NCBI GenBank assembly: GCA_963722305.1
Contig: CAVRKE010000002.1
Coordinates: forward strand, 379,878-443,877
DNA length: 64,000 nucleotides
Origin: Candidatus Levyibacteriota bacterium
GTDB lineage: Bacteria > Patescibacteriota > Microgenomatia > Levybacterales > UBA12049
Direction: 5' to 3'
Shown here piece by piece: positions 1 to 64,000 of this stretch. Under the pieces are notes generated by a model, which worked only from the letters and a program-made list of their open reading frames with translations, was not told the DNA's origin and did not search any database. A program made the translations under genes and the position numbers. Numbering within the stretch: the first letter of the stretch is position 1; every line of letters starts with the position of its first letter.

Positions 1-2
1 AT

Positions 3-3000
3 TTTACTAATGAACTCCCTTACGGACAGATTGTTGCCCCAACTGCCATTAACGATTATTTTGTTTTGGGAGGAAGCACGGTCGAAACCGGAACGCTGAC
101 TTTTAACCCGGCAGCCGCCAACTTAACAATTGGCACCAATAATACCGGCAGCGGTGGACAAAACGGTACTTTGACTTTATATTCTGCCGGCAATGCTGTG
201 ACCGATACTTATCTAACCACCAATAATAATGGCGATCTATTAATCCCTACTAATAACGTCGGCATTGGCGCCACTCCGACAGATTTAGACGCGGATAGTA
301 ATCCGTTTAAATTGGAAGTGGCCGGCAGCATTGGCCCCAACCAAAACGGAGTTTATGATTTGGGCTCGCCAACCATGCAATACAGAAATCTCTATTTGAC
401 TGGTCAGACAACCTCCGGCGGAAACATCACTATCGCCAACACCTCCCCATCAATCACGTTTACGGATACCACTCCTTTGGAAAATGAATATGAGATTAAT
501 GTCGACCATTCCCAATTTACGGTTACAAACAATACGACCGGAGCTAATGCTATCACTGTTAACGCCAACGGCAATATTGATCTTGCCGGTGGATCGCTTG
601 CTACAGGGTGCACTATCGATAACGCCACCGGCAATTTGAGTTGCTCAGGCTCCGGCACTTTCGGCAACGGCCTTACCGTTACCACCGGTGCGGTGAATGT
701 AACCGGCACTTCAGGGGCATTAAGTCTTTCCGGACTGGGGGCATCAAGTATTGCCTTAACCGGAGCAAATAACTTACTCATCACTGCCAACAATTTCAAC
801 GCGACTGCAACCGGAATTAACAATACCGCCATTGGCACTGACCTTCAGTCAAGCGGTGCATTTACTACTTTAAGTGCCAGTGGGACGGTAACCCTCTCCA
901 ATCTTCCGTTTAATGGTCCTGTTTACGCAACTGCCGGCGGAGTCTTAACTTCCGAACAATATCTCTCTCCCTCAAGAGGAGGAACCGGGCTTGATGCCTC
1001 AGCTGCTCCCAACGGTTCTTTATTGATTGGTAACGGTACCGGTTATACTCTGGCAACAATCTCCGGAAGCTTAAACCAGGTAAATGTGACCAATGGCGCC
1101 GGAACAATCACCCTTTCCCTCCCCCAGGATATTGCCCTAACCTCTACCCCGACTTTTACGGGAATGAATTTGACAAGTACCAATAACCAACTGGTATTGG
1201 GAAATACCAATGCCGCTAACCATACCTTAACAATTAACTCCCCTTCCCAAACCGCTAACGTCACCGCATTAATTCCTTCGCTGACCAATCCCGGCGGCGA
1301 TACTTTTGTGTTTGCGGAGCAGGCCCAAACTCTGGACAACAAAACCATCGGCTCAAGCGGGTTGGTTTTCTCCGGAGCAACTGCGGATATTAATACCCAG
1401 TCAGGTAAAGACTTAACTGTTTCTACCACCGGACTGGGAACGCAGATTGTTCTTTCTTCGGTAGTTAAACTTGGTACCATTGCTTCTGCCCCAAGTTATC
1501 CAAATACCGCTACCACCCTTTGTCGGGATGATACCAGCGGACAAATTTCCCAATGTCCGGCCAACGCCGCCAACGTTGATTTACAGCAGGCATATAATGC
1601 CGGAAACACTATCACCACCAACAACAATAACAATATTACCTTTAACCTGGCCGGTGGCGAGACAACTTCATTTGTTTTAAACAATTCCGGAACCGCTCCC
1701 GCATTTGTGATTAACGACATGAATGCCGGGTTAGGAACTGTACTGGAAGTTCAATCTGCCACTAATCCAACGTTAACTGTTTTGGAAAACGGTACACTTT
1801 CAACTGTTGGTAATTTAATTACTACCGGCACCGGCTCGATTACTTCCGCAAGCACCCTGACTGCCCAAGCCACCTCAAACCAGCTGGTCTTAGGCACAGG
1901 CAGCGCCACTACTACTTTTAACTCCGCCGCTGCCACCGCTCAAACGGTGAATATCCCCGAACTCTTAACTTCAGATAGTGATACCTTTGCCTTCGTTAAC
2001 GAAGCTCAGACTTTGCTGAACAAAACCATCGGCTCCTCGGGTTTGGTTTTCTCCGGAGCAACTGCGGATATTAATACCCAGTCAGGTAAAGACTTAACTG
2101 TTTCTACCACCGGACTGGGAACGCAGATTGTTCTTTCTTCGGTAGTTAAACTTGGTACCATTGCTTCTGCCCCAAGTTATCCAAATACCGCTACCACCCT
2201 TTGTCGGGATGATACCAGCGGACAAATTTCCCAATGTCCGGCCAACGCCGCCAACGTTGATTTACAGCAGGCATATAATGCCGGAAACACTATCACCACC
2301 AACAACAATAACAATATTGGTTTTACCTTAGCTAATGGTGAATCAACTCAGTTTACTTTAGCCAATGCCGGCAATGCCACTTCCGCTTTTGTCATCAGTG
2401 ATGCTAATGCTGCCCACAACGCTTTGCAAATTTTATCAGGAGCTACCCCGACTTTAACCCTTGGCATCAACGGCGATATCACCACTCCCGGCAATATCAC
2501 CACTAACAGTGGCGGAACTATTACTTCAGCCGGTTTACTAACTGGGTCAAACGGATTAACCGTCACCACCGGTGCAATTAATCTTACCGGCACCTCCGGG
2601 GCATTAAATTTATCCGGCTTGAGTGCATCAAGTATTGCCTTAACCGGAGCGAATAACTTACTCATCACTGCCAATAACTTTAATGTAACTGGAACCGGGA
2701 TTAACAATACAGCTATTGGAGCAACCACTCAATCAAGCGGAGCCTTTACTACTTTAAGTGCCAGTGGGACGGTAACCCTCTCCAATCTTCCGTTTAATGG
2801 TCCTGTCTACGCAACTGCCGGCGGAGTCTTAACTTCCGAACAATACCTGTCTACAACCAGAGGCGGTACCGGACTTGACACTTCCTTGGCCCAAAACGGT
2901 GAACTTTTGATTGGTAACGGTGCCGGTCTTTCCTTAGGATACATCGGGGGAACTTTAAACCAAATTAATGTTGCCAGCACTTCCGGGACAATCACCCTTT

Positions 3001-6000
3001 CCCTCCCCCAGGATATTGCTTTAACCTCTTCCCCGACATTTGCGGGAATGAATTTGACAAATACTGCCAATCAGTTAATGCTTGGTGGAAGTGGAGCTGT
3101 TACAACCATCAGCTCTACCTCTTCTGCAAATCAAACCATCACTATTCCAACACTACTTACTTCCAACATTGACAGTTTTGCTTTCCTCAATGAAGCCCAA
3201 ACTTTAACTAACAAAACCATCGGCTCGACCGGGTTGGTTTTCTCGGGGCCGGACACGAGTGCTGACATCACCACCGTTTCTGACCAAAATTTGACTTTAA
3301 CTCCAAACGGTAGTGGACAAATTGTGCTTGGCAGCGTTGTCCAACTTGCCGCCGATTTGCCATCCGCTCCAACCAGCGCCACTACTCTTTGCCGGGATGA
3401 TGCCGCTCCCCACCAAATCGTCCAGTGCCCCGCTAACGCTATGAATGTAACGCTGCAGGAAGCATATAATGCCGGAAACACTATCACCACCAACAACAAT
3501 AACAATATTGGTTTTACCTTAGCTAATGGTGAATCAACTCAGTTTACTTTAGCCAATGCCGGCAATGCCACTTCCGCTTTTGTCATCAGTGATGCTAATG
3601 CTGCCCACAACGCTTTGCAAATTTTATCAGGAGCTACCCCGACTTTAACCCTTGGCATCAACGGCGATATCACCACCACCGGAGCACTTTCTTCGGGGAA
3701 CATCACTTCTTCGGGAACAATTACTTCCCAAGCGGTTAACAACCAACTGGTCTTGGGCAATGGCAATACCACCACCATTAATGCTATTGCTTCTTCCTCA
3801 TCCTCTTGGACTGCCACTATTCCGGCGCTAACCGGCAACGACACTTTTGTCTTTACCAACCAGGAGCAAACTTTGACCAATAAATCCTTGGTTGACGGCT
3901 CAACTTATTTGGTTAACGAAAACTATCAAACCCGAAGAGTACAGTTTGATTTAAGCGAACTGCAAACAGATGGCGTAACCAGAGTCATTACCGTTCCGGA
4001 TATGAACGGTTCGCTTTGTTTAACCACCGGAAACTGCGCCGGCACCGGTGGTGTAGTTGGCGGAAGCGGAAATGTTAATCGGCTAGCTAAATTTACCGCC
4101 GACGGTTCCACTATTGGTAATTCCAATATTCTGGACGATGGTAGTTTGATAACCGCATTGTCTGGTCTCCAAATGGCAAAATTAGCCGATGCAACCGGTG
4201 GAACACCCTTGGAAAACTCCAATATCTTTACGCTTCAAGGTTCGTACTGGACCGGAGGTGCAGCCGCTAACGCTACTTTCGGCTTACAAAATATTGTTAT
4301 TAATAATTCTCCCCTGTCTTACAAATTATCTTTCCAAAATACTAACGGAACCGAAGTCGCCAGCCTTTCGCAAAACGGAGAGCTGACGCTTTCTTCCTTA
4401 ACCGCTAACGGTCCTGTTTATTCCAACAACGGAACCTTGAACAGTGAACAATATTTGTCTACAGTTAGGGGCGGCACCGGACTTGACACCTCGGAAGCAA
4501 CAAACGGTGAACTTTTGATTGGTAACGGTGCCGGTCTTTCCTTGGGATATTTAACGGGTACTCCCAACCAGATTAGCATCGCCAGTACGGCCGGTGCTAT
4601 CAATTTCTCTTTACCTCAGGACATTGCTCTTACATCTACTCCAACTTTTGCGGCTTTAAGTTTAACCAATTCCGTCAACCAATTGACCCTGGGTACAACC
4701 GGTGCAATCACCACTGTCAATTCCGCTGCCACAGGAAATCAAACAGTCACTATCCCCGCTCTCTTAACGTCTAACTCCGACACTTTTGTTTTTGCCAGCG
4801 AAGCCCAAACTTTACAGAATAAAACCATCGGCTCAAGCGGCTTGGTGTTTTCGGGTTTAGATGCAAACGCCGACATCACCACTGTTTCTAGTCAAAACCT
4901 AACTTTAACACCCAACGGTTCCGGACAAATCGTCCTTTCCAACATCACCCAGTTGGGAAATTTACCAAGCGCACCAATTAGCCCGATTAATCCTCCATCG
5001 ACCCTTTGCCGAAACAATGACAATGGCCAAATTGTCCAATGTTCTGCCAATTCTTTGAATGTTACCCTGCAGCAGGCTTATCAAGCGGGCAACACCATTA
5101 CTACTTCCAATCTGTATCATAATCTGGCATTTAATTTAACCGAAAACACGCAGTTTACTTTAAATAATGCCGGCAGTGCCACTTCCGCTTTTGTGATTAC
5201 CGATAGCAATCCTAACAATAATGCTTTGCAAATTTTATCGGGGACAACCCCAACTTTATCACTTGGTGTCAACGGCAATGTTTCTACCTCCGGCACAATG
5301 ATCTTTACCGGTACAGGCACCAACATTACCACTATCTCCAATCAAAACCTAACTTTAACACCCAACGGTTCCGGAGAAATTGTCCTTTCCAATACTACGC
5401 AGCTCGGTTCTTTACCGTCGGCTCCGATTAGCCCGACTATTCCACCCACCACCTTGTGCCGCAATAACGACAACAGTGAAGTTATCCAATGTCCTGCCAA
5501 TGCTTTGAATGTTACTTTGCAACAGGCTTACAACGCCGGTAATACCATTACTACCAACAGCAATAACAACATTGGTTTTGTTCTGTCTTCCGGCGAAACA
5601 ACTTCGTTTACCTTAGCTAATAACGGAGACTCCACCGGTTTTGCTTTAACTAACGCCGGGCTCGGGACTGCCATGATTATTAATGATACTAACGCAGCTA
5701 CCAACAACGCTTTGGTGGTTGAGTCGGGCGGTGCCCCAACTTTAACTATCAGTGAAAACGGCAGTCTTTCAACCGTTGGTGTACTTACCGCCGGAGCAAC
5801 TGCAAATCAACTGGTTTTAGGAAACGAAACTACGGGTAATCACACTACTACTATCAGCGCCACCCCTCCTACATCCGACATGACCGCCGTTATTCCTGCT
5901 CTAACCAGTGGCATCGGCAGTGATACTTTTGTTTTTGAAAACCAAACTCAAACTTTAACTAACAAAACCATCGGCTCAACCGGCTTGGCCTTTACCGGAC

Positions 6001-9000
6001 CGGACACTAACAATGACATTTATACCATCTCCAACCAAAATTTGAGTTTATCAGCCGGAACAGGACAAATTGTTTTAACCGCAAATGCCGTACAAGTTTC
6101 TGCTCTTTCAGCAGCTGTCGGAGGAACTGTGGTTTGTCAAAACTCCTCTAACCAATTGTCTGTTTGTTCATCGAATGCTTTAAATGTAACTTTGCAACAG
6201 GCTTATGAAGCCGGCAACACCATTACCACTACTGAGGATAGAGGGATTGCCTTTACCTTAGGAACAGGTCTTAACACTTCCTTTAATCTGACTAATAACG
6301 GTACTGCTTCGGCTGCTTTTAATTTAGCTAATAACGGTACAGGAAGTGGCATCTACCTAACTAACGCCAGTACCGGTAATGGGGTTATCATTAACGATAC
6401 TAACTCCCCTACCAATATCGCCCTACAAGTCCAAAGCAATACTACTCCGACACTAACTATTAATGCTAATGGGAATTTAACAACTAGTGGAAATGTTTCT
6501 TCATCCGGAAATATCCTTACTACCGGCACAGGCACAATTACTTCAGCGGGGCTCCTGACTGCTTCTAATGGATTGACACTGACAACCGGAGCGGTGAATA
6601 TTACCGGAACATCAGGAGCACTAGCTCTATCAGGACTTTCGGCCTCAAGTATCGCTTTATCTGCGGGGAATAACTTAACGATTACTGCCGATAACTTTAA
6701 TACCACCTCAACCGGTATTAACTCTACTGCAATTGGTGCAACCACTGCCTCAAGTGGTGCCTTTACCACACTCTCATCCACCGGCAATACTACTTTATCA
6801 TCCACTGCTTTGTCTACCTTTACAGCCGGAAACACCAGCGGACTAACCACCATTAACGGTTCTTTTGTGAATATTAATGCCAATGGTCAAGGCAGTACTT
6901 TATCCTTAGGCCTGGCTGACAATACCCCAAGCGCTTTTGTGCTAACCAATGGCGCAACCGATTACATCAATGTCAACACCAGTAGTATTTCCCCGGCTAT
7001 CTCTTTTGGAGCGGTTAATACTAACTTTAACGGCAATGTTTCGATGCTTGGAACATTGGGTGTTACCGGAGAAACTACTCTTTCTGCAAACCTGGGGGTT
7101 AGTGGCAGTGCTACTGTGGGTGGAACATTAGCAGTAACTGGTAATACTTCCCTTTCGACTGTTAATACCTCTGCCTTGGCCACTCTAAACAGTGCTTCCG
7201 TTACCAATAACGAAACTGTTGGGGGAATCTTAGCTGTTAATGGGAATTTTACTGTTGGTAACAACCAATTTACTGTCGAAGCCTTAACCGGTAATACTTC
7301 TATTGCCGGAACTCTGGGAGTAACCGGTGCCACTACCCTTTCTTCAACTTTAGATGTTTTGGGACTTTCTACCTTTAATGGCGGGGCACTAATTCCAACC
7401 GGACAAGCCTTTAATGCCTCAGGGTCTGCCACCTTCACACCGGGGACTAATAACAGTGTCAGTATTAATACCGATTACTCCAATGGTTCTTACCTGACCA
7501 TCAACGGTATCGGTACTGCAGTTGGTAATGCCATTTGTTTGGATTCCTCAAACAGAGTAGTTAGTTGTAACGGTGCACCTTTTGGACTGCAGGCAGCCTA
7601 CAATACCGGCAACACCATTACCACTACTGAGGATAGAGGGATTGCCTTTACCTTAGGAACAGGTCTTAACACTTCCTTTAATCTGACTAATAACGGTACT
7701 GCTTCGGCTGCTTTTAATTTAGCTAATAACGGTACAGGAAGTGGCATCTACCTAACTAACGCCAGTACCGGTAATGGGGTTATCATTAACGATACTAACT
7801 CCCCTACCAATATCGCCCTACAAGTCCAAAGCAATACTACTCCGACACTAACTATTAATGCTAATGGGAATTTAACAACTAGTGGAAATGTTTCTTCATC
7901 CGGAAATATCCTTACTACCGGCACAGGCACAATTACTTCAGCGGGGCTCCTGACTGCTTCTAATGGATTGACACTGACAACCGGAGCGGTGAATATTACC
8001 GGAACATCAGGAGCACTAGCTCTATCAGGACTTTCGGCCTCAAGTATCGCTTTATCTGCGGGGAATAACTTAACGATTACTGCCGATAACTTTAATACCA
8101 CCTCAACCGGTATTAACTCTACTGCAATTGGTGCAACCACTGCCTCAAGTGGTGCCTTTACCACACTCTCATCCACCGGCAATACTACTTTATCATCCAC
8201 TGCTTTGTCTACCTTTACAGCCGGAAACACCAGCGGACTAACCACCATTAACGGTTCTTTTGTGAATATTAATGCCAATGGTCAAGGCAGTACTTTATCC
8301 TTAGGCCTGGCTGACAATACCCCAAGCGCTTTTGTGCTAACCAATGGCGCAACCGATTACATCAATGTCAACACCAGTAGTATTTCCCCGGCTATCTCTT
8401 TTGGAGCGGTTAATACTAACTTTAACGGCAATGTTTCGATGCTTGGAACATTGGGTGTTACCGGAGAAACTACTCTTTCTGCAAACCTGGGGGTTAGTGG
8501 CAGTGCTACTGTGGGTGGAACATTAGCAGTAACTGGTAATACTTCCCTTTCGACTGTTAATACCTCTGCCTTGGCCACTCTAAACAGTGCTTCCGTTACC
8601 AATAACGAAACTGTTGGGGGAATCTTAGCTGTTAATGGGAATTTTACTGTTGGTAACAACCAATTTACTGTCGAAGCCTTAACCGGTAATACTTCTATTG
8701 CCGGAACTCTGGGAGTAACCGGTGCCACTACCCTTTCTTCAACTTTAGATGTTTTGGGACTTTCTACCTTTAATGGCGGGGCACTAATTCCAACCGGACA
8801 AGCCTTTAATGCCTCAGGGTCTGCCACCTTCACACCGGGGACTAATAACAGTGTCAGTATTAATACCGATTACTCCAATGGTTCTTACCTGACCATCAAC
8901 GGTATCGGTACTGCAGTTGGTAATGCCATTTGTTTGGATTCCTCAAACAGAGTAGTTAGTTGTAACGGTGCACCTTTTGGACTGCAGGCAGCCTACAATA

Positions 9001-12000
9001 CCGGCAACACCATTACCACTACTGAGGATAGAGGGATTGCCTTTACCTTAGGAACAGGTCTTAACACTTCCTTTAATCTGACTAATAACGGTACTGCTTC
9101 GGCTGCTTTTAATTTAGCTAATAACGGTACAGGAAGTGGCATCTACCTAACTAACGCCAGTACCGGTAATGGGGTTATCATTAACGATACTAACTCCCCT
9201 ACCAATATCGCCCTACAAGTCCAAAGCAATACTACTCCGACACTAACTATTAATGCTAATGGGAATTTAACAACTAGTGGAAATGTTTCTTCATCCGGAA
9301 ATATCCTTACTACCGGCACAGGCACAATTACTTCAGCGGGGCTCCTGACTGCTTCTAATGGATTGACACTGACAACCGGAGCGGTGAATATTACCGGAAC
9401 ATCAGGAGCACTAGCTCTATCAGGACTTTCGGCCTCAAGTATCGCTTTATCTGCGGGGAATAACTTAACGATTACTGCCGATAACTTTAATACCACCTCA
9501 ACCGGTATTAACTCTACTGCAATTGGTGCAACCACTGCCTCAAGTGGTGCCTTTACCACACTCTCATCCACCGGCAATACTACTTTATCATCCACTGCTT
9601 TGTCTACCTTTACAGCCGGAAACACCAGCGGACTAACCACCATTAACGGTTCTTTTGTGAATATTAATGCCAATGGTCAAGGCAGTACTTTATCCTTAGG
9701 CCTGGCTGACAATACCCCAAGCGCTTTTGTGCTAACCAATGGCGCAACCGATTACATCAATGTCAACACCAGTAGTATTTCCCCGGCTATCTCTTTTGGA
9801 GCGGTTAATACTAACTTTAACGGCAATGTTTCGATGCTTGGAACATTGGGTGTTACCGGAGAAACTACTCTTTCTGCAAACCTGGGGGTTAGTGGCAGTG
9901 CTACTGTGGGTGGAACATTAGCAGTAACTGGTAATACTTCCCTTTCGACTGTTAATACCTCTGCCTTGGCCACTCTAAACAGTGCTTCCGTTACCAATAA
10001 CGAAACTGTTGGGGGAATCTTAGCTGTTAATGGGAATTTTACTGTTGGTAACAACCAATTTACTGTCGAAGCCTTAACCGGTAATACTTCTATTGCCGGA
10101 ACTCTGGGAGTAACCGGTGCCACTACCCTTTCTTCAACTTTAGATGTTTTGGGACTTTCTACCTTTAATGGCGGGGCACTAATTCCAACCGGACAAGCCT
10201 TTAATGCCTCAGGGTCTGCCACCTTCACACCGGGGACTAATAACAGTGTCAGTATTAATACCGATTACTCCAATGGTTCTTACCTGACCATCAACGGTAT
10301 CGGTACTGCAGTTGGTAATGCCATTTGTTTGGATTCCTCAAACAGAGTAGTTAGTTGTAACGGTGCACCTTTTGGACTGCAGGCAGCCTACAATACCGGC
10401 AACACCATTACCACTACTGAGGATAGAGGGATTGCCTTTACCTTAGGAACAGGTCTTAACACTTCCTTTAATCTGACTAATAACGGTACTGCTTCGGCTG
10501 CTTTTAATTTAGCTAATAACGGTACAGGAAGTGGCATCTACCTAACTAACGCCAGTACCGGTAATGGGGTTATCATTAACGATACTAACTCCCCTACCAA
10601 TATCGCCCTACAAGTCCAAAGCAATACTACTCCGACACTAACTATTAATGCTAATGGGAATTTAACAACTAGTGGAAATGTTTCTTCATCCGGAAATATC
10701 CTTACTACCGGCACAGGCACAATTACTTCAGCGGGGCTCCTGACTGCTTCTAATGGATTGACACTGACAACCGGAGCGGTGAATATTACCGGAACATCAG
10801 GAGCACTAGCTCTATCAGGACTTTCGGCCTCAAGTATCGCTTTATCTGCGGGGAATAACTTAACGATTACTGCCGATAACTTTAATACCACCTCAACCGG
10901 TATTAACTCTACTGCAATTGGTGCAACCACTGCCTCAAGTGGTGCCTTTACCACACTCTCATCCACCGGCAATACTACTTTATCATCCACTGCTTTGTCT
11001 ACCTTTACAGCCGGAAACACCAGCGGACTAACCACCATTAACGGTTCTTTTGTGAATATTAATGCCAATGGAACCGGCAATGGTTTGTCATTAGGTATTG
11101 TCGGTAATACTACCAATGCTTTCAATTTGGCAGAAGGAACCAATAATTATCTAAATGTTAATACTACCAGTGGCGCAGAAAATGTTGCTTTCGGTAACGG
11201 CAATACCAACCCTTCCTTCTCCTTTTTGGGCAACGGTAATTTTAATACCGGAACCGGCAGCGCTTACTTAAACGGTAATACCTTTGTTACCGACAGTAAT
11301 ACCTTTAATGTTGGTACCGGCGCGACTTCCTTAGGTGGAACATTAGCGGTTAGCGGTATCACTACCTTAAACTCGAATTTGCAATTATTACCGTATGGCA
11401 CCGGTACCGGTCAAACCAGTGAATTACAACTTTACGATTTGGCAGCTAACGGAAGTTATAATATTTCCTTAAAAGCTCCGGATCAACTAACTTCTAATAC
11501 ATCCTATACCCTTCCTTCTGATGATCAAGCTGCCGCTAACTATGTCTTGACTTATCAAGACCAGGGAATTTTGAAATGGGTAAACGTCAATTTGATTGGC
11601 GGAGATATTACCGCAGTTGGCAATGTACTCCAAGGGGATGCCTTTACCGGCAATGACCTTGGTAACACTTTATGGTTTAACGGACCGGGGGCTTCCGTTA
11701 ACCAATTCACGACCGCGCTGACCGGCTCTTTGGTATCTCAACCGGAAACAATTACTTTACCTGCCAACAGCGGAACAGTGGCGCTTATCCAACCGCGCAT
11801 TGCCCAAACTGCCACAGGCTCTAGTCCTTTAATTTTCTTAAATGATACAGGCACCGCCAATCTGGTACAACTACAAAATAATACCGCCGACGTGTTTGTG
11901 GTAGATAAAGATGGCAACGTCGCAATCAACGGCGGCAATATCACTACCACCCAAAACAGTGCGTCACTATTTAACTCCAATGCCACCCAAATCTCAATCG

Positions 12001-15000
12001 CTGGCGCAGGAACTACAATTTCAGTTGGTGCATCTACCGGAACCACCACCATTAACAATAAACTGGCAGTTACCGGAAACCTGGAAGCCAACGGAATATT
12101 AAATGCCAACAATACTTTTAATGCTTATGGAGTCGCTAACATCGGAGACGGCGGAGACACTATCACTCTAAATGGTTCTAATCTAACCATGACCGCCACC
12201 GGCACGTTCGTTACCAATCTTGCCGATAATACCGACAGCGTCTTCGTGATTAAACAAGGCTCAAATCAATATTTGAATGTTACCACGACCACCGGTGCAC
12301 AGAATATTGCCTTTGGTAATACTACCACCAATCCGACTTATACATTTAACGGTTCCGGCTTAACAACTTTTGGAGGCAATATTGCTGTAAACGGCGGGTC
12401 GCTTATTTCCAGTTCGTCTGCGGCAAGCATTTTCAACACTAATGTTAACAACCTTAATATCGGCGGCGCCGCCTCGGTTATTTCAATCGGCGCACCCGGC
12501 AGCGGAATCACAACTATTAATGACAACGCTGCCGTCAGCGGCAATTTGGCGGTAAACGGACCTCTATCTGCCGACATCACCTCAACTACCAACACCGCGA
12601 CTGTGTTTAATTCCGGTGTCACAAACTTATCAATTGGTAATGCTGCCAGTACTCTTTCACTTGGGGCAACCGGAGGCACAACCACTGTAAACAGTAAATT
12701 AAATGTAACCGGAAACTTGACTGCTAACGCGGAATTTGTTGCAAACGGACAAATTACTCTGCAACCTTCGGGGACAAACGGAATCAATATTATTACCGAC
12801 GCCGATTCTTTGTTAAACATCGGCGGACTATCAATTCCGGAAACATCGGCTTATTCTCTTTGTCTTGATTCTTCCAACAATGTTGTAAAGTGTCCTCCGT
12901 CTGCATCCACTTTGCAATCCGCTTATAACGGCGGCAACAGTATTTTGACCGGTAATGCCAGAGATATTGTTTTTAATCTGGCCGATACTTCTACCGATTC
13001 TAACTTTATTGTCAACACTTTATCCGGCTCAACCGGAGCAACGGAATTCGTAAGAAACAACGGAATAGGCACTGCAAGTCCAACCCAGTTGGTTTTAATT
13101 GACAATGCGGATACAACTCATATTTTACCCATTGGCTTAAAAATTGGCTCTTCCGGAACAAGCGGTGTTACTACGGCAATCGATGTTTCCGATCCATCGA
13201 TTGTTACCGCTCTTTCTTTTGGTTCAAATGATATTTCCGGTAATTACTTTACAGTTGAGGGCTCCAGCGGAAACGTTACTACCAACGGAACTTTGGCAGT
13301 CAACAGCGGCAGCATTACCACCACCTCAACCGGCACTACCGCTATTTTCAACACTAACACCACCAATCTTAGCATCGGCGGTGCGGCGACAACTTTAACC
13401 TTAGGTGCAACCACCGGCACTGCTACTATTAGAAATGGCAGCATTGAATTGCCAAACGCTACAGCTTTAGATGCCGGCAACGCTTTATTGACCATTGACT
13501 CGGCGTCAATCGGCGGAGGTTACGGCAACACCGGAGTAACGATATCTAATAGCGGCAATATCCAGGCCAACGGCACTTTGACGGTTGATAATACTTCTGT
13601 TTTAACCGGAGATGTTACCATGGGAGGAAATCTGGCGGTTAACGGAGGGAATATTACTACCATTACTTCAACAGGGAATATCTTTAATTCCCCAACCACT
13701 CTTAACATTGGACAAGCAGCAACTACGGTTTCTCTTGGCGCAACTTCCGGAACAACGACCATCAATAACAACTTAAATGTTTCTGGAAATTTAACTACTG
13801 TTGGAGCTGTCAGCTTTACGCCTGGAACAAATGGACAAAATATTACCTTTAATACCAGCGGAAACAACAGGCAACTTGTTATCTCGGGTCTTCCAACTCA
13901 AACCGGCACCTTGGTTTGTATTAACGGTACCAATGGTCAAATCACCCAATGTGCATCCGATGCCATCTCCCTGCAGTCTGCCTATGTGGGAGGAAATACC
14001 ATTACCACTACCAATAACAGGGACATTTCCTTTACACTGGCGAATACTTCAACCAACTCAAACTTTGTGGTGACAACGGCTGCTGATTCAACCGGTTATT
14101 CGGTCTTCCAAAGAGCAACCGGTTCAACTACTTATGCTCCCGATCAATTAATCTTAGTTAATAATGCCGACACTTCTATGCCGGTAACAACCGGTATAAA
14201 GTTGACCGGATTATTCGGAACCGGCATTGATGTTTCCAATAGCGGCATCACTACCGGTTTAGCTCTTGGTTCAAGTGCCATTTCCGGCAATAACTTCTCT
14301 GTTAGTTCTGGTGGTAATATTACCGCCAGCGGAAATCTATCCCTTAACGGTTCAACCATTACTACTACCAATAATACTTCTGCCGCATCGGTGTTTAATA
14401 CCAATGCTCCAACTTTGAATATGGGAGGAGCGGCAACTACTATTAGCATTGGGGCAACCAGCGGGACAGCCACTATTAATAACGCCACCCTTTCCCTACC
14501 CCATGCCACCGCTATTAATGCAGCCAATGCCGCTTTAAGTGTTACTTCTGCCAGTATTGGTGGAGGTTATGGGAACACCGGAGTGACAATTTCCAATAGC
14601 GGCAATATCCAGGCCAACGGCACTTTAACGGTTGACAGCACTTCTGTTTTAACCGGAGATGTCACCATGGGAGGAAATCTGGCGGTTAACGGCGGATATA
14701 TCACCACCACCTCAACCAGTCCTTCCTACATCTTCAATACCAATACTCCGGAACTGCATATCGGAGAAGGAGCATCAACCCTTAGTCTGGGGGCAACCAC
14801 TGGAACAACCACTGTTAATAACACCTTAACTGTAGAGAATGATTTAAATGCTTATGGTAATGTCATCTTTACCCCGGCAACCAGCGGACAAAATATTTCC
14901 TTCAATACCAACGGGAGTAATTCCAAACTTTACATCACCGGACTGCCTACCGCCACCGGCACCTTGGTTTGTATTAACGGTACCAATGGTCAAATCACCC

Positions 15001-18000
15001 AATGTGCATCCGATGCCATCTCCCTGCAGTCTGCCTATGTGGGAGGAAATACCATTACCACTACCAATAACAGGGACATTTCCTTTACACTGGCGAATAC
15101 TTCAACCAACTCAAACTTTGTGGTGACAACGGCTGCTGATTCAACCGGTTATTCGGTCTTCCAAAGAGCAACCGGTTCAACTACTTATGCTCCCGATCAA
15201 TTAATCTTAGTTAATAATGCCGACACTTCTATGCCGGTAACAACCGGTATAAAGTTGACCGGATTATTCGGAACCGGCATTGATGTTTCCAATAGCGGCA
15301 TCACTACCGGTTTAGCTCTTGGTTCAAGTGCCATTTCCGGCAATAACTTCTCTGTTAGTTCTGGTGGTAATATTACCGCCAGCGGAAATCTATCCCTTAA
15401 CGGTTCAACCATTACTACTACCAATAATACTTCTGCCGCATCGGTGTTTAATACCAATGCTCCAACTTTGAATATGGGAGGAGCGGCAACTACTATTAGC
15501 ATTGGGGCAACCAGCGGGACAGCCACTATTAATAACGCCACCCTTTCCCTACCCCATGCCACCGCTATTAATGCAGCCAATGCCGCTTTAAGTGTTACTT
15601 CTGCCAGTATTGGTGGAGGTTATGGGAACACCGGAGTGACAATTTCCAATAGCGGCAATATCCAGGCCAACGGCACTTTAACGGTTGACAGCACTTCTGT
15701 TTTAACCGGAGATGTCACCATGGGAGGAAATCTGGCGGTTAACGGCGGATATATCACCACCACCTCAACCAGTCCTTCCTACATCTTCAATACCAATACT
15801 CCGGAACTGCATATCGGAGAAGGAGCATCAACCCTTAGTCTGGGGGCAACCACTGGAACAACCACTGTTAATAACACCTTAACTGTAGAGAATGATTTAA
15901 ATGCTTATGGTAATGTCATCTTTACCCCGGCAACCAGCGGACAAAATATTTCCTTCAATACCAACGGGAGTAATTCCAAACTTTACATCACCGGACTGCC
16001 TACCGCCACCGGCACCTTGGTTTGTATTAACGGTACCAATGGTCAAATCACCCAATGTGCATCCGATGCCATCTCCCTGCAGTCTGCCTATGTGGGAGGA
16101 AATACCATTACCACTACCAATAACAGGGACATTTCCTTTACACTGGCGAATACTTCAACCAACTCAAACTTTGTGGTGACAACGGCCGATAACTCCACCG
16201 GATACTCCGCTTTTGTTAGGGCCAATGGATCAGGTGTTGCCGATCCAATGCAGTTAATTTTGGTTGCTAACCAAAGCACAACCAGAAGTATCGCGGCCGG
16301 TATTAAAATCCAATCGGCTGCCGGTAAAATAACCAACGGACTTGACCTTTCCGATCCTAATATTGTTAACGCTCTCTCCTTAGGTTCAAGTAATGTTACT
16401 GCCAATAACTTTAACATTGAAGGTGCAACCGGAAATATTACAACTTCGGGAACTTTGGCTGTTAACGGAGGGAGTATTACCACTACTTACACCAATACCG
16501 CCAACATCTTTAATACTAACGCCAGCGGATTGAATATTGGTGGAGCGGCAACCACCATTAGTCTTGGTGCAACATCGGGAACTACGACAATTAATAATCA
16601 AACTCTTGCTCTGCCTAACGCTACTGTTGTCAGTGCCGGAAACGCCACTTTAAGCGTTGACACTACTAATATTGGCGGCGGATATGGACAAACCGGAGTG
16701 ACGATATCGAACACAGGAAATATTCAGGCCAACGGAACCTTAACTGTTGATAATAGTTCTTTGTTGGCCGGAGACGTTACCACCAACGGCACCATTAACG
16801 CCAACGGCGGAACTATTGCTACCACTTATACCAATACTGCCAATATCTTTAATACTAACGCCAGCGGATTGAATATTGGTGGAGCGGCAACCACCATTAG
16901 TCTTGGTGCAACATCGGGAACTACGACGATTAATAATGACCTTGAAGTTAAAGGCTCAGCCACAATTGATACTAATCTAACCGCTTTAGGACAGTCTACA
17001 TTTACTCCATCCGGCTCAAACGGAGTAACGATTAATACCAATAATAACGCTTTGTTGAAAGTTAGCGGACTAAGTAGTGCATTAGGAAGCGTCATTTGCG
17101 TTGACTCTTCAAATAATATTAGGACCTGCTCCAATGCGGCTTTGTCATTACAAGCCGCTTATAATGCCGGCAACACCATCACTACCACTAATGCCAGAGA
17201 TATCGGTTTCACTTTGGCAGATACGGCCTCCGATTCAAACTTTGTGGTTACAACAGCAGCCGGTTCAACCGGAGGAACAGAGTTTATCAGAGCCGATGGT
17301 TTGGCAGCGGCAGACCCAAATCAATTGGTCTTAATTGATAATGCCAGTACTAGTAGACAATTACCAACCGCATTAAAGATTACCTCAAGCGGAGGAACAG
17401 GCATCGGAACAGCGCTGGATGTTTCTGATGCTTCTATTGTTACAGCCATTGCTTTAGGGACAAATGATATAAGCGGTACCAATTTCTCTGTCAATGGCAC
17501 TAATGGCAATATTACCAGTAGCGGAAATCTAACTCTTAACGGTTCGACTATTACTACTACCTCAACCGGAACTGCTTCCGTATTTAACAGTAATGCCTTA
17601 ACCTTTAATATGGGAGGAGCAGCCACCAATGTTAATATCGGGGCTACTTCCGGTACAGCAACTATTAATAATGCCACCCTTTCTCTACCCCATGCTACCG
17701 CTATTAATGCCGGCAATGCCTTATTAACGATTGATTCAACTAACATCGGCGGAGGTTACGGCAACACCGGAGTGACCATTTCTAATGCCGGCAATATCCA
17801 AGCCAACGGCACTTTAACGGTGGATAATACATCCTTGTTAACCGGGGATGTCACCATGGGAGGAAATTTGGCGGTTAACGGAGGATATATTACCACCACC
17901 TCTACCAGTCCCTCTTACATCTTTAATGCCAATACTCCGGAACTGCATATCGGAGAAGGGGCATCAACCATTAGTCTGGGAGCCACATCCGGAACTACGA

Positions 18001-21000
18001 CTATTAATAATAGTCTGACGGTAAGTGGCGTTGCTACCTTTAATGGCGGAGCAACAGTGGCAACCAACCAAAGTTTTGCTGCTAACGGACCATCTACCTT
18101 TACCCCCGGAAGTAGTAACAATATTATCTTTAACACCGGCAGTAGCTCTTTCTTTGTCTTGAATAATTTAACTTCCCCATCAACTGCCGGAACAGCGATT
18201 TGTTTGGACTCTTCAAATAATGTCACCAAATGCGGCGGCGCAACCTTCTCACTCCAAGCTGCTTATGTTGGAGGAAATACCATTACTACTACCAATAACC
18301 GAAATATCTCTTTCACTTTGGCAGACACCGCCATCGATTCAAACTTTGTTATCACCACTGCCGCAAACTCTACCGGAGAAACCCAATTCTTAAGGGCCGA
18401 CGGAACAGCCAATAACAATCCCAACGAGTTGGTTCTAATCCAAAATCTAAATACCCAAACAGCTCTACCGGTTGGCTTAAAAATTGCCGGCGTCAGCGGT
18501 GGAAACGTTACTACTGCTCTTGATCTTTCCGATGCCAACATTACCACCGCCATTGACTTGGGAGCAAACAACATTGCCGCCACCCACTTTAACCTAAATG
18601 GCTCTAACGGTAATATTACAACCAGTGGAACTCTGGCAGTTAATAGCGGCAGTATTACTTCTACTGCCGGAACAGCAGCAATCTTTAATAGCGGAGTGTC
18701 AAATCTTTCGATTGGCCAAGCAGCCAGTACCTTAAGTTTGGGTGCAACATCCGGGACTACGACTATTAATAATGTGACTCTTTCTCTGCCTAATGCTACT
18801 GCCGTTAATGCTTCCAATGCCACCGGTAACTTCTACTCTTTAACCACCGGTGGCGGTTATAGCTCAACCGGAGCAACAATTGACAACAATGGCAATATTC
18901 AAACCAAAGGTTCATTAACGGTTGATAGCTCTTCCACCTTAACCGGGAATGTTACCACTGCCGGCACTCTGGCAGTTAATAGCGGCAGTATCACTTCTAC
19001 TGCCGGGACGGCATCGATATTTAATAGTGGGGTGTCAAATCTTTCGATTGGCCAAGCTGCCAGTACTTTAAGTTTGGGTGCAACATCCGGAACTACGACT
19101 ATTAATAATAACCTGGCGGTAAGTGGCGTTGCTACTTTTAACGGCGGGGCAACGGTTGCAACCAACCAAAGTTTTGCCGCTAACGGACCGTCTACCTTTA
19201 CTCCTGGAAACAGTAACAATTTAACAATTAATACAACCGGAAATTCTTTTGTTAACATTACCGGACTGCAAACCGCTACCGGAACTTTGGTTTGTCTTGA
19301 TTCTTCCAATAACGTTGTAATGTGCTCAACTACTTCTATTTCTTTACAAGGAGCATATACCGGCGGCAACACCATCACTACCACTAATGCCAGAGATATC
19401 GGTTTCACTTTGGCAGATACGGCCTCCGATTCAAACTTTGTGGTTACAACAGCAGCCGGTTCAACCGGAGGAACAGAGTTTATCAGAGCCGATGGTTTGG
19501 CAGCGGCAGACCCAAATCAATTGGTCTTAATTGATAATGCCAGTACTAGTAGACAATTACCAACCGCATTAAAGATTACCTCAAGCGGAGGAACAGGCAT
19601 CGGAACAGCGCTGGATGTTTCTGATGCTTCTATTGTTACAGCCATTGCTTTAGGGACAAATGATATAAGCGGTACCAATTTCTCTGTCAATGGCACTAAT
19701 GGCAATATTACCAGTAGCGGAAATCTAACTCTTAACGGTTCGACTATTACTACTACCTCAACCGGAACTGCTTCCGTATTTAACAGTAATGCCTTAACCT
19801 TTAATATGGGAGGAGCAGCCACCAATGTTAATATCGGGGCTACTTCCGGTACAGCAACTATTAATAATGCCACCCTTTCTCTACCCCATGCTACCGCTAT
19901 TAATGCCGGCAATGCCTTATTAACGATTGATTCAACTAACATCGGCGGAGGTTACGGCAACACCGGAGTGACCATTTCTAATGCCGGCAATATCCAAGCC
20001 AACGGCACTTTAACGGTGGATGAAAATTCTCTTCTTTCTGGAAATGCCAGTGTTAGTGGAACCTTAGCCGTCAACGATGTAACCTACCTTAATTCAGCGC
20101 TAAACGTCACCGGAGTGGCAACATTTGGCAATGATGTCCAGGTTAACAACGGTAATCTGACAACTACTACTGCCGGAACCGCCAATGTCTTCAACACCAA
20201 TGCTACCGGATTAAATATTGGCGGAGCTGCTACAGCTGTGAATATCGGGGCAACCAGTGGTACTACTACTATTAATAGTGGCACCCTTTCTTTGCCTAAT
20301 GCCACTGCGGTTACTGCCGGCAGTGCTTTGCTAACTATTGACTCTGCTTCGATTGGTGGAGGGTATGGTAATACCGGGGTAACAATTTCCAATACCGGCA
20401 ATATCCAAGCCAACGGCACTCTAACCATTGGTAGCACTTCCGACCTTAAAGGACAAGTTACCGCCGAAGCCGGTATCAAAGTTAACGGTACAGGTTCTAC
20501 TGCGGATATCACTACCGATAAATCAACTGCTACTCTATTTAATACCACTGCTACCACCGTTAATCTGGGTGGGGCTGCCACAGCTGTGAATATCGGGGCA
20601 ACCAGTGGTACTACTACTATTAATAACAACCTGGCGGTAAGTCTGGTTGATAATAGTGCTAATGCCTTCAGTGTCTATGAAGGAGCCAATAGCTATCTTA
20701 ATGTCAGCACTGTGGATAGCAGTGAGAATGTCGCTTTTGGTAATGGTAGTACCAATCCTACCTACTCCTTCCTGGGTAGTGGAGCGACTACCTTTACCGG
20801 AGATATTAATGCCAACAGTGGAACTATTGCGACTAATAAAACTGCTGCCAGTCTATTTAACTCCACTGTTACCAATCTTGGCCTAGGAGGCGCTGCTACC
20901 ACTTTAACAATGGGCGCAACCAGTGGCACTGCTACTATTAGAAATGCAATCATTTCTCTACCTAATGCTACACAAGTTAATGCTGCCAATGCCAGCGGTA

Positions 21001-22643
21001 ACTTTAACTCCCTAACCACCGGCGGAGGTTATGGCTCAACCGGAGCAACTATTGGCAGCAGTGGCAATATTCAAAGCAAAGGAACCCTAACTATTGATTT
21101 AACCTCTACTCTCACCGGTCTGGTTACCGCCAGTTCCGGAGTAAAGATTAACGGTGCCTCTACTGCGGATATCACTACCGATAAGTTAACTGGCAATATC
21201 TTTAATGCTACTGCTACTACCGTTAATCTGGGTGGGGCTGCCACAGCTATCAATATCGGGGCAACATCCGGTACTACTACTATTAATAATAACCTGGCGG
21301 TAAGTGGCATTGCTACCTTTAATGGTGGGGCAACTGTTGCAACTAATCAAAACTTTGCTGCTAATGGGCAATCAACGTTTACTCCGGGCGATACCAATAA
21401 TGTCACTGTTAATTTAGGGACCAGTTCTTTCTTAGTATTAAATAATTTAACTACTCCGGTCACTGCCGGAGTATCCCTTTGTTTAGATTCTTCAAACAAC
21501 GTCACGAAGTGTTCAAGTACTACTGTTACCTTACAATCTGCTTATGCTGGTGGCAACACCATTACTACTTCCGATAATCGGGATATTGCCTTTAATCTGG
21601 CGGCAACAGGAGCAGATTCCAACTTTACGGTTACCACTGCTGCGGGTGGGATTGGTTATTCTGCTTTTGTTAGAGCAGATGGTTCAGCCAGCTTAGATCC
21701 TAGCCAATTGGTCTTAATCCAGAATTTGAACACCGGAAGAAGTTTGCCGGTTGGTCTAAAGATTGCCGGAGTCAATGGTGGTAATGTCACTACCGGAATT
21801 GATTTAACGGATAGTTATCTGACAACCGCTATTGATGTCGGTGGAAATATTATTAAAGGCACTGACTTCTCTATTACCGGCTCAAACGGTAATATTACTA
21901 CCTCAGGTACAGTAGCGGTTAACAGTGGCAGTATTACTACTACCTACGCAACCGGTAATGTCTTTAACAGTGTGGCATCCACTCTTAATCTAGGAGGAGC
22001 GGCAACCAATATTAATATCGGGGCAACTAGTGGTACAGCGACTATTAAAAATGCCATTGTTTCCCTACCTAATGCTACACAAGTTAATGCCAGTAATGCC
22101 GCCGGTAACTTTAACTCTCTAACCACCGGTGGAGGTTATACATCAACCGGAGCAACGATTGATAACAGCGGTAATATCCAAGCCAATGGTAATTTAACTA
22201 TTATCGGAACCTCTGACCTTAACGGTAATACTACTGTTGGCGCAGCCTTAGGAGTTACCGGCAATGTTTCGGTTAATACCAATAAATTCACCATTGATGC
22301 TTCAACCGGGAATACGGTCATCGGTGGAACATTAACCGTTACCGGGAATACCTCCCTTTCCACTCTTAATACTTCGGGACTGGCAACCCTAAACAGTGCC
22401 TCTGTTACTAATAATGAGACAGTGGGAGGAGCATTAACAGTGACCGGTGTTTCTACCTTTAACGGCGGAGCAACCGTTGCTTCAGGACAAAACTTCCTGG
22501 CCCAGGGTCAATCAACCTTTACACCCTCTGCCAGTAGTGGTATTACCGTTAATACTACCAATGCCAATACCTTCTTTAGATTGAATGGATTAAGTACTCC
22601 AGCAGCAGCCGGAGTGGCCCTATTGTCTGGATTCATCCAATAA
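3..22643 (+). CDS. Giant T/N/G/S-rich modular repeat protein, N-terminal/central part (5' partial; ORF track start 66 is an internal TTG, frame is open back to bp 3). Probable extracellular fibre/adhesin.
   Basis: 7525-aa ORF with no stop between bp 3 and 22643. Extreme low-complexity composition. Recurrent module boundary motif Cys-x9-11-Cys then LQxAYxxGNTITT (about 17 times here). Beta-strand-like repeats such as GNITTSGTLAVNGGSITTT. Internal perfect tandem arrays. The stop at 22643 coincides with a 1-nt insertion relative to the repeat consensus. Confidence 0.8.
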   Translation, partial: FTNELPYGQIVAPTAINDYFVLGGSTVETGTLTFNPAAANLTIGTNNTGSGGQNGTLTLYSAGNAVTDTYLTTNNNGDLLIPTNNVGIGATPTDLDADSNPFKLEVAGSIGPNQNGVYDLGSPTMQYRNLYLTGQTTSGGNITIANTSPSITFTDTTPLENEYEINVDHSQFTVTNNTTGANAITVNANGNIDLAGGSLATGCTIDNATGNLSCSGSGTFGNGLTVTTGAVNVTGTSGALSLSGLGASSIALTGANNLLITANNFNATATGINNTAIGTDLQSSGAFTTLSASGTVTLSNLPFNGPVYATAGGVLTSEQYLSPSRGGTGLDASAAPNGSLLIGNGTGYTLATISGSLNQVNVTNGAGTITLSLPQDIALTSTPTFTGMNLTSTNNQLVLGNTNAANHTLTINSPSQTANVTALIPSLTNPGGDTFVFAEQAQTLDNKTIGSSGLVFSGATADINTQSGKDLTVSTTGLGTQIVLSSVVKLGTIASAPSYPNTATTLCRDDTSGQISQCPANAANVDLQQAYNAGNTITTNNNNNITFNLAGGETTSFVLNNSGTAPAFVINDMNAGLGTVLEVQSATNPTLTVLENGTLSTVGNLITTGTGSITSASTLTAQATSNQLVLGTGSATTTFNSAAATAQTVNIPELLTSDSDTFAFVNEAQTLLNKTIGSSGLVFSGATADINTQSGKDLTVSTTGLGTQIVLSSVVKLGTIASAPSYPNTATTLCRDDTSGQISQCPANAANVDLQQAYNAGNTITTNNNNNIGFTLANGESTQFTLANAGNATSAFVISDANAAHNALQILSGATPTLTLGINGDITTPGNITTNSGGTITSAGLLTGSNGLTVTTGAINLTGTSGALNLSGLSASSIALTGANNLLITANNFNVTGTGINNTAIGATTQSSGAFTTLSASGTVTLSNLPFNGPVYATAGGVLTSEQYLSTTRGGTGLDTSLAQNGELLIGNGAGLSLGYIGGTLNQINVASTSGTITLSLPQDIALTSSPTFAGMNLTNTANQLMLGGSGAVTTISSTSSANQTITIPTLLTSNIDSFAFLNEAQTLTNKTIGSTGLVFSGPDTSADITTVSDQNLTLTPNGSGQIVLGSVVQLAADLPSAPTSATTLCRDDAAPHQIVQCPANAMNVTLQEAYNAGNTITTNNNNNIGFTLANGESTQFTLANAGNATSAFVISDANAAHNALQILSGATPTLTLGINGDITTTGALSSGNITSSGTITSQAVNNQLVLGNGNTTTINAIASSSSSWTATIPALTGNDTFVFTNQEQTLTNKSLVDGSTYLVNENYQTRRVQFDLSELQTDGVTRVITVPDMNGSLCLTTGNCAGTGGVVGGSGNVNRLAKFTADGSTIGNSNILDDGSLITALSGLQMAKLADATGGTPLENSNIFTLQGSYWTGGAAANATFGLQNIVINNSPLSYKLSFQNTNGTEVASLSQNGELTLSSLTANGPVYSNNGTLNSEQYLSTVRGGTGLDTSEATNGELLIGNGAGLSLGYLTGTPNQISIASTAGAINFSLPQDIALTSTPTFAALSLTNSVNQLTLGTTGAITTVNSAATGNQTVTIPALLTSNSDTFVFASEAQTLQNKTIGSSGLVFSGLDANADITTVSSQNLTLTPNGSGQIVLSNITQLGNLPSAPISPINPPSTLCRNNDNGQIVQCSANSLNVTLQQAYQAGNTITTSNLYHNLAFNLTENTQFTLNNAGSATSAFVITDSNPNNNALQILSGTTPTLSLGVNGNVSTSGTMIFTGTGTNITTISNQNLTLTPNGSGEIVLSNTTQLGSLPSAPISPTIPPTTLCRNNDNSEVIQCPANALNVTLQQAYNAGNTITTNSNNNIGFVLSSGETTSFTLANNGDSTGFALTNAGLGTAMIINDTNAATNNALVVESGGAPTLTISENGSLSTVGVLTAGATANQLVLGNETTGNHTTTISATPPTSDMTAVIPALTSGIGSDTFVFENQTQTLTNKTIGSTGLAFTGPDTNNDIYTISNQNLSLSAGTGQIVLTANAVQVSALSAAVGGTVVCQNSSNQLSVCSSNALNVTLQQAYEAGNTITTTEDRGIAFTLGTGLNTSFNLTNNGTASAAFNLANNGTGSGIYLTNASTGNGVIINDTNSPTNIALQVQSNTTPTLTINANGNLTTSGNVSSSGNILTTGTGTITSAGLLTASNGLTLTTGAVNITGTSGALALSGLSASSIALSAGNNLTITADNFNTTSTGINSTAIGATTASSGAFTTLSSTGNTTLSSTALSTFTAGNTSGLTTINGSFVNINANGQGSTLSLGLADNTPSAFVLTNGATDYINVNTSSISPAISFGAVNTNFNGNVSMLGTLGVTGETTLSANLGVSGSATVGGTLAVTGNTSLSTVNTSALATLNSASVTNNETVGGILAVNGNFTVGNNQFTVEALTGNTSIAGTLGVTGATTLSSTLDVLGLSTFNGGALIPTGQAFNASGSATFTPGTNNSVSINTDYSNGSYLTINGIGTAVGNAICLDSSNRVVSCNGAPFGLQAAYNTGNTITTTEDRGIAFTLGTGLNTSFNLTNNGTASAAFNLANNGTGSGIYLTNASTGNGVIINDTNSPTNIALQVQSNTTPTLTINANGNLTTSGNVSSSGNILTTGTGTITSAGLLTASNGLTLTTGAVNITGTSGALALSGLSASSIALSAGNNLTITADNFNTTSTGINSTAIGATTASSGAFTTLSSTGNTTLSSTALSTFTAGNTSGLTTINGSFVNINANGQGSTLSLGLADNTPSAFVLTNGATDYINVNTSSISPAISFGAVNTNFNGNVSMLGTLGVTGETTLSANLGVSGSATVGGTLAVTGNTSLSTVNTSALATLNSASVTNNETVGGILAVNGNFTVGNNQFTVEALTGNTSIAGTLGVTGATTLSSTLDVLGLSTFNGGALIPTGQAFNASGSATFTPGTNNSVSINTDYSNGSYLTINGIGTAVGNAICLDSSNRVVSCNGAPFGLQAAYNTGNTITTTEDRGIAFTLGTGLNTSFNLTNNGTASAAFNLANNGTGSGIYLTNASTGNGVIINDTNSPTNIALQVQSNTTPTLTINANGNLTTSGNVSSSGNILTTGTGTITSAGLLTASNGLTLTTGAVNITGTSGALALSGLSASSIALSAGNNLTITADNFNTTSTGINSTAIGATTASSGAFTTLSSTGNTTLSSTALSTFTAGNTSGLTTINGSFVNINANGQGSTLSLGLADNTPSAFVLTNGATDYINVNTSSISPAISFGAVNTNFNGNVSMLGTLGVTGETTLSANLGVSGSATVGGTLAVTGNTSLSTVNTSALATLNSASVTNNETVGGILAVNGNFTVGNNQFTVEALTGNTSIAGTLGVTGATTLSSTLDVLGLSTFNGGALIPTGQAFNASGSATFTPGTNNSVSINTDYSNGSYLTINGIGTAVGNAICLDSSNRVVSCNGAPFGLQAAYNTGNTITTTEDRGIAFTLGTGLNTSFNLTNNGTASAAFNLANNGTGSGIYLTNASTGNGVIINDTNSPTNIALQVQSNTTPTLTINANGNLTTSGNVSSSGNILTTGTGTITSAGLLTASNGLTLTTGAVNITGTSGALALSGLSASSIALSAGNNLTITADNFNTTSTGINSTAIGATTASSGAFTTLSSTGNTTLSSTALSTFTAGNTSGLTTINGSFVNINANGTGNGLSLGIVGNTTNAFNLAEGTNNYLNVNTTSGAENVAFGNGNTNPSFSFLGNGNFNTGTGSAYLNGNTFVTDSNTFNVGTGATSLGGTLAVSGITTLNSNLQLLPYGTGTGQTSELQLYDLAANGSYNISLKAPDQLTSNTSYTLPSDDQAAANYVLTYQDQGILKWVNVNLIGGDITAVGNVLQGDAFTGNDLGNTLWFNGPGASVNQFTTALTGSLVSQPETITLPANSGTVALIQPRIAQTATGSSPLIFLNDTGTANLVQLQNNTADVFVVDKDGNVAINGGNITTTQNSASLFNSNATQISIAGAGTTISVGASTGTTTINNKLAVTGNLEANGILNANNTFNAYGVANIGDGGDTITLNGSNLTMTATGTFVTNLADNTDSVFVIKQGSNQYLNVTTTTGAQNIAFGNTTTNPTYTFNGSGLTTFGGNIAVNGGSLISSSSAASIFNTNVNNLNIGGAASVISIGAPGSGITTINDNAAVSGNLAVNGPLSADITSTTNTATVFNSGVTNLSIGNAASTLSLGATGGTTTVNSKLNVTGNLTANAEFVANGQITLQPSGTNGINIITDADSLLNIGGLSIPETSAYSLCLDSSNNVVKCPPSASTLQSAYNGGNSILTGNARDIVFNLADTSTDSNFIVNTLSGSTGATEFVRNNGIGTASPTQLVLIDNADTTHILPIGLKIGSSGTSGVTTAIDVSDPSIVTALSFGSNDISGNYFTVEGSSGNVTTNGTLAVNSGSITTTSTGTTAIFNTNTTNLSIGGAATTLTLGATTGTATIRNGSIELPNATALDAGNALLTIDSASIGGGYGNTGVTISNSGNIQANGTLTVDNTSVLTGDVTMGGNLAVNGGNITTITSTGNIFNSPTTLNIGQAATTVSLGATSGTTTINNNLNVSGNLTTVGAVSFTPGTNGQNITFNTSGNNRQLVISGLPTQTGTLVCINGTNGQITQCASDAISLQSAYVGGNTITTTNNRDISFTLANTSTNSNFVVTTAADSTGYSVFQRATGSTTYAPDQLILVNNADTSMPVTTGIKLTGLFGTGIDVSNSGITTGLALGSSAISGNNFSVSSGGNITASGNLSLNGSTITTTNNTSAASVFNTNAPTLNMGGAATTISIGATSGTATINNATLSLPHATAINAANAALSVTSASIGGGYGNTGVTISNSGNIQANGTLTVDSTSVLTGDVTMGGNLAVNGGYITTTSTSPSYIFNTNTPELHIGEGASTLSLGATTGTTTVNNTLTVENDLNAYGNVIFTPATSGQNISFNTNGSNSKLYITGLPTATGTLVCINGTNGQITQCASDAISLQSAYVGGNTITTTNNRDISFTLANTSTNSNFVVTTAADSTGYSVFQRATGSTTYAPDQLILVNNADTSMPVTTGIKLTGLFGTGIDVSNSGITTGLALGSSAISGNNFSVSSGGNITASGNLSLNGSTITTTNNTSAASVFNTNAPTLNMGGAATTISIGATSGTATINNATLSLPHATAINAANAALSVTSASIGGGYGNTGVTISNSGNIQANGTLTVDSTSVLTGDVTMGGNLAVNGGYITTTSTSPSYIFNTNTPELHIGEGASTLSLGATTGTTTVNNTLTVENDLNAYGNVIFTPATSGQNISFNTNGSNSKLYITGLPTATGTLVCINGTNGQITQCASDAISLQSAYVGGNTITTTNNRDISFTLANTSTNSNFVVTTADNSTGYSAFVRANGSGVADPMQLILVANQSTTRSIAAGIKIQSAAGKITNGLDLSDPNIVNALSLGSSNVTANNFNIEGATGNITTSGTLAVNGGSITTTYTNTANIFNTNASGLNIGGAATTISLGATSGTTTINNQTLALPNATVVSAGNATLSVDTTNIGGGYGQTGVTISNTGNIQANGTLTVDNSSLLAGDVTTNGTINANGGTIATTYTNTANIFNTNASGLNIGGAATTISLGATSGTTTINNDLEVKGSATIDTNLTALGQSTFTPSGSNGVTINTNNNALLKVSGLSSALGSVICVDSSNNIRTCSNAALSLQAAYNAGNTITTTNARDIGFTLADTASDSNFVVTTAAGSTGGTEFIRADGLAAADPNQLVLIDNASTSRQLPTALKITSSGGTGIGTALDVSDASIVTAIALGTNDISGTNFSVNGTNGNITSSGNLTLNGSTITTTSTGTASVFNSNALTFNMGGAATNVNIGATSGTATINNATLSLPHATAINAGNALLTIDSTNIGGGYGNTGVTISNAGNIQANGTLTVDNTSLLTGDVTMGGNLAVNGGYITTTSTSPSYIFNANTPELHIGEGASTISLGATSGTTTINNSLTVSGVATFNGGATVATNQSFAANGPSTFTPGSSNNIIFNTGSSSFFVLNNLTSPSTAGTAICLDSSNNVTKCGGATFSLQAAYVGGNTITTTNNRNISFTLADTAIDSNFVITTAANSTGETQFLRADGTANNNPNELVLIQNLNTQTALPVGLKIAGVSGGNVTTALDLSDANITTAIDLGANNIAATHFNLNGSNGNITTSGTLAVNSGSITSTAGTAAIFNSGVSNLSIGQAASTLSLGATSGTTTINNVTLSLPNATAVNASNATGNFYSLTTGGGYSSTGATIDNNGNIQTKGSLTVDSSSTLTGNVTTAGTLAVNSGSITSTAGTASIFNSGVSNLSIGQAASTLSLGATSGTTTINNNLAVSGVATFNGGATVATNQSFAANGPSTFTPGNSNNLTINTTGNSFVNITGLQTATGTLVCLDSSNNVVMCSTTSISLQGAYTGGNTITTTNARDIGFTLADTASDSNFVVTTAAGSTGGTEFIRADGLAAADPNQLVLIDNASTSRQLPTALKITSSGGTGIGTALDVSDASIVTAIALGTNDISGTNFSVNGTNGNITSSGNLTLNGSTITTTSTGTASVFNSNALTFNMGGAATNVNIGATSGTATINNATLSLPHATAINAGNALLTIDSTNIGGGYGNTGVTISNAGNIQANGTLTVDENSLLSGNASVSGTLAVNDVTYLNSALNVTGVATFGNDVQVNNGNLTTTTAGTANVFNTNATGLNIGGAATAVNIGATSGTTTINSGTLSLPNATAVTAGSALLTIDSASIGGGYGNTGVTISNTGNIQANGTLTIGSTSDLKGQVTAEAGIKVNGTGSTADITTDKSTATLFNTTATTVNLGGAATAVNIGATSGTTTINNNLAVSLVDNSANAFSVYEGANSYLNVSTVDSSENVAFGNGSTNPTYSFLGSGATTFTGDINANSGTIATNKTAASLFNSTVTNLGLGGAATTLTMGATSGTATIRNAIISLPNATQVNAANASGNFNSLTTGGGYGSTGATIGSSGNIQSKGTLTIDLTSTLTGLVTASSGVKINGASTADITTDKLTGNIFNATATTVNLGGAATAINIGATSGTTTINNNLAVSGIATFNGGATVATNQNFAANGQSTFTPGDTNNVTVNLGTSSFLVLNNLTTPVTAGVSLCLDSSNNVTKCSSTTVTLQSAYAGGNTITTSDNRDIAFNLAATGADSNFTVTTAAGGIGYSAFVRADGSASLDPSQLVLIQNLNTGRSLPVGLKIAGVNGGNVTTGIDLTDSYLTTAIDVGGNIIKGTDFSITGSNGNITTSGTVAVNSGSITTTYATGNVFNSVASTLNLGGAATNINIGATSGTATIKNAIVSLPNATQVNASNAAGNFNSLTTGGGYTSTGATIDNSGNIQANGNLTIIGTSDLNGNTTVGAALGVTGNVSVNTNKFTIDASTGNTVIGGTLTVTGNTSLSTLNTSGLATLNSASVTNNETVGGALTVTGVSTFNGGATVASGQNFLAQGQSTFTPSASSGITVNTTNANTFFRLNGLSTPAAAGVALLSGFIQ
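6211..11063 (+). repeat. Intragenic tandem array, 1395-bp unit (465 aa), about 3.5 copies, no differences found by eye.
   Basis: Protein block AAYNTGNTITTTEDRGIAF...ICLDSSNRVVSCNGAPFGLQ repeats verbatim three times plus a partial copy. Antisense ORFs 6353..6883, 7748..8278 and 9143..9673 are identical. Copy 4 diverges near 11063. Confidence 0.9.
13899..16184 (+). repeat. Intragenic tandem array, 1053-bp unit (351 aa), about 2.2 copies, apparently identical.
   Basis: GTLVCINGTNGQITQCASDAISLQSAYVGGNTITTTNNRDISF... repeats twice verbatim with a 180-bp third partial copy. Antisense ORFs 14144..14527 and 15197..15580 are identical. Confidence 0.9.
17171..20026 (+). repeat. Segmental duplication: about 660 bp at 17171-17830 repeated at 19367-20026 (offset 2196 bp), within a more diverged 2196-bp periodicity.
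   Basis: Identical antisense ORFs 17321..17746 and 19517..19942. Protein block GNTITTTNARDIGFTLADTASDSNF...GNIQANGTLTVD is duplicated. Confidence 0.85.
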
Positions 22644-23995
22644 TGTTACTCAGTGTTCTTCCAATACGGTTACCTTACAAACTGCTTATGCGGGTGGTAA
22701 TACCATTACTACCACCACCGGCAGAAACATTGACTTTACTCTGGGCAGTGGACTGGCTACTTCCTTTAACTTGACTAATCAAGGAACTGCCACAGGCTTT
22801 AATCTTAACAATACCTCAAGCGGTAATGCTTTAGCTGTTACCTCGGGAGGAATTAATGCTTTAACTATTGATAATAACGGGAACTCAACCAGCAGCGGTA
22901 ACTTTACTACTTCCGGAAATATCGCTACCGCTAATAGCGGTACTATTACCTCCAATGGGTTATTGACAGCTTCAAACGGTTTAACGGTTACTACCGGCAA
23001 TGTGAATATAACGGGAACAGCAGGAGCAATCAGTCTCTCCAGCCTTAATGCCTCCAGTATTGCTTTAAGTGGTACTAATAATCTAACGATTACTGCCAAT
23101 AACTTCAATGTCTCGGCGAACTGGGATTAATAATACCGCTATTGGTGCAGGTAGTACTCAATCAACTGGTGCCTTTACCACTTTATCCTCAAATAACAAT
23201 ACCACCTTGGCATCAGGGGCGGGAGCAACTCTCACTTTGGGTAATACCACCGGGACGGTTACTCTTAACGGTTCTACTGTTAGTATTAATAGTAATGGAG
23301 CCGGTAACGCTTTATCCTTAGGTATTGCCGGTAATACTGCTTCTGCTTTCAATGTCTCCCAAGGGAGTAATAAATACATTAATGTTAATACCAGTACCGG
23401 GACAGAGAATGTCGCTTTTGGTAATACTAGTACCAATCCTTCCTATTCCTTCTTAGGAACAGGACAAACTACCTTTGGCGGAAATGTTTCTGTTTCGGGA
23501 ACCTTAGGAGTTACCGGGAATACTTCCCTCTCTACCGTTAATACCTCAGGTCTGGCAACTCTTGATAGTTTACTGACTGAAAACTTTGCCACAGTTTCCG
23601 GAACACTAACCGTTAATGATCTCACCCAACTTAACTCTACCTTAGGAGTTAGTGGGAATACCTCCTTAGGAGGAACCCTGGGAGTTACCGGCAATGTTTC
23701 GGTTAATACCAATAAATTCACCATTGATGCTTCAACCGGGAATACGGTCATCGGTGGAACATTAACCGTTACCGGGAATACCTCCCTTTCCACTCTTAAT
23801 ACTTCGGGACTGGCAACCCTAAACAGTGCCTCTGTTACTAATAATGAGACAGTGGGAGGAGCATTAACAGTGACCGGTGTTTCTACCTTTAACGGCGGAG
23901 CAACCGTTGCTTCAGGACAAAACTTCCTGGCCCAGGGTCAATCAACCTTTACACCCTCTGCCAGTAGTGGTATTACCGTTAATACTACCAATGGC
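22644..23995 (+). pseudogene. Frameshifted junction segment: degenerate copy of the 1422-bp repeat unit linking the two giant ORFs. ORF-track ORFs 22771..23130 and 23108..24010 are its out-of-frame pieces.
   Basis: Aligned to the downstream copy (24114-25432) there are single-base insertions near 22622 (ccctattgtc vs ccctttgtc), 23117 (tctcggcgaactggg vs tctcgggaaccggg) and 23994 (accaatggccaatacc vs accaatgccaatacc). The Cys-loop at 24040-24100 is also decayed (second Cys lost). Confidence 0.6.
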
Positions 23996-25432
23996 CAATA
24001 CCTTCTTTAGATTGAATGGACTAAGTACAGCAATCCTGGTACCCATTTGTTTGGATTCATCCAATAATGTTATTGTCCTGTACCAATCTACCGTTAGTTT
24101 ACAGACTGCTTATCATGGTGGTAATACCATTACTACCACCACCGGCAGAAACATTGACTTTACTCTGGGCAGTGGACTGGCTACTTCCTTTAACTTGACT
24201 AATCAAGGAACTGCCACAGGCTTTAATCTTAACAATACCTCAAGCGGTAATGCTTTAGCTGTTACCTCGGGAGGAATTAATGCTTTAACTATTGATAATA
24301 ACGGGAACTCAACCAGCAGCGGTAACTTTACTACTTCCGGAAATATCGCTACCGCTAATAGCGGTACTATTACCTCCAATGGGTTATTGACAGCTTCAAA
24401 CGGTTTAACGGTTACTACCGGCAATGTGAATATAACGGGAACAGCAGGAGCAATCAGTCTCTCCAGCCTTAATGCCTCCAGTATTGCTTTAAGTGGTACT
24501 AATAATCTAACGATTACTGCCAATAACTTCAATGTCTCGGGAACCGGGATTAATAATACGGCTATTGGTGCAGGTAGTACTCAATCAACTGGTGCCTTTA
24601 CCACTTTATCCTCAAATAACAATACCACCTTGGCATCAGGGGCGGGAGCAACTCTCACTTTGGGTAATACCACCGGGACGGTTACTCTTAACGGTTCTAC
24701 TGTTAGTATTAATAGTAATGGAGCCGGTAACGCTTTATCCTTAGGTATTGCCGGTAATACTGCTTCTGCTTTCAATGTCTCCCAAGGGAGTAATAAATAC
24801 ATTAATGTTAATACCAGTACCGGGACAGAGAATGTCGCTTTTGGTAATACTAGTACCAATCCTTCCTATTCCTTCTTAGGAACAGGACAAACTACCTTTG
24901 GCGGAAATGTTTCTGTTTCGGGGACCTTAGGAGTTACCGGGAATACTTCCCTCTCTACCGTTAATACCTCAGGTCTGGCAACTCTTGATAGTTTACTGAC
25001 TGAAAACTTTGCCACAGTTTCCGGAACACTAACCGTTAATGATCTCACCCAACTTAACTCTACCTTAGGAGTTAGTGGGAATACCTCCTTAGGAGGAACC
25101 CTGGGAGTTACCGGCAATGTTTCGGTTAATACCAATAAATTCACCATTGATGCTTCAACCGGGAATACGGTCATCGGTGGAACATTAACCGTTACCGGGA
25201 ATACCTCCCTTTCCACTCTTAATACTTCGGGACTGGCAACCCTAAACAGTGCCTCTGTTACTAATAATGAGACAGTGGGAGGAGCATTAACAGTGACCGG
25301 TGTTTCTACCTTTAACGGCGGAGCAACCGTTGCTTCAGGACAAAACTTCCTGGCCCAGGGTCAATCAACCTTTACACCCTCTGCCAGTAGTGGTATTACC
25401 GTTAATACTACCAATGCCAATACCTTCTTTAG
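22690..25432 (+). repeat. Two tandem copies of a 1422-bp (474-aa) unit. Copy 1 (22690-24010) carries 3 single-base insertions; copy 2 (24114-25432) is in frame.
   Basis: Antisense ORF pairs 22779/24203 (offset 1424), 23158/24581 and 23443/24866 (offset 1423) are identical. These offsets fit a clean 1422-bp unit plus the insertions remaining downstream in copy 1. Confidence 0.85.
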
Positions 25433-28400
25433 ATTGAATGGACTAAGTAGTAATCCTGGTACACCTATCTGTTTAGACTCCTCCAATAATGTCATTGCCT
25501 GTGCCAATGCTTCCCTTAGTTTACAGAATGCCTATCTTGGTGGTAATACCATTACTACCACCACCGGCAGAAACATTGACTTTACCCTGGGCAGTGGACT
25601 GGCTACTTCCTTTAACTTGACTAATCAAGGAACTGCCACAGGCTTTAATCTTAACAATACCTCAAGCGGTAATGCTTTAGCTGTTACCTCGGGAGGAATT
25701 AATGCTTTAACTATTGATAGTAGTGGAAATCTCACTACCAATGGCAACTTCAGTCAGGGAGGAACAGCCACTACCTTCTCAACCGGTACCGGTAATGTCT
25801 CCTTGAATGGTAATACTGCTGTTACCGGCAGTAATACCTTTACGGTTGGAACAGGAGCAACCTCCTTAGGAGGAACCCTGGGAGTTACCGGCAATGTTTC
25901 GGTTAATACCAATAAATTCACCATTGATGCTTCAACCGGGAATACGGTCATCGGTGGAACATTAACCGTTACCGGGAATACCTCCCTTTCCACTCTTAAT
26001 ACTTCGGGACTGGCAACCCTAAACAGTGCCTCTGTTACTAATAATGAGACAGTGGGAGGAGCATTAACAGTGACCGGTGTTTCTACCTTTAACGGCGGAG
26101 CAACCGTTGCTTCAGGACAAAACTTCCTGGCCCAGGGTCAATCAACCTTTACACCCTCTGCCAGTAGTGGTATTACCGTTAATACTACCAATGCCAATAC
26201 CTTCTTTAGATTGAATGGACTAAGTAGTAATCCTGGTACACCTATCTGTTTAGACTCCTCCAATAATGTCATTGCCTGTGCCAATGCTTCCCTTAGTTTA
26301 CAGAATGCCTATCTTGGTGGTAATACCATTACTACCACCACCGGCAGAAACATTGACTTTACTCTGGGCAGTGGACTGGCTACTTCCTTTAACTTGACTA
26401 ATCAAGGAACTGCCACAGGCTTTAATCTTAACAATACCTCAAGCGGTAATGCTTTAGCTGTTACCTCGGGAGGAATTAATGCTTTAACTATTGATAGTAG
26501 TGGAAATCTCACTACCAATGGCAACTTCAGTCAGGGAGGAACAGCCACTACCTTCTCAACCGGTACCGGTAATGTCTCCTTGAATGGTAATACTGCTGTT
26601 ACCGGCAGTAATACCTTTACGGTTGGAACAGGAGCAACCTCCTTAGGAGGAACCCTGGGAGTTACCGGCAATGTTTCGGTTAATACCAATAAATTCACCA
26701 TTGATGCTTCAACCGGGAATACGGTCATCGGTGGAACATTAACCGTTACCGGGAATACCTCCCTTTCCACTCTTAATACTTCGGGACTGGCAACCCTAAA
26801 CAGTGCCTCTGTTACTAATAATGAGACAGTGGGAGGAGCATTAACAGTGACCGGTGTTTCTACCTTTAACGGCGGAGCAACCGTTGCTTCAGGACAAAAC
26901 TTCCTGGCCCAGGGTCAATCAACCTTTACACCCTCTGCCAGTAGTGGTATTACCGTTAATACTACCAATGCCAATACCTTCTTTAGATTGAATGGACTAA
27001 GTAGTAATCCTGGTACACCTATCTGTTTAGACTCCTCCAATAATGTCATTGCCTGTGCCAATGCTTCCCTTAGTTTACAGAATGCCTATCTTGGTGGTAA
27101 TACCATTACTACCACCACCGGCAGAAACATTGACTTTACCCTGGGCAGTGGACTGGCTACTTCCTTTAACTTGACTAATCAAGGAACTGCCACAGGCTTT
27201 AATCTTAACAATACCTCAAGCGGTAATGCTTTAGCTGTTACCTCGGGAGGAATTAATGCTTTAACTATTGATAGTAGTGGAAATCTCACTACCAATGGCA
27301 ACTTCAGTCAGGGAGGAACAGCCACTACCTTCTCAACCGGTACCGGTAATGTCTCCTTGAATGGTAATACTGCTGTTACCGGCAGTAATACCTTTACGGT
27401 TGGAACAGGAGCAACCTCCTTAGGAGGAACCCTGGGAGTTACCGGCAATGTTTCGGTTAATACCAATAAATTCACCATTGATGCTTCAACCGGGAATACG
27501 GTCATCGGTGGAACATTAACCGTTACCGGGAATACCTCCCTTTCCACTCTTAATACTTCGGGACTGGCAACCCTAAACAGTGCCTCTGTTACTAATAATG
27601 AGACAGTGGGAGGAGCATTAACAGTGACCGGTGTTTCTACCTTTAACGGCGGAGCAACCGTTGCTTCAGGACAAAACTTCCTGGCCCAGGGTCAATCAAC
27701 CTTTACACCCTCTGCCAGTAGTGGTATTACCGTTAATACTACCAATGCCAATACCTTCTTTAGATTGAATGGATTAAGTACTCCAGCAGCAGCCGGAGTG
27801 GCCCTTTGTCTGGATTCATCCAATAATGTTACTCAGTGTTCTTCCAATACGGTTACCTTACAAACTGCTTATGCGGGTGGTAATACCATTACTACTACCA
27901 CCGGCAGAAACATTGACTTTACCCTGGGCAGTGGACTGGCTACTTCCTTTAACTTGACTAATCAAGGAACTGCCACAGGCTTTAATCTTAACAATACCTC
28001 AAGCGGTAATGCTTTAGCTGTTACCTCGGGAGGAATTAATGCTTTAACTATTGATAGTAGTGGAAATCTCACTACCAATGGCAACTTCAGTCAGGGAGGA
28101 ACAGCCACTACCTTCTCAACCGGTACCGGTAATGTCTCCTTGAATGGTAATACTGCTGTTACCGGCAGTAATACCTTTACGGTTGGAACAGGAGCAACCT
28201 CCTTAGGAGGAACCCTGGGAGTTACCGGCAATGTTTCGGTTAATACCAATAAATTCACCATTGATGCTTCAACCGGGAATACGGTCATCGGTGGAACATT
28301 AACCGTTACCGGGAATACCTCCCTTTCCACTCTTAATACTTCGGGACTGGCAACCCTAAACAGTGCCTCTGTTACTAATAATGAGACAGTGGGAGGACTT

Positions 28401-31400
28401 CTAACTGCTAATGCCGGAGTTAAAGTTAACGGGACAGGTTCCACTGCGGATATAACCACGGATAAATCAACTGCCAATATCTTTAATACCACAGCAACCA
28501 CAGTTAATCTGGGTGGGGCTGCCACTACTATCTCCTTGGGGGCAACCAGTGGTACTACTACTATTAATAATAACCTGGCGGTAAGTCTGGTTGATAATAG
28601 TGCTTATGCCTTCAGTGTCTATGAAGGAGCCAATAGCTATCTTAATGTCAGCACCGTGGATAGCAGTGAGAATGTCGCTTTTGGCAATACTAGTACCAAT
28701 CCTTCCTATTCCTTCTTAGGTAGTGGAGCTACTACCTTTACCGGAAATATTAATGCCAACTCCGGAGTGATTGCTACTAGCCAATCATCAGCCAGCATTT
28801 TTAACTCTACTGCTACTACTGTAAACCTTGGTGGTGCGGCAACCAATATTAATATCGGGGCAACCAGTGGTACAGCGACTATTAAAAACGCCATTGTTTC
28901 CTTGCCTAATGCTACACAAGTTAATGCCAGTAATGCCGCCGGTAACTTTAACTCTCTAACCACCGGTGGAGGTTATACATCAACCGGAGCAACTATTGGC
29001 AGCAGTGGTAATATTCAGGCCAAAGGAACCTTAACTATTGATCTAACCTCTACCCTCACCGGTCTGGTTACTGCCAGCTCCGGAGTAAAGATTAATGGTA
29101 CCTCCACTGCGGATATAACCACGGATAAATCAACTGCTACTCTGTTTAATACCACCGCTACCACCGTTAATATTGGCGGGGCTGCCACAACTATCTCCTT
29201 GGGGGCAACCAGTGGTACTACTACTATTAATAATAACCTGGCGGTAACAGGAACAGGTACTTTTACCGGAGCGCTTACTGCCAACAATAACTTTAGTGCC
29301 AACGCCCAATCAACATTTACACCGTCTTCGGGTAACGGTGTACTTATCAATGTTGGTAATTCAAATTCCTTCTTGAGGTTAACTGGGCTAACCAGCGCAG
29401 CCGGCAACCCAATTTGCTTAGATAGCTCAAATAATGTTATCGCCTGCGCTAATGCCGCTCTTAGTCTTCAGAATGCCTACATCGGTGGCAACACCATTAC
29501 TACTTCCGATAATCGGGATATTGCCTTTAATCTGGCGGCAACAGGAGCAGATTCCAACTTTACGGTTACCACTGCTGCGGGTGGGATTGGTTATTCTGCT
29601 TTTGTTAGAGCAGATGGTTCAGCCAGCTTAGATCCTAGCCAATTGGTCTTAATCCAGAATTTGAACACCGGAAGAAGTTTGCCGGTTGGTCTAAAGATTG
29701 CCGGAGTCAATGGTGGTAATGTCACTACCGGAATTGATTTAACGGATAGTTATCTGACAACCGCTATTGATGTCGGTGGAAATATTATTAAAGGCACTGA
29801 CTTCTCTATTACCGGCTCAAACGGTAATATTACTACCTCAGGTACAGTAGCGGTTAACAGTGGCAGTATTACTACTACCTACGCAACCGGTAATGTCTTT
29901 AACAGTGTGGCATCCACTCTTAATCTAGGAGGAGCGGCAACCAATATTAATATCGGGGCAACTAGTGGTACAGCGACTATTAAAAATGCCATTGTTTCCC
30001 TACCTAATGCTACACAAGTTAATGCCAGTAATGCCGCCGGTAACTTTAACTCTCTAACCACCGGTGGAGGTTATACATCAACCGGAGCAACGATTGATAA
30101 CAGCGGTAATATCCAAGCCAATGGTAATTTAACTATTATCGGAACCTCTGACCTTAACGGTAATACTACTGTTGGCGCAGCCTTAGGAGTTACCGGCAAT
30201 GTTTCGGTTAATACCAATAAATTCACCATTGATGCTTCAACCGGGAATACGGTCATCGGTGGAACATTAACCGTTACCGGGAATACCTCCCTTTCCACTC
30301 TTAATACTTCGGGACTGGCAACCCTAAACAGTGCCTCTGTTACTAATAATGAGACAGTGGGAGGAGCATTAACAGTGACCGGTGTTTCTACCTTTAACGG
30401 CGGAGCAACCGTTGCTTCAGGACAAAACTTCCTGGCCCAGGGTCAATCAACCTTTACACCCTCTGCCAGTAGTGGTATTACCGTTAATACTACCAATGCC
30501 AATACCTTCTTTAGATTGAATGGACTAAGTAGTAATCCTGGTACACCTATCTGTTTAGACTCCTCCAATAATGTCATTGCCTGTGCCAATGCTTCCCTTA
30601 GTTTACAGAATGCCTATCTTGGTGGTAATACCATTACTACCACCACCGGCAGAAACATTGACTTTACCTTAGCATCATCTGGTGGCATCGGTTATGACGC
30701 TAACTTTAATATTACAACCGCTAACGGCTCAACTAGTTCAACCATTTTCTCACTGGCAGATGGGTCAAACACTACAGTTCCTAATCAATTAGTTTTACTT
30801 GATAACAAAAACACCACTAATATTTTGCCAAGCGCTATTAAAGTTACTTCTTCCGGAGGTGGAGCAATTACAAACGCTATCGACCTTTCCGATTCTCATA
30901 TTGTTAATGCCTTATCTTTAGGAACCGGCAATATTACTTCCGCTCACTTTACGCTTACCGGCACAAGCGGCAACATTTCCACCGATGGGCTCCTGACTGT
31001 TGGCGCCGGAGTTAAAGTTAACGGGACAGGTTCCACTGCGGATATAACCACGGATAAATCAACTGCTACTCTGTTTAATACCACCGCTACCACCGTTAAT
31101 ATTGGCGGGGCAGCCACAGCTGTTAATATCGGGGCAACCAGTGGTACTACTACTATTAATAGTGGCACCCTTTCTTTGCCTAATGCCACAGCGGTTACTG
31201 CCGGCAGTGCTCTACTGACTATTGATTCTGCTTCGATTGGTGGAGGGTATGGTTCAACCGGGGTAACTATCAGTAACACCGGCAATATCCAGGCAGACGG
31301 CACTTTAACCATTGGCAGCACTTCCGACCTTAAAGGACAAGTAACAGCAGAAGCCGGAGTTAAAGTTAACGGGACAGGTTCCACTGCGGATATAACCACG

Positions 31401-34400
31401 GATAAATCAACTGCCAATATCTTTAATACCACAGCAACCACAGTTAATCTGGGTGGGGCTGCCACTACTATCTCCTTGGGGGCAACCAGTGGTACTACTA
31501 CTATTAATAGTGGCACCCTTTCTTTGCCTAATGCCACAGCGGTTACTGCCGGCAGTGCTCTACTGACTATTGATTCTGCTTCGATTGGTGGAGGGTATGG
31601 TTCAACCGGGGTAACTATCAGTAACACCGGCAATATCCAGGCAGACGGCACTTTAACCATTGGCAGCACTTCCGACCTTAAAGGACAAGTAACAGCAGAA
31701 GCCGGAGTTAAAGTTAACGGGACAGGTTCCACTGCGGATATAACCACGGATAAATCAACTGCCAATATCTTTAATACCACAGCAACCACAGTTAATCTGG
31801 GTGGGGCTGCCACTACTATCTCCTTGGGGGCAACCAGTGGTACTACTACTATTAATAATAACCTGGCGGTAAGTCTGGTTGATAATAGTGCTTATGCCTT
31901 CAGTGTCTATGAAGGAGCCAATAGCTATCTTAATGTCAGCACCGTGGATAGCAGTGAGAATGTCGCTTTTGGCAATACTAGTACCAATCCTTCCTATTCC
32001 TTCTTAGGTAGTGGAGCTACTACCTTTACCGGAAATATTAATGCCAACTCCGGAGTGATTGCTACTAGCCAATCATCAGCCAGCATTTTTAACTCTACTG
32101 CTACTACTGTAAACCTTGGTGGTGCGGCAACCAATATTAATATCGGGGCAACCAGTGGTACAGCGACTATTAAAAACGCCATTGTTTCCTTGCCTAATGC
32201 TACACAAGTTAATGCCAGTAATGCCGCCGGTAACTTTAACTCTCTAACCACCGGTGGAGGTTATACATCAACCGGAGCAACTATTGGCAGCAGTGGTAAT
32301 ATTCAGGCCAATGGAACCTTAACTATTAACGGTACTTCCCTATTAAGCGGAGCGGTTACTACTAATGATACTCTAACAGTTAACGGTACAACAAATGCTA
32401 ATATTGTTTCTTCTAATTCCACTGTTAACCTCTTTAACTCCGGCTCCTCCTCTTTGTATATCGGTGGAGGTGCATCCACCATTTCTTTGGGGGCAACCAC
32501 TGGGACAACCACGGTGAATACCGATTTAACCCTTGGCTCCGGTAAGAAATTAACCACCACCGGTCCGGTTTCTTTCAATCCGGGAAGTAGTAATAACGTT
32601 GCAATAACTACCGGTGCCAGTTCGTTCCTGGTGATTAGCGGCTTAAGCCAAACTAGTGGATCGGCAATTTGTGTTGATTCCTCAAACCGTGTCGTAAAGT
32701 GCGATTCCTCAACTCAAGGCTTGCAAGCCGCTTATAACAACGGTAATACGATTACTACTGCCAGCTCTAAAGATATTGCCTTTAATCTGGCGAATAATTC
32801 CAACTTCTCGGTAACTACCGCTGCTGATACTACCGGTTATTCCATATTTAGGGAAGGTCCTAATTCTATTACTACAGTTCCAAACCAGTTAATCTTGGTT
32901 GATAATGCCGGGACTATCCCAGTACCAGAAGGAATTGTTATTGGTAACTCCGGTGGTGGTGGCATTATCACCGGCGTTGATGTTTCTGCTGCAACTACCA
33001 CCGGTATCGCTTTAGGTGGAACAGGAATCTCGGGAACCAACTTCAACGTTAATGGTTCAACCGGAGATGTTACCACCAGCGGCACGATTAATGCTAACGG
33101 CGGAACTATTGCTACCACTTCTACCGGAACTGTAAATCTTTTCAATACCAACGCCACCGGCCTTAATATCGGCGGAGCGGCTACTGGAGTAAGTATCGGA
33201 GCAACTAGTGGTACAGCGACTATTAAAAACGCTATTATTTCTCTACCTAATGCTACACAAGTTAATGCCAGTAATGCCAGCGGCAACTTCAACTCCCTAA
33301 CCACCGGTAGCGGTTACACTTCGGGGACCGGAACAACTATTACTTCAACCGGCGTAATCCAAACCAAAAGCAACCTAACTGTTGACGGAAGTTCTACTCT
33401 AACCGGAGATGTTACCACCAGCGGCACTATTAATGCTAACGGCGGAACTCTTGCTACCTCGGTTACCGGAACAGCTAGTATTTTCAATACCAACGCAACC
33501 GGACTTAATATTGGCGGAGCAGCAACCACTATTTCTTTAGGGGCGACATCCGGAACAACCACCATTAACAATAACTTAACTCTTGGTTCCGGTAAAACCT
33601 TAACCACCACCGGTCCTGTTTCTTTCAATCCGGGAAGCGGCAATAACGTTGCAATTACTACCGGTGCCAGCTCCTTCTTGACTATTAGCGGCTTAAGCCA
33701 AAATGCCGGCAGCTCGCTTTGCTTAGACGGTTCCAACCATGTCGGCACTTGTAACAGCGCTGCCCAAAGTTTGCAGGCCGCCTATAACAACGGCAATACT
33801 ATCACCACAACCGACGCTAGAGATATTGCTTTCACTCTGGCTCCTCATGTTTCTACTACCGATTCTAACTTTACGGTAACCACCGCTAACGGTTCAACCG
33901 GAGGTACCCAATTCTTAAGAGCCAGCGGAGGAAGCACTAATAATCCTTCACAATTAGTCTTAATTCAAAATCAGGCAACAGGAGCTTTACCGATTGGTCT
34001 AAAGGTTGGAGGAGTTGTCACTACCGCTGTTGACCTTTCGGATTCAAATATCGTCAATGCCTTAAACCTTGGCGGCGGAAATGTTTTAGCCAGTAAATTC
34101 TCTATCACCGGCTCAACCGGTAATATCTCAACCAGTGGCACCTTAACAGTTGATGGCGGTTCGATTGCTACCACCATCAGCAGCTCCACTATTAACTTGT
34201 TTAATACTAATGCTACCACTGTCAATCTTGGTGGAGCGGCAACCACTTTGGCGATGGGCGCAACCAGCGGCACAGCCAGTATCAACAATACGACCATTAA
34301 CTTTAATAATGCTACTGCCATCAACGCCGCCAGCGCAGTGACAGGAGTTAGTTCCCTAACCACCGGCGGAGGTTATGGCTCAACCGGAGCAACTATTGAT

Positions 34401-37400
34401 AATAGCGGTAATATCCAGGCCAAAGGAACCTTAACTATTGATAGCACTTCCCAATTAAGCGGAGCAGTTACTACCAACGGTACTCTCACCGTTAACGGTG
34501 CATCATCAGCTAATATTGTTTCTTCTAATTCCACTGTTAACCTCTTTAACTCCGGCTCCTCCTCTTTGTATATCGGTGGAGGTGCATCCACCATTTCTTT
34601 GGGGGCAACCACTGGGACAACCACGGTGAATACCGATTTAACCCTTGGCTCCGGTAAGAAATTAACCACCACCGGTCCGGTTTCTTTCAATCCGGGAAGT
34701 AGTAATAATGTTGCGATTACCGGCGGTGCTAATTCATATATTACTGTTTCCGGAATGCAGACAACCACCGGTCAATCTCCCACACTTTGTATTGATTCTT
34801 CAAATCGTATTGTTAAATGCGATGCTTCGGCCAACTTAAGCTTGCAATCCGCCTACAACAACGGTAATTCAATTACTACTACCAGCTCTAAAGATATTGT
34901 CTTTAATCTGGCGAATAATTCCAACTTCTCGGTAACTACTGCCGCCGGAGCAACCGGTAATTCTATGTTTAGTGAGGCAGCCAATGCAGGTTCGACTGTT
35001 CCAACTCAATTAATCTTGGTTGATAACGCCGGAGTCTTAGGTGTGGACAATGCAATTCCGACAGCCATTAAAGTTACCAGTACTGGCGGAGCCGGGTTTA
35101 CCACCGGCATTGATGTCTCTGCCGCTTTAACTACCGGTATTGCTTTAGGAACAAGCGGAATTTCCGGAACTTACTTTAATGTTGATACAGCAGGTAATAC
35201 TAGTATGAACGGCACCTTAACGGTTAACGGTGGAACGATTGGCACTACTGTCAGCCTTTCCACTATTAACTTGTTTAATACCAATGCTACCACTGTTAAT
35301 CTTGGTGGAGCAGCAACCAATTTGGCGATGGGCGCAACCAGCGGCACAGCCACAATTAATAATGCTATTGTTAACTTCCCACATGCTACTACCATTGGAG
35401 CAAGCGGTGCTGCCGGTAACTTTAAGTCTTTAACCACCGGCGGAGGTTATGGCTCAACCGGAGCAACTATTGATAATAGCGGTAATATCCAGGCCAAAGG
35501 AACCTTAACTATTGATAGCACTTCCCAATTAAGCGGAGCAGTTACTACCAACGGTACTCTCACCGTTAACGGTGCATCATCAGCTAATATTGTTTCTTCT
35601 AATTCCACTGTTAACCTCTTTAACTCCGGCTCCTCCTCTTTGTATATCGGTGGAGGTGCATCCACCATTTCTTTGGGGGCAACCACTGGGACAACCACGG
35701 TGAATACCGATTTAACCCTTGGCTCCGGTAAGAAATTAACCACCACCGGTCCGGTTTCTTTCAATCCGGGAAGTAGTAATAATGTTGCGATTACTACCAG
35801 CGGTAATTCTTTCCTGTCTGTTTCCGGACTGCAGGCCAGCACCGGAACACCGATTTGTGTTGACGGTTCAAACCACGTTGTCACCTGTACTGCATCAGCA
35901 ACGCTGCAATCCGCCTACAACAACGGTAATTCAATTACTACTACCAGCTCTAAAGATATTGTCTTTAATCTGGCGAATAATTCCAACTTCTCGGTAACTA
36001 CTGCCGCCGGAGCAACCGGTAATTCTATGTTTAGTGAGGCAGCCAATGCAGGTTCGACTGTTCCAACTCAATTAATCTTGGTTGATAACGCCGGAGTCTT
36101 AGGTGTGGACAATGCAATTCCGACAGCCATTAAAGTTACCAGTACTGGCGGAGCCGGGTTTACCACCGGCATTGATGTCTCTGCCGCTTTAACTACCGGT
36201 ATTGCTTTAGGAACAAGCGGAATTTCCGGAACTTACTTTAATGTTGATACAGCAGGTAATACTAGTATGAACGGCACCTTAACGGTTAACGGTGGAACGA
36301 TTGGCACTACTGTCAGCCTTTCCACTATTAACTTGTTTAATACCAATGCTACCACTGTTAATCTTGGTGGAGCAGCAACCAATTTGGCGATGGGCGCAAC
36401 CAGCGGCACAGCCACAATTAATAATGCTATTGTTAACTTCCCACATGCTACTACCATTGGAGCAAGCGGTGCTGCCGGTAACTTTAAGTCTTTAACCACC
36501 GGCGGAGGTTATGGCTCAACCGGAGCAACTATTGATAATAGCGGTAATATCCAGGCCAAAGGAACCTTAACTATTGATAGCACTTCCCAATTAAGCGGAG
36601 CAGTTACTACCAACGGTACTCTCACCGTTAATGGTACGCCCAATGCTAATATTGTTTCTTCTAATTCCACTGTTAACCTCTTTAACTCCGGCTCCTCCTC
36701 TTTGTATATCGGTGGAGGTGCATCCACCATTTCTTTGGGGGCAACCACTGGGACAACCACGGTGAATAATAATTTAACTATAACCGGCACCTTAACCGGT
36801 AATGGACAAACCAATCTAACCCCGGCAAATAATAATAACGTTGCAATAACTCTTGCGGGAACATCTAATTTCTCAATTACCGGATTAAGCGGAGCCGCCG
36901 GCACATCACTTTGTCTTGACTCGTCTAACCGTGTGGCAACTTGCAACGCCGGCTCATCTGCTGCAACACTGCAATCAGCTTATAACACTGGCAACACTAT
37001 TACTACCTCTAGCTCAAAAGATATTACCTTTAGTCTTGCCGGTTCAAGCTCTAATTTCTCGGTCATCACTCCTGCCAGCTCAACCGCATATTCCGCTTTC
37101 ACCAGAGCCAGCGGTACAGGCTCGGTCGATCCTAGCCAATTGGTCTTAATCCAAAACCAACAAACCAGAACCTTGCCGATTGGCTTAAAAGTTGCCGGAG
37201 TTTCCAGTGGAGTGGTTACTACCGCGATTGACCTTTCAGATGCCAACATCACTAATGCTTTAGCCCTTGGAGCCGGCAACATTACTGCTACCCACTTCTC
37301 TCTTACCGGCTCGAATGGAAATCTTTCAACCGACGGAACTTTAGCGGTTAACGGTGGCACTATCAGCACTAACCAATCAACCTTTAATTTGGTTAACGAT

Positions 37401-40400
37401 GTAACTGCTACTACGGTTAATTTTGCCGAAGGCGCAACTAACCTTACCATGGGCGCAACCAGCGGTACTGCCAGCATTAGAAATGGCGTTCTTTCTTTGC
37501 CAAACGCCACCGCTGTTAATGCCAGCAGCGCCACCGGTAACTTTTATTCCTTGACCACCGGCGGCGGTTATAGCTCAACCGGAGCAACTATTGATAATAG
37601 CGGTAATATCCAGGCCAAAGGAACATTAACTATTGATAGCACTTCCCAATTAACCGGAACCGTTACCGCCGGAGGAGGACTGGTCGTTAACGGCACCGGT
37701 TTAACCGGCGATATTACCACCGCTAAAGCCACCGGCACATTGTTTAATACTTCAACCGCTACTGTCAATATTGGAGGGGCCGCCACTACAATTAGCATCG
37801 GAGCAACTACCGGAACAACCACCATCAACAACGCCTTAACAATATCCGGAACTTTGACGGCCAACGGCGCCGCCAATATCGGTAATGGTAGTAGTACCAT
37901 TGCTTTAAGCGGCACTACCCTAACAACTACTACAACCAGCACAAATACAATCAGCATCCCCGACAATCTTGCCAGTGCCTTTGACATTAAACAAGGCAGT
38001 AATGATTACTTTAATATCACTACTACTAACGGCAGCAGATCAATAAGTTTTGGCAATGCTACCACTAATCCTGCCTACAACTTTAATGGCAGTGGCACGA
38101 TGACACTTACGGGTAGCTTGGTAGTTAACGGCGGCAATGTTTCCGCCACTTCCGGTACGTCTGTTAACTTATTCAACACCAGCCAAACTACTTCGCTAAG
38201 TATCGGCGGGAACGCAACAACTATTGCGCTTGGAGCGGCAACCGGAACTACCACCGTTAGCAATAATTTGACGGTTTCCGGCGCCACCACCACCCTTGCT
38301 TCAACACTGGTTAGTCTGACCGGCACCTCCCCTGTCGTTGACACAACCGGCTCAAATACTCTGAGCATTAATGCTACACACAATAATCCGGTTACTTTTG
38401 GCTCGGGTACATTTACTGTTAATTCCAGCACTATTAATTTGGCGGGTACCTCCCCTGTTGCAATTGCTGCCACCACCACCAATGCCGCCTTGGCCATTGA
38501 CAGTAACGGCAGCGGTGCTCTAAATCTTCAGGGCACTAATACCACCGGCGACGTCAACATTGCCGGCGGCTATAATAACACCGGCTGCACTATTTATAAT
38601 GCCAGTGGAAATATTTCCTGCTCCGGCTCATTTACTACCAATGCCAGTACCGGCACCGTCCAGTTTGGCTACTTTAACAGAAACTTTACCACCGGAGTAA
38701 TTTCCAATGCTACTGCCGGTGACACATTATCGATTTCCTCAACCAGTAACGGTACTTCGGCCTTAACTATTGCCAATACTGCCTTGACCGGAAACGGTAT
38801 TGCCGGATTTACCAATAATTTGACTATTACCGGAACCGGTGCGGGAAATAAATACTACGGAGAGAATACAACGGTTACCAACAACCAAACCGGTGCTGCC
38901 GACACGGCTTATGGAGAAAATATTTCCTTCGTCGATGCCGGAGCTTTGGCCAATACAGTTTATGGCTTATACGTTGACGCAAGCACGGCAAACGCCAATG
39001 ATACACAATACGCCGCGGCCTTTATGAACGGCAATGTCGGAATTGGCACCAATACTCCCACCGCCAAACTTGGTATCACGGGAGCAACCGGTGACACCGG
39101 CCTTACTCTAGCCGGAATCACCAGCGGAACCGAAATTAACTTATCATCGTCGATTACTTCCGGAACCGGCATGACTATAAATGCCGCCGGTTTGACCAGT
39201 GGAAACGGTATTATTCTAAACGGCACTTCTCCAACCAATCCGGCTGCCTTTAGCGGAAATATGATTAGTATTGCACCGACCCGTACGATATCCAGTGGCA
39301 CTTCCTCGATAAACGATACCGGAAATTATTTAAGCATTGCGCGAAGCAATAGTGTTTCGGTTGCCAATACCTTTACCATTAGCGGTGATTTAGTCAAGTT
39401 ATCATCCGGTTGTACTGTCAGTAATGGTGGGGTTTGTGCAGATACGTCTCATCTGCTTTCTCTTTATCAAACCCTTGCCTCCGCTTCCGGCAGCTTATTG
39501 TATATTAATAATGTTAGCAAAGGCTTGGCGCTTGACATCAACTCCATGGGATATACAAACCCGGTTGCCTCCATTTCGGGGACAACTTCCTTTGCCGCTT
39601 TAGTTGCCAACAATAACGGTGTTGGGGATTTGTTTACCGCTTCCGCCTCCGGTTGGACCAGGTTTAGTATAGATAACAGCGGAAATGTTAATACTACCGG
39701 AAATCTAACATTAGCGGGAACAACCGGGCTAACCCTTTCCGGAAACGGAGCAGACATTAACTTTACAGGCGCTGCCAGTAATATTGATACACTCACTACC
39801 GCCAACAACAATAACTTTGCGATATTGCCAAACGGGACCGGTTTTGTGGGATTAAACACAACGTCCCCTGTGGCTTCGTTTGATGTCAGAGGAAATTCCG
39901 GAACACTCGCCGCTGCTTCAGTCTCGGCTAAAACCAGCTTTGCCGCTTTGGTTGCCAATAATAACGGTGTTGGGGATTTGTTCACCGCTTCCGCCTCCGG
40001 TTGGACCAGGTTTGTCATTAAAAATAATGGTAATGTCGGCATTGGAACCAGTACTCCATCTACTACGGTTGGTGGAAACGTTCTGGAAATCAATTCTACT
40101 GTAGCAGGTAATTCCGGTCTTAAATTCACCCAGCTCAACAGTAACTCAGCTGTGTCATCAAACTATTCACAGTTGCTAGGACTCGATTCATCAGGCGATG
40201 TCGGTCTTTCCAGCGCCGGTATTTCTCTTACTTCACCGGCTCTTGCCTACTGGGATGCTACCCATGATCCGACCGGCGCAAACTATTCTTATCCGCAAGC
40301 TTCAGTACTAAGCCTTGGTAGTACAAATTTTACTCCGACCTGGACCCTTGCCAACGGCGAACAGTTGACTAATGCGAATACAAACGAAACAGGCGATATC

Positions 40401-43400
40401 AACTGGAGTTTCTCCCAAGTGCCGTTTGAGGAAATCCAGTTCCAGTTTAAAGCCGGCGGCGGCAATGGCGCTGACAGCACCTGGTTCTATAGTTACGCCG
40501 ACGACATTCCGACAACTGAATACGGTAACGCTTCCGGCAGTACCCATAACTTTACCCAAGGTTACCTGATTTACTTTACCGAATGGCATAATTGCGTCGG
40601 TATTAGCTATGGTCCGTATCTCGATCAACACCAGTGTAATCCTGGTGCACAAGGCACCGGCCCCATCGCCGCTGCACCCCTTTATAACATTGCCGATGGT
40701 AACTGGCACGCCGTGGACATCCAGATTCTATATAACCAGATTGTTGTCCGTTGGGACGGCAATGTTGTCCTAACCGCTACAGACCAATTTGGCCGGGATA
40801 CTTCTAAATTAAACTTCGGCTTTGCCTCGCGAACCGGCGGAGATGACAACAATCACTATATTAAAGGCTTGCTCGTCACCAAGCTTGGCACTAACACCTC
40901 CCAATATTATATTAGTAGTAACGTTTCACCACTGGCCAGCGGTCTATACTGGAACAATGCTTCCACCAGTGCCAGCACAACAACCGGTCTTGGTAAGTTG
41001 GGTATTAATGTTACAAGCCCAGCTTATACTTTAGAAATGAACGGCACAATGAATATCCATGCCCCGGTTTATAACACCGGCACTGCTGAACAAGGCGGTA
41101 GCCTTACCAATTGTTCTTACGCATCAGGAGGCTCTAATCCTACTGCCAGTACTACCGTTACCGGTATCGGAACAAGCTGGACCTCGGCATTAGTCGGAGA
41201 TATTATCACCATGCCAGACGGAACCGAAGAAACCATTACTGCTGTTGGCAGCACTACGTCGATGACAGTCTCCGGTACACGCGGAATCTGTCCGGGCACC
41301 TACAGTATTAATGCCCCGCAAACCTTAATGGTCAGTAGCGCCAACAGCACCTTGCCTGCTGTTAATGTTGGCGGCGTAAACGCTTATGCGGCACTTGCGG
41401 TTAATAACTCGGGCACCGGCGATGTCTTTACCGCTTCTTCTTCCGGCACAACGCTATTTACCATCGGCCATAATGGTAATCTGACATCTAATGCTTCTTC
41501 CGGTACCGGACTAAACTTTGCCAATAACGGCATTACAACCGATATTAATCTACAAAACGGCGGCACAATTGATAACCACACTAACGGACAAATCAAATTA
41601 GCTACCGCCGGCACCACCGGAAACTTAACTGATGTGGACTTCATCGGAACACCTACTCTAACCGGCGCTCTTAATGGATTACAAGTAGATGTTTCCGGCT
41701 TAACTACTACACAAGCTGGGGCCAATAATTTAACCGGTCTTAATATTGTTGGTTTCCAGGGAGGAAGCACAAATAATTATGGCATGAACATCGGAACAAT
41801 CACCGGAACCGGATCATCTGTAAATTATGGCTTAAATATTGGGAATGTAACCGGCGGAGGAACAAATTATGGCTTAAGAGTTCAAACCATTGCTGCTGCT
41901 GCTGCAAACTATGCCTTATATATTGATGCTCCTGCCCAAAACTACTTTGCCGGAAATCTCGGCTTGGGTACAACTTCACCAAATGCGGCTTTCGATATTG
42001 AAGGCAATACGCAAACACTAGCATTAATCGGCACAGGTGCAACATCTTCAGCCAACATCAGATTCCAAGTTACAAACTCCATCAGCTCAACCGCTTCTGC
42101 GCAAATCTGGAATGCTTTCCCCAATTCAGGAAATTCCGCTTGCACCAACTCACAATGTCATACTGCTTTATCGCTTAAGTTAGGCGCAAACAACACTTCT
42201 CTTCCAGGTCTTGGAGATAGATTCATTAATTTTGCTACCGGAAACGGAACTATCATTGGAAAAATTCAAGGAAACGGAGCCAACGTTGCTTATGCATCAG
42301 CCGGCGGAGACTATGCAGAATGGTTTAGGAAAGATAATCCGGACCAAAATTTTGCTTATGGCGATGTCGTTTGTCTTAATGCCAATGGTAACGTCGTTGA
42401 GTGCGACAGTAATAACAACCAACCCTTAGGTGTTATTTCCAGCTCCTCTGCTTTTATCGGTAATTCTAATTACGACGACGATCCGGCATATGTACTAGTT
42501 GGTTTATTCGGTCAAATTTCAACTAGCGTCAGTAACCAAAACGGCAATATTGAAACCGGTGACTTCTTAACGGTTTCCCCAACCACCGGGGTAGCGATGA
42601 AAGCCAGCAGCGCCGGACAAGTAATTGGTGAGGCCATGGAAGATTATAGTTCTGACCAAGTTGGACAAATTCTAGTCAGAGTCAACCCGACCTGGTATGA
42701 CCCGCAGGTTTATTTGACCGACACCGGTAATTTAAACTTGGTTGATCAAAATGTGTCCGATATTAATTACACTATTCCGCATTATTATACTTTGAATGAT
42801 GCTTTAGGTAATCCGTTGCAAAGAGTCGGCGAATTCTCAAGCGCCCTAATTGCTAATCTGCAAGCAGGAAGCGCCAATATCCAACAATTGACAACTAACG
42901 CTTTGAAAGTTACCGGTGAAAACATCACTATTAACGGACAGAATATCCATGACTATATTGCTTCGATTGTCAACGAGGTTTTGGGCAATCAAACCGGAGT
43001 TCCAACGCCGGAAAACATGCATACCGACTTAATTAGTCCTCTGGCCTCCGATTCTGCCCTGGCAATTAAATTTGATAATAATGAACTGGAAATCTTAAAT
43101 TCTAATACCGCCTCCGGTTCGGCAGTGGCCATTATTGATAACCAGGGCAATGCTTCATTTAGCGGAAAATTGAATTCTAATGAGTTAGCGGTCAGCACCA
43201 ATGCCACTGTTTCCGGAACATTGACTGCCGGCAAGATTGTTGCCAACAGTCTTGAACTATCCAACCAAGCTTTAACCGATTTGGCCAGCGAACTTTCCAC
43301 CGCCTCCGGCTTTGCCGTGAGCGGCGGCTTCCAGATTAACGGCGAGCTGACATCAACCAATGCAACGTTGGGCTCACAGGGCCAATTGGCAATTGATAAT

Positions 43401-45002
43401 AACGGCAATTTGACCACCAGTGGGGCTTTGAATTTGACCAACGGTTCGTTTAGCTCCGACAACAACGGCAACTTGGTGATGCAACTGGCCAATAATACCA
43501 GCGCCACCACTTCAACCCAGTTTACGTTTAAGAATGCTGCCGGAGCCAATGTCTTCTCGGTTGATTCAACCGGCAATGCCGCTTTATCGGGAACTTTAAC
43601 CACCTCTGCCGGCAATTATGATTTGGCTGAGGATTATCCAACCAAAGACGACGTTGAAGCAGGCGATGTTTTGTCGGTGAGCCTTACCGATAATGGGTTT
43701 GTTACCAAATCAAACGGAACTTACGACACTAATGTTATCGGCATTTACTCAACCAAACCCGGTTTCAGACTTTCCGAAACGGATGCAACTATTAACGGCG
43801 GTAAAACAGTTCCAATCGCTCTGGCCGGAAGAGTACCGGTTAAGGTCTCAACTGAAAACGGGGCAATCCATAAGGGCGATTACTTGACCACTTCCTCAAC
43901 AAGCGGGGTGGCTATGAAAGCCAGCAAACCGGGACAAGTCATCGGTAAAGCTTTGGCAGACTTTAACCAAACTGGAGTCGGTAAGATTATGGTCTTTGTT
44001 GATATTACTTTTGCCGATCCGGAAAAAGCCTTGGCCAATATTATCACCGACGATAACGGCAACATCGCCATTTCCAGCATTAGTTCAAACTCTGTCATTC
44101 TGCCGAACGACTTGCAAATCGGTACACAGGAAGTCGGTGGCACACTCAACAATGCCTTACTGGCAATCAGCAATACGCTTACGTCTCATGAAAACAAACT
44201 TAATACTTTGCAAACCGACGTCTTAGGACTAGCAACTCAGTCAGCCAGCTTAAACTCAAGAATTGCCAGTTTGGAAACCATTGAAGCAACTGCTTCTTCG
44301 CAAATTGCCCAAAGCACTAACCAGGTCGCTTCAAATGCCGCCGATGTGGCCAGCTTGAGCAGAAAAGTTGACGACATTATTTCCAGCCTTAGCGCTATGC
44401 CGACTGCGCCGGTTAATGTCAGTTCCGCCGCCGACCTTGGTCTTGGCAATGATGTTGAGTTAAGTACCGCCACTGTTTCCGGAAACCTCAACGTCTTAGG
44501 CCAAACCACTGTTAATGACCTTGGTATCACCGGCAATGTTTCAATGGGAGTTCTTAAACTTAACGGGTTGAATGATAACGGTACTGCCAGCATTAACACT
44601 TTATCCGGTGACCTAAGTCTTCAGGATTACGGGCTGGGCGGATTAAATATTCTTTCCGGCAAAGTGACAATTGATAAAGACGGCAATGTGAATATCCAAA
44701 AAACAGTTACTGCCCAAACCGTGAACACGCAAAAACTGAATATCACTACCGCGACTGCCACTTCTTCGGCAACGCTTAGTGCATCCGCCGGCACTGCCAC
44801 CATTAGTCAGAATACTGACAGTGTCACGATTAAAACCACCGCTGTCACCAACAATTCTTTGATATATGTGACCTTTAGCGGCGACTACAGTCCGGCGGTC
44901 AGGTATTGGATTGAAGGCAAAGTGGCCGGTAATTCATTCACCGTCAAACTCGATGCGGCAGTTGCCAACAGTGTTAAATTCAACTGGTGGATAGTTAATT
45001 AG
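23877..45002 (+). CDS. Giant T/N/G/S-rich modular repeat protein, C-terminal part (or continuation of the same gene). The homologous in-frame sequence really begins after the insertion near 23995; the first ~40 codons of the ORF-track ORF are out-of-frame read-through.
   Basis: 7041-aa ORF. Same module family as the upstream ORF, with 1044 bp identical to its 3' end. Non-repetitive C-terminal 6.5 kb carries a ConA/LamG-like domain, GxVGIGTxxP motifs, paralogous modules and a coiled coil. Stop TAG at 45000-45002. Confidence 0.8.
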   Translation: MFLPLTAEQPLLQDKTSWPRVNQPLHPLPVVVLPLILPMANTFFRLNGLSTAILVPICLDSSNNVIVLYQSTVSLQTAYHGGNTITTTTGRNIDFTLGSGLATSFNLTNQGTATGFNLNNTSSGNALAVTSGGINALTIDNNGNSTSSGNFTTSGNIATANSGTITSNGLLTASNGLTVTTGNVNITGTAGAISLSSLNASSIALSGTNNLTITANNFNVSGTGINNTAIGAGSTQSTGAFTTLSSNNNTTLASGAGATLTLGNTTGTVTLNGSTVSINSNGAGNALSLGIAGNTASAFNVSQGSNKYINVNTSTGTENVAFGNTSTNPSYSFLGTGQTTFGGNVSVSGTLGVTGNTSLSTVNTSGLATLDSLLTENFATVSGTLTVNDLTQLNSTLGVSGNTSLGGTLGVTGNVSVNTNKFTIDASTGNTVIGGTLTVTGNTSLSTLNTSGLATLNSASVTNNETVGGALTVTGVSTFNGGATVASGQNFLAQGQSTFTPSASSGITVNTTNANTFFRLNGLSSNPGTPICLDSSNNVIACANASLSLQNAYLGGNTITTTTGRNIDFTLGSGLATSFNLTNQGTATGFNLNNTSSGNALAVTSGGINALTIDSSGNLTTNGNFSQGGTATTFSTGTGNVSLNGNTAVTGSNTFTVGTGATSLGGTLGVTGNVSVNTNKFTIDASTGNTVIGGTLTVTGNTSLSTLNTSGLATLNSASVTNNETVGGALTVTGVSTFNGGATVASGQNFLAQGQSTFTPSASSGITVNTTNANTFFRLNGLSSNPGTPICLDSSNNVIACANASLSLQNAYLGGNTITTTTGRNIDFTLGSGLATSFNLTNQGTATGFNLNNTSSGNALAVTSGGINALTIDSSGNLTTNGNFSQGGTATTFSTGTGNVSLNGNTAVTGSNTFTVGTGATSLGGTLGVTGNVSVNTNKFTIDASTGNTVIGGTLTVTGNTSLSTLNTSGLATLNSASVTNNETVGGALTVTGVSTFNGGATVASGQNFLAQGQSTFTPSASSGITVNTTNANTFFRLNGLSSNPGTPICLDSSNNVIACANASLSLQNAYLGGNTITTTTGRNIDFTLGSGLATSFNLTNQGTATGFNLNNTSSGNALAVTSGGINALTIDSSGNLTTNGNFSQGGTATTFSTGTGNVSLNGNTAVTGSNTFTVGTGATSLGGTLGVTGNVSVNTNKFTIDASTGNTVIGGTLTVTGNTSLSTLNTSGLATLNSASVTNNETVGGALTVTGVSTFNGGATVASGQNFLAQGQSTFTPSASSGITVNTTNANTFFRLNGLSTPAAAGVALCLDSSNNVTQCSSNTVTLQTAYAGGNTITTTTGRNIDFTLGSGLATSFNLTNQGTATGFNLNNTSSGNALAVTSGGINALTIDSSGNLTTNGNFSQGGTATTFSTGTGNVSLNGNTAVTGSNTFTVGTGATSLGGTLGVTGNVSVNTNKFTIDASTGNTVIGGTLTVTGNTSLSTLNTSGLATLNSASVTNNETVGGLLTANAGVKVNGTGSTADITTDKSTANIFNTTATTVNLGGAATTISLGATSGTTTINNNLAVSLVDNSAYAFSVYEGANSYLNVSTVDSSENVAFGNTSTNPSYSFLGSGATTFTGNINANSGVIATSQSSASIFNSTATTVNLGGAATNINIGATSGTATIKNAIVSLPNATQVNASNAAGNFNSLTTGGGYTSTGATIGSSGNIQAKGTLTIDLTSTLTGLVTASSGVKINGTSTADITTDKSTATLFNTTATTVNIGGAATTISLGATSGTTTINNNLAVTGTGTFTGALTANNNFSANAQSTFTPSSGNGVLINVGNSNSFLRLTGLTSAAGNPICLDSSNNVIACANAALSLQNAYIGGNTITTSDNRDIAFNLAATGADSNFTVTTAAGGIGYSAFVRADGSASLDPSQLVLIQNLNTGRSLPVGLKIAGVNGGNVTTGIDLTDSYLTTAIDVGGNIIKGTDFSITGSNGNITTSGTVAVNSGSITTTYATGNVFNSVASTLNLGGAATNINIGATSGTATIKNAIVSLPNATQVNASNAAGNFNSLTTGGGYTSTGATIDNSGNIQANGNLTIIGTSDLNGNTTVGAALGVTGNVSVNTNKFTIDASTGNTVIGGTLTVTGNTSLSTLNTSGLATLNSASVTNNETVGGALTVTGVSTFNGGATVASGQNFLAQGQSTFTPSASSGITVNTTNANTFFRLNGLSSNPGTPICLDSSNNVIACANASLSLQNAYLGGNTITTTTGRNIDFTLASSGGIGYDANFNITTANGSTSSTIFSLADGSNTTVPNQLVLLDNKNTTNILPSAIKVTSSGGGAITNAIDLSDSHIVNALSLGTGNITSAHFTLTGTSGNISTDGLLTVGAGVKVNGTGSTADITTDKSTATLFNTTATTVNIGGAATAVNIGATSGTTTINSGTLSLPNATAVTAGSALLTIDSASIGGGYGSTGVTISNTGNIQADGTLTIGSTSDLKGQVTAEAGVKVNGTGSTADITTDKSTANIFNTTATTVNLGGAATTISLGATSGTTTINSGTLSLPNATAVTAGSALLTIDSASIGGGYGSTGVTISNTGNIQADGTLTIGSTSDLKGQVTAEAGVKVNGTGSTADITTDKSTANIFNTTATTVNLGGAATTISLGATSGTTTINNNLAVSLVDNSAYAFSVYEGANSYLNVSTVDSSENVAFGNTSTNPSYSFLGSGATTFTGNINANSGVIATSQSSASIFNSTATTVNLGGAATNINIGATSGTATIKNAIVSLPNATQVNASNAAGNFNSLTTGGGYTSTGATIGSSGNIQANGTLTINGTSLLSGAVTTNDTLTVNGTTNANIVSSNSTVNLFNSGSSSLYIGGGASTISLGATTGTTTVNTDLTLGSGKKLTTTGPVSFNPGSSNNVAITTGASSFLVISGLSQTSGSAICVDSSNRVVKCDSSTQGLQAAYNNGNTITTASSKDIAFNLANNSNFSVTTAADTTGYSIFREGPNSITTVPNQLILVDNAGTIPVPEGIVIGNSGGGGIITGVDVSAATTTGIALGGTGISGTNFNVNGSTGDVTTSGTINANGGTIATTSTGTVNLFNTNATGLNIGGAATGVSIGATSGTATIKNAIISLPNATQVNASNASGNFNSLTTGSGYTSGTGTTITSTGVIQTKSNLTVDGSSTLTGDVTTSGTINANGGTLATSVTGTASIFNTNATGLNIGGAATTISLGATSGTTTINNNLTLGSGKTLTTTGPVSFNPGSGNNVAITTGASSFLTISGLSQNAGSSLCLDGSNHVGTCNSAAQSLQAAYNNGNTITTTDARDIAFTLAPHVSTTDSNFTVTTANGSTGGTQFLRASGGSTNNPSQLVLIQNQATGALPIGLKVGGVVTTAVDLSDSNIVNALNLGGGNVLASKFSITGSTGNISTSGTLTVDGGSIATTISSSTINLFNTNATTVNLGGAATTLAMGATSGTASINNTTINFNNATAINAASAVTGVSSLTTGGGYGSTGATIDNSGNIQAKGTLTIDSTSQLSGAVTTNGTLTVNGASSANIVSSNSTVNLFNSGSSSLYIGGGASTISLGATTGTTTVNTDLTLGSGKKLTTTGPVSFNPGSSNNVAITGGANSYITVSGMQTTTGQSPTLCIDSSNRIVKCDASANLSLQSAYNNGNSITTTSSKDIVFNLANNSNFSVTTAAGATGNSMFSEAANAGSTVPTQLILVDNAGVLGVDNAIPTAIKVTSTGGAGFTTGIDVSAALTTGIALGTSGISGTYFNVDTAGNTSMNGTLTVNGGTIGTTVSLSTINLFNTNATTVNLGGAATNLAMGATSGTATINNAIVNFPHATTIGASGAAGNFKSLTTGGGYGSTGATIDNSGNIQAKGTLTIDSTSQLSGAVTTNGTLTVNGASSANIVSSNSTVNLFNSGSSSLYIGGGASTISLGATTGTTTVNTDLTLGSGKKLTTTGPVSFNPGSSNNVAITTSGNSFLSVSGLQASTGTPICVDGSNHVVTCTASATLQSAYNNGNSITTTSSKDIVFNLANNSNFSVTTAAGATGNSMFSEAANAGSTVPTQLILVDNAGVLGVDNAIPTAIKVTSTGGAGFTTGIDVSAALTTGIALGTSGISGTYFNVDTAGNTSMNGTLTVNGGTIGTTVSLSTINLFNTNATTVNLGGAATNLAMGATSGTATINNAIVNFPHATTIGASGAAGNFKSLTTGGGYGSTGATIDNSGNIQAKGTLTIDSTSQLSGAVTTNGTLTVNGTPNANIVSSNSTVNLFNSGSSSLYIGGGASTISLGATTGTTTVNNNLTITGTLTGNGQTNLTPANNNNVAITLAGTSNFSITGLSGAAGTSLCLDSSNRVATCNAGSSAATLQSAYNTGNTITTSSSKDITFSLAGSSSNFSVITPASSTAYSAFTRASGTGSVDPSQLVLIQNQQTRTLPIGLKVAGVSSGVVTTAIDLSDANITNALALGAGNITATHFSLTGSNGNLSTDGTLAVNGGTISTNQSTFNLVNDVTATTVNFAEGATNLTMGATSGTASIRNGVLSLPNATAVNASSATGNFYSLTTGGGYSSTGATIDNSGNIQAKGTLTIDSTSQLTGTVTAGGGLVVNGTGLTGDITTAKATGTLFNTSTATVNIGGAATTISIGATTGTTTINNALTISGTLTANGAANIGNGSSTIALSGTTLTTTTTSTNTISIPDNLASAFDIKQGSNDYFNITTTNGSRSISFGNATTNPAYNFNGSGTMTLTGSLVVNGGNVSATSGTSVNLFNTSQTTSLSIGGNATTIALGAATGTTTVSNNLTVSGATTTLASTLVSLTGTSPVVDTTGSNTLSINATHNNPVTFGSGTFTVNSSTINLAGTSPVAIAATTTNAALAIDSNGSGALNLQGTNTTGDVNIAGGYNNTGCTIYNASGNISCSGSFTTNASTGTVQFGYFNRNFTTGVISNATAGDTLSISSTSNGTSALTIANTALTGNGIAGFTNNLTITGTGAGNKYYGENTTVTNNQTGAADTAYGENISFVDAGALANTVYGLYVDASTANANDTQYAAAFMNGNVGIGTNTPTAKLGITGATGDTGLTLAGITSGTEINLSSSITSGTGMTINAAGLTSGNGIILNGTSPTNPAAFSGNMISIAPTRTISSGTSSINDTGNYLSIARSNSVSVANTFTISGDLVKLSSGCTVSNGGVCADTSHLLSLYQTLASASGSLLYINNVSKGLALDINSMGYTNPVASISGTTSFAALVANNNGVGDLFTASASGWTRFSIDNSGNVNTTGNLTLAGTTGLTLSGNGADINFTGAASNIDTLTTANNNNFAILPNGTGFVGLNTTSPVASFDVRGNSGTLAAASVSAKTSFAALVANNNGVGDLFTASASGWTRFVIKNNGNVGIGTSTPSTTVGGNVLEINSTVAGNSGLKFTQLNSNSAVSSNYSQLLGLDSSGDVGLSSAGISLTSPALAYWDATHDPTGANYSYPQASVLSLGSTNFTPTWTLANGEQLTNANTNETGDINWSFSQVPFEEIQFQFKAGGGNGADSTWFYSYADDIPTTEYGNASGSTHNFTQGYLIYFTEWHNCVGISYGPYLDQHQCNPGAQGTGPIAAAPLYNIADGNWHAVDIQILYNQIVVRWDGNVVLTATDQFGRDTSKLNFGFASRTGGDDNNHYIKGLLVTKLGTNTSQYYISSNVSPLASGLYWNNASTSASTTTGLGKLGINVTSPAYTLEMNGTMNIHAPVYNTGTAEQGGSLTNCSYASGGSNPTASTTVTGIGTSWTSALVGDIITMPDGTEETITAVGSTTSMTVSGTRGICPGTYSINAPQTLMVSSANSTLPAVNVGGVNAYAALAVNNSGTGDVFTASSSGTTLFTIGHNGNLTSNASSGTGLNFANNGITTDINLQNGGTIDNHTNGQIKLATAGTTGNLTDVDFIGTPTLTGALNGLQVDVSGLTTTQAGANNLTGLNIVGFQGGSTNNYGMNIGTITGTGSSVNYGLNIGNVTGGGTNYGLRVQTIAAAAANYALYIDAPAQNYFAGNLGLGTTSPNAAFDIEGNTQTLALIGTGATSSANIRFQVTNSISSTASAQIWNAFPNSGNSACTNSQCHTALSLKLGANNTSLPGLGDRFINFATGNGTIIGKIQGNGANVAYASAGGDYAEWFRKDNPDQNFAYGDVVCLNANGNVVECDSNNNQPLGVISSSSAFIGNSNYDDDPAYVLVGLFGQISTSVSNQNGNIETGDFLTVSPTTGVAMKASSAGQVIGEAMEDYSSDQVGQILVRVNPTWYDPQVYLTDTGNLNLVDQNVSDINYTIPHYYTLNDALGNPLQRVGEFSSALIANLQAGSANIQQLTTNALKVTGENITINGQNIHDYIASIVNEVLGNQTGVPTPENMHTDLISPLASDSALAIKFDNNELEILNSNTASGSAVAIIDNQGNASFSGKLNSNELAVSTNATVSGTLTAGKIVANSLELSNQALTDLASELSTASGFAVSGGFQINGELTSTNATLGSQGQLAIDNNGNLTTSGALNLTNGSFSSDNNGNLVMQLANNTSATTSTQFTFKNAAGANVFSVDSTGNAALSGTLTTSAGNYDLAEDYPTKDDVEAGDVLSVSLTDNGFVTKSNGTYDTNVIGIYSTKPGFRLSETDATINGGKTVPIALAGRVPVKVSTENGAIHKGDYLTTSSTSGVAMKASKPGQVIGKALADFNQTGVGKIMVFVDITFADPEKALANIITDDNGNIAISSISSNSVILPNDLQIGTQEVGGTLNNALLAISNTLTSHENKLNTLQTDVLGLATQSASLNSRIASLETIEATASSQIAQSTNQVASNAADVASLSRKVDDIISSLSAMPTAPVNVSSAADLGLGNDVELSTATVSGNLNVLGQTTVNDLGITGNVSMGVLKLNGLNDNGTASINTLSGDLSLQDYGLGGLNILSGKVTIDKDGNVNIQKTVTAQTVNTQKLNITTATATSSATLSASAGTATISQNTDSVTIKTTAVTNNSLIYVTFSGDYSPAVRYWIEGKVAGNSFTVKLDAAVANSVKFNWWIVN
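25084..28393 (+). repeat. Intragenic tandem array, 777-bp unit (259 aa), about 4.3 copies, near-identical. Copy 4 has a variant Cys-loop.
   Basis: Unit GTLGVTGNVSVNTNKFTIDAS...NGLSSNPGTPICLDSSNNVIACANASLSLQNAYLGGNTITTTTGRNIDF... repeats. Identical antisense ORFs at 25754, 26531, 27308 and 28091. Confidence 0.9.
31005..31860 (+). repeat. Intragenic tandem array, 348-bp unit (116 aa), about 2.4 copies, near-identical.
   Basis: AGVKVNGTGSTADITTDKSTA...LKGQVTAE repeats at 31005, 31353 and 31701. Antisense ORF 30944..31813 shows the internal repeat. Confidence 0.85.
34330..36620 (+). repeat. Imperfect tandem triplication with periods of about 1074 and 1062 bp.
   Basis: Antisense ORF offsets 34373->35447 (1074), 35171->36233 and 35447->36509 (1062). 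Block SSNSTVNLFNSGSSSLYIGGGASTISLGATTGTTTVN recurs. A fourth more distant copy sits near 32400. Confidence 0.75.
40392..40890 (+). other. Concanavalin A/LamG-like lectin (jelly-roll) domain within the giant protein's C-terminal region.
   Basis: Segment ...WFYSYADD...GYLIYFTEWHNCVGISYGP...GNWHAVDIQILYNQIVVRWDGNVVLTATDQFGRDTSKLNFGFASR matches the W-H-x-V...LY-x-N/DG-x-V pattern of the ConA-like/LamG superfamily. This is a motif-level call, not an HMM hit. Confidence 0.45.
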
Positions 45003-45033
45003 GCTGAAAACCGTTTTAAGATAAGCTTGGGTA

Positions 45034-45063
45034 TTGTAATCTAATTCGTCCAACTGATATTAT
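45034..45063 (+). promoter_or_regulatory. Possible sigma70-like promoter for ppsA: TTGTAA, 18-nt spacer, TATTAT. No Shine-Dalgarno before the ATG.
   Basis: Motif spacing read from the sequence 16-45 nt upstream of the ATG at 45079. Confidence 0.3.
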
Positions 45064-45078
45064 AAATATACCTGCCCT

Positions 45079-47538
45079 ATGGAAAAAGATAAAAAATTCA
45101 TTCTCTGGTTTGACGAAATCACTAAAGACGACATTCCGCTTGTCGGCGGCAAAAACGCCAATCTCGGCGAAATGTACCAAAAATTAGTCAACAGCAAAAA
45201 CGACACTTTCCCCGACGAACAAATTAGAGTCCCTTTTGGTTTTGCGGTTACCGCTTATTCATACCGCTATTTTTTGGAAAAAAATGAGTTGGATATAAAA
45301 ATTAAAGAAGCGTTGGAGGGACTTGATACCGGCAATATGCATGCGCTCGAAGCGGCCGGACTTAAGGTAAGAGATATGATTATCTCCGCCAAAATCCCCC
45401 AAGAAATGGAAGATGCAATCGTCTTAGCATATAAAGAACTGGCCGAAAAACTAAAGATTGACCAAGCGGATTTGGATGTGGCGGTCAGGAGTTCTGCTAC
45501 AGCCGAAGATTTGCCGAATGCCTCTTTTGCCGGACAACAGGAATCATATTTAAACGTCCACGGCAACCACAATGTTTTACATTCGATTAAACTGGCTTTC
45601 GCTTCACTATTTACCAACCGGGCAATTTCTTACCGGGTTGACGAACATTTTGACCATTTTCAGATTTCCCTTTCCTGTGCGGTACAAAAGATGGTACGAA
45701 GTGATAAAGGCTGCTCTGGTGTCATGTTTACTTTAGATACGGAGTCGGGATTTCGCAATGTCGTTTTGATTAACGGTTCCTGGGGCTTGGGGGAATTTAT
45801 TGTTAAGGGAATTGTTACACCGGACGAGTATATGGTTTTTAAGCCGACTCTTACTCAAGGCAAAAATGCGATCATTAATAAAAAATTAGGCAGCAAGGAG
45901 AAAAAATTAATCTATTCCCACGAAGGCACAAAACCAACCAAAGAAGTGCTTGTCCATGACAGCGACCGCCAAAAATTTGTTTTAAGCGATGAGCAGATTT
46001 TACAGCTTTCCCGCTGGGGCATGATTATCGAACAGCATTATGGGAAACCGATGGATATGGAGTGGGCCTTTGACGGCAATGATCTATACATTGTCCAAGC
46101 CCGCCCAGAAACCGTCCAGGCCAGAAAAGACTTAACGGTTCTGGAAGAATATAAATTATTGGAGCACGGCAAAGTTTTGGTAGAGGGTGCGGCGGTTGGG
46201 GCAAAAATTGGACAGGGTAAAGCCCGCTTTATTAAAGACCCTGACATGCTGGACCAGTTTCAACCGGGTGAAGTTTTAATTGCCGAAATTACCGACCCCG
46301 ATTGGGAACCGATTATGAAAAAAGCCAGCGCCATCGTTACCAATTCCGGCGGCAGAACTTCGCACGCGGCAATTGTCTCCAGAGAACTGGGTATTCCGGC
46401 AGTGGTTGGCACCGGCAATGCCACCAAAGTAATCTCAACCGGTACGGATATTACCGTTTGCTGCGCCGAAGGCGAGGATGGGAAAGTTTATGAAGGGCAT
46501 TTAAAATTTGAGGTTCAAAAAACCGACCTAAAAGATTTCCAGGCGCCGAAAACCAAAATTAAAATGATTGTGGCCGACCCGGAATTTGTTTTTAATTATT
46601 CCTTTATTCCCAATGAAGGCGTTGGTTTGGCAAGAGAGGAATTTGTAATCACTAATTTTATTAAGATTCACCCCAATGCCCTATTAAATTATGACAAGAT
46701 TGATGATAAGGAAGTTAAAAAAACAATTGACGAATTAACTGCCGGTTATGAAAATAAAGTTGACTATTATGTCCAAAAATTGGCCTATGGCATAAGCATT
46801 ATTGCCGCCGCCTTTTATCCACATGAAGTAATCCTAAGGTTTAGCGACTTTAAGACCAACGAATACTCTTCCTTAATTGGCGGGAAAGACTACGAACCGG
46901 CAGAAGAAAATCCGATGATTGGCTGGAGAGGTGCAAGCCGCTATTATGACCCCAATTTCGAAAGCGCATTTGCCTTGGAATGCCGGGCTGTCAAAAAAGT
47001 CAGGGAGGAAATGGGCCTTTATAATTTGCAGGTGATGATTCCTTTTTGCCGGACACCGGAAGAGGGACAAAAGGTTTTGGAAGTGATGGCTAAAAATGGG
47101 CTTCCCCATACCAAACATGAACACGCCAGAGAAGTTGCCAAGAAAGACGACATCGATGAAAAATTGCGGGTTTGGGTAATGGCGGAAATTCCTTCAAACA
47201 TTCTGCAGGTTGATGACTTTGCCGCACTTTTTGACGGGTTCTCAATCGGCTCTAATGATTTAACCCAGCTGACATTAGGCCTTGACCGCGATTCCAAAAT
47301 TGTGGCCCATATTGGCAACGAAAAAAGTAATTCGGTCAAAAAATTAATCCAGATGCTTATTTCCCGTGCCCATGAATTGGATATGCCTGTTGGAATTTGC
47401 GGACAGGGCCCGTCGGATTTTCCCGACTTTGCGGAATTTTTGGTCTCCGAGGGAATCGATTCAATTAGCCTTCAACCGGACAGCGTTTTAAAAACCTCAA
47501 TCAGGCTTAAAGAGCTTGAAGACCGCTTGGGGAAATAA
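45079..47538 (+). CDS. ppsA: Phosphoenolpyruvate synthase (pyruvate, water dikinase)
   Basis: 819 aa. Hallmark motifs VRSSATAEDLPNASFAGQQESYLNV, phospho-His loop GGRTSHAAIVSRELGIPAVVG, and C-terminal PEP-utilising domain GFSIGSNDLTQLTLGLDRDS with GICGQGPSD. Collinear with E. coli PpsA. Confidence 0.95.
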   Translation: MEKDKKFILWFDEITKDDIPLVGGKNANLGEMYQKLVNSKNDTFPDEQIRVPFGFAVTAYSYRYFLEKNELDIKIKEALEGLDTGNMHALEAAGLKVRDMIISAKIPQEMEDAIVLAYKELAEKLKIDQADLDVAVRSSATAEDLPNASFAGQQESYLNVHGNHNVLHSIKLAFASLFTNRAISYRVDEHFDHFQISLSCAVQKMVRSDKGCSGVMFTLDTESGFRNVVLINGSWGLGEFIVKGIVTPDEYMVFKPTLTQGKNAIINKKLGSKEKKLIYSHEGTKPTKEVLVHDSDRQKFVLSDEQILQLSRWGMIIEQHYGKPMDMEWAFDGNDLYIVQARPETVQARKDLTVLEEYKLLEHGKVLVEGAAVGAKIGQGKARFIKDPDMLDQFQPGEVLIAEITDPDWEPIMKKASAIVTNSGGRTSHAAIVSRELGIPAVVGTGNATKVISTGTDITVCCAEGEDGKVYEGHLKFEVQKTDLKDFQAPKTKIKMIVADPEFVFNYSFIPNEGVGLAREEFVITNFIKIHPNALLNYDKIDDKEVKKTIDELTAGYENKVDYYVQKLAYGISIIAAAFYPHEVILRFSDFKTNEYSSLIGGKDYEPAEENPMIGWRGASRYYDPNFESAFALECRAVKKVREEMGLYNLQVMIPFCRTPEEGQKVLEVMAKNGLPHTKHEHAREVAKKDDIDEKLRVWVMAEIPSNILQVDDFAALFDGFSIGSNDLTQLTLGLDRDSKIVAHIGNEKSNSVKKLIQMLISRAHELDMPVGICGQGPSDFPDFAEFLVSEGIDSISLQPDSVLKTSIRLKELEDRLGK

Positions 47539-47568
47539 TTTAAGTAGTATAATAATCTAAGACCAAAT

Positions 47569-49209
47569 ATGTCAGTTCTAATCTTAATTGTGGCTGTTAT
47601 TTTTTCCATTATCACCCTTTTTGCTAATTTTCCTACTGCCACTACGCTTAATCCTTTTAACGGTTATTTTATTTTCGGCCTAAATTTTATAAGAGAACAT
47701 TTTATTTTTTTCTTTCTGGGATTTGCTTTACTAGCTTTTGTCATGACCAGAATTTTAAAATTTGAAAAAAATCATCCTAAACACAAAAAATTATTTACAT
47801 ATTTTACTCAAAGTTTGGCGGTACTAATTATCGGAATTTTTGTTTCTTATCTGATTTTAATTGTGGTCGCGCTTTTAGAACTTAACCTATTGTCTTTAAC
47901 GGTAAACATCAACCCCCATTTTTTAGGGATTATTAATGACCGAAATAAAATTGTCAATGCCCTAAAAGCTAACAATCAACCACCGCTAATTATTGCTACC
48001 GATAATAATCAATATAAGGAGCTACAAGCAATTGCTTTAGCCACTACTGGCAAAACCAACTTTTACGGTGCCTCTATTCTTCCTTCTATTCCCTCTTTTT
48101 TTGTCTTACCAATTAAAAATTTGGGGTCTAGTATTTTGTTAGATCGAACCTTAATCATCTCCCAAATCAATCCCCAAGACTTACAGACTGTTAGTCCGGT
48201 TATTGGTTATTTATTTATCAAAAGTTATTTCCCCAACCGTTATATCAAATTTCCGCCAAAAATTTATATGATGGATGAAAACGAATATCAGAAATACCGC
48301 GACATCGATTTCAATAAAAAAATTGCCGACGTGACACTGGCGCTTAACCAAACCAATCAGGATATTGCTACCTCTTCCGCAGCAATCCAAGAAGATAAAA
48401 ACAATATTGCCTCTAATCAGAATTTTATTAAATCTACTTATGCCACCAGAGATAAACAGTACAACCAGTGCATGGCGGTTGGTCATTACCAAGGAAATAC
48501 TTTCTATCACACTAATTCCAAAGACTATTGTCTAAGCTTAGTGCAGTCACTTGACAACGCCACCCAAAACACTAGTGATGCCTTGGACTTTTGGAATAGC
48601 AAATTGGTGAGTGATCAAAACCAACTGGCAACTTCCAGGCTTTATGCTAATTTTTATAATCTCCAAGTACAATTAGGCGGTCTTCTTAAACAAAATATTC
48701 CGCATGAACTTGGGTCATTTTTCCCTCCCGACACCATCAAAATATTAATTAACGCCCAAAGCCCGCACGCTCTTGCCGACTATTTTGAAACGGTTGTCCA
48801 TGAGTATTTGCACTATGCCAGTAATATCGACGGGAAAAGTTTTACCGCCTCATTTTTCGAAGAGGGTTTAACCGAATATTTCGCCAGAAGAGCAATTCAG
48901 GATAATCTTGATGTTAGTACTAACTTAGGTTATCCGGTTTATGTTAAAATCATCGCTCAGATGACCAAGATCATTCCGGAGAGTGAGCTGGCAGATATTT
49001 ATTTTAGCAAAGACGAAATGGGCCTGCGGACGGCTTTAGACCAGGTTTATGGCGATAATTTTTATGAAGCTAATTTAATTAATTTTGAAACATTACAATA
49101 TACATCGGATCCAAAACAAATCTTAAAACTGGCCAATAACATTATGGCCAAAATTAACGGTACTCCTTTAAAAGAATCGGATATCATTAGCACTACCAGT
49201 AATTTGTAA
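47569..49209 (+). CDS. Hypothetical membrane-anchored protein with a HExxH (zincin-like) motif
   Basis: 546 aa. Three or four N-terminal hydrophobic helices. VVHEYLHY at about 48795-48818, followed by EEGLTEYF. No family recognised. Confidence 0.5.
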   Translation: MSVLILIVAVIFSIITLFANFPTATTLNPFNGYFIFGLNFIREHFIFFFLGFALLAFVMTRILKFEKNHPKHKKLFTYFTQSLAVLIIGIFVSYLILIVVALLELNLLSLTVNINPHFLGIINDRNKIVNALKANNQPPLIIATDNNQYKELQAIALATTGKTNFYGASILPSIPSFFVLPIKNLGSSILLDRTLIISQINPQDLQTVSPVIGYLFIKSYFPNRYIKFPPKIYMMDENEYQKYRDIDFNKKIADVTLALNQTNQDIATSSAAIQEDKNNIASNQNFIKSTYATRDKQYNQCMAVGHYQGNTFYHTNSKDYCLSLVQSLDNATQNTSDALDFWNSKLVSDQNQLATSRLYANFYNLQVQLGGLLKQNIPHELGSFFPPDTIKILINAQSPHALADYFETVVHEYLHYASNIDGKSFTASFFEEGLTEYFARRAIQDNLDVSTNLGYPVYVKIIAQMTKIIPESELADIYFSKDEMGLRTALDQVYGDNFYEANLINFETLQYTSDPKQILKLANNIMAKINGTPLKESDIISTTSNL

Positions 49210-49224
49210 GTCCCCTGTTTTGTT

Positions 49225-51537
49225 TTACGGAGTCGTAGTTGGGGTTATCTCCGATGTACCGGTTGGGGTTGGTGACAAGCTTGGAATCTTAGCGTTAGGA
49301 TTACTTTTAACCGGAGCGGGCACTGTTACTTTTGGAGGATTATTCAGGCTTGGAACGTTGACTCCCGAAACACTTCCACCCTGCAAGGCACTCGTTGTTT
49401 GAGTAGTCGGAGTTGTTTGTGCTTGCGCTGCCTGAGCTGTAGCTGTTGCTTTTAGTTGAGCTAAATACTTACTGGCTGCTTGATAATCCGCGCTACTGGG
49501 ATTTTTTTGCAATAAGGTTACTAATTGTTGGGCTACGGTGGTGGCGTTTGTTAAATCCCCGCCGTCTCTGTAGGCAATGGACAAGTTGTAATAGGCATTA
49601 GCATAATCCGGTTTTAAATTGGTGGCATCAGAGAAAAATCTCTCCGCCAAATCATATCTTTTAATCGAATAATATATTCCGCCAACCGTTAGTCTTAAGG
49701 AAGGATTAAGCGGATCCAACTGGATGGCATTACCATAAGCATTTAAAGAGAACGCCAAAGCATTTTGCGCCACCCCGGTAATATTCCTATAAACAGAGCC
49801 TAGGACTTCCCAGTTGCGCGCAGACCTTGGACTTAAGGTTACCGCCACTCTTCCCTCATTAATTGATTGGGCCAGTAAAGTTTGAATTGTGGCTTTATCC
49901 TGGGTTGTTAATGATCCTGCCGGATTTGTTTTGCTTGGGCCCTTTTGCACAGCCAAAGCGTTGGCTAAGGCAAAGTTTGTCTGTGCCATATCCACCCGAT
50001 ACAAATCCACTTCCGGATTAATAGACTCCGCTTTCTGTAAGTATTGATAAGTTAACGTACCATTCTTATTGGCTTGCGAAAGGGCAAGCCTATGGTAGTA
50101 GTCAGCCAGCGTAACATTGTATGTTTTGTATAACACTGGTACGGCTATTATCAAAAAGATGATGAAAACGACAATTGGAAAAAGATCGATTTGTTTATTA
50201 TTATTGGTTAAGGCCTTAATCCCAACAGAAAATTCTAATACTTTTTCCCTGATTGATCTTTGGGACATCATCAGAGCAGCAAATACAAACAAGGTAACCA
50301 CAAACGAAACTATGGTAGTGGCGTGAATAAACAGTAAGCCGATTGCCGTTAAACCGCTGACTGCCAAAGAACTTAAGATTACATGCGAGTCATCTTGAGA
50401 AGTGTCTACTGATGCTCTTGTCGACATATTCTTCCAGCTATTAACCGCCACCACAACACAGACAAATACTAAAGCAAGCAGCCCTAATATGCCCAGTGTT
50501 CCCAATTCTTGTAGAAATTCATTATTGGCCGAGTCGAACGAGAAATTCCAGAAAGCCAGTTGGTTAAACTCTAACGGTTTATAGGTGGAAAAGTTAAACA
50601 AATAGGTAGACGGACCGGTACCGATAAAAGGTGCATCTCGAAAAACCGACGCACTTATCTTCCATGAAGTCGCAAGGGGCAATTGGATTTCTTTGGGAAA
50701 ATTAGCTTCCAAACTTTGCACCGGATTACCCGGTAAAGGCAGGTAGGCCAGGGCGAATACTAAAGCCGTAGTTGCAACCGGAATCAAAAATAAACCTAAG
50801 GTTTGTCTTACTTTATGCGGTTTAGCGACAAACGCACAAACCCCAAACACCAGTAAAAGCAGCACGTAACTTGGTAATGAACCTGTCAAGACAATTATGG
50901 CGGAAAAAAGAATTGCCAATGGAATCGCCACTGCTACCGGTAAGTATTTATTGACTTTTGTTAAGGAAAAAAGCGGTAAAGGCAAAAGCATTAAGAGAAA
51001 TGCGACTGTCGAAAAAGATGCGCCGGTTGGTGTAAAGTTGACCGCTTTTGCAAAATCAAAAGGCAGAAAAAGTTTAAAGAAAGACATTAAACTTATTACG
51101 GCTATTATTGTTGCGCTCCCATAAAGCACATACAAAAAGCTCTTAACTTTATTTAAAGTTCTCAGCTGGGAAACAATTACAAAATACAATAGTATATATA
51201 TTACCCAGGAAACGGCAGAACCGTGTACGCTTGGAAAGTTTCCGTAAACCGCAGGATATTTAGTTGCACTAAAGACAGTCGAAATTATCACTACCACCAA
51301 TAGTAATAATAACGGCACATCCAAGGGGGTCCTGGTAATACTAATTTTACCTTTTAAAATCCAGGAAAAAATCCAAAGTCCGAGCAAAATTACGGTTGAG
51401 AAAACAAGAAAAATTAATTTTGGCATTTGATAAAATTCGGTCATTTGATTGAAGAATAAGAGAGGCGTTACTCCTGCAACTAGCAGTACTAAAAATGTAA
51501 TTATATTATCCAGGTAAACAGTAACTTTTTGTTTCAT
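49225..51537 (-). CDS. O-antigen ligase family (Wzy_C-like) polytopic membrane protein with C-terminal TPR repeats and a PT-rich tail
   Basis: 770 aa with at least 10 TM helices. Periplasmic-loop motif ASVFRDAPFIGTGPSTY resembles the Wzy_C R...G.G.G signature. TPR-like segments in the C-terminal half (DYANAYYNLSIAYRDGG). Low-complexity T/P/S tail. Confidence 0.55.
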   Translation of the reverse strand: MKQKVTVYLDNIITFLVLLVAGVTPLLFFNQMTEFYQMPKLIFLVFSTVILLGLWIFSWILKGKISITRTPLDVPLLLLLVVVIISTVFSATKYPAVYGNFPSVHGSAVSWVIYILLYFVIVSQLRTLNKVKSFLYVLYGSATIIAVISLMSFFKLFLPFDFAKAVNFTPTGASFSTVAFLLMLLPLPLFSLTKVNKYLPVAVAIPLAILFSAIIVLTGSLPSYVLLLLVFGVCAFVAKPHKVRQTLGLFLIPVATTALVFALAYLPLPGNPVQSLEANFPKEIQLPLATSWKISASVFRDAPFIGTGPSTYLFNFSTYKPLEFNQLAFWNFSFDSANNEFLQELGTLGILGLLALVFVCVVVAVNSWKNMSTRASVDTSQDDSHVILSSLAVSGLTAIGLLFIHATTIVSFVVTLFVFAALMMSQRSIREKVLEFSVGIKALTNNNKQIDLFPIVVFIIFLIIAVPVLYKTYNVTLADYYHRLALSQANKNGTLTYQYLQKAESINPEVDLYRVDMAQTNFALANALAVQKGPSKTNPAGSLTTQDKATIQTLLAQSINEGRVAVTLSPRSARNWEVLGSVYRNITGVAQNALAFSLNAYGNAIQLDPLNPSLRLTVGGIYYSIKRYDLAERFFSDATNLKPDYANAYYNLSIAYRDGGDLTNATTVAQQLVTLLQKNPSSADYQAASKYLAQLKATATAQAAQAQTTPTTQTTSALQGGSVSGVNVPSLNNPPKVTVPAPVKSNPNAKIPSLSPTPTGTSEITPTTTP

Positions 51538-51566
51538 AAAACAGATAATTCCCTACCGGATTTAAA

Positions 51567-51595
51567 GATATAAACATTAAAACAAAATTTCACAA
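51567..51595 (-). promoter_or_regulatory. Possible sigma70-like promoter for the Wzy_C/TPR gene (minus strand): TTGTGA, 17-nt spacer, TATATC. Divergent from the IS1595-fragment promoter.
   Basis: Read from the reverse complement of 51567-51595. ATG lies at 51537. Confidence 0.35.
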
Positions 51596-51627
51596 GACAG
51601 TCAATAAGCAATTTAGGTATTTATCCC

Positions 51628-51656
51628 TTGACAACACGTAATTTGCTTTAATATAC
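51628..51656 (+). promoter_or_regulatory. Canonical sigma70-like promoter (TTGACA, 15-17 nt, TAATAT/TATACT) immediately upstream of the IS1595 transposase fragment
   Basis: ttgacaacacgtaatttgctttaatatact lies 8-36 nt upstream of the ATG at 51664. Confidence 0.5.
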
Positions 51657-51663
51657 TTAATTT

Positions 51664-52128
51664 ATGAGCAATGAATTTTCTCTGGCTCATTTTGCCTCAC
51701 GTTTCCCAAATAATGACACCTGTCTTGAAGAAATTAGGCGATGGCGTTTCCCCGGAGGAATATATTGTAGCAACTGTCGGAAAACAACCAGACATTATAA
51801 ACTAACCGCTAGACCTGTCTATACCTGTAAATTTTGTCGCAGTCAAACTTCACCATTAGCGGATACCATTTTTGAAAAAACGACTACTCCTTTGAGACTT
51901 TGGTTTTATGCACTATTTCTAATGACACATACCAGAGCAAATATTTCTGTAAAAACGCTACAACGTGAGCTTGGTGTTACCTATAAAACCGCTTGGAGAA
52001 TGTATAATAATATTTTATCTTTGATGGAACAGAATAACGGTGATTTATTATCGGATGCACAGGTCCGCAAGTGGGTTTTCTTTAACAAGATCGAATTAAA
52101 AGTTGTCCAGAAAAAACAGGAATTATAA
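51664..52128 (+). pseudogene. IS1595-family (ISXO2-like) transposase, N-terminal zinc-ribbon/HTH fragment only. The DDE domain is missing.
   Basis: 154 aa. CSNCRK...YTCKFCRSQTSPLADTIFEKTTTPLRLWFYALFLMTHTRANISVKTLQRELGVTYKTAWRMYNNI matches the IS1595 N-terminal transposase zinc-ribbon domain. Full-length proteins are over 300 aa. Confidence 0.65.
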
Positions 52129-52426
52129 CTTTAAGGATGGACTGCGCGTTTTAACAGCTCAAAAAAATCATCTCTGGCATTTTTTCTTCCACCGTCTTTT
52201 AAGACTTCCTTAATTCTTGCGTCTTTTATCCTTAAACGTTTTTTTTGCATATGAACCTTTAATTTTTCTTTCCCCGGCTAATTATAAAAGCTGTTTTGTA
52301 AAAATCTCAGCAAAGTTTTTCCGGCAAATGAATTTTGGCAAGAGAATAACTGCCTTACCACCATTAATCTAACTATCAATCTAACTATACTACTTAGCGT
52401 GCGTTTTTTCAGCTATTATCTTTGGG

Positions 52427-52455
52427 TTGACAGATGATAAAAAACTTTTTATACT
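52427..52455 (+). promoter_or_regulatory. Canonical sigma70-like promoter (TTGACA, 17 nt, TATACT) for the aspartate-aminotransferase/PEP-carboxylase pair
   Basis: ttgacagatgataaaaaactttttatact lies with its -10 element 18 nt upstream of the ATG at 52473. Confidence 0.55.
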
Positions 52456-52472
52456 CTCAAGGGTTTTAATAA

Positions 52473-53636
52473 ATGCTTTCAACCAGGATAAAAAGACTAA
52501 TTCCTTCGCCCACTCTTTTGCTTGATGCTAAAGTAAAAGAATTACAAGCCAAACGCATAAAAATAATTAATCTTTCTTTGGGAGAACCCGATTTTGATAC
52601 TCCTTTAAGTGTAAAAAAAGCCGCCATAAAAGCCATCAACGAAAATTTTACCCATTACACCCAGACAAACGGCATTCCCAAACTCCGTTTGGCAATTGCC
52701 AAAAAATTTATTCAGGACAACGGAATTAATTATGCTCCACAAAATATTATTGTTGGAACAGGCAGTAAACAAATCCTATATGAAATTTTTCAGGTCATTT
52801 GTAATAAAAACGATGAAGTAATTATCCCTCTTCCAACATGGAGCACATATGTCGAGCAGGTTAAGCTGGCAGAGGCAAAACCGGTTTTTGTAAAACTTAG
52901 CCCCCCTTTTAAATTAACGGCAAAAGATATTAAGAAACGGTTAACAAACAAGACTAAAGCGATTGTTGTGAATAACCCAGCTAATCCAACTGGTGCTGTC
53001 ATAGACAAAGAGGAAATAAAAAAAATCGTAAAACTGGCAACCGAAAAAAACATTTTAATCATCTCCGATGAAATCTATGAAAAAATCAACTATGCCAAAA
53101 AACCTCTTTCTCCAGCGTCATTCGGAGAAAAGGCAAAGCAGTATACCATTACCGTCAACGGTGTTTCCAAAGCTTACGCCATGACCGGTTGGCGAATTGG
53201 CTATGCCGGCGGCCCCGAAGAAATTATTGCCAAAATGACTCAGTTGCAGGGCCAGATCACTTCAAATGCAAACTCGCTTGCTCAAAAAGCTGCCGTTGCA
53301 GCTTTATCTGGAAATCAATTACCGATAGAAACCATGACTGAAGAATTTTTGAAAAGACGGAATTTTGTCTACGGACAATTAAAAAACCTGCAACAACTTG
53401 AAGTTACTGCGCCGGAAGGGGCTTTTTATTTTTTCGTTTCAATTAAAAAACTTTTGGGGAAAAAATATAAAACCTCCAATGACTGGTGCAAAGCTTTACT
53501 GGAAAAGGAGAAAGTCGCAGTGGTTCCGGGCGAAGCCTTCCTCTACCCCGGCTATTTTCGTTTAAGTTTTGCCGCCTCGCTTGACAACTTAGAAAAAGCA
53601 CTAGAAAGGATAAAAAAATTCATTGAGGAAGCTTAG
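52473..53636 (+). CDS. Class I/II PLP-dependent aminotransferase, aspartate aminotransferase-like
   Basis: 387 aa. LSLGEPDFDTP near the N-terminus. PLP-lysine motif SKAYAMTGWRIGYAGGP, as in Thermus-type AspAT. Confidence 0.85.
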   Translation: MLSTRIKRLIPSPTLLLDAKVKELQAKRIKIINLSLGEPDFDTPLSVKKAAIKAINENFTHYTQTNGIPKLRLAIAKKFIQDNGINYAPQNIIVGTGSKQILYEIFQVICNKNDEVIIPLPTWSTYVEQVKLAEAKPVFVKLSPPFKLTAKDIKKRLTNKTKAIVVNNPANPTGAVIDKEEIKKIVKLATEKNILIISDEIYEKINYAKKPLSPASFGEKAKQYTITVNGVSKAYAMTGWRIGYAGGPEEIIAKMTQLQGQITSNANSLAQKAAVAALSGNQLPIETMTEEFLKRRNFVYGQLKNLQQLEVTAPEGAFYFFVSIKKLLGKKYKTSNDWCKALLEKEKVAVVPGEAFLYPGYFRLSFAASLDNLEKALERIKKFIEEA

Positions 53637-55131
53637 GAAAATTCCGGCAACCATGGTAACGCAACATCCCGATAATGCTTCTAAACCGTATTGGCATAGC
53701 GATAAATTTATCCGCAGCCAGTATGAAGCAGAAGAGGCATTCTTATCTTTTGCTAAACTTGGCGCCACAGAGTACAAATGGGATTGGGAAGGAAAATTGG
53801 TTGACGAATCGGTTTTGGAAAGGCTGTTTGGAGAACATTTTGCTTATTTTAAGCAGTTTCCGTTAGGCCGAGAAACATTTCTGACTTTCCGGCTCCCCAA
53901 CCCAAAAGTCGAGACGGAATTTCGTTTTGGCAGAGCTTTAATCAATCTGGCGTCGGCAGCCTCCATTGCCAGACATTTTCAACTTCCCTCTCCTCCGATT
54001 TTCGAAGTGATTTTACCAATGACCGAAACTGCAGAGGAAATGCTGGCAATTCAGGAAGCCTACCAACAGATTCATCTTTTAAAACACCCGTTGTTTAAAC
54101 TTGACGGTATCTTGACTAATTTAAGACTAATTCCTTTGTTCGAACAAGTCTCCACTATTATTAATTCCGATAAGATTTTAAAAAAGTATTTCTTCCTTTA
54201 CAAAAAAAGGTTCCATAAACTTCCTCCTTACTTTCGGCCATATGTAGCCCGCTCCGATCCGGCACTTAACTCAGGCATTGTCCCGACTATTTTAGCGATT
54301 AAAATCGCGCTCTCAAGATATCAGAGACTCGCAAAAAAAATCGGCATTCCTTTTTATCCAATTATTGGGGCGGCGGCTTTGCCTTTCCGGGGAGGGATTT
54401 CCCCACTGACAGTTGAGGAATTCGCCAACGAATATAAAGGCATCCGGACCACCACCATTCAAAGCGCTTTTCGCTATGATTTTCCTCAGAAACAGGTTAT
54501 CCGCGCCATCAAAAGACTCGAAGAATTATTGCCAAAACAAAAAACGGTAGAGATAACGCCTCTTGATGAAAAAAAGCTTATTAAAATAATTCCTGTTTTT
54601 GAAAAATATTATAGAGAAACTGTTGAAGAACTTGCACCTCTTATTAATAAAATTTCCATGTTTGTTCCGAAAAGAAGAGAACGCGTTCAGCATATCGGTT
54701 TGTTCGGCTACTCAAGAGGAGTAGGAAAAGTAAGGTTACCAAGAGCAATCCCCTTTACCGCTGCGCTTTATTCAATCGGGCTGCCGCCCGAACTGATTGG
54801 CACAGGCAGAGGAATCGCCAAATTAAACAATAAAGAACTGATACTGCTTGAAAAACATTACCTGAACATCAGAAACGACATGTTAAGAGCCGGCAGATTT
54901 TTAAATAAAGAAAACATTGTTCAGATGGCCGAAAAATATCCGTTTGCCAAAAGTATTATTGGAGATATTAATGTCATTGAAAAATATCTTGGCATCGAAT
55001 TAAAACCAAGCACTAAAACTGAAAAAACCCATTATGCTTTGACCAAAAAAATTTACGAAAAACTGCAAAACAATTGCTTGAATACCCACATTATTGAGAA
55101 AGCGGCGGTTCTTCGAAAAAGCTTAGGATAA
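53623..55131 (+). CDS. ppcA: Archaeal-type phosphoenolpyruvate carboxylase (the likely start is the internal ATG at 53653, giving MVTQHPDN)
   Basis: Collinear with Sulfolobus PepcA: TQHPDN, FLTFRLPNPKVE, FEVILPMT, ARSDPALN, YPIIGAAALPFRGG, IQSAFRYD, PKRRERVQHIGLFGYSRGVGKVRLPRAI, LYSIGLPPELIG, C-terminal RKSLG. Overlaps the aminotransferase stop. Confidence 0.9.
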   Translation: MRKLRKIPATMVTQHPDNASKPYWHSDKFIRSQYEAEEAFLSFAKLGATEYKWDWEGKLVDESVLERLFGEHFAYFKQFPLGRETFLTFRLPNPKVETEFRFGRALINLASAASIARHFQLPSPPIFEVILPMTETAEEMLAIQEAYQQIHLLKHPLFKLDGILTNLRLIPLFEQVSTIINSDKILKKYFFLYKKRFHKLPPYFRPYVARSDPALNSGIVPTILAIKIALSRYQRLAKKIGIPFYPIIGAAALPFRGGISPLTVEEFANEYKGIRTTTIQSAFRYDFPQKQVIRAIKRLEELLPKQKTVEITPLDEKKLIKIIPVFEKYYRETVEELAPLINKISMFVPKRRERVQHIGLFGYSRGVGKVRLPRAIPFTAALYSIGLPPELIGTGRGIAKLNNKELILLEKHYLNIRNDMLRAGRFLNKENIVQMAEKYPFAKSIIGDINVIEKYLGIELKPSTKTEKTHYALTKKIYEKLQNNCLNTHIIEKAAVLRKSLG

Positions 55132-55182
55132 AGCTAAGCAACGGTTGCGAATTATTGAATAATTAGTTATTCTTTATTTACG

Positions 55183-55533
55183 ATGATAAAAGTTATTTCT
55201 AAAACCTTTTTGGGTTTGTTCATTGCCGGATTAGGCTTCTATCTGGCAATATTTTACCTAACGGAGATGGACAAAGGCTTAACTCCCTTAATCCTTGCCC
55301 CCTCTGTTTTGCTTATTATACTTGGTGTTTATCTTTTAATGCGGGCCGGAAAATCAGACGAGACTATTGTTAAAAAACCAGACTTACCTAAGAATGCTAC
55401 GGTTAAAGAAGACCTAGCCGATACTTTGTTAAAGAATAGCGAACTTTCTTCCAAATGGGCAAAAACGGTTGAGAAAAGGGACCGACTTAAATTATTGGAA
55501 ATTTCCGCCGCTTCCGAGGAAACAAATGATTAA
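55183..55533 (+). CDS. Small hypothetical membrane protein (2 TM)
   Basis: 116-aa ORF with two hydrophobic helices. No family recognised. Confidence 0.4.
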   Translation: MIKVISKTFLGLFIAGLGFYLAIFYLTEMDKGLTPLILAPSVLLIILGVYLLMRAGKSDETIVKKPDLPKNATVKEDLADTLLKNSELSSKWAKTVEKRDRLKLLEISAASEETND

Positions 55534-55561
55534 ACCACTTCAAAAAGCACTGGCTTAAAAA

Positions 55562-56791
55562 TTAATTTTCTTTTAAAACTGCCTCTGCAAATTTACTGGC
55601 GATATTTTCCCAACTTAAAGTTTGCGCTCTGCTAAAAATATCTTTGCTTAAATTTTGATAATCGTTTTTATCTTCAAGTAAATGCTTTATTTTTTCGGCC
55701 AGTAACAACGGATTATTTGAAGAAGCAATCAAATAATCATTCTCAGCAAATAATTCTGCCGCTCCTGCTGCATCGGTAGTGATTATTGGAATCCCGCACG
55801 CCATTGATTCAAGGGCCACAATTCCAAAAGATTCATAATAGGATGGCATCACCACTACTTCCGAAGCATTATAATAATAAGGCAGATCATTTTGCGTTTG
55901 CCTACCGACAAAATTTACGGTGGTTTGTGCATTTAATGTTTCCCGCAGTCGTTCTAACTCGTTTAATTCCTTTGAGCGATTTTTTTCTTTGTTGCCGTTT
56001 CCCCCGACTATCCATAAACAAACATTAAGCTTGGGATTTCTTTTTTGCAGAATTTTTGTGGCATATAAAAGTGAGTCGATCCCCTTAAGCGGCACTATTC
56101 TTCCAACAAATAAAACAATCTTATGCTTAACGTCGGCTTTTATGAATTGCTTTGCTTTTTGTTTGTCTATTGGTTTAAAAACATTTGTGTCAACACCGGG
56201 GGTTATAACCGCTATTTTCTCTTTTGGGCAATCGTACAATGAGTTTAAATAAGCCGCATCCGTAAAACTGGTTGCAATAATTTTATCGGCATGTTTTGTC
56301 AATAAAAGTTCTGCTCTTATTCTCCTAAAATCCTCTTTTTCATCCGCGTCTCTGGCGACCAAGTTTTTCATTAAAGCCAGCGAATGAAAAGTGATTGTAA
56401 AAGGAATTTTATGTTTTCGTTTGATATCCAAACCGATTAGTCCGGAAAGGTAATAGTGACAATTAATTAAATCGTAGCGTATCCCCTCTCTTTTTATGAA
56501 TGCATAAAAATTCTCCAAGAATTCCGGGATATATTTATGCAGTTTTTTTGTCGGAATATAAACTTCTTCGCCGGCTGACAGGTGAATCACCCGCAAGTTT
56601 TTTGAGACTTGAACAATTTCCGCTTCTTTTTCACTTTGCTTACGGGTATAAATATCCAAAGCGTATCCTTTTTGTGCCAGCTGCTTTGATAACTCAAGCA
56701 CGTAGACATTCATTCCGCCCGCTTCTTTTCCCTCTTCCTCCGCCAAGGGACAGGTATGATAGACAATTACGGCGATTCTTTGTTTTACCAT
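55562..56791 (-). CDS. GT4-family glycosyltransferase (MshA/sucrose-phosphate-synthase-like fold). Likely start is MVKQRIAVIV at 56791 rather than 56818.
   Basis: N-terminal EEEGKEAGGMNVYVLELSKQLAQKGY (Glyco_trans_4-like) and C-terminal ESFGIVALESMACGIPIITTDAAGAAE (Glycos_transf_1). A TATAAT box abuts the ATG. Confidence 0.85.
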   Translation of the reverse strand: MVKQRIAVIVYHTCPLAEEEGKEAGGMNVYVLELSKQLAQKGYALDIYTRKQSEKEAEIVQVSKNLRVIHLSAGEEVYIPTKKLHKYIPEFLENFYAFIKREGIRYDLINCHYYLSGLIGLDIKRKHKIPFTITFHSLALMKNLVARDADEKEDFRRIRAELLLTKHADKIIATSFTDAAYLNSLYDCPKEKIAVITPGVDTNVFKPIDKQKAKQFIKADVKHKIVLFVGRIVPLKGIDSLLYATKILQKRNPKLNVCLWIVGGNGNKEKNRSKELNELERLRETLNAQTTVNFVGRQTQNDLPYYYNASEVVVMPSYYESFGIVALESMACGIPIITTDAAGAAELFAENDYLIASSNNPLLLAEKIKHLLEDKNDYQNLSKDIFSRAQTLSWENIASKFAEAVLKEN

Positions 56792-56873
56792 AAGAGGTAT
56801 TATACAAAATCCCGGCAATATTTAGAAAAAACTTCCTGTTTAGCTAACTTTCAAGGAATGAAGACTGCAAAAG

Positions 56874-57488
56874 TTAAGCAGCTAACTGCCTTTGTTCTCT
56901 TACTTCCCTTAAGTGATTTTCCAAAATTGCGCGGTTAAGCATTCCCGGTTCGACGCCAAAAATTGGCTTTTCTCCATATGCAACAAAATAAGCAATATCT
57001 TCTTCTCTTGAAAAACGTATTCTTCTTTGCCGCATTTCTTCCAAGACTTCCGCATTAACTCTTACCCCATCACCATACCCATATTCATGAAATAACACCG
57101 ATGCGGGACCACGGTTTTCCAGTGAACGTTCCGTGTATGGACGCTCTGACTGGGCTGCCGCCCAAACAAGCCTGGCTACTTCGATCTGATCTGGAGTTAA
57201 AGCCTCACCCATTCTAAAACAAGGGTTCGTTCTGTCTATTTCCGCCTTTGCAGTGTTAATAATAGCAGAATCAGTACTTTCATCGATGATTACGAGCTGT
57301 CTTATTATGCGCGCTTGCTCCGCTAAACCTTCTAAACCTTTTGTTGAGACATCGGGAGCATCAAATATTGCAGTATCGAGCGCTTTCAATACATCGGGGA
57401 TCCTTGATCCTTCAAGGCCATGTGGCTTTCCTCTTCCGGGAAGCTCATGAACAAAAGTCATAAATAAGTTCTTACTTATTATTGACAA
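56874..57488 (-). CDS. Hypothetical protein, Arg/Ala/Glu-rich with GC visibly above its neighbours. The ATG start is at 57461; the ORF track extends to an upstream TTG.
   Basis: 204-aa ORF. No recognised motifs. Composition is atypical for this window. Confidence 0.4.
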   Translation of the reverse strand: MSIISKNLFMTFVHELPGRGKPHGLEGSRIPDVLKALDTAIFDAPDVSTKGLEGLAEQARIIRQLVIIDESTDSAIINTAKAEIDRTNPCFRMGEALTPDQIEVARLVWAAAQSERPYTERSLENRGPASVLFHEYGYGDGVRVNAEVLEEMRQRRIRFSREEDIAYFVAYGEKPIFGVEPGMLNRAILENHLREVREQRQLAA

Positions 57489-57574
57489 TAAAATTTTCAG
57501 GTGTCAAGAGCTTATAAGAGTTTGCTTAAAAGGTCTAGATTTAGAGCATCTAAGATGATAAAATCTTAATACAT

Positions 57575-57646
57575 TCCGCAGTAGCTCAATGGTAGAGCGG
57601 TTCCCTGTTAAGGAAAAGGTTCTAGGTCCGAGTCCTAGCTGCGGAG
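57575..57646 (+). tRNA. tRNA-Asn (anticodon GTT at 57607-57609), 72 nt, no encoded CCA
   Basis: Manual fold: 7-bp acceptor tccgcag/ctgcgga, D-arm gctc/gagc, anticodon loop cTGTTaa, T-arm ctagg/cctag with loop tccgagt. Oddities are a G27.A43 mismatch and C at position 55. Confidence 0.6.
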
Positions 57647-57715
57647 CTCGGTATTTTTATCCCCGGAAATATTGATACATTGACAAGCACTACAAGTAGT
57701 TGTACTATATGAAGT

Positions 57716-57901
57716 ATGACAACTAATAATAAACAGAGGTTAACCCTTTTTATTAATCCCGCTATCGCCAAGCATGCTAAAGCCGAGGCGATTGTTCAAG
57801 ATTTAAGTTTGACAACTCTTGTAGAAAGAGCCTTGATAAACTATTTACCCAAAGAGACTGTAATTAAGAAAGCCATAGTCAGGGAGGATTTTGATCCTTA
57901 A
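57716..57901 (+). CDS. Small protein, possible ribbon-helix-helix (CopG/Arc-like) DNA-binding protein
   Basis: 61 aa. QRLTLFINPAIAKHAKAEA then DLSLTTLVERALINYL has a beta-alpha-alpha pattern. Weak call. Confidence 0.3.
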   Translation: MTTNNKQRLTLFINPAIAKHAKAEAIVQDLSLTTLVERALINYLPKETVIKKAIVREDFDP

Positions 57902-57990
57902 GCAATAAAAAGCTTCTTTTGGGAAGAAGCGTATTCAGGGTCCGCGTTTAACCCCAAATTAGCGAATTTAATAATTGTAAATATAAGGAG

Positions 57991-58392
57991 GTGAAAAATA
58001 TGACAGAATTAGTAAAAGAAACAGTAACCACACAGGAAAATAGTCCGGTTGCTACTTCTAAGAAAAGCGACCAAGCAACAAGCTATCAAACGATTGAATA
58101 TCTAATCTATTTCTTCTTTGGTGCTTTGGAAATACTCTTGATTTTTAGGTTGATACTTAGATTAACTGGAGCTAATAGCTTTAGTGCCTTTGTGGGCCTA
58201 ATTTATGGCATAACAGGGGTTTTTATAGTCCCCTTTCAAGGAATATTTCACCAGGCTACTGCAGCAGGCGTAGAAACAACAGCAGTTTTAGAACCAGCAA
58301 CGATAGTTGCAATTGTTGTATATGCAGTTTTGGCAGTAGGAATTGTAAAGTTACTACGAATACTTTCGGGTAAAAAACAACAAGCTGAGTAA
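57991..58392 (+). CDS. YggT-like small integral membrane protein
   Basis: 133 aa. Strong SD aaggaggtga upstream. LLIFRLILRL...FSAFVGLIYGITGVFIVPFQGIF resembles the YGGT signature. Confidence 0.4.
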   Translation: MKNMTELVKETVTTQENSPVATSKKSDQATSYQTIEYLIYFFFGALEILLIFRLILRLTGANSFSAFVGLIYGITGVFIVPFQGIFHQATAAGVETTAVLEPATIVAIVVYAVLAVGIVKLLRILSGKKQQAE

Positions 58393-58436
58393 CTTGTTGT
58401 TTTTGGAATTGGGTAGTAGAAAGGATGTGAAAAAAT

Positions 58437-58676
58437 ATGAGTATTATATATTGGTTAATTTTTGGATTAATTACTGGAACTGTAGCAAATTTTATTTCTC
58501 CCGGATTTAGAGGTGGAATAATAGGGTCAATAATTTTAGGCGTAATCGGAGCAGTAGTTGGAGGCTATTTGGGAGAAATGTTTTTCAATGTTGGAGTTAC
58601 TGGATTTAATTTAGTCTCTTTTGCTGTAGCAATAGCGGGATCATTAATTGTTCTTTTTGTCAGCAGATTGATATAA
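58437..58676 (+). CDS. GlsB/YeaQ/YmgE family stress-response membrane protein (transglycosylase-associated protein family)
   Basis: 79 aa. WLIFGLITGTVANFISPG...GSIILGVIGAVVGGYLG...GFNLVSFAVAIAGSLIVLFV is near-collinear with E. coli YeaQ/YmgE. Confidence 0.85.
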   Translation: MSIIYWLIFGLITGTVANFISPGFRGGIIGSIILGVIGAVVGGYLGEMFFNVGVTGFNLVSFAVAIAGSLIVLFVSRLI

Positions 58677-58722
58677 ATTCCAGTTTCGCAAAATTCAAAT
58701 AAATAGAGGCAGGTGACATATT

Positions 58723-58896
58723 ATGGATGATTCGCAACAAAAAGCACAGATAGACGAAGAGGCAAGAAAAGCCAAGGAAGGAATAGATACAGCTGCCTTT
58801 AACGCGAGGCAACTTCTGGCAGATCAAGTAAGTGAAAAAATAAGAAGTGATGCGGAAGCGGAAATAGCGCAGATTCAAAATGATGCGCAGAAATAG
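58723..58896 (+). CDS. Small 57-aa charged, probably coiled-coil protein (absent from the ORF track because it is under 60 aa)
   Basis: ATG at 58723 is preceded by gaggcaggtga. MDDSQQKAQIDEEARKAKEGIDTAAFNARQLLADQVSEKIRSDAEAEIAQIQNDAQK. Stop TAG at 58894. Confidence 0.35.
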   Translation: MDDSQQKAQIDEEARKAKEGIDTAAFNARQLLADQVSEKIRSDAEAEIAQIQNDAQK

Positions 58897-59099
58897 GTTT
58901 GTATCATTCCCCTAGAGAAAGGTATACTGAAAACGGAGAGCCAGCGAAAATAGGTTTCGGGATAGTATTTTTACTATGCCCACTGTTAGAGCAACTGGTC
59001 TTCCCGGTAAGTAGAAAGCGATCTATTCCTGGTTGTGCTTGAAGGCACACATAACCAACAAGCATATCGTAGTACTTCCTAAGGCAAGACTTTTAAGCT

Positions 59100-59153
59100 C
59101 TCCTTTTCTTTCTTCTCTTTCTCTTCTTTCTTTAAGGCTTAAAAGAAAAGGAG
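59100..59153 (+). promoter_or_regulatory. Stem-loop sequestering the transposase Shine-Dalgarno (12-bp stem: ctccttttcttt / aaagaaaaggag)
   Basis: The 3' arm overlaps the RBS aaggagg at 59148-59154. This is a classic IS translational-control hairpin. Confidence 0.55.
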
Positions 59154-59162
59154 GTGATGAAA

Positions 59163-60101
59163 ATGATAGTTGTAGGCGTAGATGTCTCAAAAGACACCCT
59201 TGTTGCTGTGGCAATTGATAAATCAATACGAATAAAGCATTCATTTACCGTTAAGAATAACAAGGAAAGTATCGATAAGTGGTTAAATGCTCTTCCGTAC
59301 AAAAAGATGCTGCTCTCTTGTGAGGCAACTGCCGAATACCACAGGGTACTTGCACTTTTGGCTCTTTCTTCTAAAATACCATTGAGGTTATTAAATCCCA
59401 TTGTGACTAAGCAATATACCAAAGCAACTGTTCGAAAGAGAAAAACTGACCCTCAAGACGCATTAACCATTGCTAAGCTGGCTCTTGCCGGAGAAGGAAG
59501 GCTGATAAGTACCCAAACTTTTCACATTGCCAAAACCCATGAGAGAACCGCCATAAAGCTAACACACATGAAACAGCGTCTTTTACTAATACAACAGCAC
59601 GTACAAGAGGTAGATCCGGATGATACAGCTTCTTTTGAGGAGTTGCAGGTCTGTATTGATACCATAGAACAGTCAATCAAAGCATTTAGGAAGAAAGCAG
59701 AAGAAGAGGTTGATTCAAAACTTGTTAAACTGCTTTGCTCTATACCGGGAGTGGGAGAAACAATAGCAACGGTACTTCTTGCGGAAATCGGAGATATTAA
59801 TCAGTTCAAATCAGATAAAGCCCTCGTTGCTTATGCGGGATTGGATCCAAAGGTCAAACAATCAGGAGGAAGATTACACCATAATACCCATTTAACTAAA
59901 AGAGGCTCTCCTTACCTTAGACAGATGCTCTATACAGGAGCTTCTATTGCACAACGGCATGATAAGAAACTTAAGGCGTATTACGAGAAGAAGAGAGCTG
60001 AGGGAAAGAGGTACAAAGAAGCAACCATTGCGGTATCAAGAAAACTGCTCAATAGAGTATATGCAGTTTTAAAAAGGCAGACACCTTATATACCTGGATG
60101 A
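59163..60101 (+). CDS. IS110-family transposase (DEDD N-terminal domain plus IS116/IS110/IS902 C-terminal domain)
   Basis: MIVVGVDVSKDTLVAV (IS110 N-terminal) and IPGVGETIATVLLAEIGDINQFKSDKALVAYAGLDPKVKQSGG (C-terminal transposase_20). RBS 8 nt upstream. The ORF-track start at 59154 is a GTG inside the RBS. Confidence 0.9.
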   Translation: MIVVGVDVSKDTLVAVAIDKSIRIKHSFTVKNNKESIDKWLNALPYKKMLLSCEATAEYHRVLALLALSSKIPLRLLNPIVTKQYTKATVRKRKTDPQDALTIAKLALAGEGRLISTQTFHIAKTHERTAIKLTHMKQRLLLIQQHVQEVDPDDTASFEELQVCIDTIEQSIKAFRKKAEEEVDSKLVKLLCSIPGVGETIATVLLAEIGDINQFKSDKALVAYAGLDPKVKQSGGRLHHNTHLTKRGSPYLRQMLYTGASIAQRHDKKLKAYYEKKRAEGKRYKEATIAVSRKLLNRVYAVLKRQTPYIPG

Positions 60102-60222
60102 GATACATCGGTAACACTTTGAGACCAGGGGTCTTGACAAAAGATTCCTGGTCTCTAACACCATCTCCATGAACACACTGTTCAGGATTTCGCTACGGCT
60201 CATATTCCTCGGAGCTGAAAAA

Positions 60223-60492
60223 CTATTTATTAAATAGTTTTCTCAGCTCTACTTTTGCTTGTTCAAGGATCATCTTTCTTTCGGGCCGCAGGTTCTTTCC
60301 TGCCCTATTTATATAGAAATTTAGCATGCTCATAGCGGATTGAAATGGGATAGTTTTACGTCTTGTACTATTTTCTGCTGATTTTTTTAAACTTTCGGCA
60401 ATTTTTTCTGGGCTTTTCCAGGTAAAAACGCCTTCTTCCAAATCCAAAGCAATGCTGTGTTTAGTGACTTTACCCGACCAATTTCTATTCAT
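60223..60492 (-). CDS. DUF3175 domain protein
   Basis: 89 aa. ALDLEEGVFTWKSPEKIAESLKKSAENSTRRKTIPFQSAMSMLNFYINRAGKNL...LEQAKVELRKLF matches the DUF3175 conserved core. Confidence 0.65.
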   Translation of the reverse strand: MNRNWSGKVTKHSIALDLEEGVFTWKSPEKIAESLKKSAENSTRRKTIPFQSAMSMLNFYINRAGKNLRPERKMILEQAKVELRKLFNK

Positions 60493-60519
60493 ATAACATA
60501 ATTTTACTGCTCTAAAATC

Positions 60520-61032
60520 TTATTTAGCACAAGTGGGCCAGGCATTTTGCTCTCCGCGCGAAATTTTAAAAGCTGCTGTTTTTATTGACTCCTCGGCACT
60601 TACGCGAAGAGCCAGGTTTGTATCCTCTCCCATTAACGCACGGCTATTAATCCAGGCGCCTGATGAAAATTGGAAAAGACCGACGTAATCTCCATAGGTA
60701 GCGGGCGGGTTGAAACCGGATTCACAGGCGGCAATTTTTCTTAGTAAGTTTTTATCTACGCTATAAAGATTTGCGTATTTTGTAAATAAATCCTCAAGTG
60801 TTGTTGAGGTTAGCGGAATTGGAGTTGGAGTCGGAGTTAATGTTGGAGTTGGTGTGGGCAAAGGAGTTGGAGTTGGTGTTAGTGTGGGTGTCGGCGTTAA
60901 AGTTGGGAAAGCAACCCCCATGATGGGCATGGAAGATGTAATTTCAGGTTTCTTCTGGGAATCTAAAAATAAAGATGCCGAAAGGGTGCCTAAAATTATC
61001 AGTATAATTACAAAAACCACCCAAATTTTCAT
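60520..61032 (-). CDS. Secreted lytic-transglycosylase-like protein (SLT/Rpf-type catalytic motif) with a signal peptide and a Pro/Thr linker
   Basis: 170 aa. N-terminal hydrophobic signal. TPTPTLTPTPTPLPTPTPTLTPTPTPIP linker. C-terminal AACESGFNPPATYGDYVGLFQFSSGAW resembles the E-S...GL(M/F)Q motif of transglycosylase domains. Confidence 0.55.
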   Translation of the reverse strand: MKIWVVFVIILIILGTLSASLFLDSQKKPEITSSMPIMGVAFPTLTPTPTLTPTPTPLPTPTPTLTPTPTPIPLTSTTLEDLFTKYANLYSVDKNLLRKIAACESGFNPPATYGDYVGLFQFSSGAWINSRALMGEDTNLALRVSAEESIKTAAFKISRGEQNAWPTCAK

Positions 61033-61201
61033 GCACCCATCTTAACATATTTATTAGCTCCTATAATTGTTGTCCAAAATGATGGATTTTTTATGCTCTC
61101 TAAAGATTCCCTTGTGGGACTAGCTGCAAAGCTGGCTATTTAGCCTCGGAATTGACTTCTTTTTGAATTGAGAAGACAATGTATTTGGAAGAAGATATTT
61201 T

Positions 61202-61399
61202 ATGACACTTATAACAAAATTTATCGTTTTTGTGGTAATTATTATATCCGTTAATAATTTCGTGTTGTATTATGCTATCCGGAACAATGGGATACATTCA
61301 ACAATACACTCGCTTGGCCTGCTGGTATTTTTAATTAGTCTTATTGAAATAGTGGCAATTGGAATTTATATTTATATCCACTTAAGAAATGGGTTCTAA
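61202..61399 (+). CDS. Small hypothetical 2-TM membrane protein
   Basis: 65-aa hydrophobic ORF. No family recognised. Low support. Confidence 0.25.
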   Translation: MTLITKFIVFVVIIISVNNFVLYYAIRNNGIHSTIHSLGLLVFLISLIEIVAIGIYIYIHLRNGF

Positions 61400-61496
61400 G
61401 GTTGTCCCCCATCAGAGGAAGTAAATGCAAAAGATGAGATACATCGGTAACACTTTTAAGATAGAATAGCTATCCCAAAAGGAGGTGAATAAACCG

Positions 61497-62195
61497 ATGT
61501 ATACAAAACAAATCCATGGATACAGGATTTTGGAGAAACCATTTCCCAGCATTGATAAATGGCAACTGTTTAGGTCATTGGGAAAAGGCAATCTATCCCT
61601 TACCGCCCAGCTAAAACTGGAGTGGATAATCTTCTACCAAACAATTGGAAAAGGTAATGCTCGTCTAACCGCCAAGCACTTTGGCATTAATCCTAAAACA
61701 TTGCATAAGTGGAAGAAGAGGTTTAACGAGAAAGATTTATCGACACTTGAGGAGCAATCAAGAGCGCCTGTTAGAACACGCCAAAGGGAAATCAGCGTCT
61801 TGCAGAAAGAGCGCATCAGAAGTCTTCGTAGGGAGCATCTTAGGTGGGGCAAGATGAAGCTTAGAAAGCGGTACCAAGAGATTTATGGTGAAGATATCTC
61901 CTCCTGGAAGTTTCAGGTAGTAATTGAAGATGAGCACCTCTACTATGATCGAAGAAAGACACTAAAGCAGAGGAAAAGACGAAAACAGCTTCAAGAACAC
62001 CCCAAGAAGCGTATTAATACCCTTTTAAAGGAAAGCAAAGTAAATTTTCTCTGGCATGTGGATACTGTGCTTCTGACCCAATCAACCGGAGGTTATCGAT
62101 ACCTGCTGACAGCAATTGATGATCAGTCAAAACTAGCCTACGCCAGATTGTATACGACTCATTCTTCAAAGCAATACATAAAATATAGATTCTAA
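61497..62195 (+). pseudogene. IS481-like (rve-type DDE) transposase/integrase. The N-terminal HTH region and the start of the catalytic core are present; the gene is truncated at a stop.
   Basis: HTH LTAKHFGINPKTLHKWKKRF. LEEQSRAPVRTRQ resembles the IS481 DRSRRPH region. The core begins WHVDTVLLTQSTGGYRYLLTAIDDQSKLAYARLY then stops. Expected length is about 330-400 aa but only about 233 aa are present. Strong SD aaaggaggtga upstream. Confidence 0.55.
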
Positions 62196-62386
62196 TGTCG
62201 TCTATTTCTATTCAGGTTACAACCGCAGGATTTAATTGTAATCTCTTTATTTCTTCCCATCTTTGTTTCAATTCCCCGATATAGCTTAGATTTTGGAAGG
62301 ATTCTACCACTTTTGCTGGTATAATAATCCAAGGTTCGCGGAGCAATTGGCCCTTAATATAACCTCTTTGATATAATATTTATAGC

Positions 62387-62782
62387 ATGAATACTTACAA
62401 CTGGTACTCGAAATTGATTAAACCTTCTTGGTCGCCACCTGCATGGCTTTTTGGCCCAGTATGGACATGTCTCTATATTTTAATTGCTTTATCTTTTGGT
62501 AATGTATTTTTATTAACCTGGCAAAAACAGATTACATTTATTACTATAATACCATTTGTTCTTAATCTAATTTTTAATTTTGCTTTTACACCTCTGCAAT
62601 TCGGACTTAAAAATAATCTCTTGGCGGCTGCTGATATTCTGCTCGTTTTACTTACTCTTATTTGGGCAATGATTGCTGTCTATCCGTATGTACATTGGGT
62701 TACCTATATTCAAATTCCGTACTTACTTTGGGTTTCGTTTGCGACAATGTTACAATTAACTATTACCTATTTAAACAAATAA
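62387..62782 (+). CDS. TspO/MBR-family (tryptophan-rich sensory protein)-like membrane protein, short form
   Basis: 131 aa. LIKPSWSPPAWLFGPVWTCLYILIALSFG matches the N-terminal TspO signature. Shorter than the canonical 150-160 aa. Confidence 0.5.
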   Translation: MNTYNWYSKLIKPSWSPPAWLFGPVWTCLYILIALSFGNVFLLTWQKQITFITIIPFVLNLIFNFAFTPLQFGLKNNLLAAADILLVLLTLIWAMIAVYPYVHWVTYIQIPYLLWVSFATMLQLTITYLNK

Positions 62783-62783
62783 A

Positions 62784-63182
62784 ATGTTTTTAAAGCTTTA
62801 CCTTATTGCCTTGCCAATCTTTTTCGCAATTGATTTTTTTTGGCTTGGATTTATCGCCAGAAAATTCTATCAGGAGCAAATTGGCTTTTTGATGAAAACC
62901 AACATTAATTGGCCAGCGGCTATCATTTTTTACCTTCTGTTTATTGCCGGATTAGTCTTGTTTGTAATTTCTCCCTCAATTGAAAAAAAATCGTTATTCA
63001 CAGCAATTGTTATGGGCGGTTTATTCGGATTTTTTGCATATGCTACTTATGATTTAACCAATCTAGCCACGCTTAAAAACTGGCCTCTGATGGTTTCGCT
63101 GGTCGATATGCTTTGGGGTGTTATCTTATCAGCTTCCATATCAACTTTAACTTATTTTGTTGCTACTAAAATCGGTTTATGA
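62784..63182 (+). CDS. DUF2177-like small membrane protein
   Basis: 132 aa, 4 TM. Starts 1 nt after the TspO stop. Weak family recollection. Confidence 0.35.
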
Positions 63183-63949
63183 ACTATTATTTAGTCCTCG
63201 CACTTGTCCTTTTTCTATACATGACTTTTTGGTTTGTAGTTTCTTTGTTTAAAAAAAGCAATGATGTGGCAGATGTTGCATGGGGCTTGGGCTTTGTTTT
63301 TTTAGCCTGGGTTTCTTTTATAATTTCTGGAGAATTGGAATTAAGAAATTTACTAGTAGTAATTTTGGTAAGCATTTGGGGAGTACGTTTAGCCTGGCAT
63401 ATTAATAAGCGCCACAAAGGCAAACCAGAAGACTATCGTTATGCTGTTTGGCGAAAAGAATGGGGAAAATGGTTTATTTACCGTTCTTATTTACAAGTTT
63501 TTCTTTTGCAAGGCGTGCTTTTATTTATGGTTGCATTACCTATACTTATTATTAATAAAAGCGTAGACGCAGGAGTTAATTTATTAGACTTTATCGGTGT
63601 TTTAGTTTGGATATTCGGTTTCTTTTTTGAATCAGTCGGCGATGCACAACTTGCCAAATTTATTAAGGACCCAGTCAATAAAGGCAAACTAATGCAACAA
63701 GGTCTTTGGAGATATACTAGACATCCGAACTATTTTGGTGAAGTAACCCAATGGTGGGGTATTTGGTTAATAGCGCTTAGCGTCTCGCATGGCTTATTGG
63801 GGATTATTGGACCGATTACGATAACAATTCTTATTCTTTTTGTTTCGGGCATTCCGCTTCTTGAGAAAAAATACACAAGCAGAGCGGACTTTGAAGAATA
63901 TAAACAGACAACCAGCATATTTATTCCCCTACCTCCCAGAAAGAGTTAG
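63179..63949 (+). CDS. DUF1295 family membrane protein (steroid 5-alpha-reductase / ICMT-like fold)
   Basis: 256 aa. [24 protein letters not shown] is the family hallmark. 4-nt overlap (ATGA) with the upstream gene. Confidence 0.8.
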
Positions 63950-64000
63950 CATAACAGGTTCTAGACCTGGAATCTTTTGTCAAGACCCCAGGCCCGAAAC

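Follow-up and report, generated by a model that had tools for sequence, protein, structure and literature searches.

A divergent, non-canonical L-type lectin-fold domain in a phage-fibre-like giant protein of a Patescibacteria bacterium

A giant repetitive protein and its C-terminal modules

The 64,000-nucleotide stretch of DNA analysed here (the window) carries part of a gene for a giant fibre protein, more than 15,000 residues long, the N-terminus of which lies outside the window (Table 1). Antisense ORFs recurring at a spacing of 1395 nt expose the tandem units of its stalk. Between 22643 and 23877 the reading frame changes three times, with single-base indels relative to a paralogous copy of the repeat, and with these three breaks in the window the gene could be a pseudogene. 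The frame then stays open through a 7041-codon ORF (ORF2, 23877..45002) that includes, at residues 5453–5671, a compact all-beta domain of about 220 residues. Some 13,410 codons of the window lie upstream of this domain and 1,370 downstream. Near the giant gene are a Wzy_C+TPR gene, which is a conserved neighbor at two homologous loci (L002 and L015), and a GT4 gene. The window also encodes a PEP synthase with 72–79% identity to Patescibacteria/Saccharimonadales proteins, from which the source is taken to be a member of the ultra-small Patescibacteria and most likely one of the Saccharibacteria. No phage structural genes were found in the window, and a literature search returned no description of the giant protein or of the domain clade.

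An earlier sequence-only reading had singled out the interval 40392–40890 as the only clearly globular, aromatic-rich segment of the protein and as a ConA/LamG-like lectin domain near its tip. Frame 1 of this interval is in phase with ORF2, and the translation quoted for it, including ...GNWHAVDIQILYNQIVVRWDGNVVL..., is exact. The segment is real, but its proposed start truncates the domain, because homology and the structural model place the domain at 40233–40889; the roughly 53 N-terminal residues left out correspond to two or three strands. The fraction of F/W/Y/H per 100 residues peaks at 0.20–0.21 around ORF2 residues 5480–5630 (mean 0.05; ORF1 maximum 0.10), and the segment is indeed the only aromatic-rich one. 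It is not the only globular one, since two beta modules of about 140 residues and a C-terminal K1-lyase_C-like domain lie downstream. Likewise, the domain is C-terminal-proximal but does not form the extreme tip: at least four further modules follow it within the remaining 1,370 residues, and it is therefore not terminal. It is present as a single copy, with the family HMM matching the window once (40215–40922, i-E 6.8e-82). A second lectin copy was sought by a six-frame profile search of the window with --max, and none was found.

The second of the downstream beta modules was matched by Foldseek to 3gqh/3suc and 8pkh (E ~3e-4, TM 0.45–0.62), a moderate match suggesting that its predicted fold resembles the C-terminal auto-chaperone of phi29 gp12 and trimeric phage capsid decoration proteins. 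The probable coiled coil that follows gave weak coiled-coil-type Pfam matches only (ATG16, DAHL and Rab_eff_C). The Pfam family of the last domain, PF24146, is precomputed for many homologues. We regard the modules downstream of the lectin-fold domain as phage-appendage-like.

Table 1. Features of the giant gene in the window (positions counted from the first base of the window).
Feature	Position	Strand	Basis or remark
T/N/S/G-rich repetitive stalk, part 1	3..22643	+	Open from window base 3
Frame-broken stretch, same repeat family	22644..23876	+	Frames mod 3 = 0 -> 1 -> 2 -> 0
Stalk, part 2 (ORF2 residues 1–5452)	23877..40232	+	777-nt and longer repeats
L-type-lectin-like jelly-roll domain	40233..40889	+	AF2 model, Foldseek, family HMM
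GGGNGAD loop (domain residues 87–93)	40455..40475	+	Ala92-Asp93 aligned with Asp of the L-type GDG/ADG sugar-binding loop
Gly122-Tyr123	40560..40565	+	Position of the legume-lectin loop-B glycine
TEWHNC, remnant of L-type metal-binding loop (ConA E8-L-D10-T-Y12-P-N14)	40578..40595	+	Alignment A2
Cys133	40593..40595		
Clade-specific 18-residue insertion GPYLDQHQCNPGAQGTGP	40611..40664	+	Follows the place of the lost metal loop
Cys147	40635..40637		
TGGDDNNH loop, within family motif GFGARTGGxxNxH	40833..40856	+	Length equals VIP36 TGDLSDNH / ERGIC-53 TGGLADDH loop
First beta module, GGDYAEWF...GVAMKAS	42303..42707	+	Paralogous to the modelled second module (alignment A4, 33% identity)
Second beta module, YDLAEDYP...GVAMKAS	43608..44027	+	AF2 pLDDT 91.2
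Coiled coil, probable	44145..44390	+	Heptad-like sequence
C-terminal K1-lyase_C-like domain	44781..44996	+	PF24146, E 3.7e-5, 24.5 bits, under the cut-off of 27

Fold and family of the domain

Homologues were collected by an exhaustive phmmer search of 1.84 billion representatives with a 246-residue query; a word-indexed search had given two fragments only. The exhaustive search returned 118 matches at E<=1e-3 (21 at E<=1e-30, best 1.8e-83) that align over query residues 2–246. The similarity is far beyond chance, and the segment belongs to a conserved family of 118 clusters. Its AF2 model (pLDDT 87.9, pTM 0.86) is all-beta, with 13 strands at query residues 15 to 229, and forms a beta-sandwich of the jelly-roll type found in the concanavalin-A-like clan, the fold that the earlier reading had called. 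In a Foldseek search of the PDB, 470 matches were obtained at E<=1e-3. The best 50 of these 470 are almost all ConA-like-fold proteins, and ranks 1–36 are L-type lectins throughout, headed by ERGIC-53, VIP36, M. jannaschii 7elv and Emp46/47 (E 7e-9 to 1e-7, TM 0.6–0.66). Structure prediction and fold search thus gave neither a non-jelly-roll model nor a confident assignment to a non-lectin family.

The sequence of the query alone gave no match above threshold in Pfam, NCBIfam, PHROGs or PDB sequences. Its only Pfam matches are three members of clan CL0004, all sub-threshold: 3keto-disac_hyd (PF06439, E 8e-4, 19.9 bits with a gathering cut-off of 26.8), PF00054 (0.1) and PF02210 (0.12). The Lectin_L-type_dom, Lectin_legB and Lectin_leg-like models did not match the query at E<=1, and a close homologue (P0031) reached 26.7 bits, the cut-off being 78.3. 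Among 63 distant homologues, however, 28 match Lectin_L-type_dom (best 1.7e-24), 15 match Lectin_leg-like and 28 match PF06439; the Pfam families matched by homologues are PF18483, PF06439, PF03388, PF02210, PF00139 and PF13385. The family profile, moreover, finds full-length sequence matches to 7elv (3.4e-8), VIP36 (8.9e-6) and ERGIC-53 (1e-3). The two-sheet jelly-roll and the clan sequence similarity place the domain in the Concanavalin A-like superfamily (CL0004), and both structure and full-length profile show it to be closest to the L-type lectins. As judged from the predicted structure, the fold assignment is secure.

The LamG half of the original description fared less well, the domain being nearer to the L-type lectins (legume/ERGIC-53/VIP36) than to LamG. 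The Pfam LamG models (PF00054/PF02210) matched a 333-residue query at E 0.1–0.12 over residues ~193–238 only, and PDB LamG matches were restricted to profile positions 112–172, with the best stretches at 127–164. What is shared with LamG domains of the same clan (neurexin, laminin alpha, SHBG) is a motif of about 35 residues of the form D-x-x-W-H ... D-G, the 'DxxWHxVxI...vDG' strand pair, whereas L-type lectins align across the whole domain. LamG also lacks the GxGAD and GFGARTGGxxNxH motifs of the query family. With similarity confined to one local motif, LamG membership was rejected.

An enzyme of the ConA-like clan, either a 3-keto-disaccharide hydrolase (DUF1080) or a member of the glucanase branch that degrades the polysaccharide of a partner, has in its favor that PF06439 is the best Pfam match of the query and recurs in the distant homologues, as given above. 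That match is sub-threshold, however, and the profile matches 4jqt, a putative glycosyl hydrolase, over residues 127–169 only (E 1.3e-3), while L-type lectins match over the full length and the top fold matches are all lectins. No GH16-type ExDxxE motif was seen on reading the sequence of the domain. Membership in GH16 or DUF1080 was rejected on the sub-threshold and local character of the matches, and we consider an enzymatic function very improbable.

Conserved loops, a lost metal site and a clade-specific insertion

The domain shares its jelly-roll fold with ERGIC-53, VIP36, Emp46p/Emp47p and the M. jannaschii legume-lectin domain (PDB 8jp7, 2dur, 2a6v and 7elv), together with the Asp loop, the G-Y/L strand start, an equal-length 'TGGxxxxH' loop and a GF(G/S)A motif, but identity to these proteins is only 13–19%. 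Residue equivalences were drawn from sequence alignments, and the ligands carry the numbering of the reference proteins (ConA E8, D10, N14, D19 and H24; VIP36 D162 and N166). In the first loop, Ala92 and Asp93 are conserved in 100% of the close clade and 93% of distant members, and the profile Asp at Asp93 pairs with the Asp of VIP36 'HGDGI', the cis-peptide position. An Ala-Asp at this position and the loop-B glycine are both features of legume lectins and ConA (Lectin_legB; PF18483); Gly122 is kept in 100% and 97% of the close and distant sets, respectively, and Tyr123 in 100% and 86%. In the TGGDDNNH loop, which pairs with VIP36 'GTGDLSDNHDI', Gly214 and His220 are invariant in alignment A2. 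In the VIP36 structures the corresponding TGDLSDNH loop has a role in mannose binding. The residues kept in both sets thus fall in loops that correspond to the sugar site of L-type lectins.

The metal loop is a different matter. Alignment A2 includes two canonical members with EFDxYxNxxDPxxxH, and distant family members that keep this full loop match PF18483 or PF00139, as legume lectins do. In the query, on the other hand, the acidic ligands are replaced (Y126, T128 and N132) and the next loop, bearing D19/H24, is deleted, so that the clade, unlike ConA, is without E8, D10, D19 and H24. Position 128, where VIP36 has its Ca2+ ligand D162, is Ser or Thr in the query clade, whereas 64% of distant members have Asp there. 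Position 132, equivalent to ConA Asn14 and VIP36 Asn166, is not conserved and varies within the clade among N, H, G, D, K and A; in canonical lectins this Asn ligates both calcium and sugar. The insertion that follows is gapped in 69–98% of distant members, varying by position, and one of its residues is Cys147. Cys133 and Cys147 occur together in 17 sequences, Cys133 alone in two and Cys147 alone in none, a pattern suggesting that they probably form a disulfide. Relative to the ERGIC-53/VIP36 group, the insertion and the co-varying cysteine pair are found only in the query clade.

The word lectin therefore holds firmly for the fold and only provisionally for the function, given the replaced or deleted metal ligands and the variable Asn position. 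With the classical metal and sugar site absent, sugar binding by the domain is putative, and an L-lectin fold alone does not imply it. A non-carbohydrate or structural module, with a protein or lipid ligand or a part in decorating or stabilizing the fibre, would fit these losses and the LamG-type local similarity. Such roles have been proposed for the non-canonical domains of Aap/SasG/Pls, and on the arrays that were used, no glycan was bound by the L-type lectin folds of stalk proteins from staphylococci (PMC9999234). We nevertheless find this explanation unlikely: family-wide conservation is concentrated in the sugar-site loops, including the invariant Ala-Asp dipeptide, loop D matches that of VIP36/ERGIC-53 in length, and relatives occur with CBM2 and in phage receptor-binding contexts.

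Relatives and a proposed role at the cell surface

Genome loci were located with the close-clade alignment A3. At 15 loci it forms part of a large ORF, with 135–1441 residues left before the open frame ends or, at two of them, runs off the contig; 11 of the 15 are from Saccharibacteria/Patescibacteria MAGs. Homologues L003 and L006 begin with apparently cleavable Sec signal peptides (cleavage between VLA and ST and between ANA and A, respectively). Other relatives bear Phage_fiber_rpt, pilin, S8, CBM2 or T9SS domains and are therefore all extracellular. One further relative, a direct homologue (tblastn 3e-44, 38% identity), makes up residues ~57–274, the C-terminal two-thirds, of a 276-residue protein with phage-fibre repeats, encoded next to another fibre-like gene on a 320-kb IMG/VR viral contig. 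Among the BFVD fold matches are minor tail and tail fibre proteins of actinophages; the short phage-like homologues had no more than weak PHROGs matches. In this respect the domain resembles the ConA-like receptor-binding domains that end phage tail fibres and minor tail proteins, although here it is internal and chromosomal. Lectin-fold heads are well known on repetitive adhesins and phage fibres alike, and the fold assignment itself is unsurprising.

The closest bacterial parallels are SraP, Aap/SasG/Pls, Lactobacillus Llp/Msl and Lactococcus YwfG, which also carry one L-lectin-fold domain on a long repetitive stalk (PMC9999234). Binding is probably non-canonical here, as it is for Aap/SasG/Pls. 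Of the features that define fibrillar adhesins, the stalk and a single lectin-fold domain are present in the window, and the signal peptide comes from L003 and L006 only, as the window is without the N-terminus. The stalk is at least 10 times longer than in Gram-positive stalk adhesins. The setting also differs from that of the animal and fungal L-type lectins, which are type-I membrane cargo receptors. Staphylococcal Periscope proteins, moreover, have the lectin domain in an N-terminal A region and a cell-wall anchor at the C-terminus, whereas here the domain is C-terminal-proximal and no LPXTG, SLH or transmembrane anchor was seen at the C-terminus.

This lack of a visible anchor would suit a reversed arrangement in which the domain binds the cell-wall or S-layer glycopolymer of the producer itself and tethers the C-terminus, with repeats and N-terminus pointing outward. 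The cleavable signal peptides of homologues, after which the N-terminus may not stay membrane-anchored, and the neighboring Wzy_C+TPR and GT4 genes are in keeping with such a self-anchor. Against this, the domain is C-terminal in the phage fibre-like homologue, the downstream modules resemble C-terminal modules of phage appendages, and an N-terminal anchor could lie beyond the window. In phage fibres the C-terminal end is normally distal and receptor-binding. We judge a self-anchor quite unlikely.

On balance we favor, with moderate confidence, the view that the domain binds a ligand as an adhesive module within the C-terminal 'business end' of a giant, secreted and phage-tail-fibre-like fibre, and that it most likely grips the surface of another cell. 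[quoted passage not shown] The T/N/S/G-rich repeats would build a very long, probably trimeric fibre, with the C-terminal region as its distal end by analogy with phage fibres. Through the loops of its concave face that are kept family-wide (GGGxGAD, GY, DxxWH and TGGxxNxH), the lectin-fold domain would then touch a polymer on the surface of a partner or host cell, for which a cell-wall glycan is the most plausible candidate. Binding would be non-canonical given the absence of a classical Mn/Ca site and the presence of the clade insertion, probably with its disulfide, after the site where the metal loop has been lost.

A bolder version, though unlikely, can be entertained tentatively: that the domain acts as the host-recognition head of a chromosomal, phage-tail-fibre-derived fibre of more than 15,000 residues, with which a Saccharibacteria-type epibiont catches its bacterial host via cell-wall glycans, using a metal-independent, disulfide-stapled site common to jumbo-phage receptor-binding proteins. 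If the bolder version is true, such fibres could exceed the ultra-small cell in length, and epibiont and phage would share exchangeable host-recognition hardware.

In any case, the domain would exemplify an L-type lectin fold without the classical metal site, and being small, well delimited and confidently modelled, it is an obvious piece to study. With members close to the C-terminal end of very large secreted proteins, chiefly from Saccharibacteria and other Patescibacteria MAGs, and in a jumbo-phage fibre protein, the family offers a tangible candidate for a module by which Patescibacteria recognize their hosts.

Identity and fold of the lectin-like segment

The translation of nucleotides 40392-40890 quoted in the sequence-only reading, which had called a ConA/LamG-like lectin domain near the tip of the giant protein, proved exact and lies in phase with the 7041-codon ORF that forms the second large part of the gene (ORF2); the other two frames over the interval are crowded with stops. 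The fraction of F, W, Y and H per 100 residues is 0.20-0.21 at ORF2 residues ~5480-5630 (mean 0.05) and never exceeds 0.10 in the upstream ORF. Window 40197-40934 (246 aa) was searched exhaustively with phmmer against 1.84 billion representatives. It matched 118 clusters of homologues at E<=1e-3, of which 38 reach E<=1e-10 and 21 reach E<=1e-30; the best align over residues 2-246 with 53-64% identity. These matches establish the segment as a genuine domain under conservation. A family HMM run against all six frames of the window detected exactly one copy (40215-40922). Homology and the structure model together predict the extent listed in the table (ORF2 residues 5453-5671), and because the domain begins at 40233, the start previously placed at 40392 drops about 53 of its residues.

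Searched alone against Pfam, the query gave sub-threshold matches only, all in the ConA-like clan (3keto-disac_hyd, E 8e-4, 19.9 bits vs a cut-off of 26.8; Laminin_G_1, E 0.1; Laminin_G_2, E 0.12), and single-sequence searches of NCBIfam, PHROGs and PDB found no match. An AlphaFold2 model built from A2, a 28-sequence alignment of the broad family, is confident (mean pLDDT 87.9, pTM 0.86) and all-beta. When it was compared with PDB using Foldseek, ranks 1-36 were all L-type lectins, including ERGIC-53, VIP36, the Methanocaldococcus jannaschii legume-lectin domain 7elv and Emp46p/Emp47p (E 7e-9 to 1e-7), with TM-scores of 0.6-0.66 for ERGIC-53 and VIP36 and 0.5-0.6 for other L-type lectins; CBM66 and other ConA-like folds rank below them. 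The family profile likewise gave full-length alignments to the PDB sequences of 7elv (3.4e-8), VIP36 (8.9e-6) and ERGIC-53 (~1e-3). Its matches to neurexin, laminin and SHBG were numerically stronger, yet they are summed from a local motif of ~35 residues ('D-x-x-W-H-x-V-x-I ... v-D-G'). Among 63 more distant homologues, Pfam detected Lectin_L-type_dom in 28 (best 1.7e-24), 3keto-disac_hyd in 28, Lectin_leg-like in 15, Laminin_G_2 in 15 and Lectin_legB in 8. From the model, Foldseek, the profile and these Pfam matches, the domain has a jelly-roll fold within the ConA-like clan, with L-type lectins as its nearest relatives, and we regard this fold as secure. The jelly-roll call therefore holds, and 'L-type' is a more accurate label than LamG, the likeness to which is local. 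With 3keto-disac_hyd among the Pfam matches and L-type lectins at the head of the structural ones, we consider an enzymatic identity for the domain, in the DUF1080 or glucanase branch, very improbable.

Binding-site loops and the lost metal loop

Conservation was compared between 20 close relatives of the window domain (the clade) and 58 distant family members, with residues numbered such that the GGGNGAD loop, 87-93, corresponds to 40455..40475. Conserved in both sets are L57-T58, G66, G87-G88-G89-x-G91-A92-D93, P105, E108, G122-Y123, (S/D)128-E129, D167-x-x-W170-H171, D187-G188 and G208-F-G-A-R-T-G214-G-x-x-N218-x-H220. In an HMM alignment with VIP36, the Asp of its 'HGDGI' pairs with D93, and its 'TGDLSDNH' loop aligns at equal length with TGGDDNNH of the window domain. 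We take the D93 region to be the Asp loop and TGGDDNNH to be the variable loop, the two that contact mannose in L-type lectin structures.

The full legume-lectin metal loop, 'EFDxYxNxxDPxxxH', is kept in two distant members of A2, whereas at this position the query reads Y-F-T-E-W-H-N-C and passes directly into the next strand. In ConA numbering, Tyr replaces E8 and Thr replaces D10 (nearly the whole clade has Ser here, and 64% of distant members have Asp), N14 corresponds to position 132 (Asn in the window, N/H/G/D/K/A over the clade), and D19 and H24 are deleted. In place of these residues the clade carries an 18-residue insertion. Two cysteines of the clade, C133 and C147, occur together in 17 sequences; C133 is found without C147 in two, and C147 never alone. 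We infer a C133-C147 disulfide that, from its position, may take over from the metals in stabilising the shortened loop. On these alignments, the L-type sugar-site scaffold is partly kept and the canonical Asp-Gly-Asn and metal arrangement is lost.

The non-canonical site matters because the L-lectin folds of staphylococcal Aap, SasG and Pls, which are without the cis-peptide, showed no binding on the glycan arrays used (PMC9999234); a lectin fold by itself is not proof of lectin activity. A non-carbohydrate or purely structural module, on which these array results bear, is in our estimate unlikely, and a glycan is the most plausible ligand because the Asp and Gly loops and loop D are retained and the context is that of phage receptor binding. 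Consistent with a glycan ligand, the model of the TM7x minor pilin PilX1 resembled L-type lectins, and host binding was nearly abolished by soluble rhamnose (PMC11623550).

The giant fibre gene and its surroundings

The upstream giant ORF (ORF1) is open from window base 3, with ORF calling placing its start at a TTG at base 66. The true N-terminus, with any signal peptide and anchor, therefore lies outside the window, and the ~15,000 visible codons do not make up the whole protein. Three shifts of reading frame (mod 3 = 0 -> 1 -> 2 -> 0), which end in the original frame, fall between 22643 and 23877. Their cause is single-base indels, such as a C inserted at 23117 and a G at 23993, as judged against a paralogous repeat of 97% identity. 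These breaks could reflect either sequencing or assembly error or a recent pseudogene. The window's genes lie on a 679-kb contig (NCBI, ENA), and a 15-kb contig assembled from run ERR11594402, a soil sample (Logan), has them as well. If the breaks are ignored, the lectin-fold domain comes after ~13,410 codons of T/N/S/G-rich repeats and before a further 1,370 codons. The near-identity of the tandem units implies recent expansion and makes assembly of the gene fragile.

Features of the window and of the viral contig L018
Feature	Position	Strand	Remark
Antisense ORFs in ORF1	6353-11143	-	at 1395-nt intervals
Frame-break region	22563-24100	+	four ORFs: ..22643, 22771..23130, 23108..24010, 23877..
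ORF2	23877..45002	+	7041 codons
Tandem units in ORF2	25254-27273	+	777 nt, 90-100% identity
Lectin-fold domain (predicted extent)	40233-40889		
Clade insertion	40611-40664		
Beta module 1	42303-42707		'GGDYAEWF' ... 'GDYLTxSSxxGVAMKA'
Beta module 2	43608-44027		'YDLAEDYP' ... 'GDYLTxSSxxGVAMKA'
Probable coiled coil	44145-44390		
K1-lyase_C-like C-terminal domain	44781-44996		PF24146, E 3.7e-5; 24.5 bits vs cut-off 27 (below threshold)
PEP synthase	45079-47538		
Wzy_C + TPR protein	49225-51537	-	O-antigen ligase/polymerase-like
IS1595-type zinc ribbon	51664-52128		mobile element
PEP carboxylase, archaeal type	53623-55131		PEPcase_2, E 8e-135
GT4 glycosyltransferase	55562-56818	-	
IS110 transposase	59154-60101		mobile element
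HTH + rve integrase	61485-62195		mobile element
Two adjoining fibre-like genes	L018 7035-8663		second ends in lectin-fold homologue
Gene for 276-aa protein	L018 7833-8663		

Downstream of the lectin-fold domain lie a small conserved segment that also occurs in protein P0002 and two beta modules of ~140 aa of the 'DLAE(D/W)Y...GVAMKA' type, a module without a Pfam match that is widespread in Patescibacteria and tail-fibre-like proteins. The model of the second (pLDDT 91.2) is moderately similar to the C-terminal auto-chaperone fragment of phi29 gp12 (3gqh, 3suc) and to trimeric phage capsid decoration proteins (E ~3e-4, TM 0.45-0.62), which suggests a role in trimerisation or as a chaperone, perhaps with later removal by cleavage. 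The probable coiled coil with the K1-lyase_C-like end behind it follows the order in which phage tailspikes and fibres terminate. Homologues of the C-terminal region are mostly Patescibacteria proteins, some with Peptidase_S74, Peptidase_G2 or 'tail fiber protein' labels. 'Near the tip' is thus approximate: the domain belongs to the 'business end', the C-terminal part, of a protein resembling phage fibres, but with 1,370 residues and further modules after it, it is not the terminal module.

The best-supported reading, which we hold to be reasonably probable, is that of a very long fibre built from repeats and probably trimeric, whose distal end, by analogy with phage fibres, would be the C-terminal region, and whose lectin-fold domain would use its conserved loop face to bind a surface polymer of another cell with the classical metals absent. 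Ligand, oligomeric state and orientation are all things we infer. That the domain instead ties the fibre to a wall glycopolymer of the producer itself is distinctly unlikely, somewhat more so than a structural module.

In the window, and likewise in the JGI relative L001, whose genes are broken by frameshifts, PEP synthase lies directly 3' of the giant gene; together with PEP carboxylase it flanks the locus. The window's copy shares 72-79% identity with proteins that bear the names Patescibacteria group, Saccharimonadales or Saccharibacteria, and on this basis we would place the window in Patescibacteria, probably Saccharibacteria. Homologues of the Wzy_C and TPR protein, 62-63% identical, adjoin the giant gene in loci L002 and L015. 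This protein may glycosylate the Ser/Thr-rich fibre, since Wzy_C is also present in protein O-oligosaccharyltransferases (PglL/PilO). GC content is 0.44-0.48 over the giant gene and falls to 0.38-0.39 beyond it (window 44001-64000). The latter stretch carries several mobile-element genes, which is unusual in small Patescibacteria genomes.

Relatives of the domain in bacteria and phages

A scan of 185,579 species genomes identified 15 loci, 11 of them in Saccharibacteria, Saccharimonadia, Patescibacteria-group or Parcubacteria MAGs and the remaining four labelled Acidiferrales, Binatia, Gammaproteobacteria and Chloroflexia, the last a weak and partial match. The first three labels (L002, L005 and L015, the Gammaproteobacteria one a 1.6-Mb chromosome) include the closest relative of the lectin domain, at 67% identity, and could reflect mis-binning, mislabelling or horizontal transfer. 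At all 15 loci the domain is in a large open frame (747 to >4,600 codons within the DNA retrieved) and 135-1441 residues from its end, the frame leaving the contig in two. The complete homologues L003 and L006 carry N-terminal Sec-type signal peptides. In other relatives the domain stands alongside pilin, subtilase, CBM2 or T9SS-tail domains, so that all of them are extracellular; related short proteins contain Pfam Phage_fiber_rpt. A viral homologue, 38% identical, takes up residues ~57-274, the C-terminal two-thirds, of a 276-aa protein with the phage-fibre motif 'SSGLMSTIDKTKLDSLP', encoded directly after another fibre-like gene on the jumbo-phage-sized, 320-kb IMG/VR contig UViG_3300046092_000062 (L018). 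From these sequences, it is possible that receptor-binding modules are common to phages and Patescibacteria surface fibres.

Lectin-fold heads are already known on repetitive adhesins and on phage fibres. What is new is a sequence clade outside every Pfam model, which has lost the metal loop and gained an insertion with two cysteines that co-vary; new too is its setting, a phage-fibre-like protein of >15,000 residues in an ultra-small bacterium.

What the first reader, a model, noticed from the sequence alone, without database searches (positions are those of the whole stretch)
45079..55131. Compact pyruvate->PEP->oxaloacetate->aspartate node: ppsA, then translationally coupled AspAT and archaeal-type PEPC
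PEP synthase lies 5 kb upstream of an operon in which an aspartate aminotransferase and an archaeal-type PEP carboxylase overlap by 14 nt and share a canonical TTGACA-17-TATACT promoter. Archaeal-type PEPC is sporadic in bacteria. Coupling it directly to the transaminase suggests a streamlined anaplerotic or aspartate-synthesis route in an organism that probably lacks a full TCA cycle.
Basis: partly seen in the sequence, partly recalled or inferred. Interest (0 to 1): 0.55.

Follow-up and report, generated by a model that had tools for sequence, protein, structure and literature searches.

The report
Aspartate-making aminotransferase–PEP carboxylase operon
A tiny-genome candidate-phyla-radiation (CPR) bacterium with no citric-acid cycle carries two overlapping genes that most likely turn phosphoenolpyruvate (PEP) plus bicarbonate into aspartate; both enzymes are of known kinds, and the same pairing recurs in many related bacteria.

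Summary
ppsA (45079-47538), a class-Ib aspartate-type aminotransferase (AT; 52473-53636) and a small "archaeal-type" PEP carboxylase (PEPC; 53623-55131) are intact genes. The last two overlap by 14 nt if the TTG start is used, which N-terminal conservation favours. TTGACA-17-TATACT sits 17 nt before the aminotransferase ATG.

- **No TCA cycle found.** The 1.29-Mb, 91%-complete genome gave no hit for citrate synthase, aconitase, isocitrate dehydrogenase, succinate dehydrogenase/fumarate reductase, either fumarase class, malate dehydrogenase or malic enzyme.
- **One visible oxaloacetate consumer.** The co-transcribed aminotransferase is the only consumer I found. PyrB and PurA/PurB, which use aspartate, are present.
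- **Conserved pairing.** A class-I aminotransferase lies in 35 of 81 PEPC loci and is adjacent in 28. Three aminotransferase subfamilies are involved. No other neighbour family exceeds 7 loci.
- **Not a recent archaeal import.** The PEPC sits in a large bacterial, CPR-dominated subgroup, separated by a long, fully supported branch from the archaeal/Firmicutes group.
- **ppsA is a separate unit.** It lies 4.9 kb upstream. Its link is weaker and its direction is uncertain, because no pyruvate kinase was found.

This scan has already noted the same gene pair on other genomes. Verdict: an ordinary two-enzyme module, modest interest.

The parts
52427..52455 (+). sigma-70-like promoter hexamers TTGACA-17-TATACT, 17 nt upstream of the aminotransferase ATG
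   Evidence: 11 of 12 match. A consensus match only; function is inferred.
52473..53636 (+). class-Ib aspartate-type aminotransferase, 387 aa, first gene of the operon
   Evidence: PF00155 E 1e-80. Best solved relatives are class-Ib AspATs 6f77, 5wmh, 1j32 and 1bkg, E 1e-80 to 1e-91. PLP lysine K233, R363, N171, D199 and Y202 are invariant and K99 nearly invariant in 13 orthologues. NCBIfam AspAT equivalog cut-offs are not reached (410 bits against 550).
53623..55131 (+). small ('archaeal-type') PEP carboxylase, 502 aa from TTG; overlaps the aminotransferase by 14 nt
   Evidence: PF14010 positions 1-493 of 493; TIGR02751 477 bits against a cut-off of 146. 3ODM is the only solved relative. TQHPD, RSDPA, LPFRGG and the C-terminal R.S.G are invariant in alignments A1 and A2.
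45079..47538 (+). canonical three-domain PEP synthase (PpsA), 819 aa; a separate transcription unit 4.9 kb upstream and a possible supplier of PEP
   Evidence: ppsA is adjacent to PEPC in L013 and L041. The ~820-aa type occurs in 4 of 7 PEPC-positive relatives against 1 of 34 PEPC-negative ones.
47569..52128 (.). intervening genes that are not part of the module: orf546 (+, no family hit), a Wzy_C+TPR membrane protein (-, 49225-51537) and an IS1595 transposase N-terminal fragment (+, 51664-52128)

Best explanation
A bicistronic operon encodes a class-Ib aspartate aminotransferase and a small PF14010-type PEP carboxylase.

- Step 1 (inferred): PEPC irreversibly carboxylates PEP with bicarbonate to oxaloacetate.
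- Step 2 (inferred): the aminotransferase converts oxaloacetate to L-aspartate, presumably with glutamate as amino donor.
- Coupling: the 14-nt overlap couples translation of the two genes.
- Why it is needed: the genome has no TCA cycle, malate dehydrogenase or malic enzyme. The pair is therefore the only visible de novo source of oxaloacetate-derived aspartate, and the aminotransferase is the only visible consumer of oxaloacetate.
- Use of aspartate: it feeds aspartate carbamoyltransferase (pyrimidines), adenylosuccinate synthase and lyase (AMP), and protein synthesis.
- ppsA: the canonical PEP synthase 4.9 kb upstream may supply PEP from pyruvate, but it is a separate unit and this step is the least certain.

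What is shown: gene identities, the overlap, the gene content of the genome and the recurrent gene neighbourhood. What is inferred: enzyme activities, substrate specificity, direction of flux and use of the promoter.
For: - Gene identities and overlap.
- Families not found in the 91%-complete own genome: citrate synthase, Ldh_1_N for MDH/LDH, aconitase, Iso_dh, full-length FAD_binding_2 for SDH/FRD/NadB, class II fumarase or aspartase, class I fumarase, malic enzyme.
- Aspartate users present: PyrB at 308 bits against a cut-off of 237; PurA, PurB and ArgH.
- The window aminotransferase is the only full-length class-I/II transaminase. The other PF00155 gene lies where an earlier, unchecked scan note places kbl.
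- Neighbourhood census of 81 PEPC loci: the aminotransferase family is in 35 and within 300 bp in 28. The next most common neighbour family is in 7.
- Three aminotransferase subfamilies are involved: class-Ib AspAT-like, PRK07568 and PRK06855. They occur in several orientations, and the PEPC tree needs at least 17 changes of state.
- Orthologous aminotransferase-then-PEPC pairs with -4 to -14 nt overlaps occur in 7 of 11 type-A loci.
- The aminotransferase and PEPC trees of these pairs show no supported conflict.
- PurA is present in 7 of 7 PEPC-positive relatives against 18 of 34 PEPC-negative ones.
Against: - No enzyme data exist for any member of this bacterial PEPC subgroup that I could find.
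- The aminotransferase does not reach NCBIfam's AspAT equivalog cut-offs, and its nearest solved relatives include bifunctional aspartate/prephenate enzymes.
- No glutamate dehydrogenase was found, so recycling of the amino donor is unexplained.
- In the six PEPC-positive genomes among the closest relatives, no aminotransferase lies within 1.5 kb of PEPC. The same-genus genome G002 has PEPC but no orthologous aminotransferase.
- Many PEPC-negative relatives keep PyrB and PurA, so the module is optional.
- The genome is 91% complete, so absences are not proof.
Confidence: 0.75

Rival explanations
1. The three genes work: imported or fermentative pyruvate is raised to PEP by PpsA and then carboxylated and transaminated, so ppsA belongs functionally to the module.
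For: - ppsA is directly adjacent to PEPC in L013 (PEPC-ppsA-AT) and L041 (ppsA-PEPC).
- The five best-scoring, ~820-aa canonical PpsA genes among 41 relatives lie in G000, G008, G009 and G020 (all PEPC-positive) and G027.
Against: - In the window ppsA is a separate unit, with three unrelated genes and a strand switch in between.
- ppsA is near PEPC in only 2 of 80 other loci.
- No pyruvate kinase was found. PpsA may therefore run from PEP to pyruvate as the glycolytic exit, or serve gluconeogenesis.
- Enolase can supply PEP directly.
Confidence: 0.4
2. The aminotransferase acts catabolically or on another substrate (aspartate breakdown, or a prephenate, aromatic or alanine transaminase). The oxaloacetate made by PEPC has another fate, such as export to a host, as proposed for Peribacteria.
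For: - Anantharaman et al. 2016 (PMC4736985) listed AspAT under amino-acid degradation and speculated that oxaloacetate is exported.
- The nearest solved relatives include bifunctional aspartate/prephenate aminotransferases.
- AspAT equivalog cut-offs are not met.
Against: - With aspartate breakdown, both enzymes would produce oxaloacetate, and no consumer is visible in the genome.
- Non-orthologous aminotransferases were repeatedly recruited next to PEPC, which fits a shared pathway better than unrelated roles.
- Residues that bind dicarboxylate substrates in class-Ib AspATs (K99, R363) are conserved (the residue roles are from my own knowledge of Thermus AspAT).
Confidence: 0.12
3. The adjacency in this genome is an accident of horizontal transfer into a variable region and implies no functional coupling.
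For: - The pair sits between an IS1595 fragment and an accessory region with tRNA-Asn and IS elements.
- PEPC is patchy: 6 of 24 genomes in the same family and 0 of 16 in the other families of the order.
- The same-genus PEPC is only 51% identical.
Against: - The adjacency recurs in 28 of 81 loci with three aminotransferase subfamilies.
- The two genes overlap.
- Their GC content (0.39-0.40) equals the genome mean of 0.405.
Confidence: 0.05

Closest known systems
Archaeal-type PEP carboxylase (atPEPC/PpcA; Pfam PF14010, TIGR02751; structure 3ODM from Clostridium perfringens; Ettema 2004 and Patel 2004 as cited in PMC8100219)
   Same: - Full-length match to both family models.
- About 57 kDa, against about 100 kDa for bacterial/plant PEPC.
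- Conserved TQHPD, RSDPA and LPFRGG motifs and C-terminal glycine.
   Different: - About 30-35% identical to the archaeal/Firmicutes group.
- Separated from that group by the longest internal branch of the tree (0.89, support 100).
- It belongs to a subgroup of CPR, Nitrospirota, Armatimonadota and a few others, in which I know of no characterised member.
Class-Ib aspartate aminotransferases (Thermus thermophilus AspAT 1BKG/1BJW, Phormidium 1J32, Rhizobium AatA 6F77, plant prephenate/aspartate AT 5WMH)
   Same: - Alignment over nearly the whole length, E 1e-80 to 1e-91.
- PLP lysine and substrate-binding residues conserved.
   Different: - Below NCBIfam equivalog cut-offs.
- Encoded immediately upstream of, and overlapping, a PEPC gene.
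PEPC noted in Peribacteria genomes (Anantharaman et al. 2016, PMC4736985)
   Same: A CPR bacterium with PEPC, no TCA cycle and an aspartate aminotransferase in the genome.
   Different: [quoted passage not shown] Here, and in 34 other loci, the aminotransferase gene lies near PEPC, which points to aspartate synthesis as the use.

Membership tests
atPEPC (PF14010 / TIGR02751) | Full-length match above the curated cut-offs | tested here: met
   PF14010 450.6 bits (cut-off 25), positions 1-493 of 493; TIGR02751 477 bits (cut-off 146)
atPEPC (PF14010 / TIGR02751) | Subunit of about 55-60 kDa, without the regulatory regions of bacterial/plant PEPC | tested here: met
   502 aa; size criterion from PMC8100219
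atPEPC (PF14010 / TIGR02751) | Conserved catalytic core motifs (TQHPD His, RSDPA, FRGG loop, C-terminal Gly) | tested here: met
   Invariant both in the close alignment A1 and in the distant alignment A2, which holds representatives of the archaeal-side clade
   Falls in a 28-row, fully supported CPR clade, on the other side of a long 100%-supported branch from methanogen, Halobacteriota, Bathyarchaeota, Nezhaarchaeota, Clostridia and Actinobacteria sequences
atPEPC (PF14010 / TIGR02751) | PEP carboxylase activity | not testable with these tools
   Needs an enzyme assay
Class-Ib aspartate aminotransferase | Fold-type I PLP enzyme with the Schiff-base lysine and the alpha-carboxylate arginine | tested here: met
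   PF00155 272 bits; K233 and R363 invariant in A3
Class-Ib aspartate aminotransferase | Equivalog-level match to curated AspAT models | tested here: not met
   NF041091 410 bits against a cut-off of 550; NF004769 359 against 617. These are the best hits but fall below the cut-offs.
Class-Ib aspartate aminotransferase | Lysine in the GxKQ motif that binds the distal carboxylate (Lys109 of Thermus AspAT; role from my own knowledge) | tested here: met
   K99 nearly invariant in A3 and aligned with the GGKQ of 6f77
PEP synthase (PpsA) | Three domains and equivalog-level scores | tested here: met
   PF01326, PF00391 and PF02896 all present; NF005057 1145 bits against 598
   None found in the 91%-complete genome. 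Succinyl-CoA synthetase and 2-oxoglutarate oxidoreductase were not tested specifically. One POR_N gene is present.

The most novel reading that the evidence does not exclude
The aminotransferase-PEPC pair, sometimes with ppsA, is a mobile 'aspartate-autonomy' cassette. It moves horizontally among CPR lineages and frees otherwise host-dependent cells from imported aspartate. The bacterial PEPC subgroup may also have properties unlike the characterised archaeal/Firmicutes enzymes, for example product inhibition by aspartate, or physical channelling of labile oxaloacetate to the aminotransferase.
Probability: 0.25. Interest if true: 0.5.

Novelty: new member of a known kind. Interest (0 to 1): 0.33.

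Why it matters
CPR bacteria are thought to depend on hosts for most building blocks, and the role of PEPC in genomes without a TCA cycle has been called unclear (PMC4736985). The recurrent pairing with a transaminase gives a simple answer that an assay can test: oxaloacetate is made only to become aspartate, which nucleotide synthesis consumes stoichiometrically. It also marks a large, uncharacterised bacterial branch of the small-PEPC family. The module is a minority trait, about 5% of sampled genomes of the phylum, so it may flag lineages with more metabolic independence.

Tried and rejected
- I could not inspect the contigs of the closest PEPC homologues (80% identity, P0002-P0004).
- **Complex prediction.** Complex prediction of aminotransferase plus PEPC gave no verdict (score 0.00). 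It counts neither for nor against binding.
- **Fusion search.** The search for longer fused forms found only P0417 (949 aa, PEPC domain only). No aminotransferase-PEPC fusion turned up. This is weak evidence, and an earlier scan note of such a fusion was not reproduced here.
- **T-box leaders.** Earlier scan notes report these on similar operons. None is present in the window's leader, none in 12 related loci at gathering threshold, and the core motif occurs in only 1 of 93 loci.
- **tRNA genes next to PEPC-aminotransferase pairs.** They are Gly, Phe and others, unrelated to aspartate.
- **GC content.** There is no compositional sign of recent transfer.
- **Literature.** Searches found no paper on this operon in CPR.
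- **Naming deep representatives.** The listing of cluster members gave few names. A profile search gave the names used in the tree.
Full report
**What is there.** The region holds the following ORFs.
- ppsA (45079-47538, +).
- An unassigned 546-aa ORF 30 nt downstream (47569-49209, +).
- A Wzy_C+TPR membrane protein on the opposite strand (49225-51537).
- A 154-aa IS1595 transposase N-terminal fragment (51664-52128, +).
- An aminotransferase (52473-53636, +).
- A PEP carboxylase (53623-55131, +).
- A 116-aa ORF, then a GT4 glycosyltransferase on the opposite strand.

ppsA has all three PEP-synthase domains and passes two equivalog cut-offs. The PEPC matches PF14010 and TIGR02751 end to end. 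Its only solved relative is 3ODM.

The aminotransferase is a class-I/II PLP enzyme. Its best solved relatives are class-Ib aspartate aminotransferases, some of them bifunctional with prephenate. It stays below NCBIfam's AspAT equivalog cut-offs. The PLP lysine, the carboxylate-binding arginine and the GxKQ lysine are conserved among 13 orthologues.

**Overlap and promoter.** The aminotransferase stop is at 53634-53636 and the first start codon of the PEPC frame is TTG at 53623, an overlap of 14 nt. The database version of this protein starts at ATG 53653 (P0001, 492 aa). However, the peptide RKIPAT encoded between the two candidate starts is conserved in homologues, and the Pfam model begins at that Ile. 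I therefore favour TTG. TTGACA-17-TATACT lies at 52427-52455. This is a consensus match in a region where such matches are only slightly more frequent than in shuffles.

**Host genome.** The window lies in a 1.29-Mb, two-contig genome, 91% complete and 1% contaminated. Named PEPC homologues and earlier scan notes point to Levybacteria/Microgenomates, which belong to the CPR.

Family searches of the whole genome gave the following.
- Not found, TCA cycle and oxaloacetate consumers: citrate synthase, Ldh_1_N (MDH/LDH), aconitase, Iso_dh, full-length SDH/FRD/NadB flavoprotein, class I or II fumarase, malic enzyme.
- Not found, other steps: pyruvate kinase, glutamate dehydrogenase, aspartate-semialdehyde dehydrogenase, asparagine synthase, argininosuccinate synthase.
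- Present: enolase, one POR_N oxidoreductase, aspartate carbamoyltransferase, adenylosuccinate synthase and lyase, argininosuccinate lyase.

The window aminotransferase is the only full-length class-I/II transaminase. The other PF00155 gene lies where an earlier, unchecked scan note places kbl. So oxaloacetate has one visible consumer, encoded in the same operon, and aspartate has visible consumers in nucleotide synthesis.

**Phylogeny.** About 3,700 proteins at 90% clustering resemble the query, and those listed are 60-80% identical to it. The whole family collapses to about 550 clusters at 50% identity.

A 76-row maximum-likelihood tree has a long, fully supported branch.
- On one side are methanogens, Halobacteriota, Bathyarchaeota, Nezhaarchaeota, Clostridia, Halanaerobium and Actinobacteria.
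- On the other side are several CPR clades, Nitrospirota, Armatimonadota, Nitrospinota, Ignavibacteriota and one Micrarchaeia sequence.

The names came from a profile search. The window protein sits in a 28-row clade with 100% support, made of Levy-, Roizman-, Gottesman-, Doudna-, Pacei- and Saccharibacteria-labelled sequences. Some rows in that clade carry labels such as 'uncultured Gammaproteobacteria', which I suspect are unreliable.

The protein is therefore an ordinary member of a bacterial subgroup, not a recent archaeal import. Distribution is patchy:
- 22 of 401 evenly sampled genomes of the phylum;
- 6 of 24 genomes in the same family;
- 0 of 16 in the other families of the order.

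The same-genus copy is only 51% identical.

**Gene neighbourhood.** I called ORFs in 80 PEPC loci (up to 6 kb of flank on each side) plus the window and clustered them. The class-I aminotransferase family is present in 35 of the 81 loci and lies within 300 bp of PEPC in 28. The next most frequent neighbour family is in 7 loci. The other neighbours are unrelated housekeeping genes.

The aminotransferases fall into three subfamilies.
- **Class-Ib AspAT-like.** In 11 loci including the window it is 53-59% identical to the window enzyme and lies upstream on the same strand. Seven of these have overlaps of 4-14 nt. Four more distant members lie downstream or upstream.
- **PRK07568 type.** Usually directly downstream of PEPC.
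- **PRK06855 type.** Found in Peregrinibacteria/Gracilibacteria, downstream or convergent.

On the PEPC tree the presence or absence of a neighbouring aminotransferase needs at least 17 changes. The aminotransferase and PEPC trees of the type-A pairs show no supported conflict. Repeated recruitment of non-orthologous transaminases is the strongest evidence here that the two enzymes work in one pathway.

**ppsA.** It is adjacent to PEPC in only two other loci, L013 and L041. Among 41 relatives, the five best-scoring ~820-aa canonical PpsA genes lie in four PEPC-positive genomes and one PEPC-negative genome. Kin are not independent, so this is suggestive only.

Most relatives instead carry a ~755-aa PpsA-like gene. 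In G002 it lies near enolase. The own genome's enolase-linked paralogue lacks the phospho-histidine domain. With no pyruvate kinase found, the canonical PpsA could equally serve as the PEP-to-pyruvate step. I therefore treat 'pyruvate to PEP' as plausible but unproven.

**Comparison with what is known.** The review of the PEP-pyruvate-oxaloacetate node describes atPEPC as also present in several bacteria, without allosteric activators, and inhibited competitively by aspartate in C. perfringens (PMC8100219). PEPC was noted in Peribacteria genomes, where the use of oxaloacetate was judged unclear (PMC4736985). I found no paper describing the aminotransferase-PEPC operon.

This scan has noted the same pair on several other genomes, along with reported fusions and T-box leaders. 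I tested for a T-box and a fusion here and found neither.

**Verdict.** The core of the interpretation, a two-step PEP-to-aspartate route in an organism without a TCA cycle, is well supported by genome content and comparative genomics. The 'archaeal' flavour and the inclusion of ppsA are overstated. These are known enzymes in a sensible, recurrent arrangement, of modest interest.

Noticed in passing
L092:1236-3215 (G000:C1:189235-191214) and L093:1285-3204 (G000:C2:200784-202703): Two PpsA-like paralogues each lack a domain. One sits between phosphoglucose isomerase and enolase and has PPDK_N plus the PEP-binding domain, but no phospho-histidine mobile domain. The other has PPDK_N plus the mobile domain, but no PEP-binding domain. 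No pyruvate kinase was found in the genome.
   Followed up: partly
G002:C1:392003-395469 and the other relatives listed: Most relatives carry a ~755-aa PpsA-like gene. In G002 it lies about 1.7 kb from enolase. It may be the lineage's substitute for pyruvate kinase.
   Followed up: no
L011, L014, L019, L023-L025, L030 and others; also L010, L012, L015, L020: Contigs carrying CPR-type PEPC, one of them 936 kb long, are labelled Gammaproteobacteria, Limnocylindrales, Eisenbacteria, Sulfotelmatobacter or Weeksellaceae. They sit inside CPR clades of the tree, so the labels are probably unreliable or the contigs mis-binned.
   Followed up: no
G020:C4:66055-71378: In one relative, adenylosuccinate synthase (purA) lies about 2.5 kb downstream of PEPC on the same strand.
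   Followed up: no
P0138, P0143 (about 720 aa) and P0417 (949 aa): PEPC homologues carry an N-terminal extension of about 215 aa, or a C-terminal extension of about 500 aa, with no Pfam match.
   Followed up: partly
L026:9023-10138 and five other PEPC loci: A glutamine-synthetase-like gene lies within 6 kb of PEPC in 6 of the 80 other PEPC loci. It is not adjacent.
   Followed up: no
L089:931-2433 (G000:C1): Argininosuccinate lyase is present, but no argininosuccinate synthase was found in the genome.
   Followed up: partly
window 47569-49209: A 546-aa ORF lies 30 nt after ppsA and has no Pfam or NCBIfam match.
   Followed up: partly
L017:12658-12729: An AdoCbl-II riboswitch match (55.8 bits) in a Patescibacteria contig.
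   Followed up: no

Follow-up and report, generated by a model that had tools for sequence, protein, structure and literature searches.

The window analysed here, a stretch of 64,000 nucleotides, contains an insertion sequence of the IS110 group, designated ISa, which occupies positions 58900-60154 of the plus strand and measures 1,255 bp when one core is counted. Its recombinase gene (59163-60101, plus strand) encodes a protein of 312 amino acids with a DEDD RuvC-like domain and a Tnp domain (PF01548, E 4e-21, and PF02371, E 3e-28), residues 4-309 of which align with the IS621 recombinase over the full length (PDB 8WT6, E 7.6e-22). The catalytic-type residues D7, E54, D96, D99 and S234 vary little or not at all among 27 relatives. 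Although the automated call of this open reading frame opens at GTG 59154, ATG 59163 is favoured as the start because of its spacing to the Shine-Dalgarno (SD) region AAGGAGGUGA (59148-59157, plus strand), which lies 5 nt upstream. A sequence-only reading had placed a structured leader of approximately 260 nt at 58897-59162; the non-coding leader is indeed present and comprises 263 nt from 58900 to the probable ATG at 59163, whereas the proposed starting position lies 3 nt outside the element.

Five copies of ISa with 99-100% identity are found in the 1.29-Mb, two-contig genome, three of which are intact, and the other two each carry an insertion of the same 1.2-kb IS3-family element. The same genome harbors four copies of a sister element, ISb, which shares 69% DNA identity and 55% protein identity with ISa. 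When the flanks of all copies are compared, homology between the two elements begins at TGTATC (58900) and stops at GATTCC(T/A)GGT-CT (60154), and the first and last bases of this homology coincide with the ends of ISa. For wider comparison, 80 related loci with approximately 60 distinct leaders were collected from metagenomes. Relatives were few and distant in a sample of 401 genomes from the phylum, where they occurred in 11 genomes, and a single-protein search of genome contigs returned only one partial related locus.

The flanks of the two elements define a common target. ISa lies between AA(T/C)AGG-TT (left) and CTAAC-GTCGTC (right), and ISb between GACGACG-TT (left) and AGAAC-CTATT (right). 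Because the two pairs of flanks represent opposite strands of a single sequence, the empty site AATAGGTTCTAACGTCGTC could be predicted, and it was found unoccupied several times in the genome (for example, at C2:454793, C2:455268 and C1:76565), with diverged copies at 61387 and 62183 of the window. The left target half (LT), AAATAGG (58891-58897, plus strand), contains the motif AA(T/C)AGG that is conserved to the left of all five copies, and the same bases are present in unoccupied sites; the right target half (RT), CTAAC (60155-60159, plus strand), is likewise conserved to the right of all copies and in empty sites. Comparison of flanks and empty sites thus gives AATAGG-TT^CTAAC as the insertion point of ISa, while ISb is inserted in the opposite strand of the same site, 4 bp off (GACGACG-TT-AGAAC). 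Based on occupied junctions and empty sites, the core dinucleotide is a target-derived TT in its left copy (58898-58899, plus strand) and the donor core CT in its right copy (60153-60154, plus strand), with T at position 2 in both. The overlap between empty site and junctions is 1 nt, and terminal inverted repeats and longer target duplications are absent. It had been suggested that other copies in the genome would define the exact ends; the five copies, the sister element and the unoccupied target sites together do so, and place the entire leader inside the element. The target site adjoins a tRNA-Asn gene and resembles its 3′ half at 13 of 19 positions.

The right end of ISa carries the left donor half ATTCCTGGT (60144-60152, plus strand), directly before the core. 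An inverted repeat read from the sequence of this end, GAGACCAGG-17 nt-CCTGGTCTC (60121-60155, plus strand), encloses a -35 box; in relatives, changes in its upstream arm accompany those in the donor half (ACCAGG/CCTGGT versus ACCTGG/CCAGGT), and the repeat as such is absent from many of them.

The bridge RNA of IS621 contains a target loop followed by a donor loop, each consisting of a stem, an internal loop and an inner hairpin (PMC11208160, PMC11208158). Its left target guide (LTG) equals the top strand of LT plus the core, its right target guide (RTG) is the reverse complement of the core plus RT, and its left donor guide (LDG) equals the right end of the element; the second T of the core is near-invariant and the first base variable, TT and other xT cores being accepted, and the top strand is cut 3′ of the core (PMC11208160, PMC11208158). 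The TT and CT junctions of ISa fit this scheme because of the position of that cut, the near-invariant second T and the acceptance of TT.

All four guides can be located in the leader of ISa. The LTG, AAAUAGGUU (DNA AAATAGGTT; 58948-58956, plus strand), is identical to LT plus the core, matching 58891-58899 at 9/9 positions, and this 9-mer occurs only twice in the window, at the guide and at the junction. At the aligned place ISb carries GACGACGUU (DNA GACGACGTT), which is its own flank. Across 60 relatives, the LTG agrees with the 9 nt to the left of TGTAT at a mean of 7.07 of 9 positions in cognate combinations versus 4.89 in non-cognate ones, and in some relatives guide and natural flank agree at only 4-6 of 9 positions. 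The RTG, GUUAGAG (DNA GTTAGAG; 58985-58991, plus strand), is the reverse complement of CT plus CTAAC and matches the junction at 60153-60159 at 7/7 positions. That of ISb, GUUCUAG (DNA GTTCTAG), answers its own CT plus AGAAC, and the 15 distinct RTG types in relatives, found at a constant site, each fit the right flank of their own element at 4-5 of the 5 non-core positions.

On the donor side, the LDG, AUUCCUGGU plus U (59025-59034, plus strand), is identical to the right end (9/9 with 60144-60152), and ATTCCTGGT occurs in the window only at 59025-59033 and 60144-60152. The LDG variants CCTGGT, CCAGGT, CTAGGT and GTAGGT each equal the right end of the relative that carries them, and the single T-to-A difference in the right end of ISb recurs in the ISb LDG. 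The right donor guide (RDG) consists of AU (59051-59052) and ACAAG (59058-59062) within 59051-59062 of the plus strand and is complementary to CT-TGT..AT at the circle junction. ACAAG is conserved in nearly all relatives, and the distal AU would pair across a gap or bulge of 5 nt, compared with 2 nt in IS621, whose sequence places AU-UU-GCAAG against the same donor CTTGTAT. Because the target core is TT and the donor core CT, one core position is a G-T/U-G wobble. With respect to the handshake rule of IS621, the nucleotides following the RTG and RDG do not both fit; the donor-loop position alone does.

These matches bear on two short similarities between the leader and the 3′ palindrome that had initially been put forward as possible guide/target complementarity. 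One of them, attcctggt, is a true guide, namely the LDG, which matches the right end at 9/9 positions and covaries with it in relatives. The other, ggtcttcc, is instead the 5′ strand of a covarying stem (58997-59004 with 59083-59091); considered as a guide pair, ggtcttcc and ggtcttgac show no covariation, the former being a stem strand and the latter part of the -35 region.

The structured domain of the predicted bridge RNA comprises approximately 169 nt (58935-59103, plus strand), as delimited by covariance models R1/R2 and the minimum free energy (MFE) fold. A scan of 58000-61000 with Rfam 15 (E<=10) gave only chance-level matches (best E 0.23). MAFFT alignment of 60 leaders followed by RNAalifold did not recover the hairpins because of length variation among leaders, and covariance models were therefore used instead. 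Starting from a model built from four close relatives, models R1/R2 recovered the RNA upstream of 61-62 related recombinase genes. In the resulting alignment, 92.8% of cells are paired, compared with 35-45% when partners are slid by 1-3 columns; two-sided (compensatory) changes occur in 33 of 38 pairs, and the covariation score is 0.49 versus 0.04-0.07 for slid partners. The unconstrained single-sequence MFE fold of the core RNA (58929-59108) has the same architecture (z -3.37, with 0/200 shuffles as good).

The whole RNA is closed by helix a, in which GGAGAG (58935-58940, plus strand) pairs with CUCUCC (59098-59103); this helix is present in the MFE fold and 97% paired across 61 sequences, including the compensated versions GGCGA/UCGCC (L100) and AGAGA/UCUCU (L115). 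Inside it, helix b, CCAG (58941-58944, plus strand) with CUGG (58995-58998), closes the target-binding loop and is 98% paired, with a GC-to-CG swap in four sequences. The inner hairpin of this loop (P2; 58959-58981, plus strand) contains a conserved bulged G at 58978, and all of its 8 pairs show two-sided changes, at 92-100% pairing. Helix c, whose 5′ strand GGUCUUCC (58997-59004, plus strand) pairs with 59083-59091, is also part of the MFE fold and extends the stem of the donor loop; two-sided changes are seen in 5/5 modelled pairs (94% paired), and lineage-specific insertions are balanced on the opposite strand (for example, GGUAUUUCU/AGAAAUACC). The basal stem of the donor loop (5′ strands 59006-59013 and 59018-59022, plus strand, pairing with 59073-59079 and 59066-59070, respectively) has two-sided changes in 11 of 12 pairs. 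The hairpin noticed earlier at 59033-59050 is real and corresponds to the inner hairpin of the donor loop (59034-59038 with 59045-59049, plus strand), whose three modelled pairs covary in approximately 60 relatives, the third occurring as GC, CG, AU and UA.

In a first model, GGAG (58935-58938) was paired with CUCC (59000-59003) as the outer portion of the target-loop stem; helices a and c fit the covariation better. That pairing excludes both helices, yet it is compatible with most sequences, and a conformational switch between the two mutually exclusive pairings is conceivable. An extension of helix a into the following tract (GAAAA/UUUUC in ISa, GAAAU/AUUUC in ISb) was also considered and is not general among other relatives.

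Taken together, the guides agree with the target flanks and donor ends and vary together with them, the structure covaries and the leader lies inside the element, and we consider it very likely that the leader encodes a bridge RNA of the IS621 type, as had been proposed in outline when the region was called a candidate bridge-RNA locus. ISa and IS621 have in common a DEDD plus Ser recombinase, a guide RNA encoded at the left end, ahead of the gene, the order of the two loops, the strand rules of LTG, RTG and LDG, an RDG ending in CAAG, a left end beginning with TGTAT, a T at the second core position, and a -35 box in the right end and a -10 box in the left end that are joined on the circle. 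They differ in that the recombinases share only approximately 27% protein identity (tblastn), the core of ISa reads TT on the target side and CT on the donor side, the RTG has 7 nt rather than 4, the LDG matches 9 nt and the 5′ stem-loop is much reduced. Unlike IS621, ISa also has the long-range helix 58935-58940 with 59098-59103 that closes both loops, as well as helix c, which lengthens the donor stem. Furthermore, approximately 60 additional nt containing a mirror tract and a strong SD lie between RNA and start codon in ISa, whereas the RNA of IS621 abuts the ATG and is followed by no such tract. The bridge RNA itself belongs to a known kind, and the closing helix and the mirror tract set the clade of ISa apart as a variant.

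By analogy with IS621, the RNA of approximately 169 nt (58935-59103) would fold into a target-binding and a donor-binding loop, and the DEDD/Ser recombinase, if bound to it, would join the circle junction ...CCTGGT-CT-TGTATC... to genomic AATAGG-TT-CTAACGTCGTC. Excision would at the same time generate a putative promoter of the sigma-70 type for the RNA by setting the -35 box TTGACA of the right end (60134-60139, plus strand) 17 nt from TATCAT in the left end (58902-58907, plus strand): at the circle junction, TTGACA is followed by 15 nt of the right end and 2 nt of the left end and then by this -10 box, which overlaps the right donor half TGTATC (58900-58905). TTGACA is conserved in relatives, often overlapping the stop codon, and TGTAT and TAT..T are conserved at their left ends. 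No promoter-like site was found on the plus strand of the integrated form, and the TTGACA-17-TATCAT promoter is predicted to arise only on the excised circle. A TAnnnT hexamer (TATACT; 58924-58929, plus strand), situated 6-8 nt upstream of the RNA domain and helix a, may represent a weak internal -10 box; TATAAT, TAGAAT, TAAAAT, TACAAT and TACACT are found at the same place in relatives. For the excision of IS621, low-level read-through transcription is enough.

Between the RNA domain and the start codon, a 12-bp stem (59100-59111 with 59142-59153, plus strand) covers part of the SD region. The sequence-only reading regarded it as a hairpin that sequesters the ribosome-binding site (RBS). The stem does appear in the MFE fold; however, it is not more stable than dinucleotide shuffles (z -0.47, 57/200), as a pyrimidine run here pairs with a purine run, and its pyrimidine strand belongs to a larger, mirror-symmetric tract. 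In addition, the stem and helix a both require 59100-59103. In most relatives, pairing between the SD region and the pyrimidine run is nevertheless predicted (P 0.7-0.99), the partner region varying by lineage, and some relatives have no SD before the aligned start codon. Leader structures that occlude the RBS are known from IS10 and IS50. As in these elements, the leader of ISa has a segment able to pair with the SD that would damp translation of read-through transcripts; in contrast to them, the pairing is driven by composition (z -0.47), competes with a guide-RNA helix and borrows part of a symmetric tract.

This tract is a homopyrimidine perfect mirror repeat of 29 nt, TTTCTTTCTTCTC-TTT-CTCTTCTTTCTTT (59105-59133, plus strand), which reads identically backwards. 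The complete sequence, TTTCTTTCTTCTCTTTCTCTTCTTTCTTT, recurs without change in 26 of 60 distinct leaders, and 41 of the 60 have it with at most one edit, although the recombinases of leaders that share it have only approximately 50% identity. Among 44 distinct pyrimidine runs, all but two hold a perfect mirror repeat of 22-42 nt, with approximately 20 different sequences as mirror cores, and shuffles reach such symmetry at p<=0.0015 for most. Symmetric double changes are observed in ISb (T7C and T23C) and in L046 (C8T and C22T), and the tracts of L022 and L024 (31-32% protein identity) are unrelated in sequence and equally symmetric. The nine longest homopurine/homopyrimidine mirror repeats of the 1.29-Mb genome are those of the nine IS copies. 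A search of the 401 phylum genomes for the exact tract returned only this genome, plus one match with two mismatches, and viral contigs did not contain it. In the literature searched, no IS110 or bridge-RNA paper mentions polypyrimidine, no paper connects a tract of this kind with IS110 elements or bridge RNAs, and none of the top matches listed joins IS110 to triplex, H-DNA or mirror repeats.

Homopyrimidine mirror symmetry is the condition for H-DNA, and H-DNA stalls RNA polymerases (PMC11667243, PMC4538819). The tract of ISa resembles H-palindromes in its pure pyrimidine strand and its perfect mirror of 29 nt, in the canonical version without adjacent C, and differs from known ones in being conserved, fixed in position in a transposon leader and held symmetric by compensated changes. 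Judged from sequence, the mirror symmetry points to a DNA-containing triplex, either H-DNA or a transcript bound back on its own duplex; for a transcript to bind the duplex it came from, in parallel with the purine strand and along the entire tract, the tract must equal its own reverse. We tentatively propose, as a possibility well short of even chances, that the tract is selected for such a triplex, in the form of H-DNA in the supercoiled circle or of an RNA pyrimidine tail lying parallel on the template duplex. Located between the guide RNA and the recombinase gene, the triplex would set their ratio by stalling or ending transcription there, and it might also hold the guide RNA in cis at its source element.

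Another, somewhat less probable explanation is that the tract is a mere anti-SD sequence, a U-rich terminator tail or both, the symmetry being structurally meaningless. In most relatives, the purine-rich SD region finds its pairing partner in the 5′ flank or the 3′ half of the tract, and the tract begins right after the closing helix a, where a U-rich run could aid termination. However, Watson-Crick pairing with the SD selects for a direct complement and not for mirror symmetry, whereas some 20 variants, including those of the distant L022 and L024, are all perfect mirrors over 22-42 nt and the double changes of ISb and L046 are symmetric; the tract is, moreover, conserved in relatives that have no SD before the aligned start codon, such as L068, L080 and L095. 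It is considerably more doubtful that the tract works purely as RNA by clamping a purine run of its own transcript, for example the SD, in a U-A-U/C-G-C triple helix. The order of pyrimidine half, pyrimidine half and purine run is the classic layout of an intramolecular triplex, and both halves are compatible with the first 7-8 nt of the SD-proximal run AAAGAAA(A/G), but GGAGG of the SD breaks the Hoogsteen code and the tract is retained in relatives without an SD. Furthermore, the sense strands of ISa, ISb and 18 of 25 relatives contain no purine run with two or fewer mismatches to the 13-nt half-site, and the other 7 show only scattered matches with 1-2 mismatches at non-conserved positions. 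Since the sense RNA offers no matching purine run, a DNA-containing triplex is the likeliest structural reason for the symmetry. As to function, the mirror tract and the SD-pairing potential most likely limit recombinase expression from the shared transcript.

For the leader as a whole, it is highly improbable that it acts only in cis as a 5′ untranslated region, governing translation or stability of the mRNA through RBS sequestration or attenuation, with guide matches that are due to chance or represent protein-bound DNA sites: an SD-pairing stem exists, the SD is predicted to be paired in most relatives, and segments 58935-58940, 58997-59004, 59083-59091 and 59098-59103 pair in two mutually exclusive, attenuator-like ways, but such a function cannot explain loop segments that track the flanks and the right end under the strand rules of IS621 in sister elements and dozens of relatives, and the SD stem is not better than shuffles.

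With the leader of ISa read as a bridge-RNA locus, the target deserves comparison with those of other IS110-family elements. IS1111-attC and IS4321/IS5075 target repeated recombination sites of other mobile systems. Like ISa, they insert at a specific site and in a specific orientation, the site being a short repeat that punctuates a mobile gene array; unlike in those elements, the repeat used by ISa and ISb is the AATAGGTTCTAACGTCGTC module beside tRNA-Asn, the sister elements occupy opposite strands, and the guide RNA of ISa is located in the left end, as in the IS110 group, and not in the right end.

ISa and ISb constitute a natural specificity-swap pair, in which two elements of one genome use opposite strands of one 22-bp site by means of different guide loops. 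The bridge-RNA system reaches very small genomes of the candidate-phyla-radiation type, where its target is a repeat punctuating accessory gene cassettes. Two features of the ISa clade, the closing helix and the mirror-symmetric pyrimidine tract, have no counterpart in IS621. Should a triplex form in this tract, it would be a rare non-B structure on which purifying and compensatory selection clearly act in bacteria, and it could provide a built-in control of the guide-to-enzyme ratio or of cis-action, which would be relevant to the engineering of bridge recombinases.

The right end of ISa, the 1,255-bp IS110-group element at 58900-60154, has an inverted repeat at 60121-60155 (GAGACCAGG-17 nt-CCTGGTCTC) that contains a -35 box. 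The donor half was found to covary with the upstream arm of this repeat, the two reading CCTGGT/ACCAGG and CCAGGT/ACCTGG in relatives, and the donor sequence is therefore matched three times, namely by the left donor guide of the bridge RNA, by the right end and by the upstream arm. The inverted repeat is absent from many relatives. It could form a 3′ hairpin in the mRNA; alternatively, it could sequester the donor's displaced top strand.

The target repeat shared by ISa and ISb, a sister element in the same genome, occurs once per 1-2 kb in the accessory region adjoining tRNA-Asn (57575-57647), the 3′ half of which is similar to it. Diverged, unoccupied copies are located at 61387-61409 (AAATGGGTTCTAAGGTTGTCCCC) and 62183-62205 (ATATAGATTCTAATGTCGTCTAT). 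Approximately 25 nt past the former, an exact 24-nt duplicate of ISa 60097-60120, which comprises the end of the recombinase ORF together with the opening bases of the right end, is present at 61433-61456 and may be the leftover of a truncated or lost ISa copy. The start of an ISb copy was detected on the minus strand at 63953-64000, extending past the end of the window, with the flank AACAGGTTCT, the core AG at 63963-64 and then the right end as its reverse complement, including TTGACA; like ISa, it is inserted in a repeat of this family, but oppositely oriented. In addition, a REP-like repeat (CTTCG.CT..GCTCAGGATTTCGCT.CGCTCAA), found at 60180-60215 and in approximately 20 other genomic places, lies to the right of several ISa copies, beyond the target site, and is also dispersed across the genome.

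Two ISa copies of the source genome (loci L004 and L005-L007) carry a 1.2-kb IS3-family element (C2:458373-459604 and C1:264830-266057) with an rve and HTH_21 transposase, the ends TATAATGGACCCC...GGGGTCCACCTTA and a 3-bp target duplication. One insertion splits the bridge RNA in helix c, the stem extension of the donor loop, duplicating a TCC equivalent to window positions 59002-59004, and the other lies in the recombinase gene.

A promoter-like site on the minus strand at 59190-59163 (TTGAGA-16-TATCAT, 10/12) points antisense into the ISa leader, and RNA made from it would be the complement of both the pyrimidine tract, a 29-nt mirror repeat at 59105-59133, and the SD; the number of such promoter-like sites shows no excess over chance. 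Long pyrimidine tracts also precede the recombinase gene in three distant IS110 elements of the same phylum (L022, L024 and L032; 31-33% protein identity); two of these tracts, 31 and 42 nt long and of different sequence, are perfect mirror repeats. Since these distant loci carry such tracts, the feature may be widespread among IS110 elements of the phylum.
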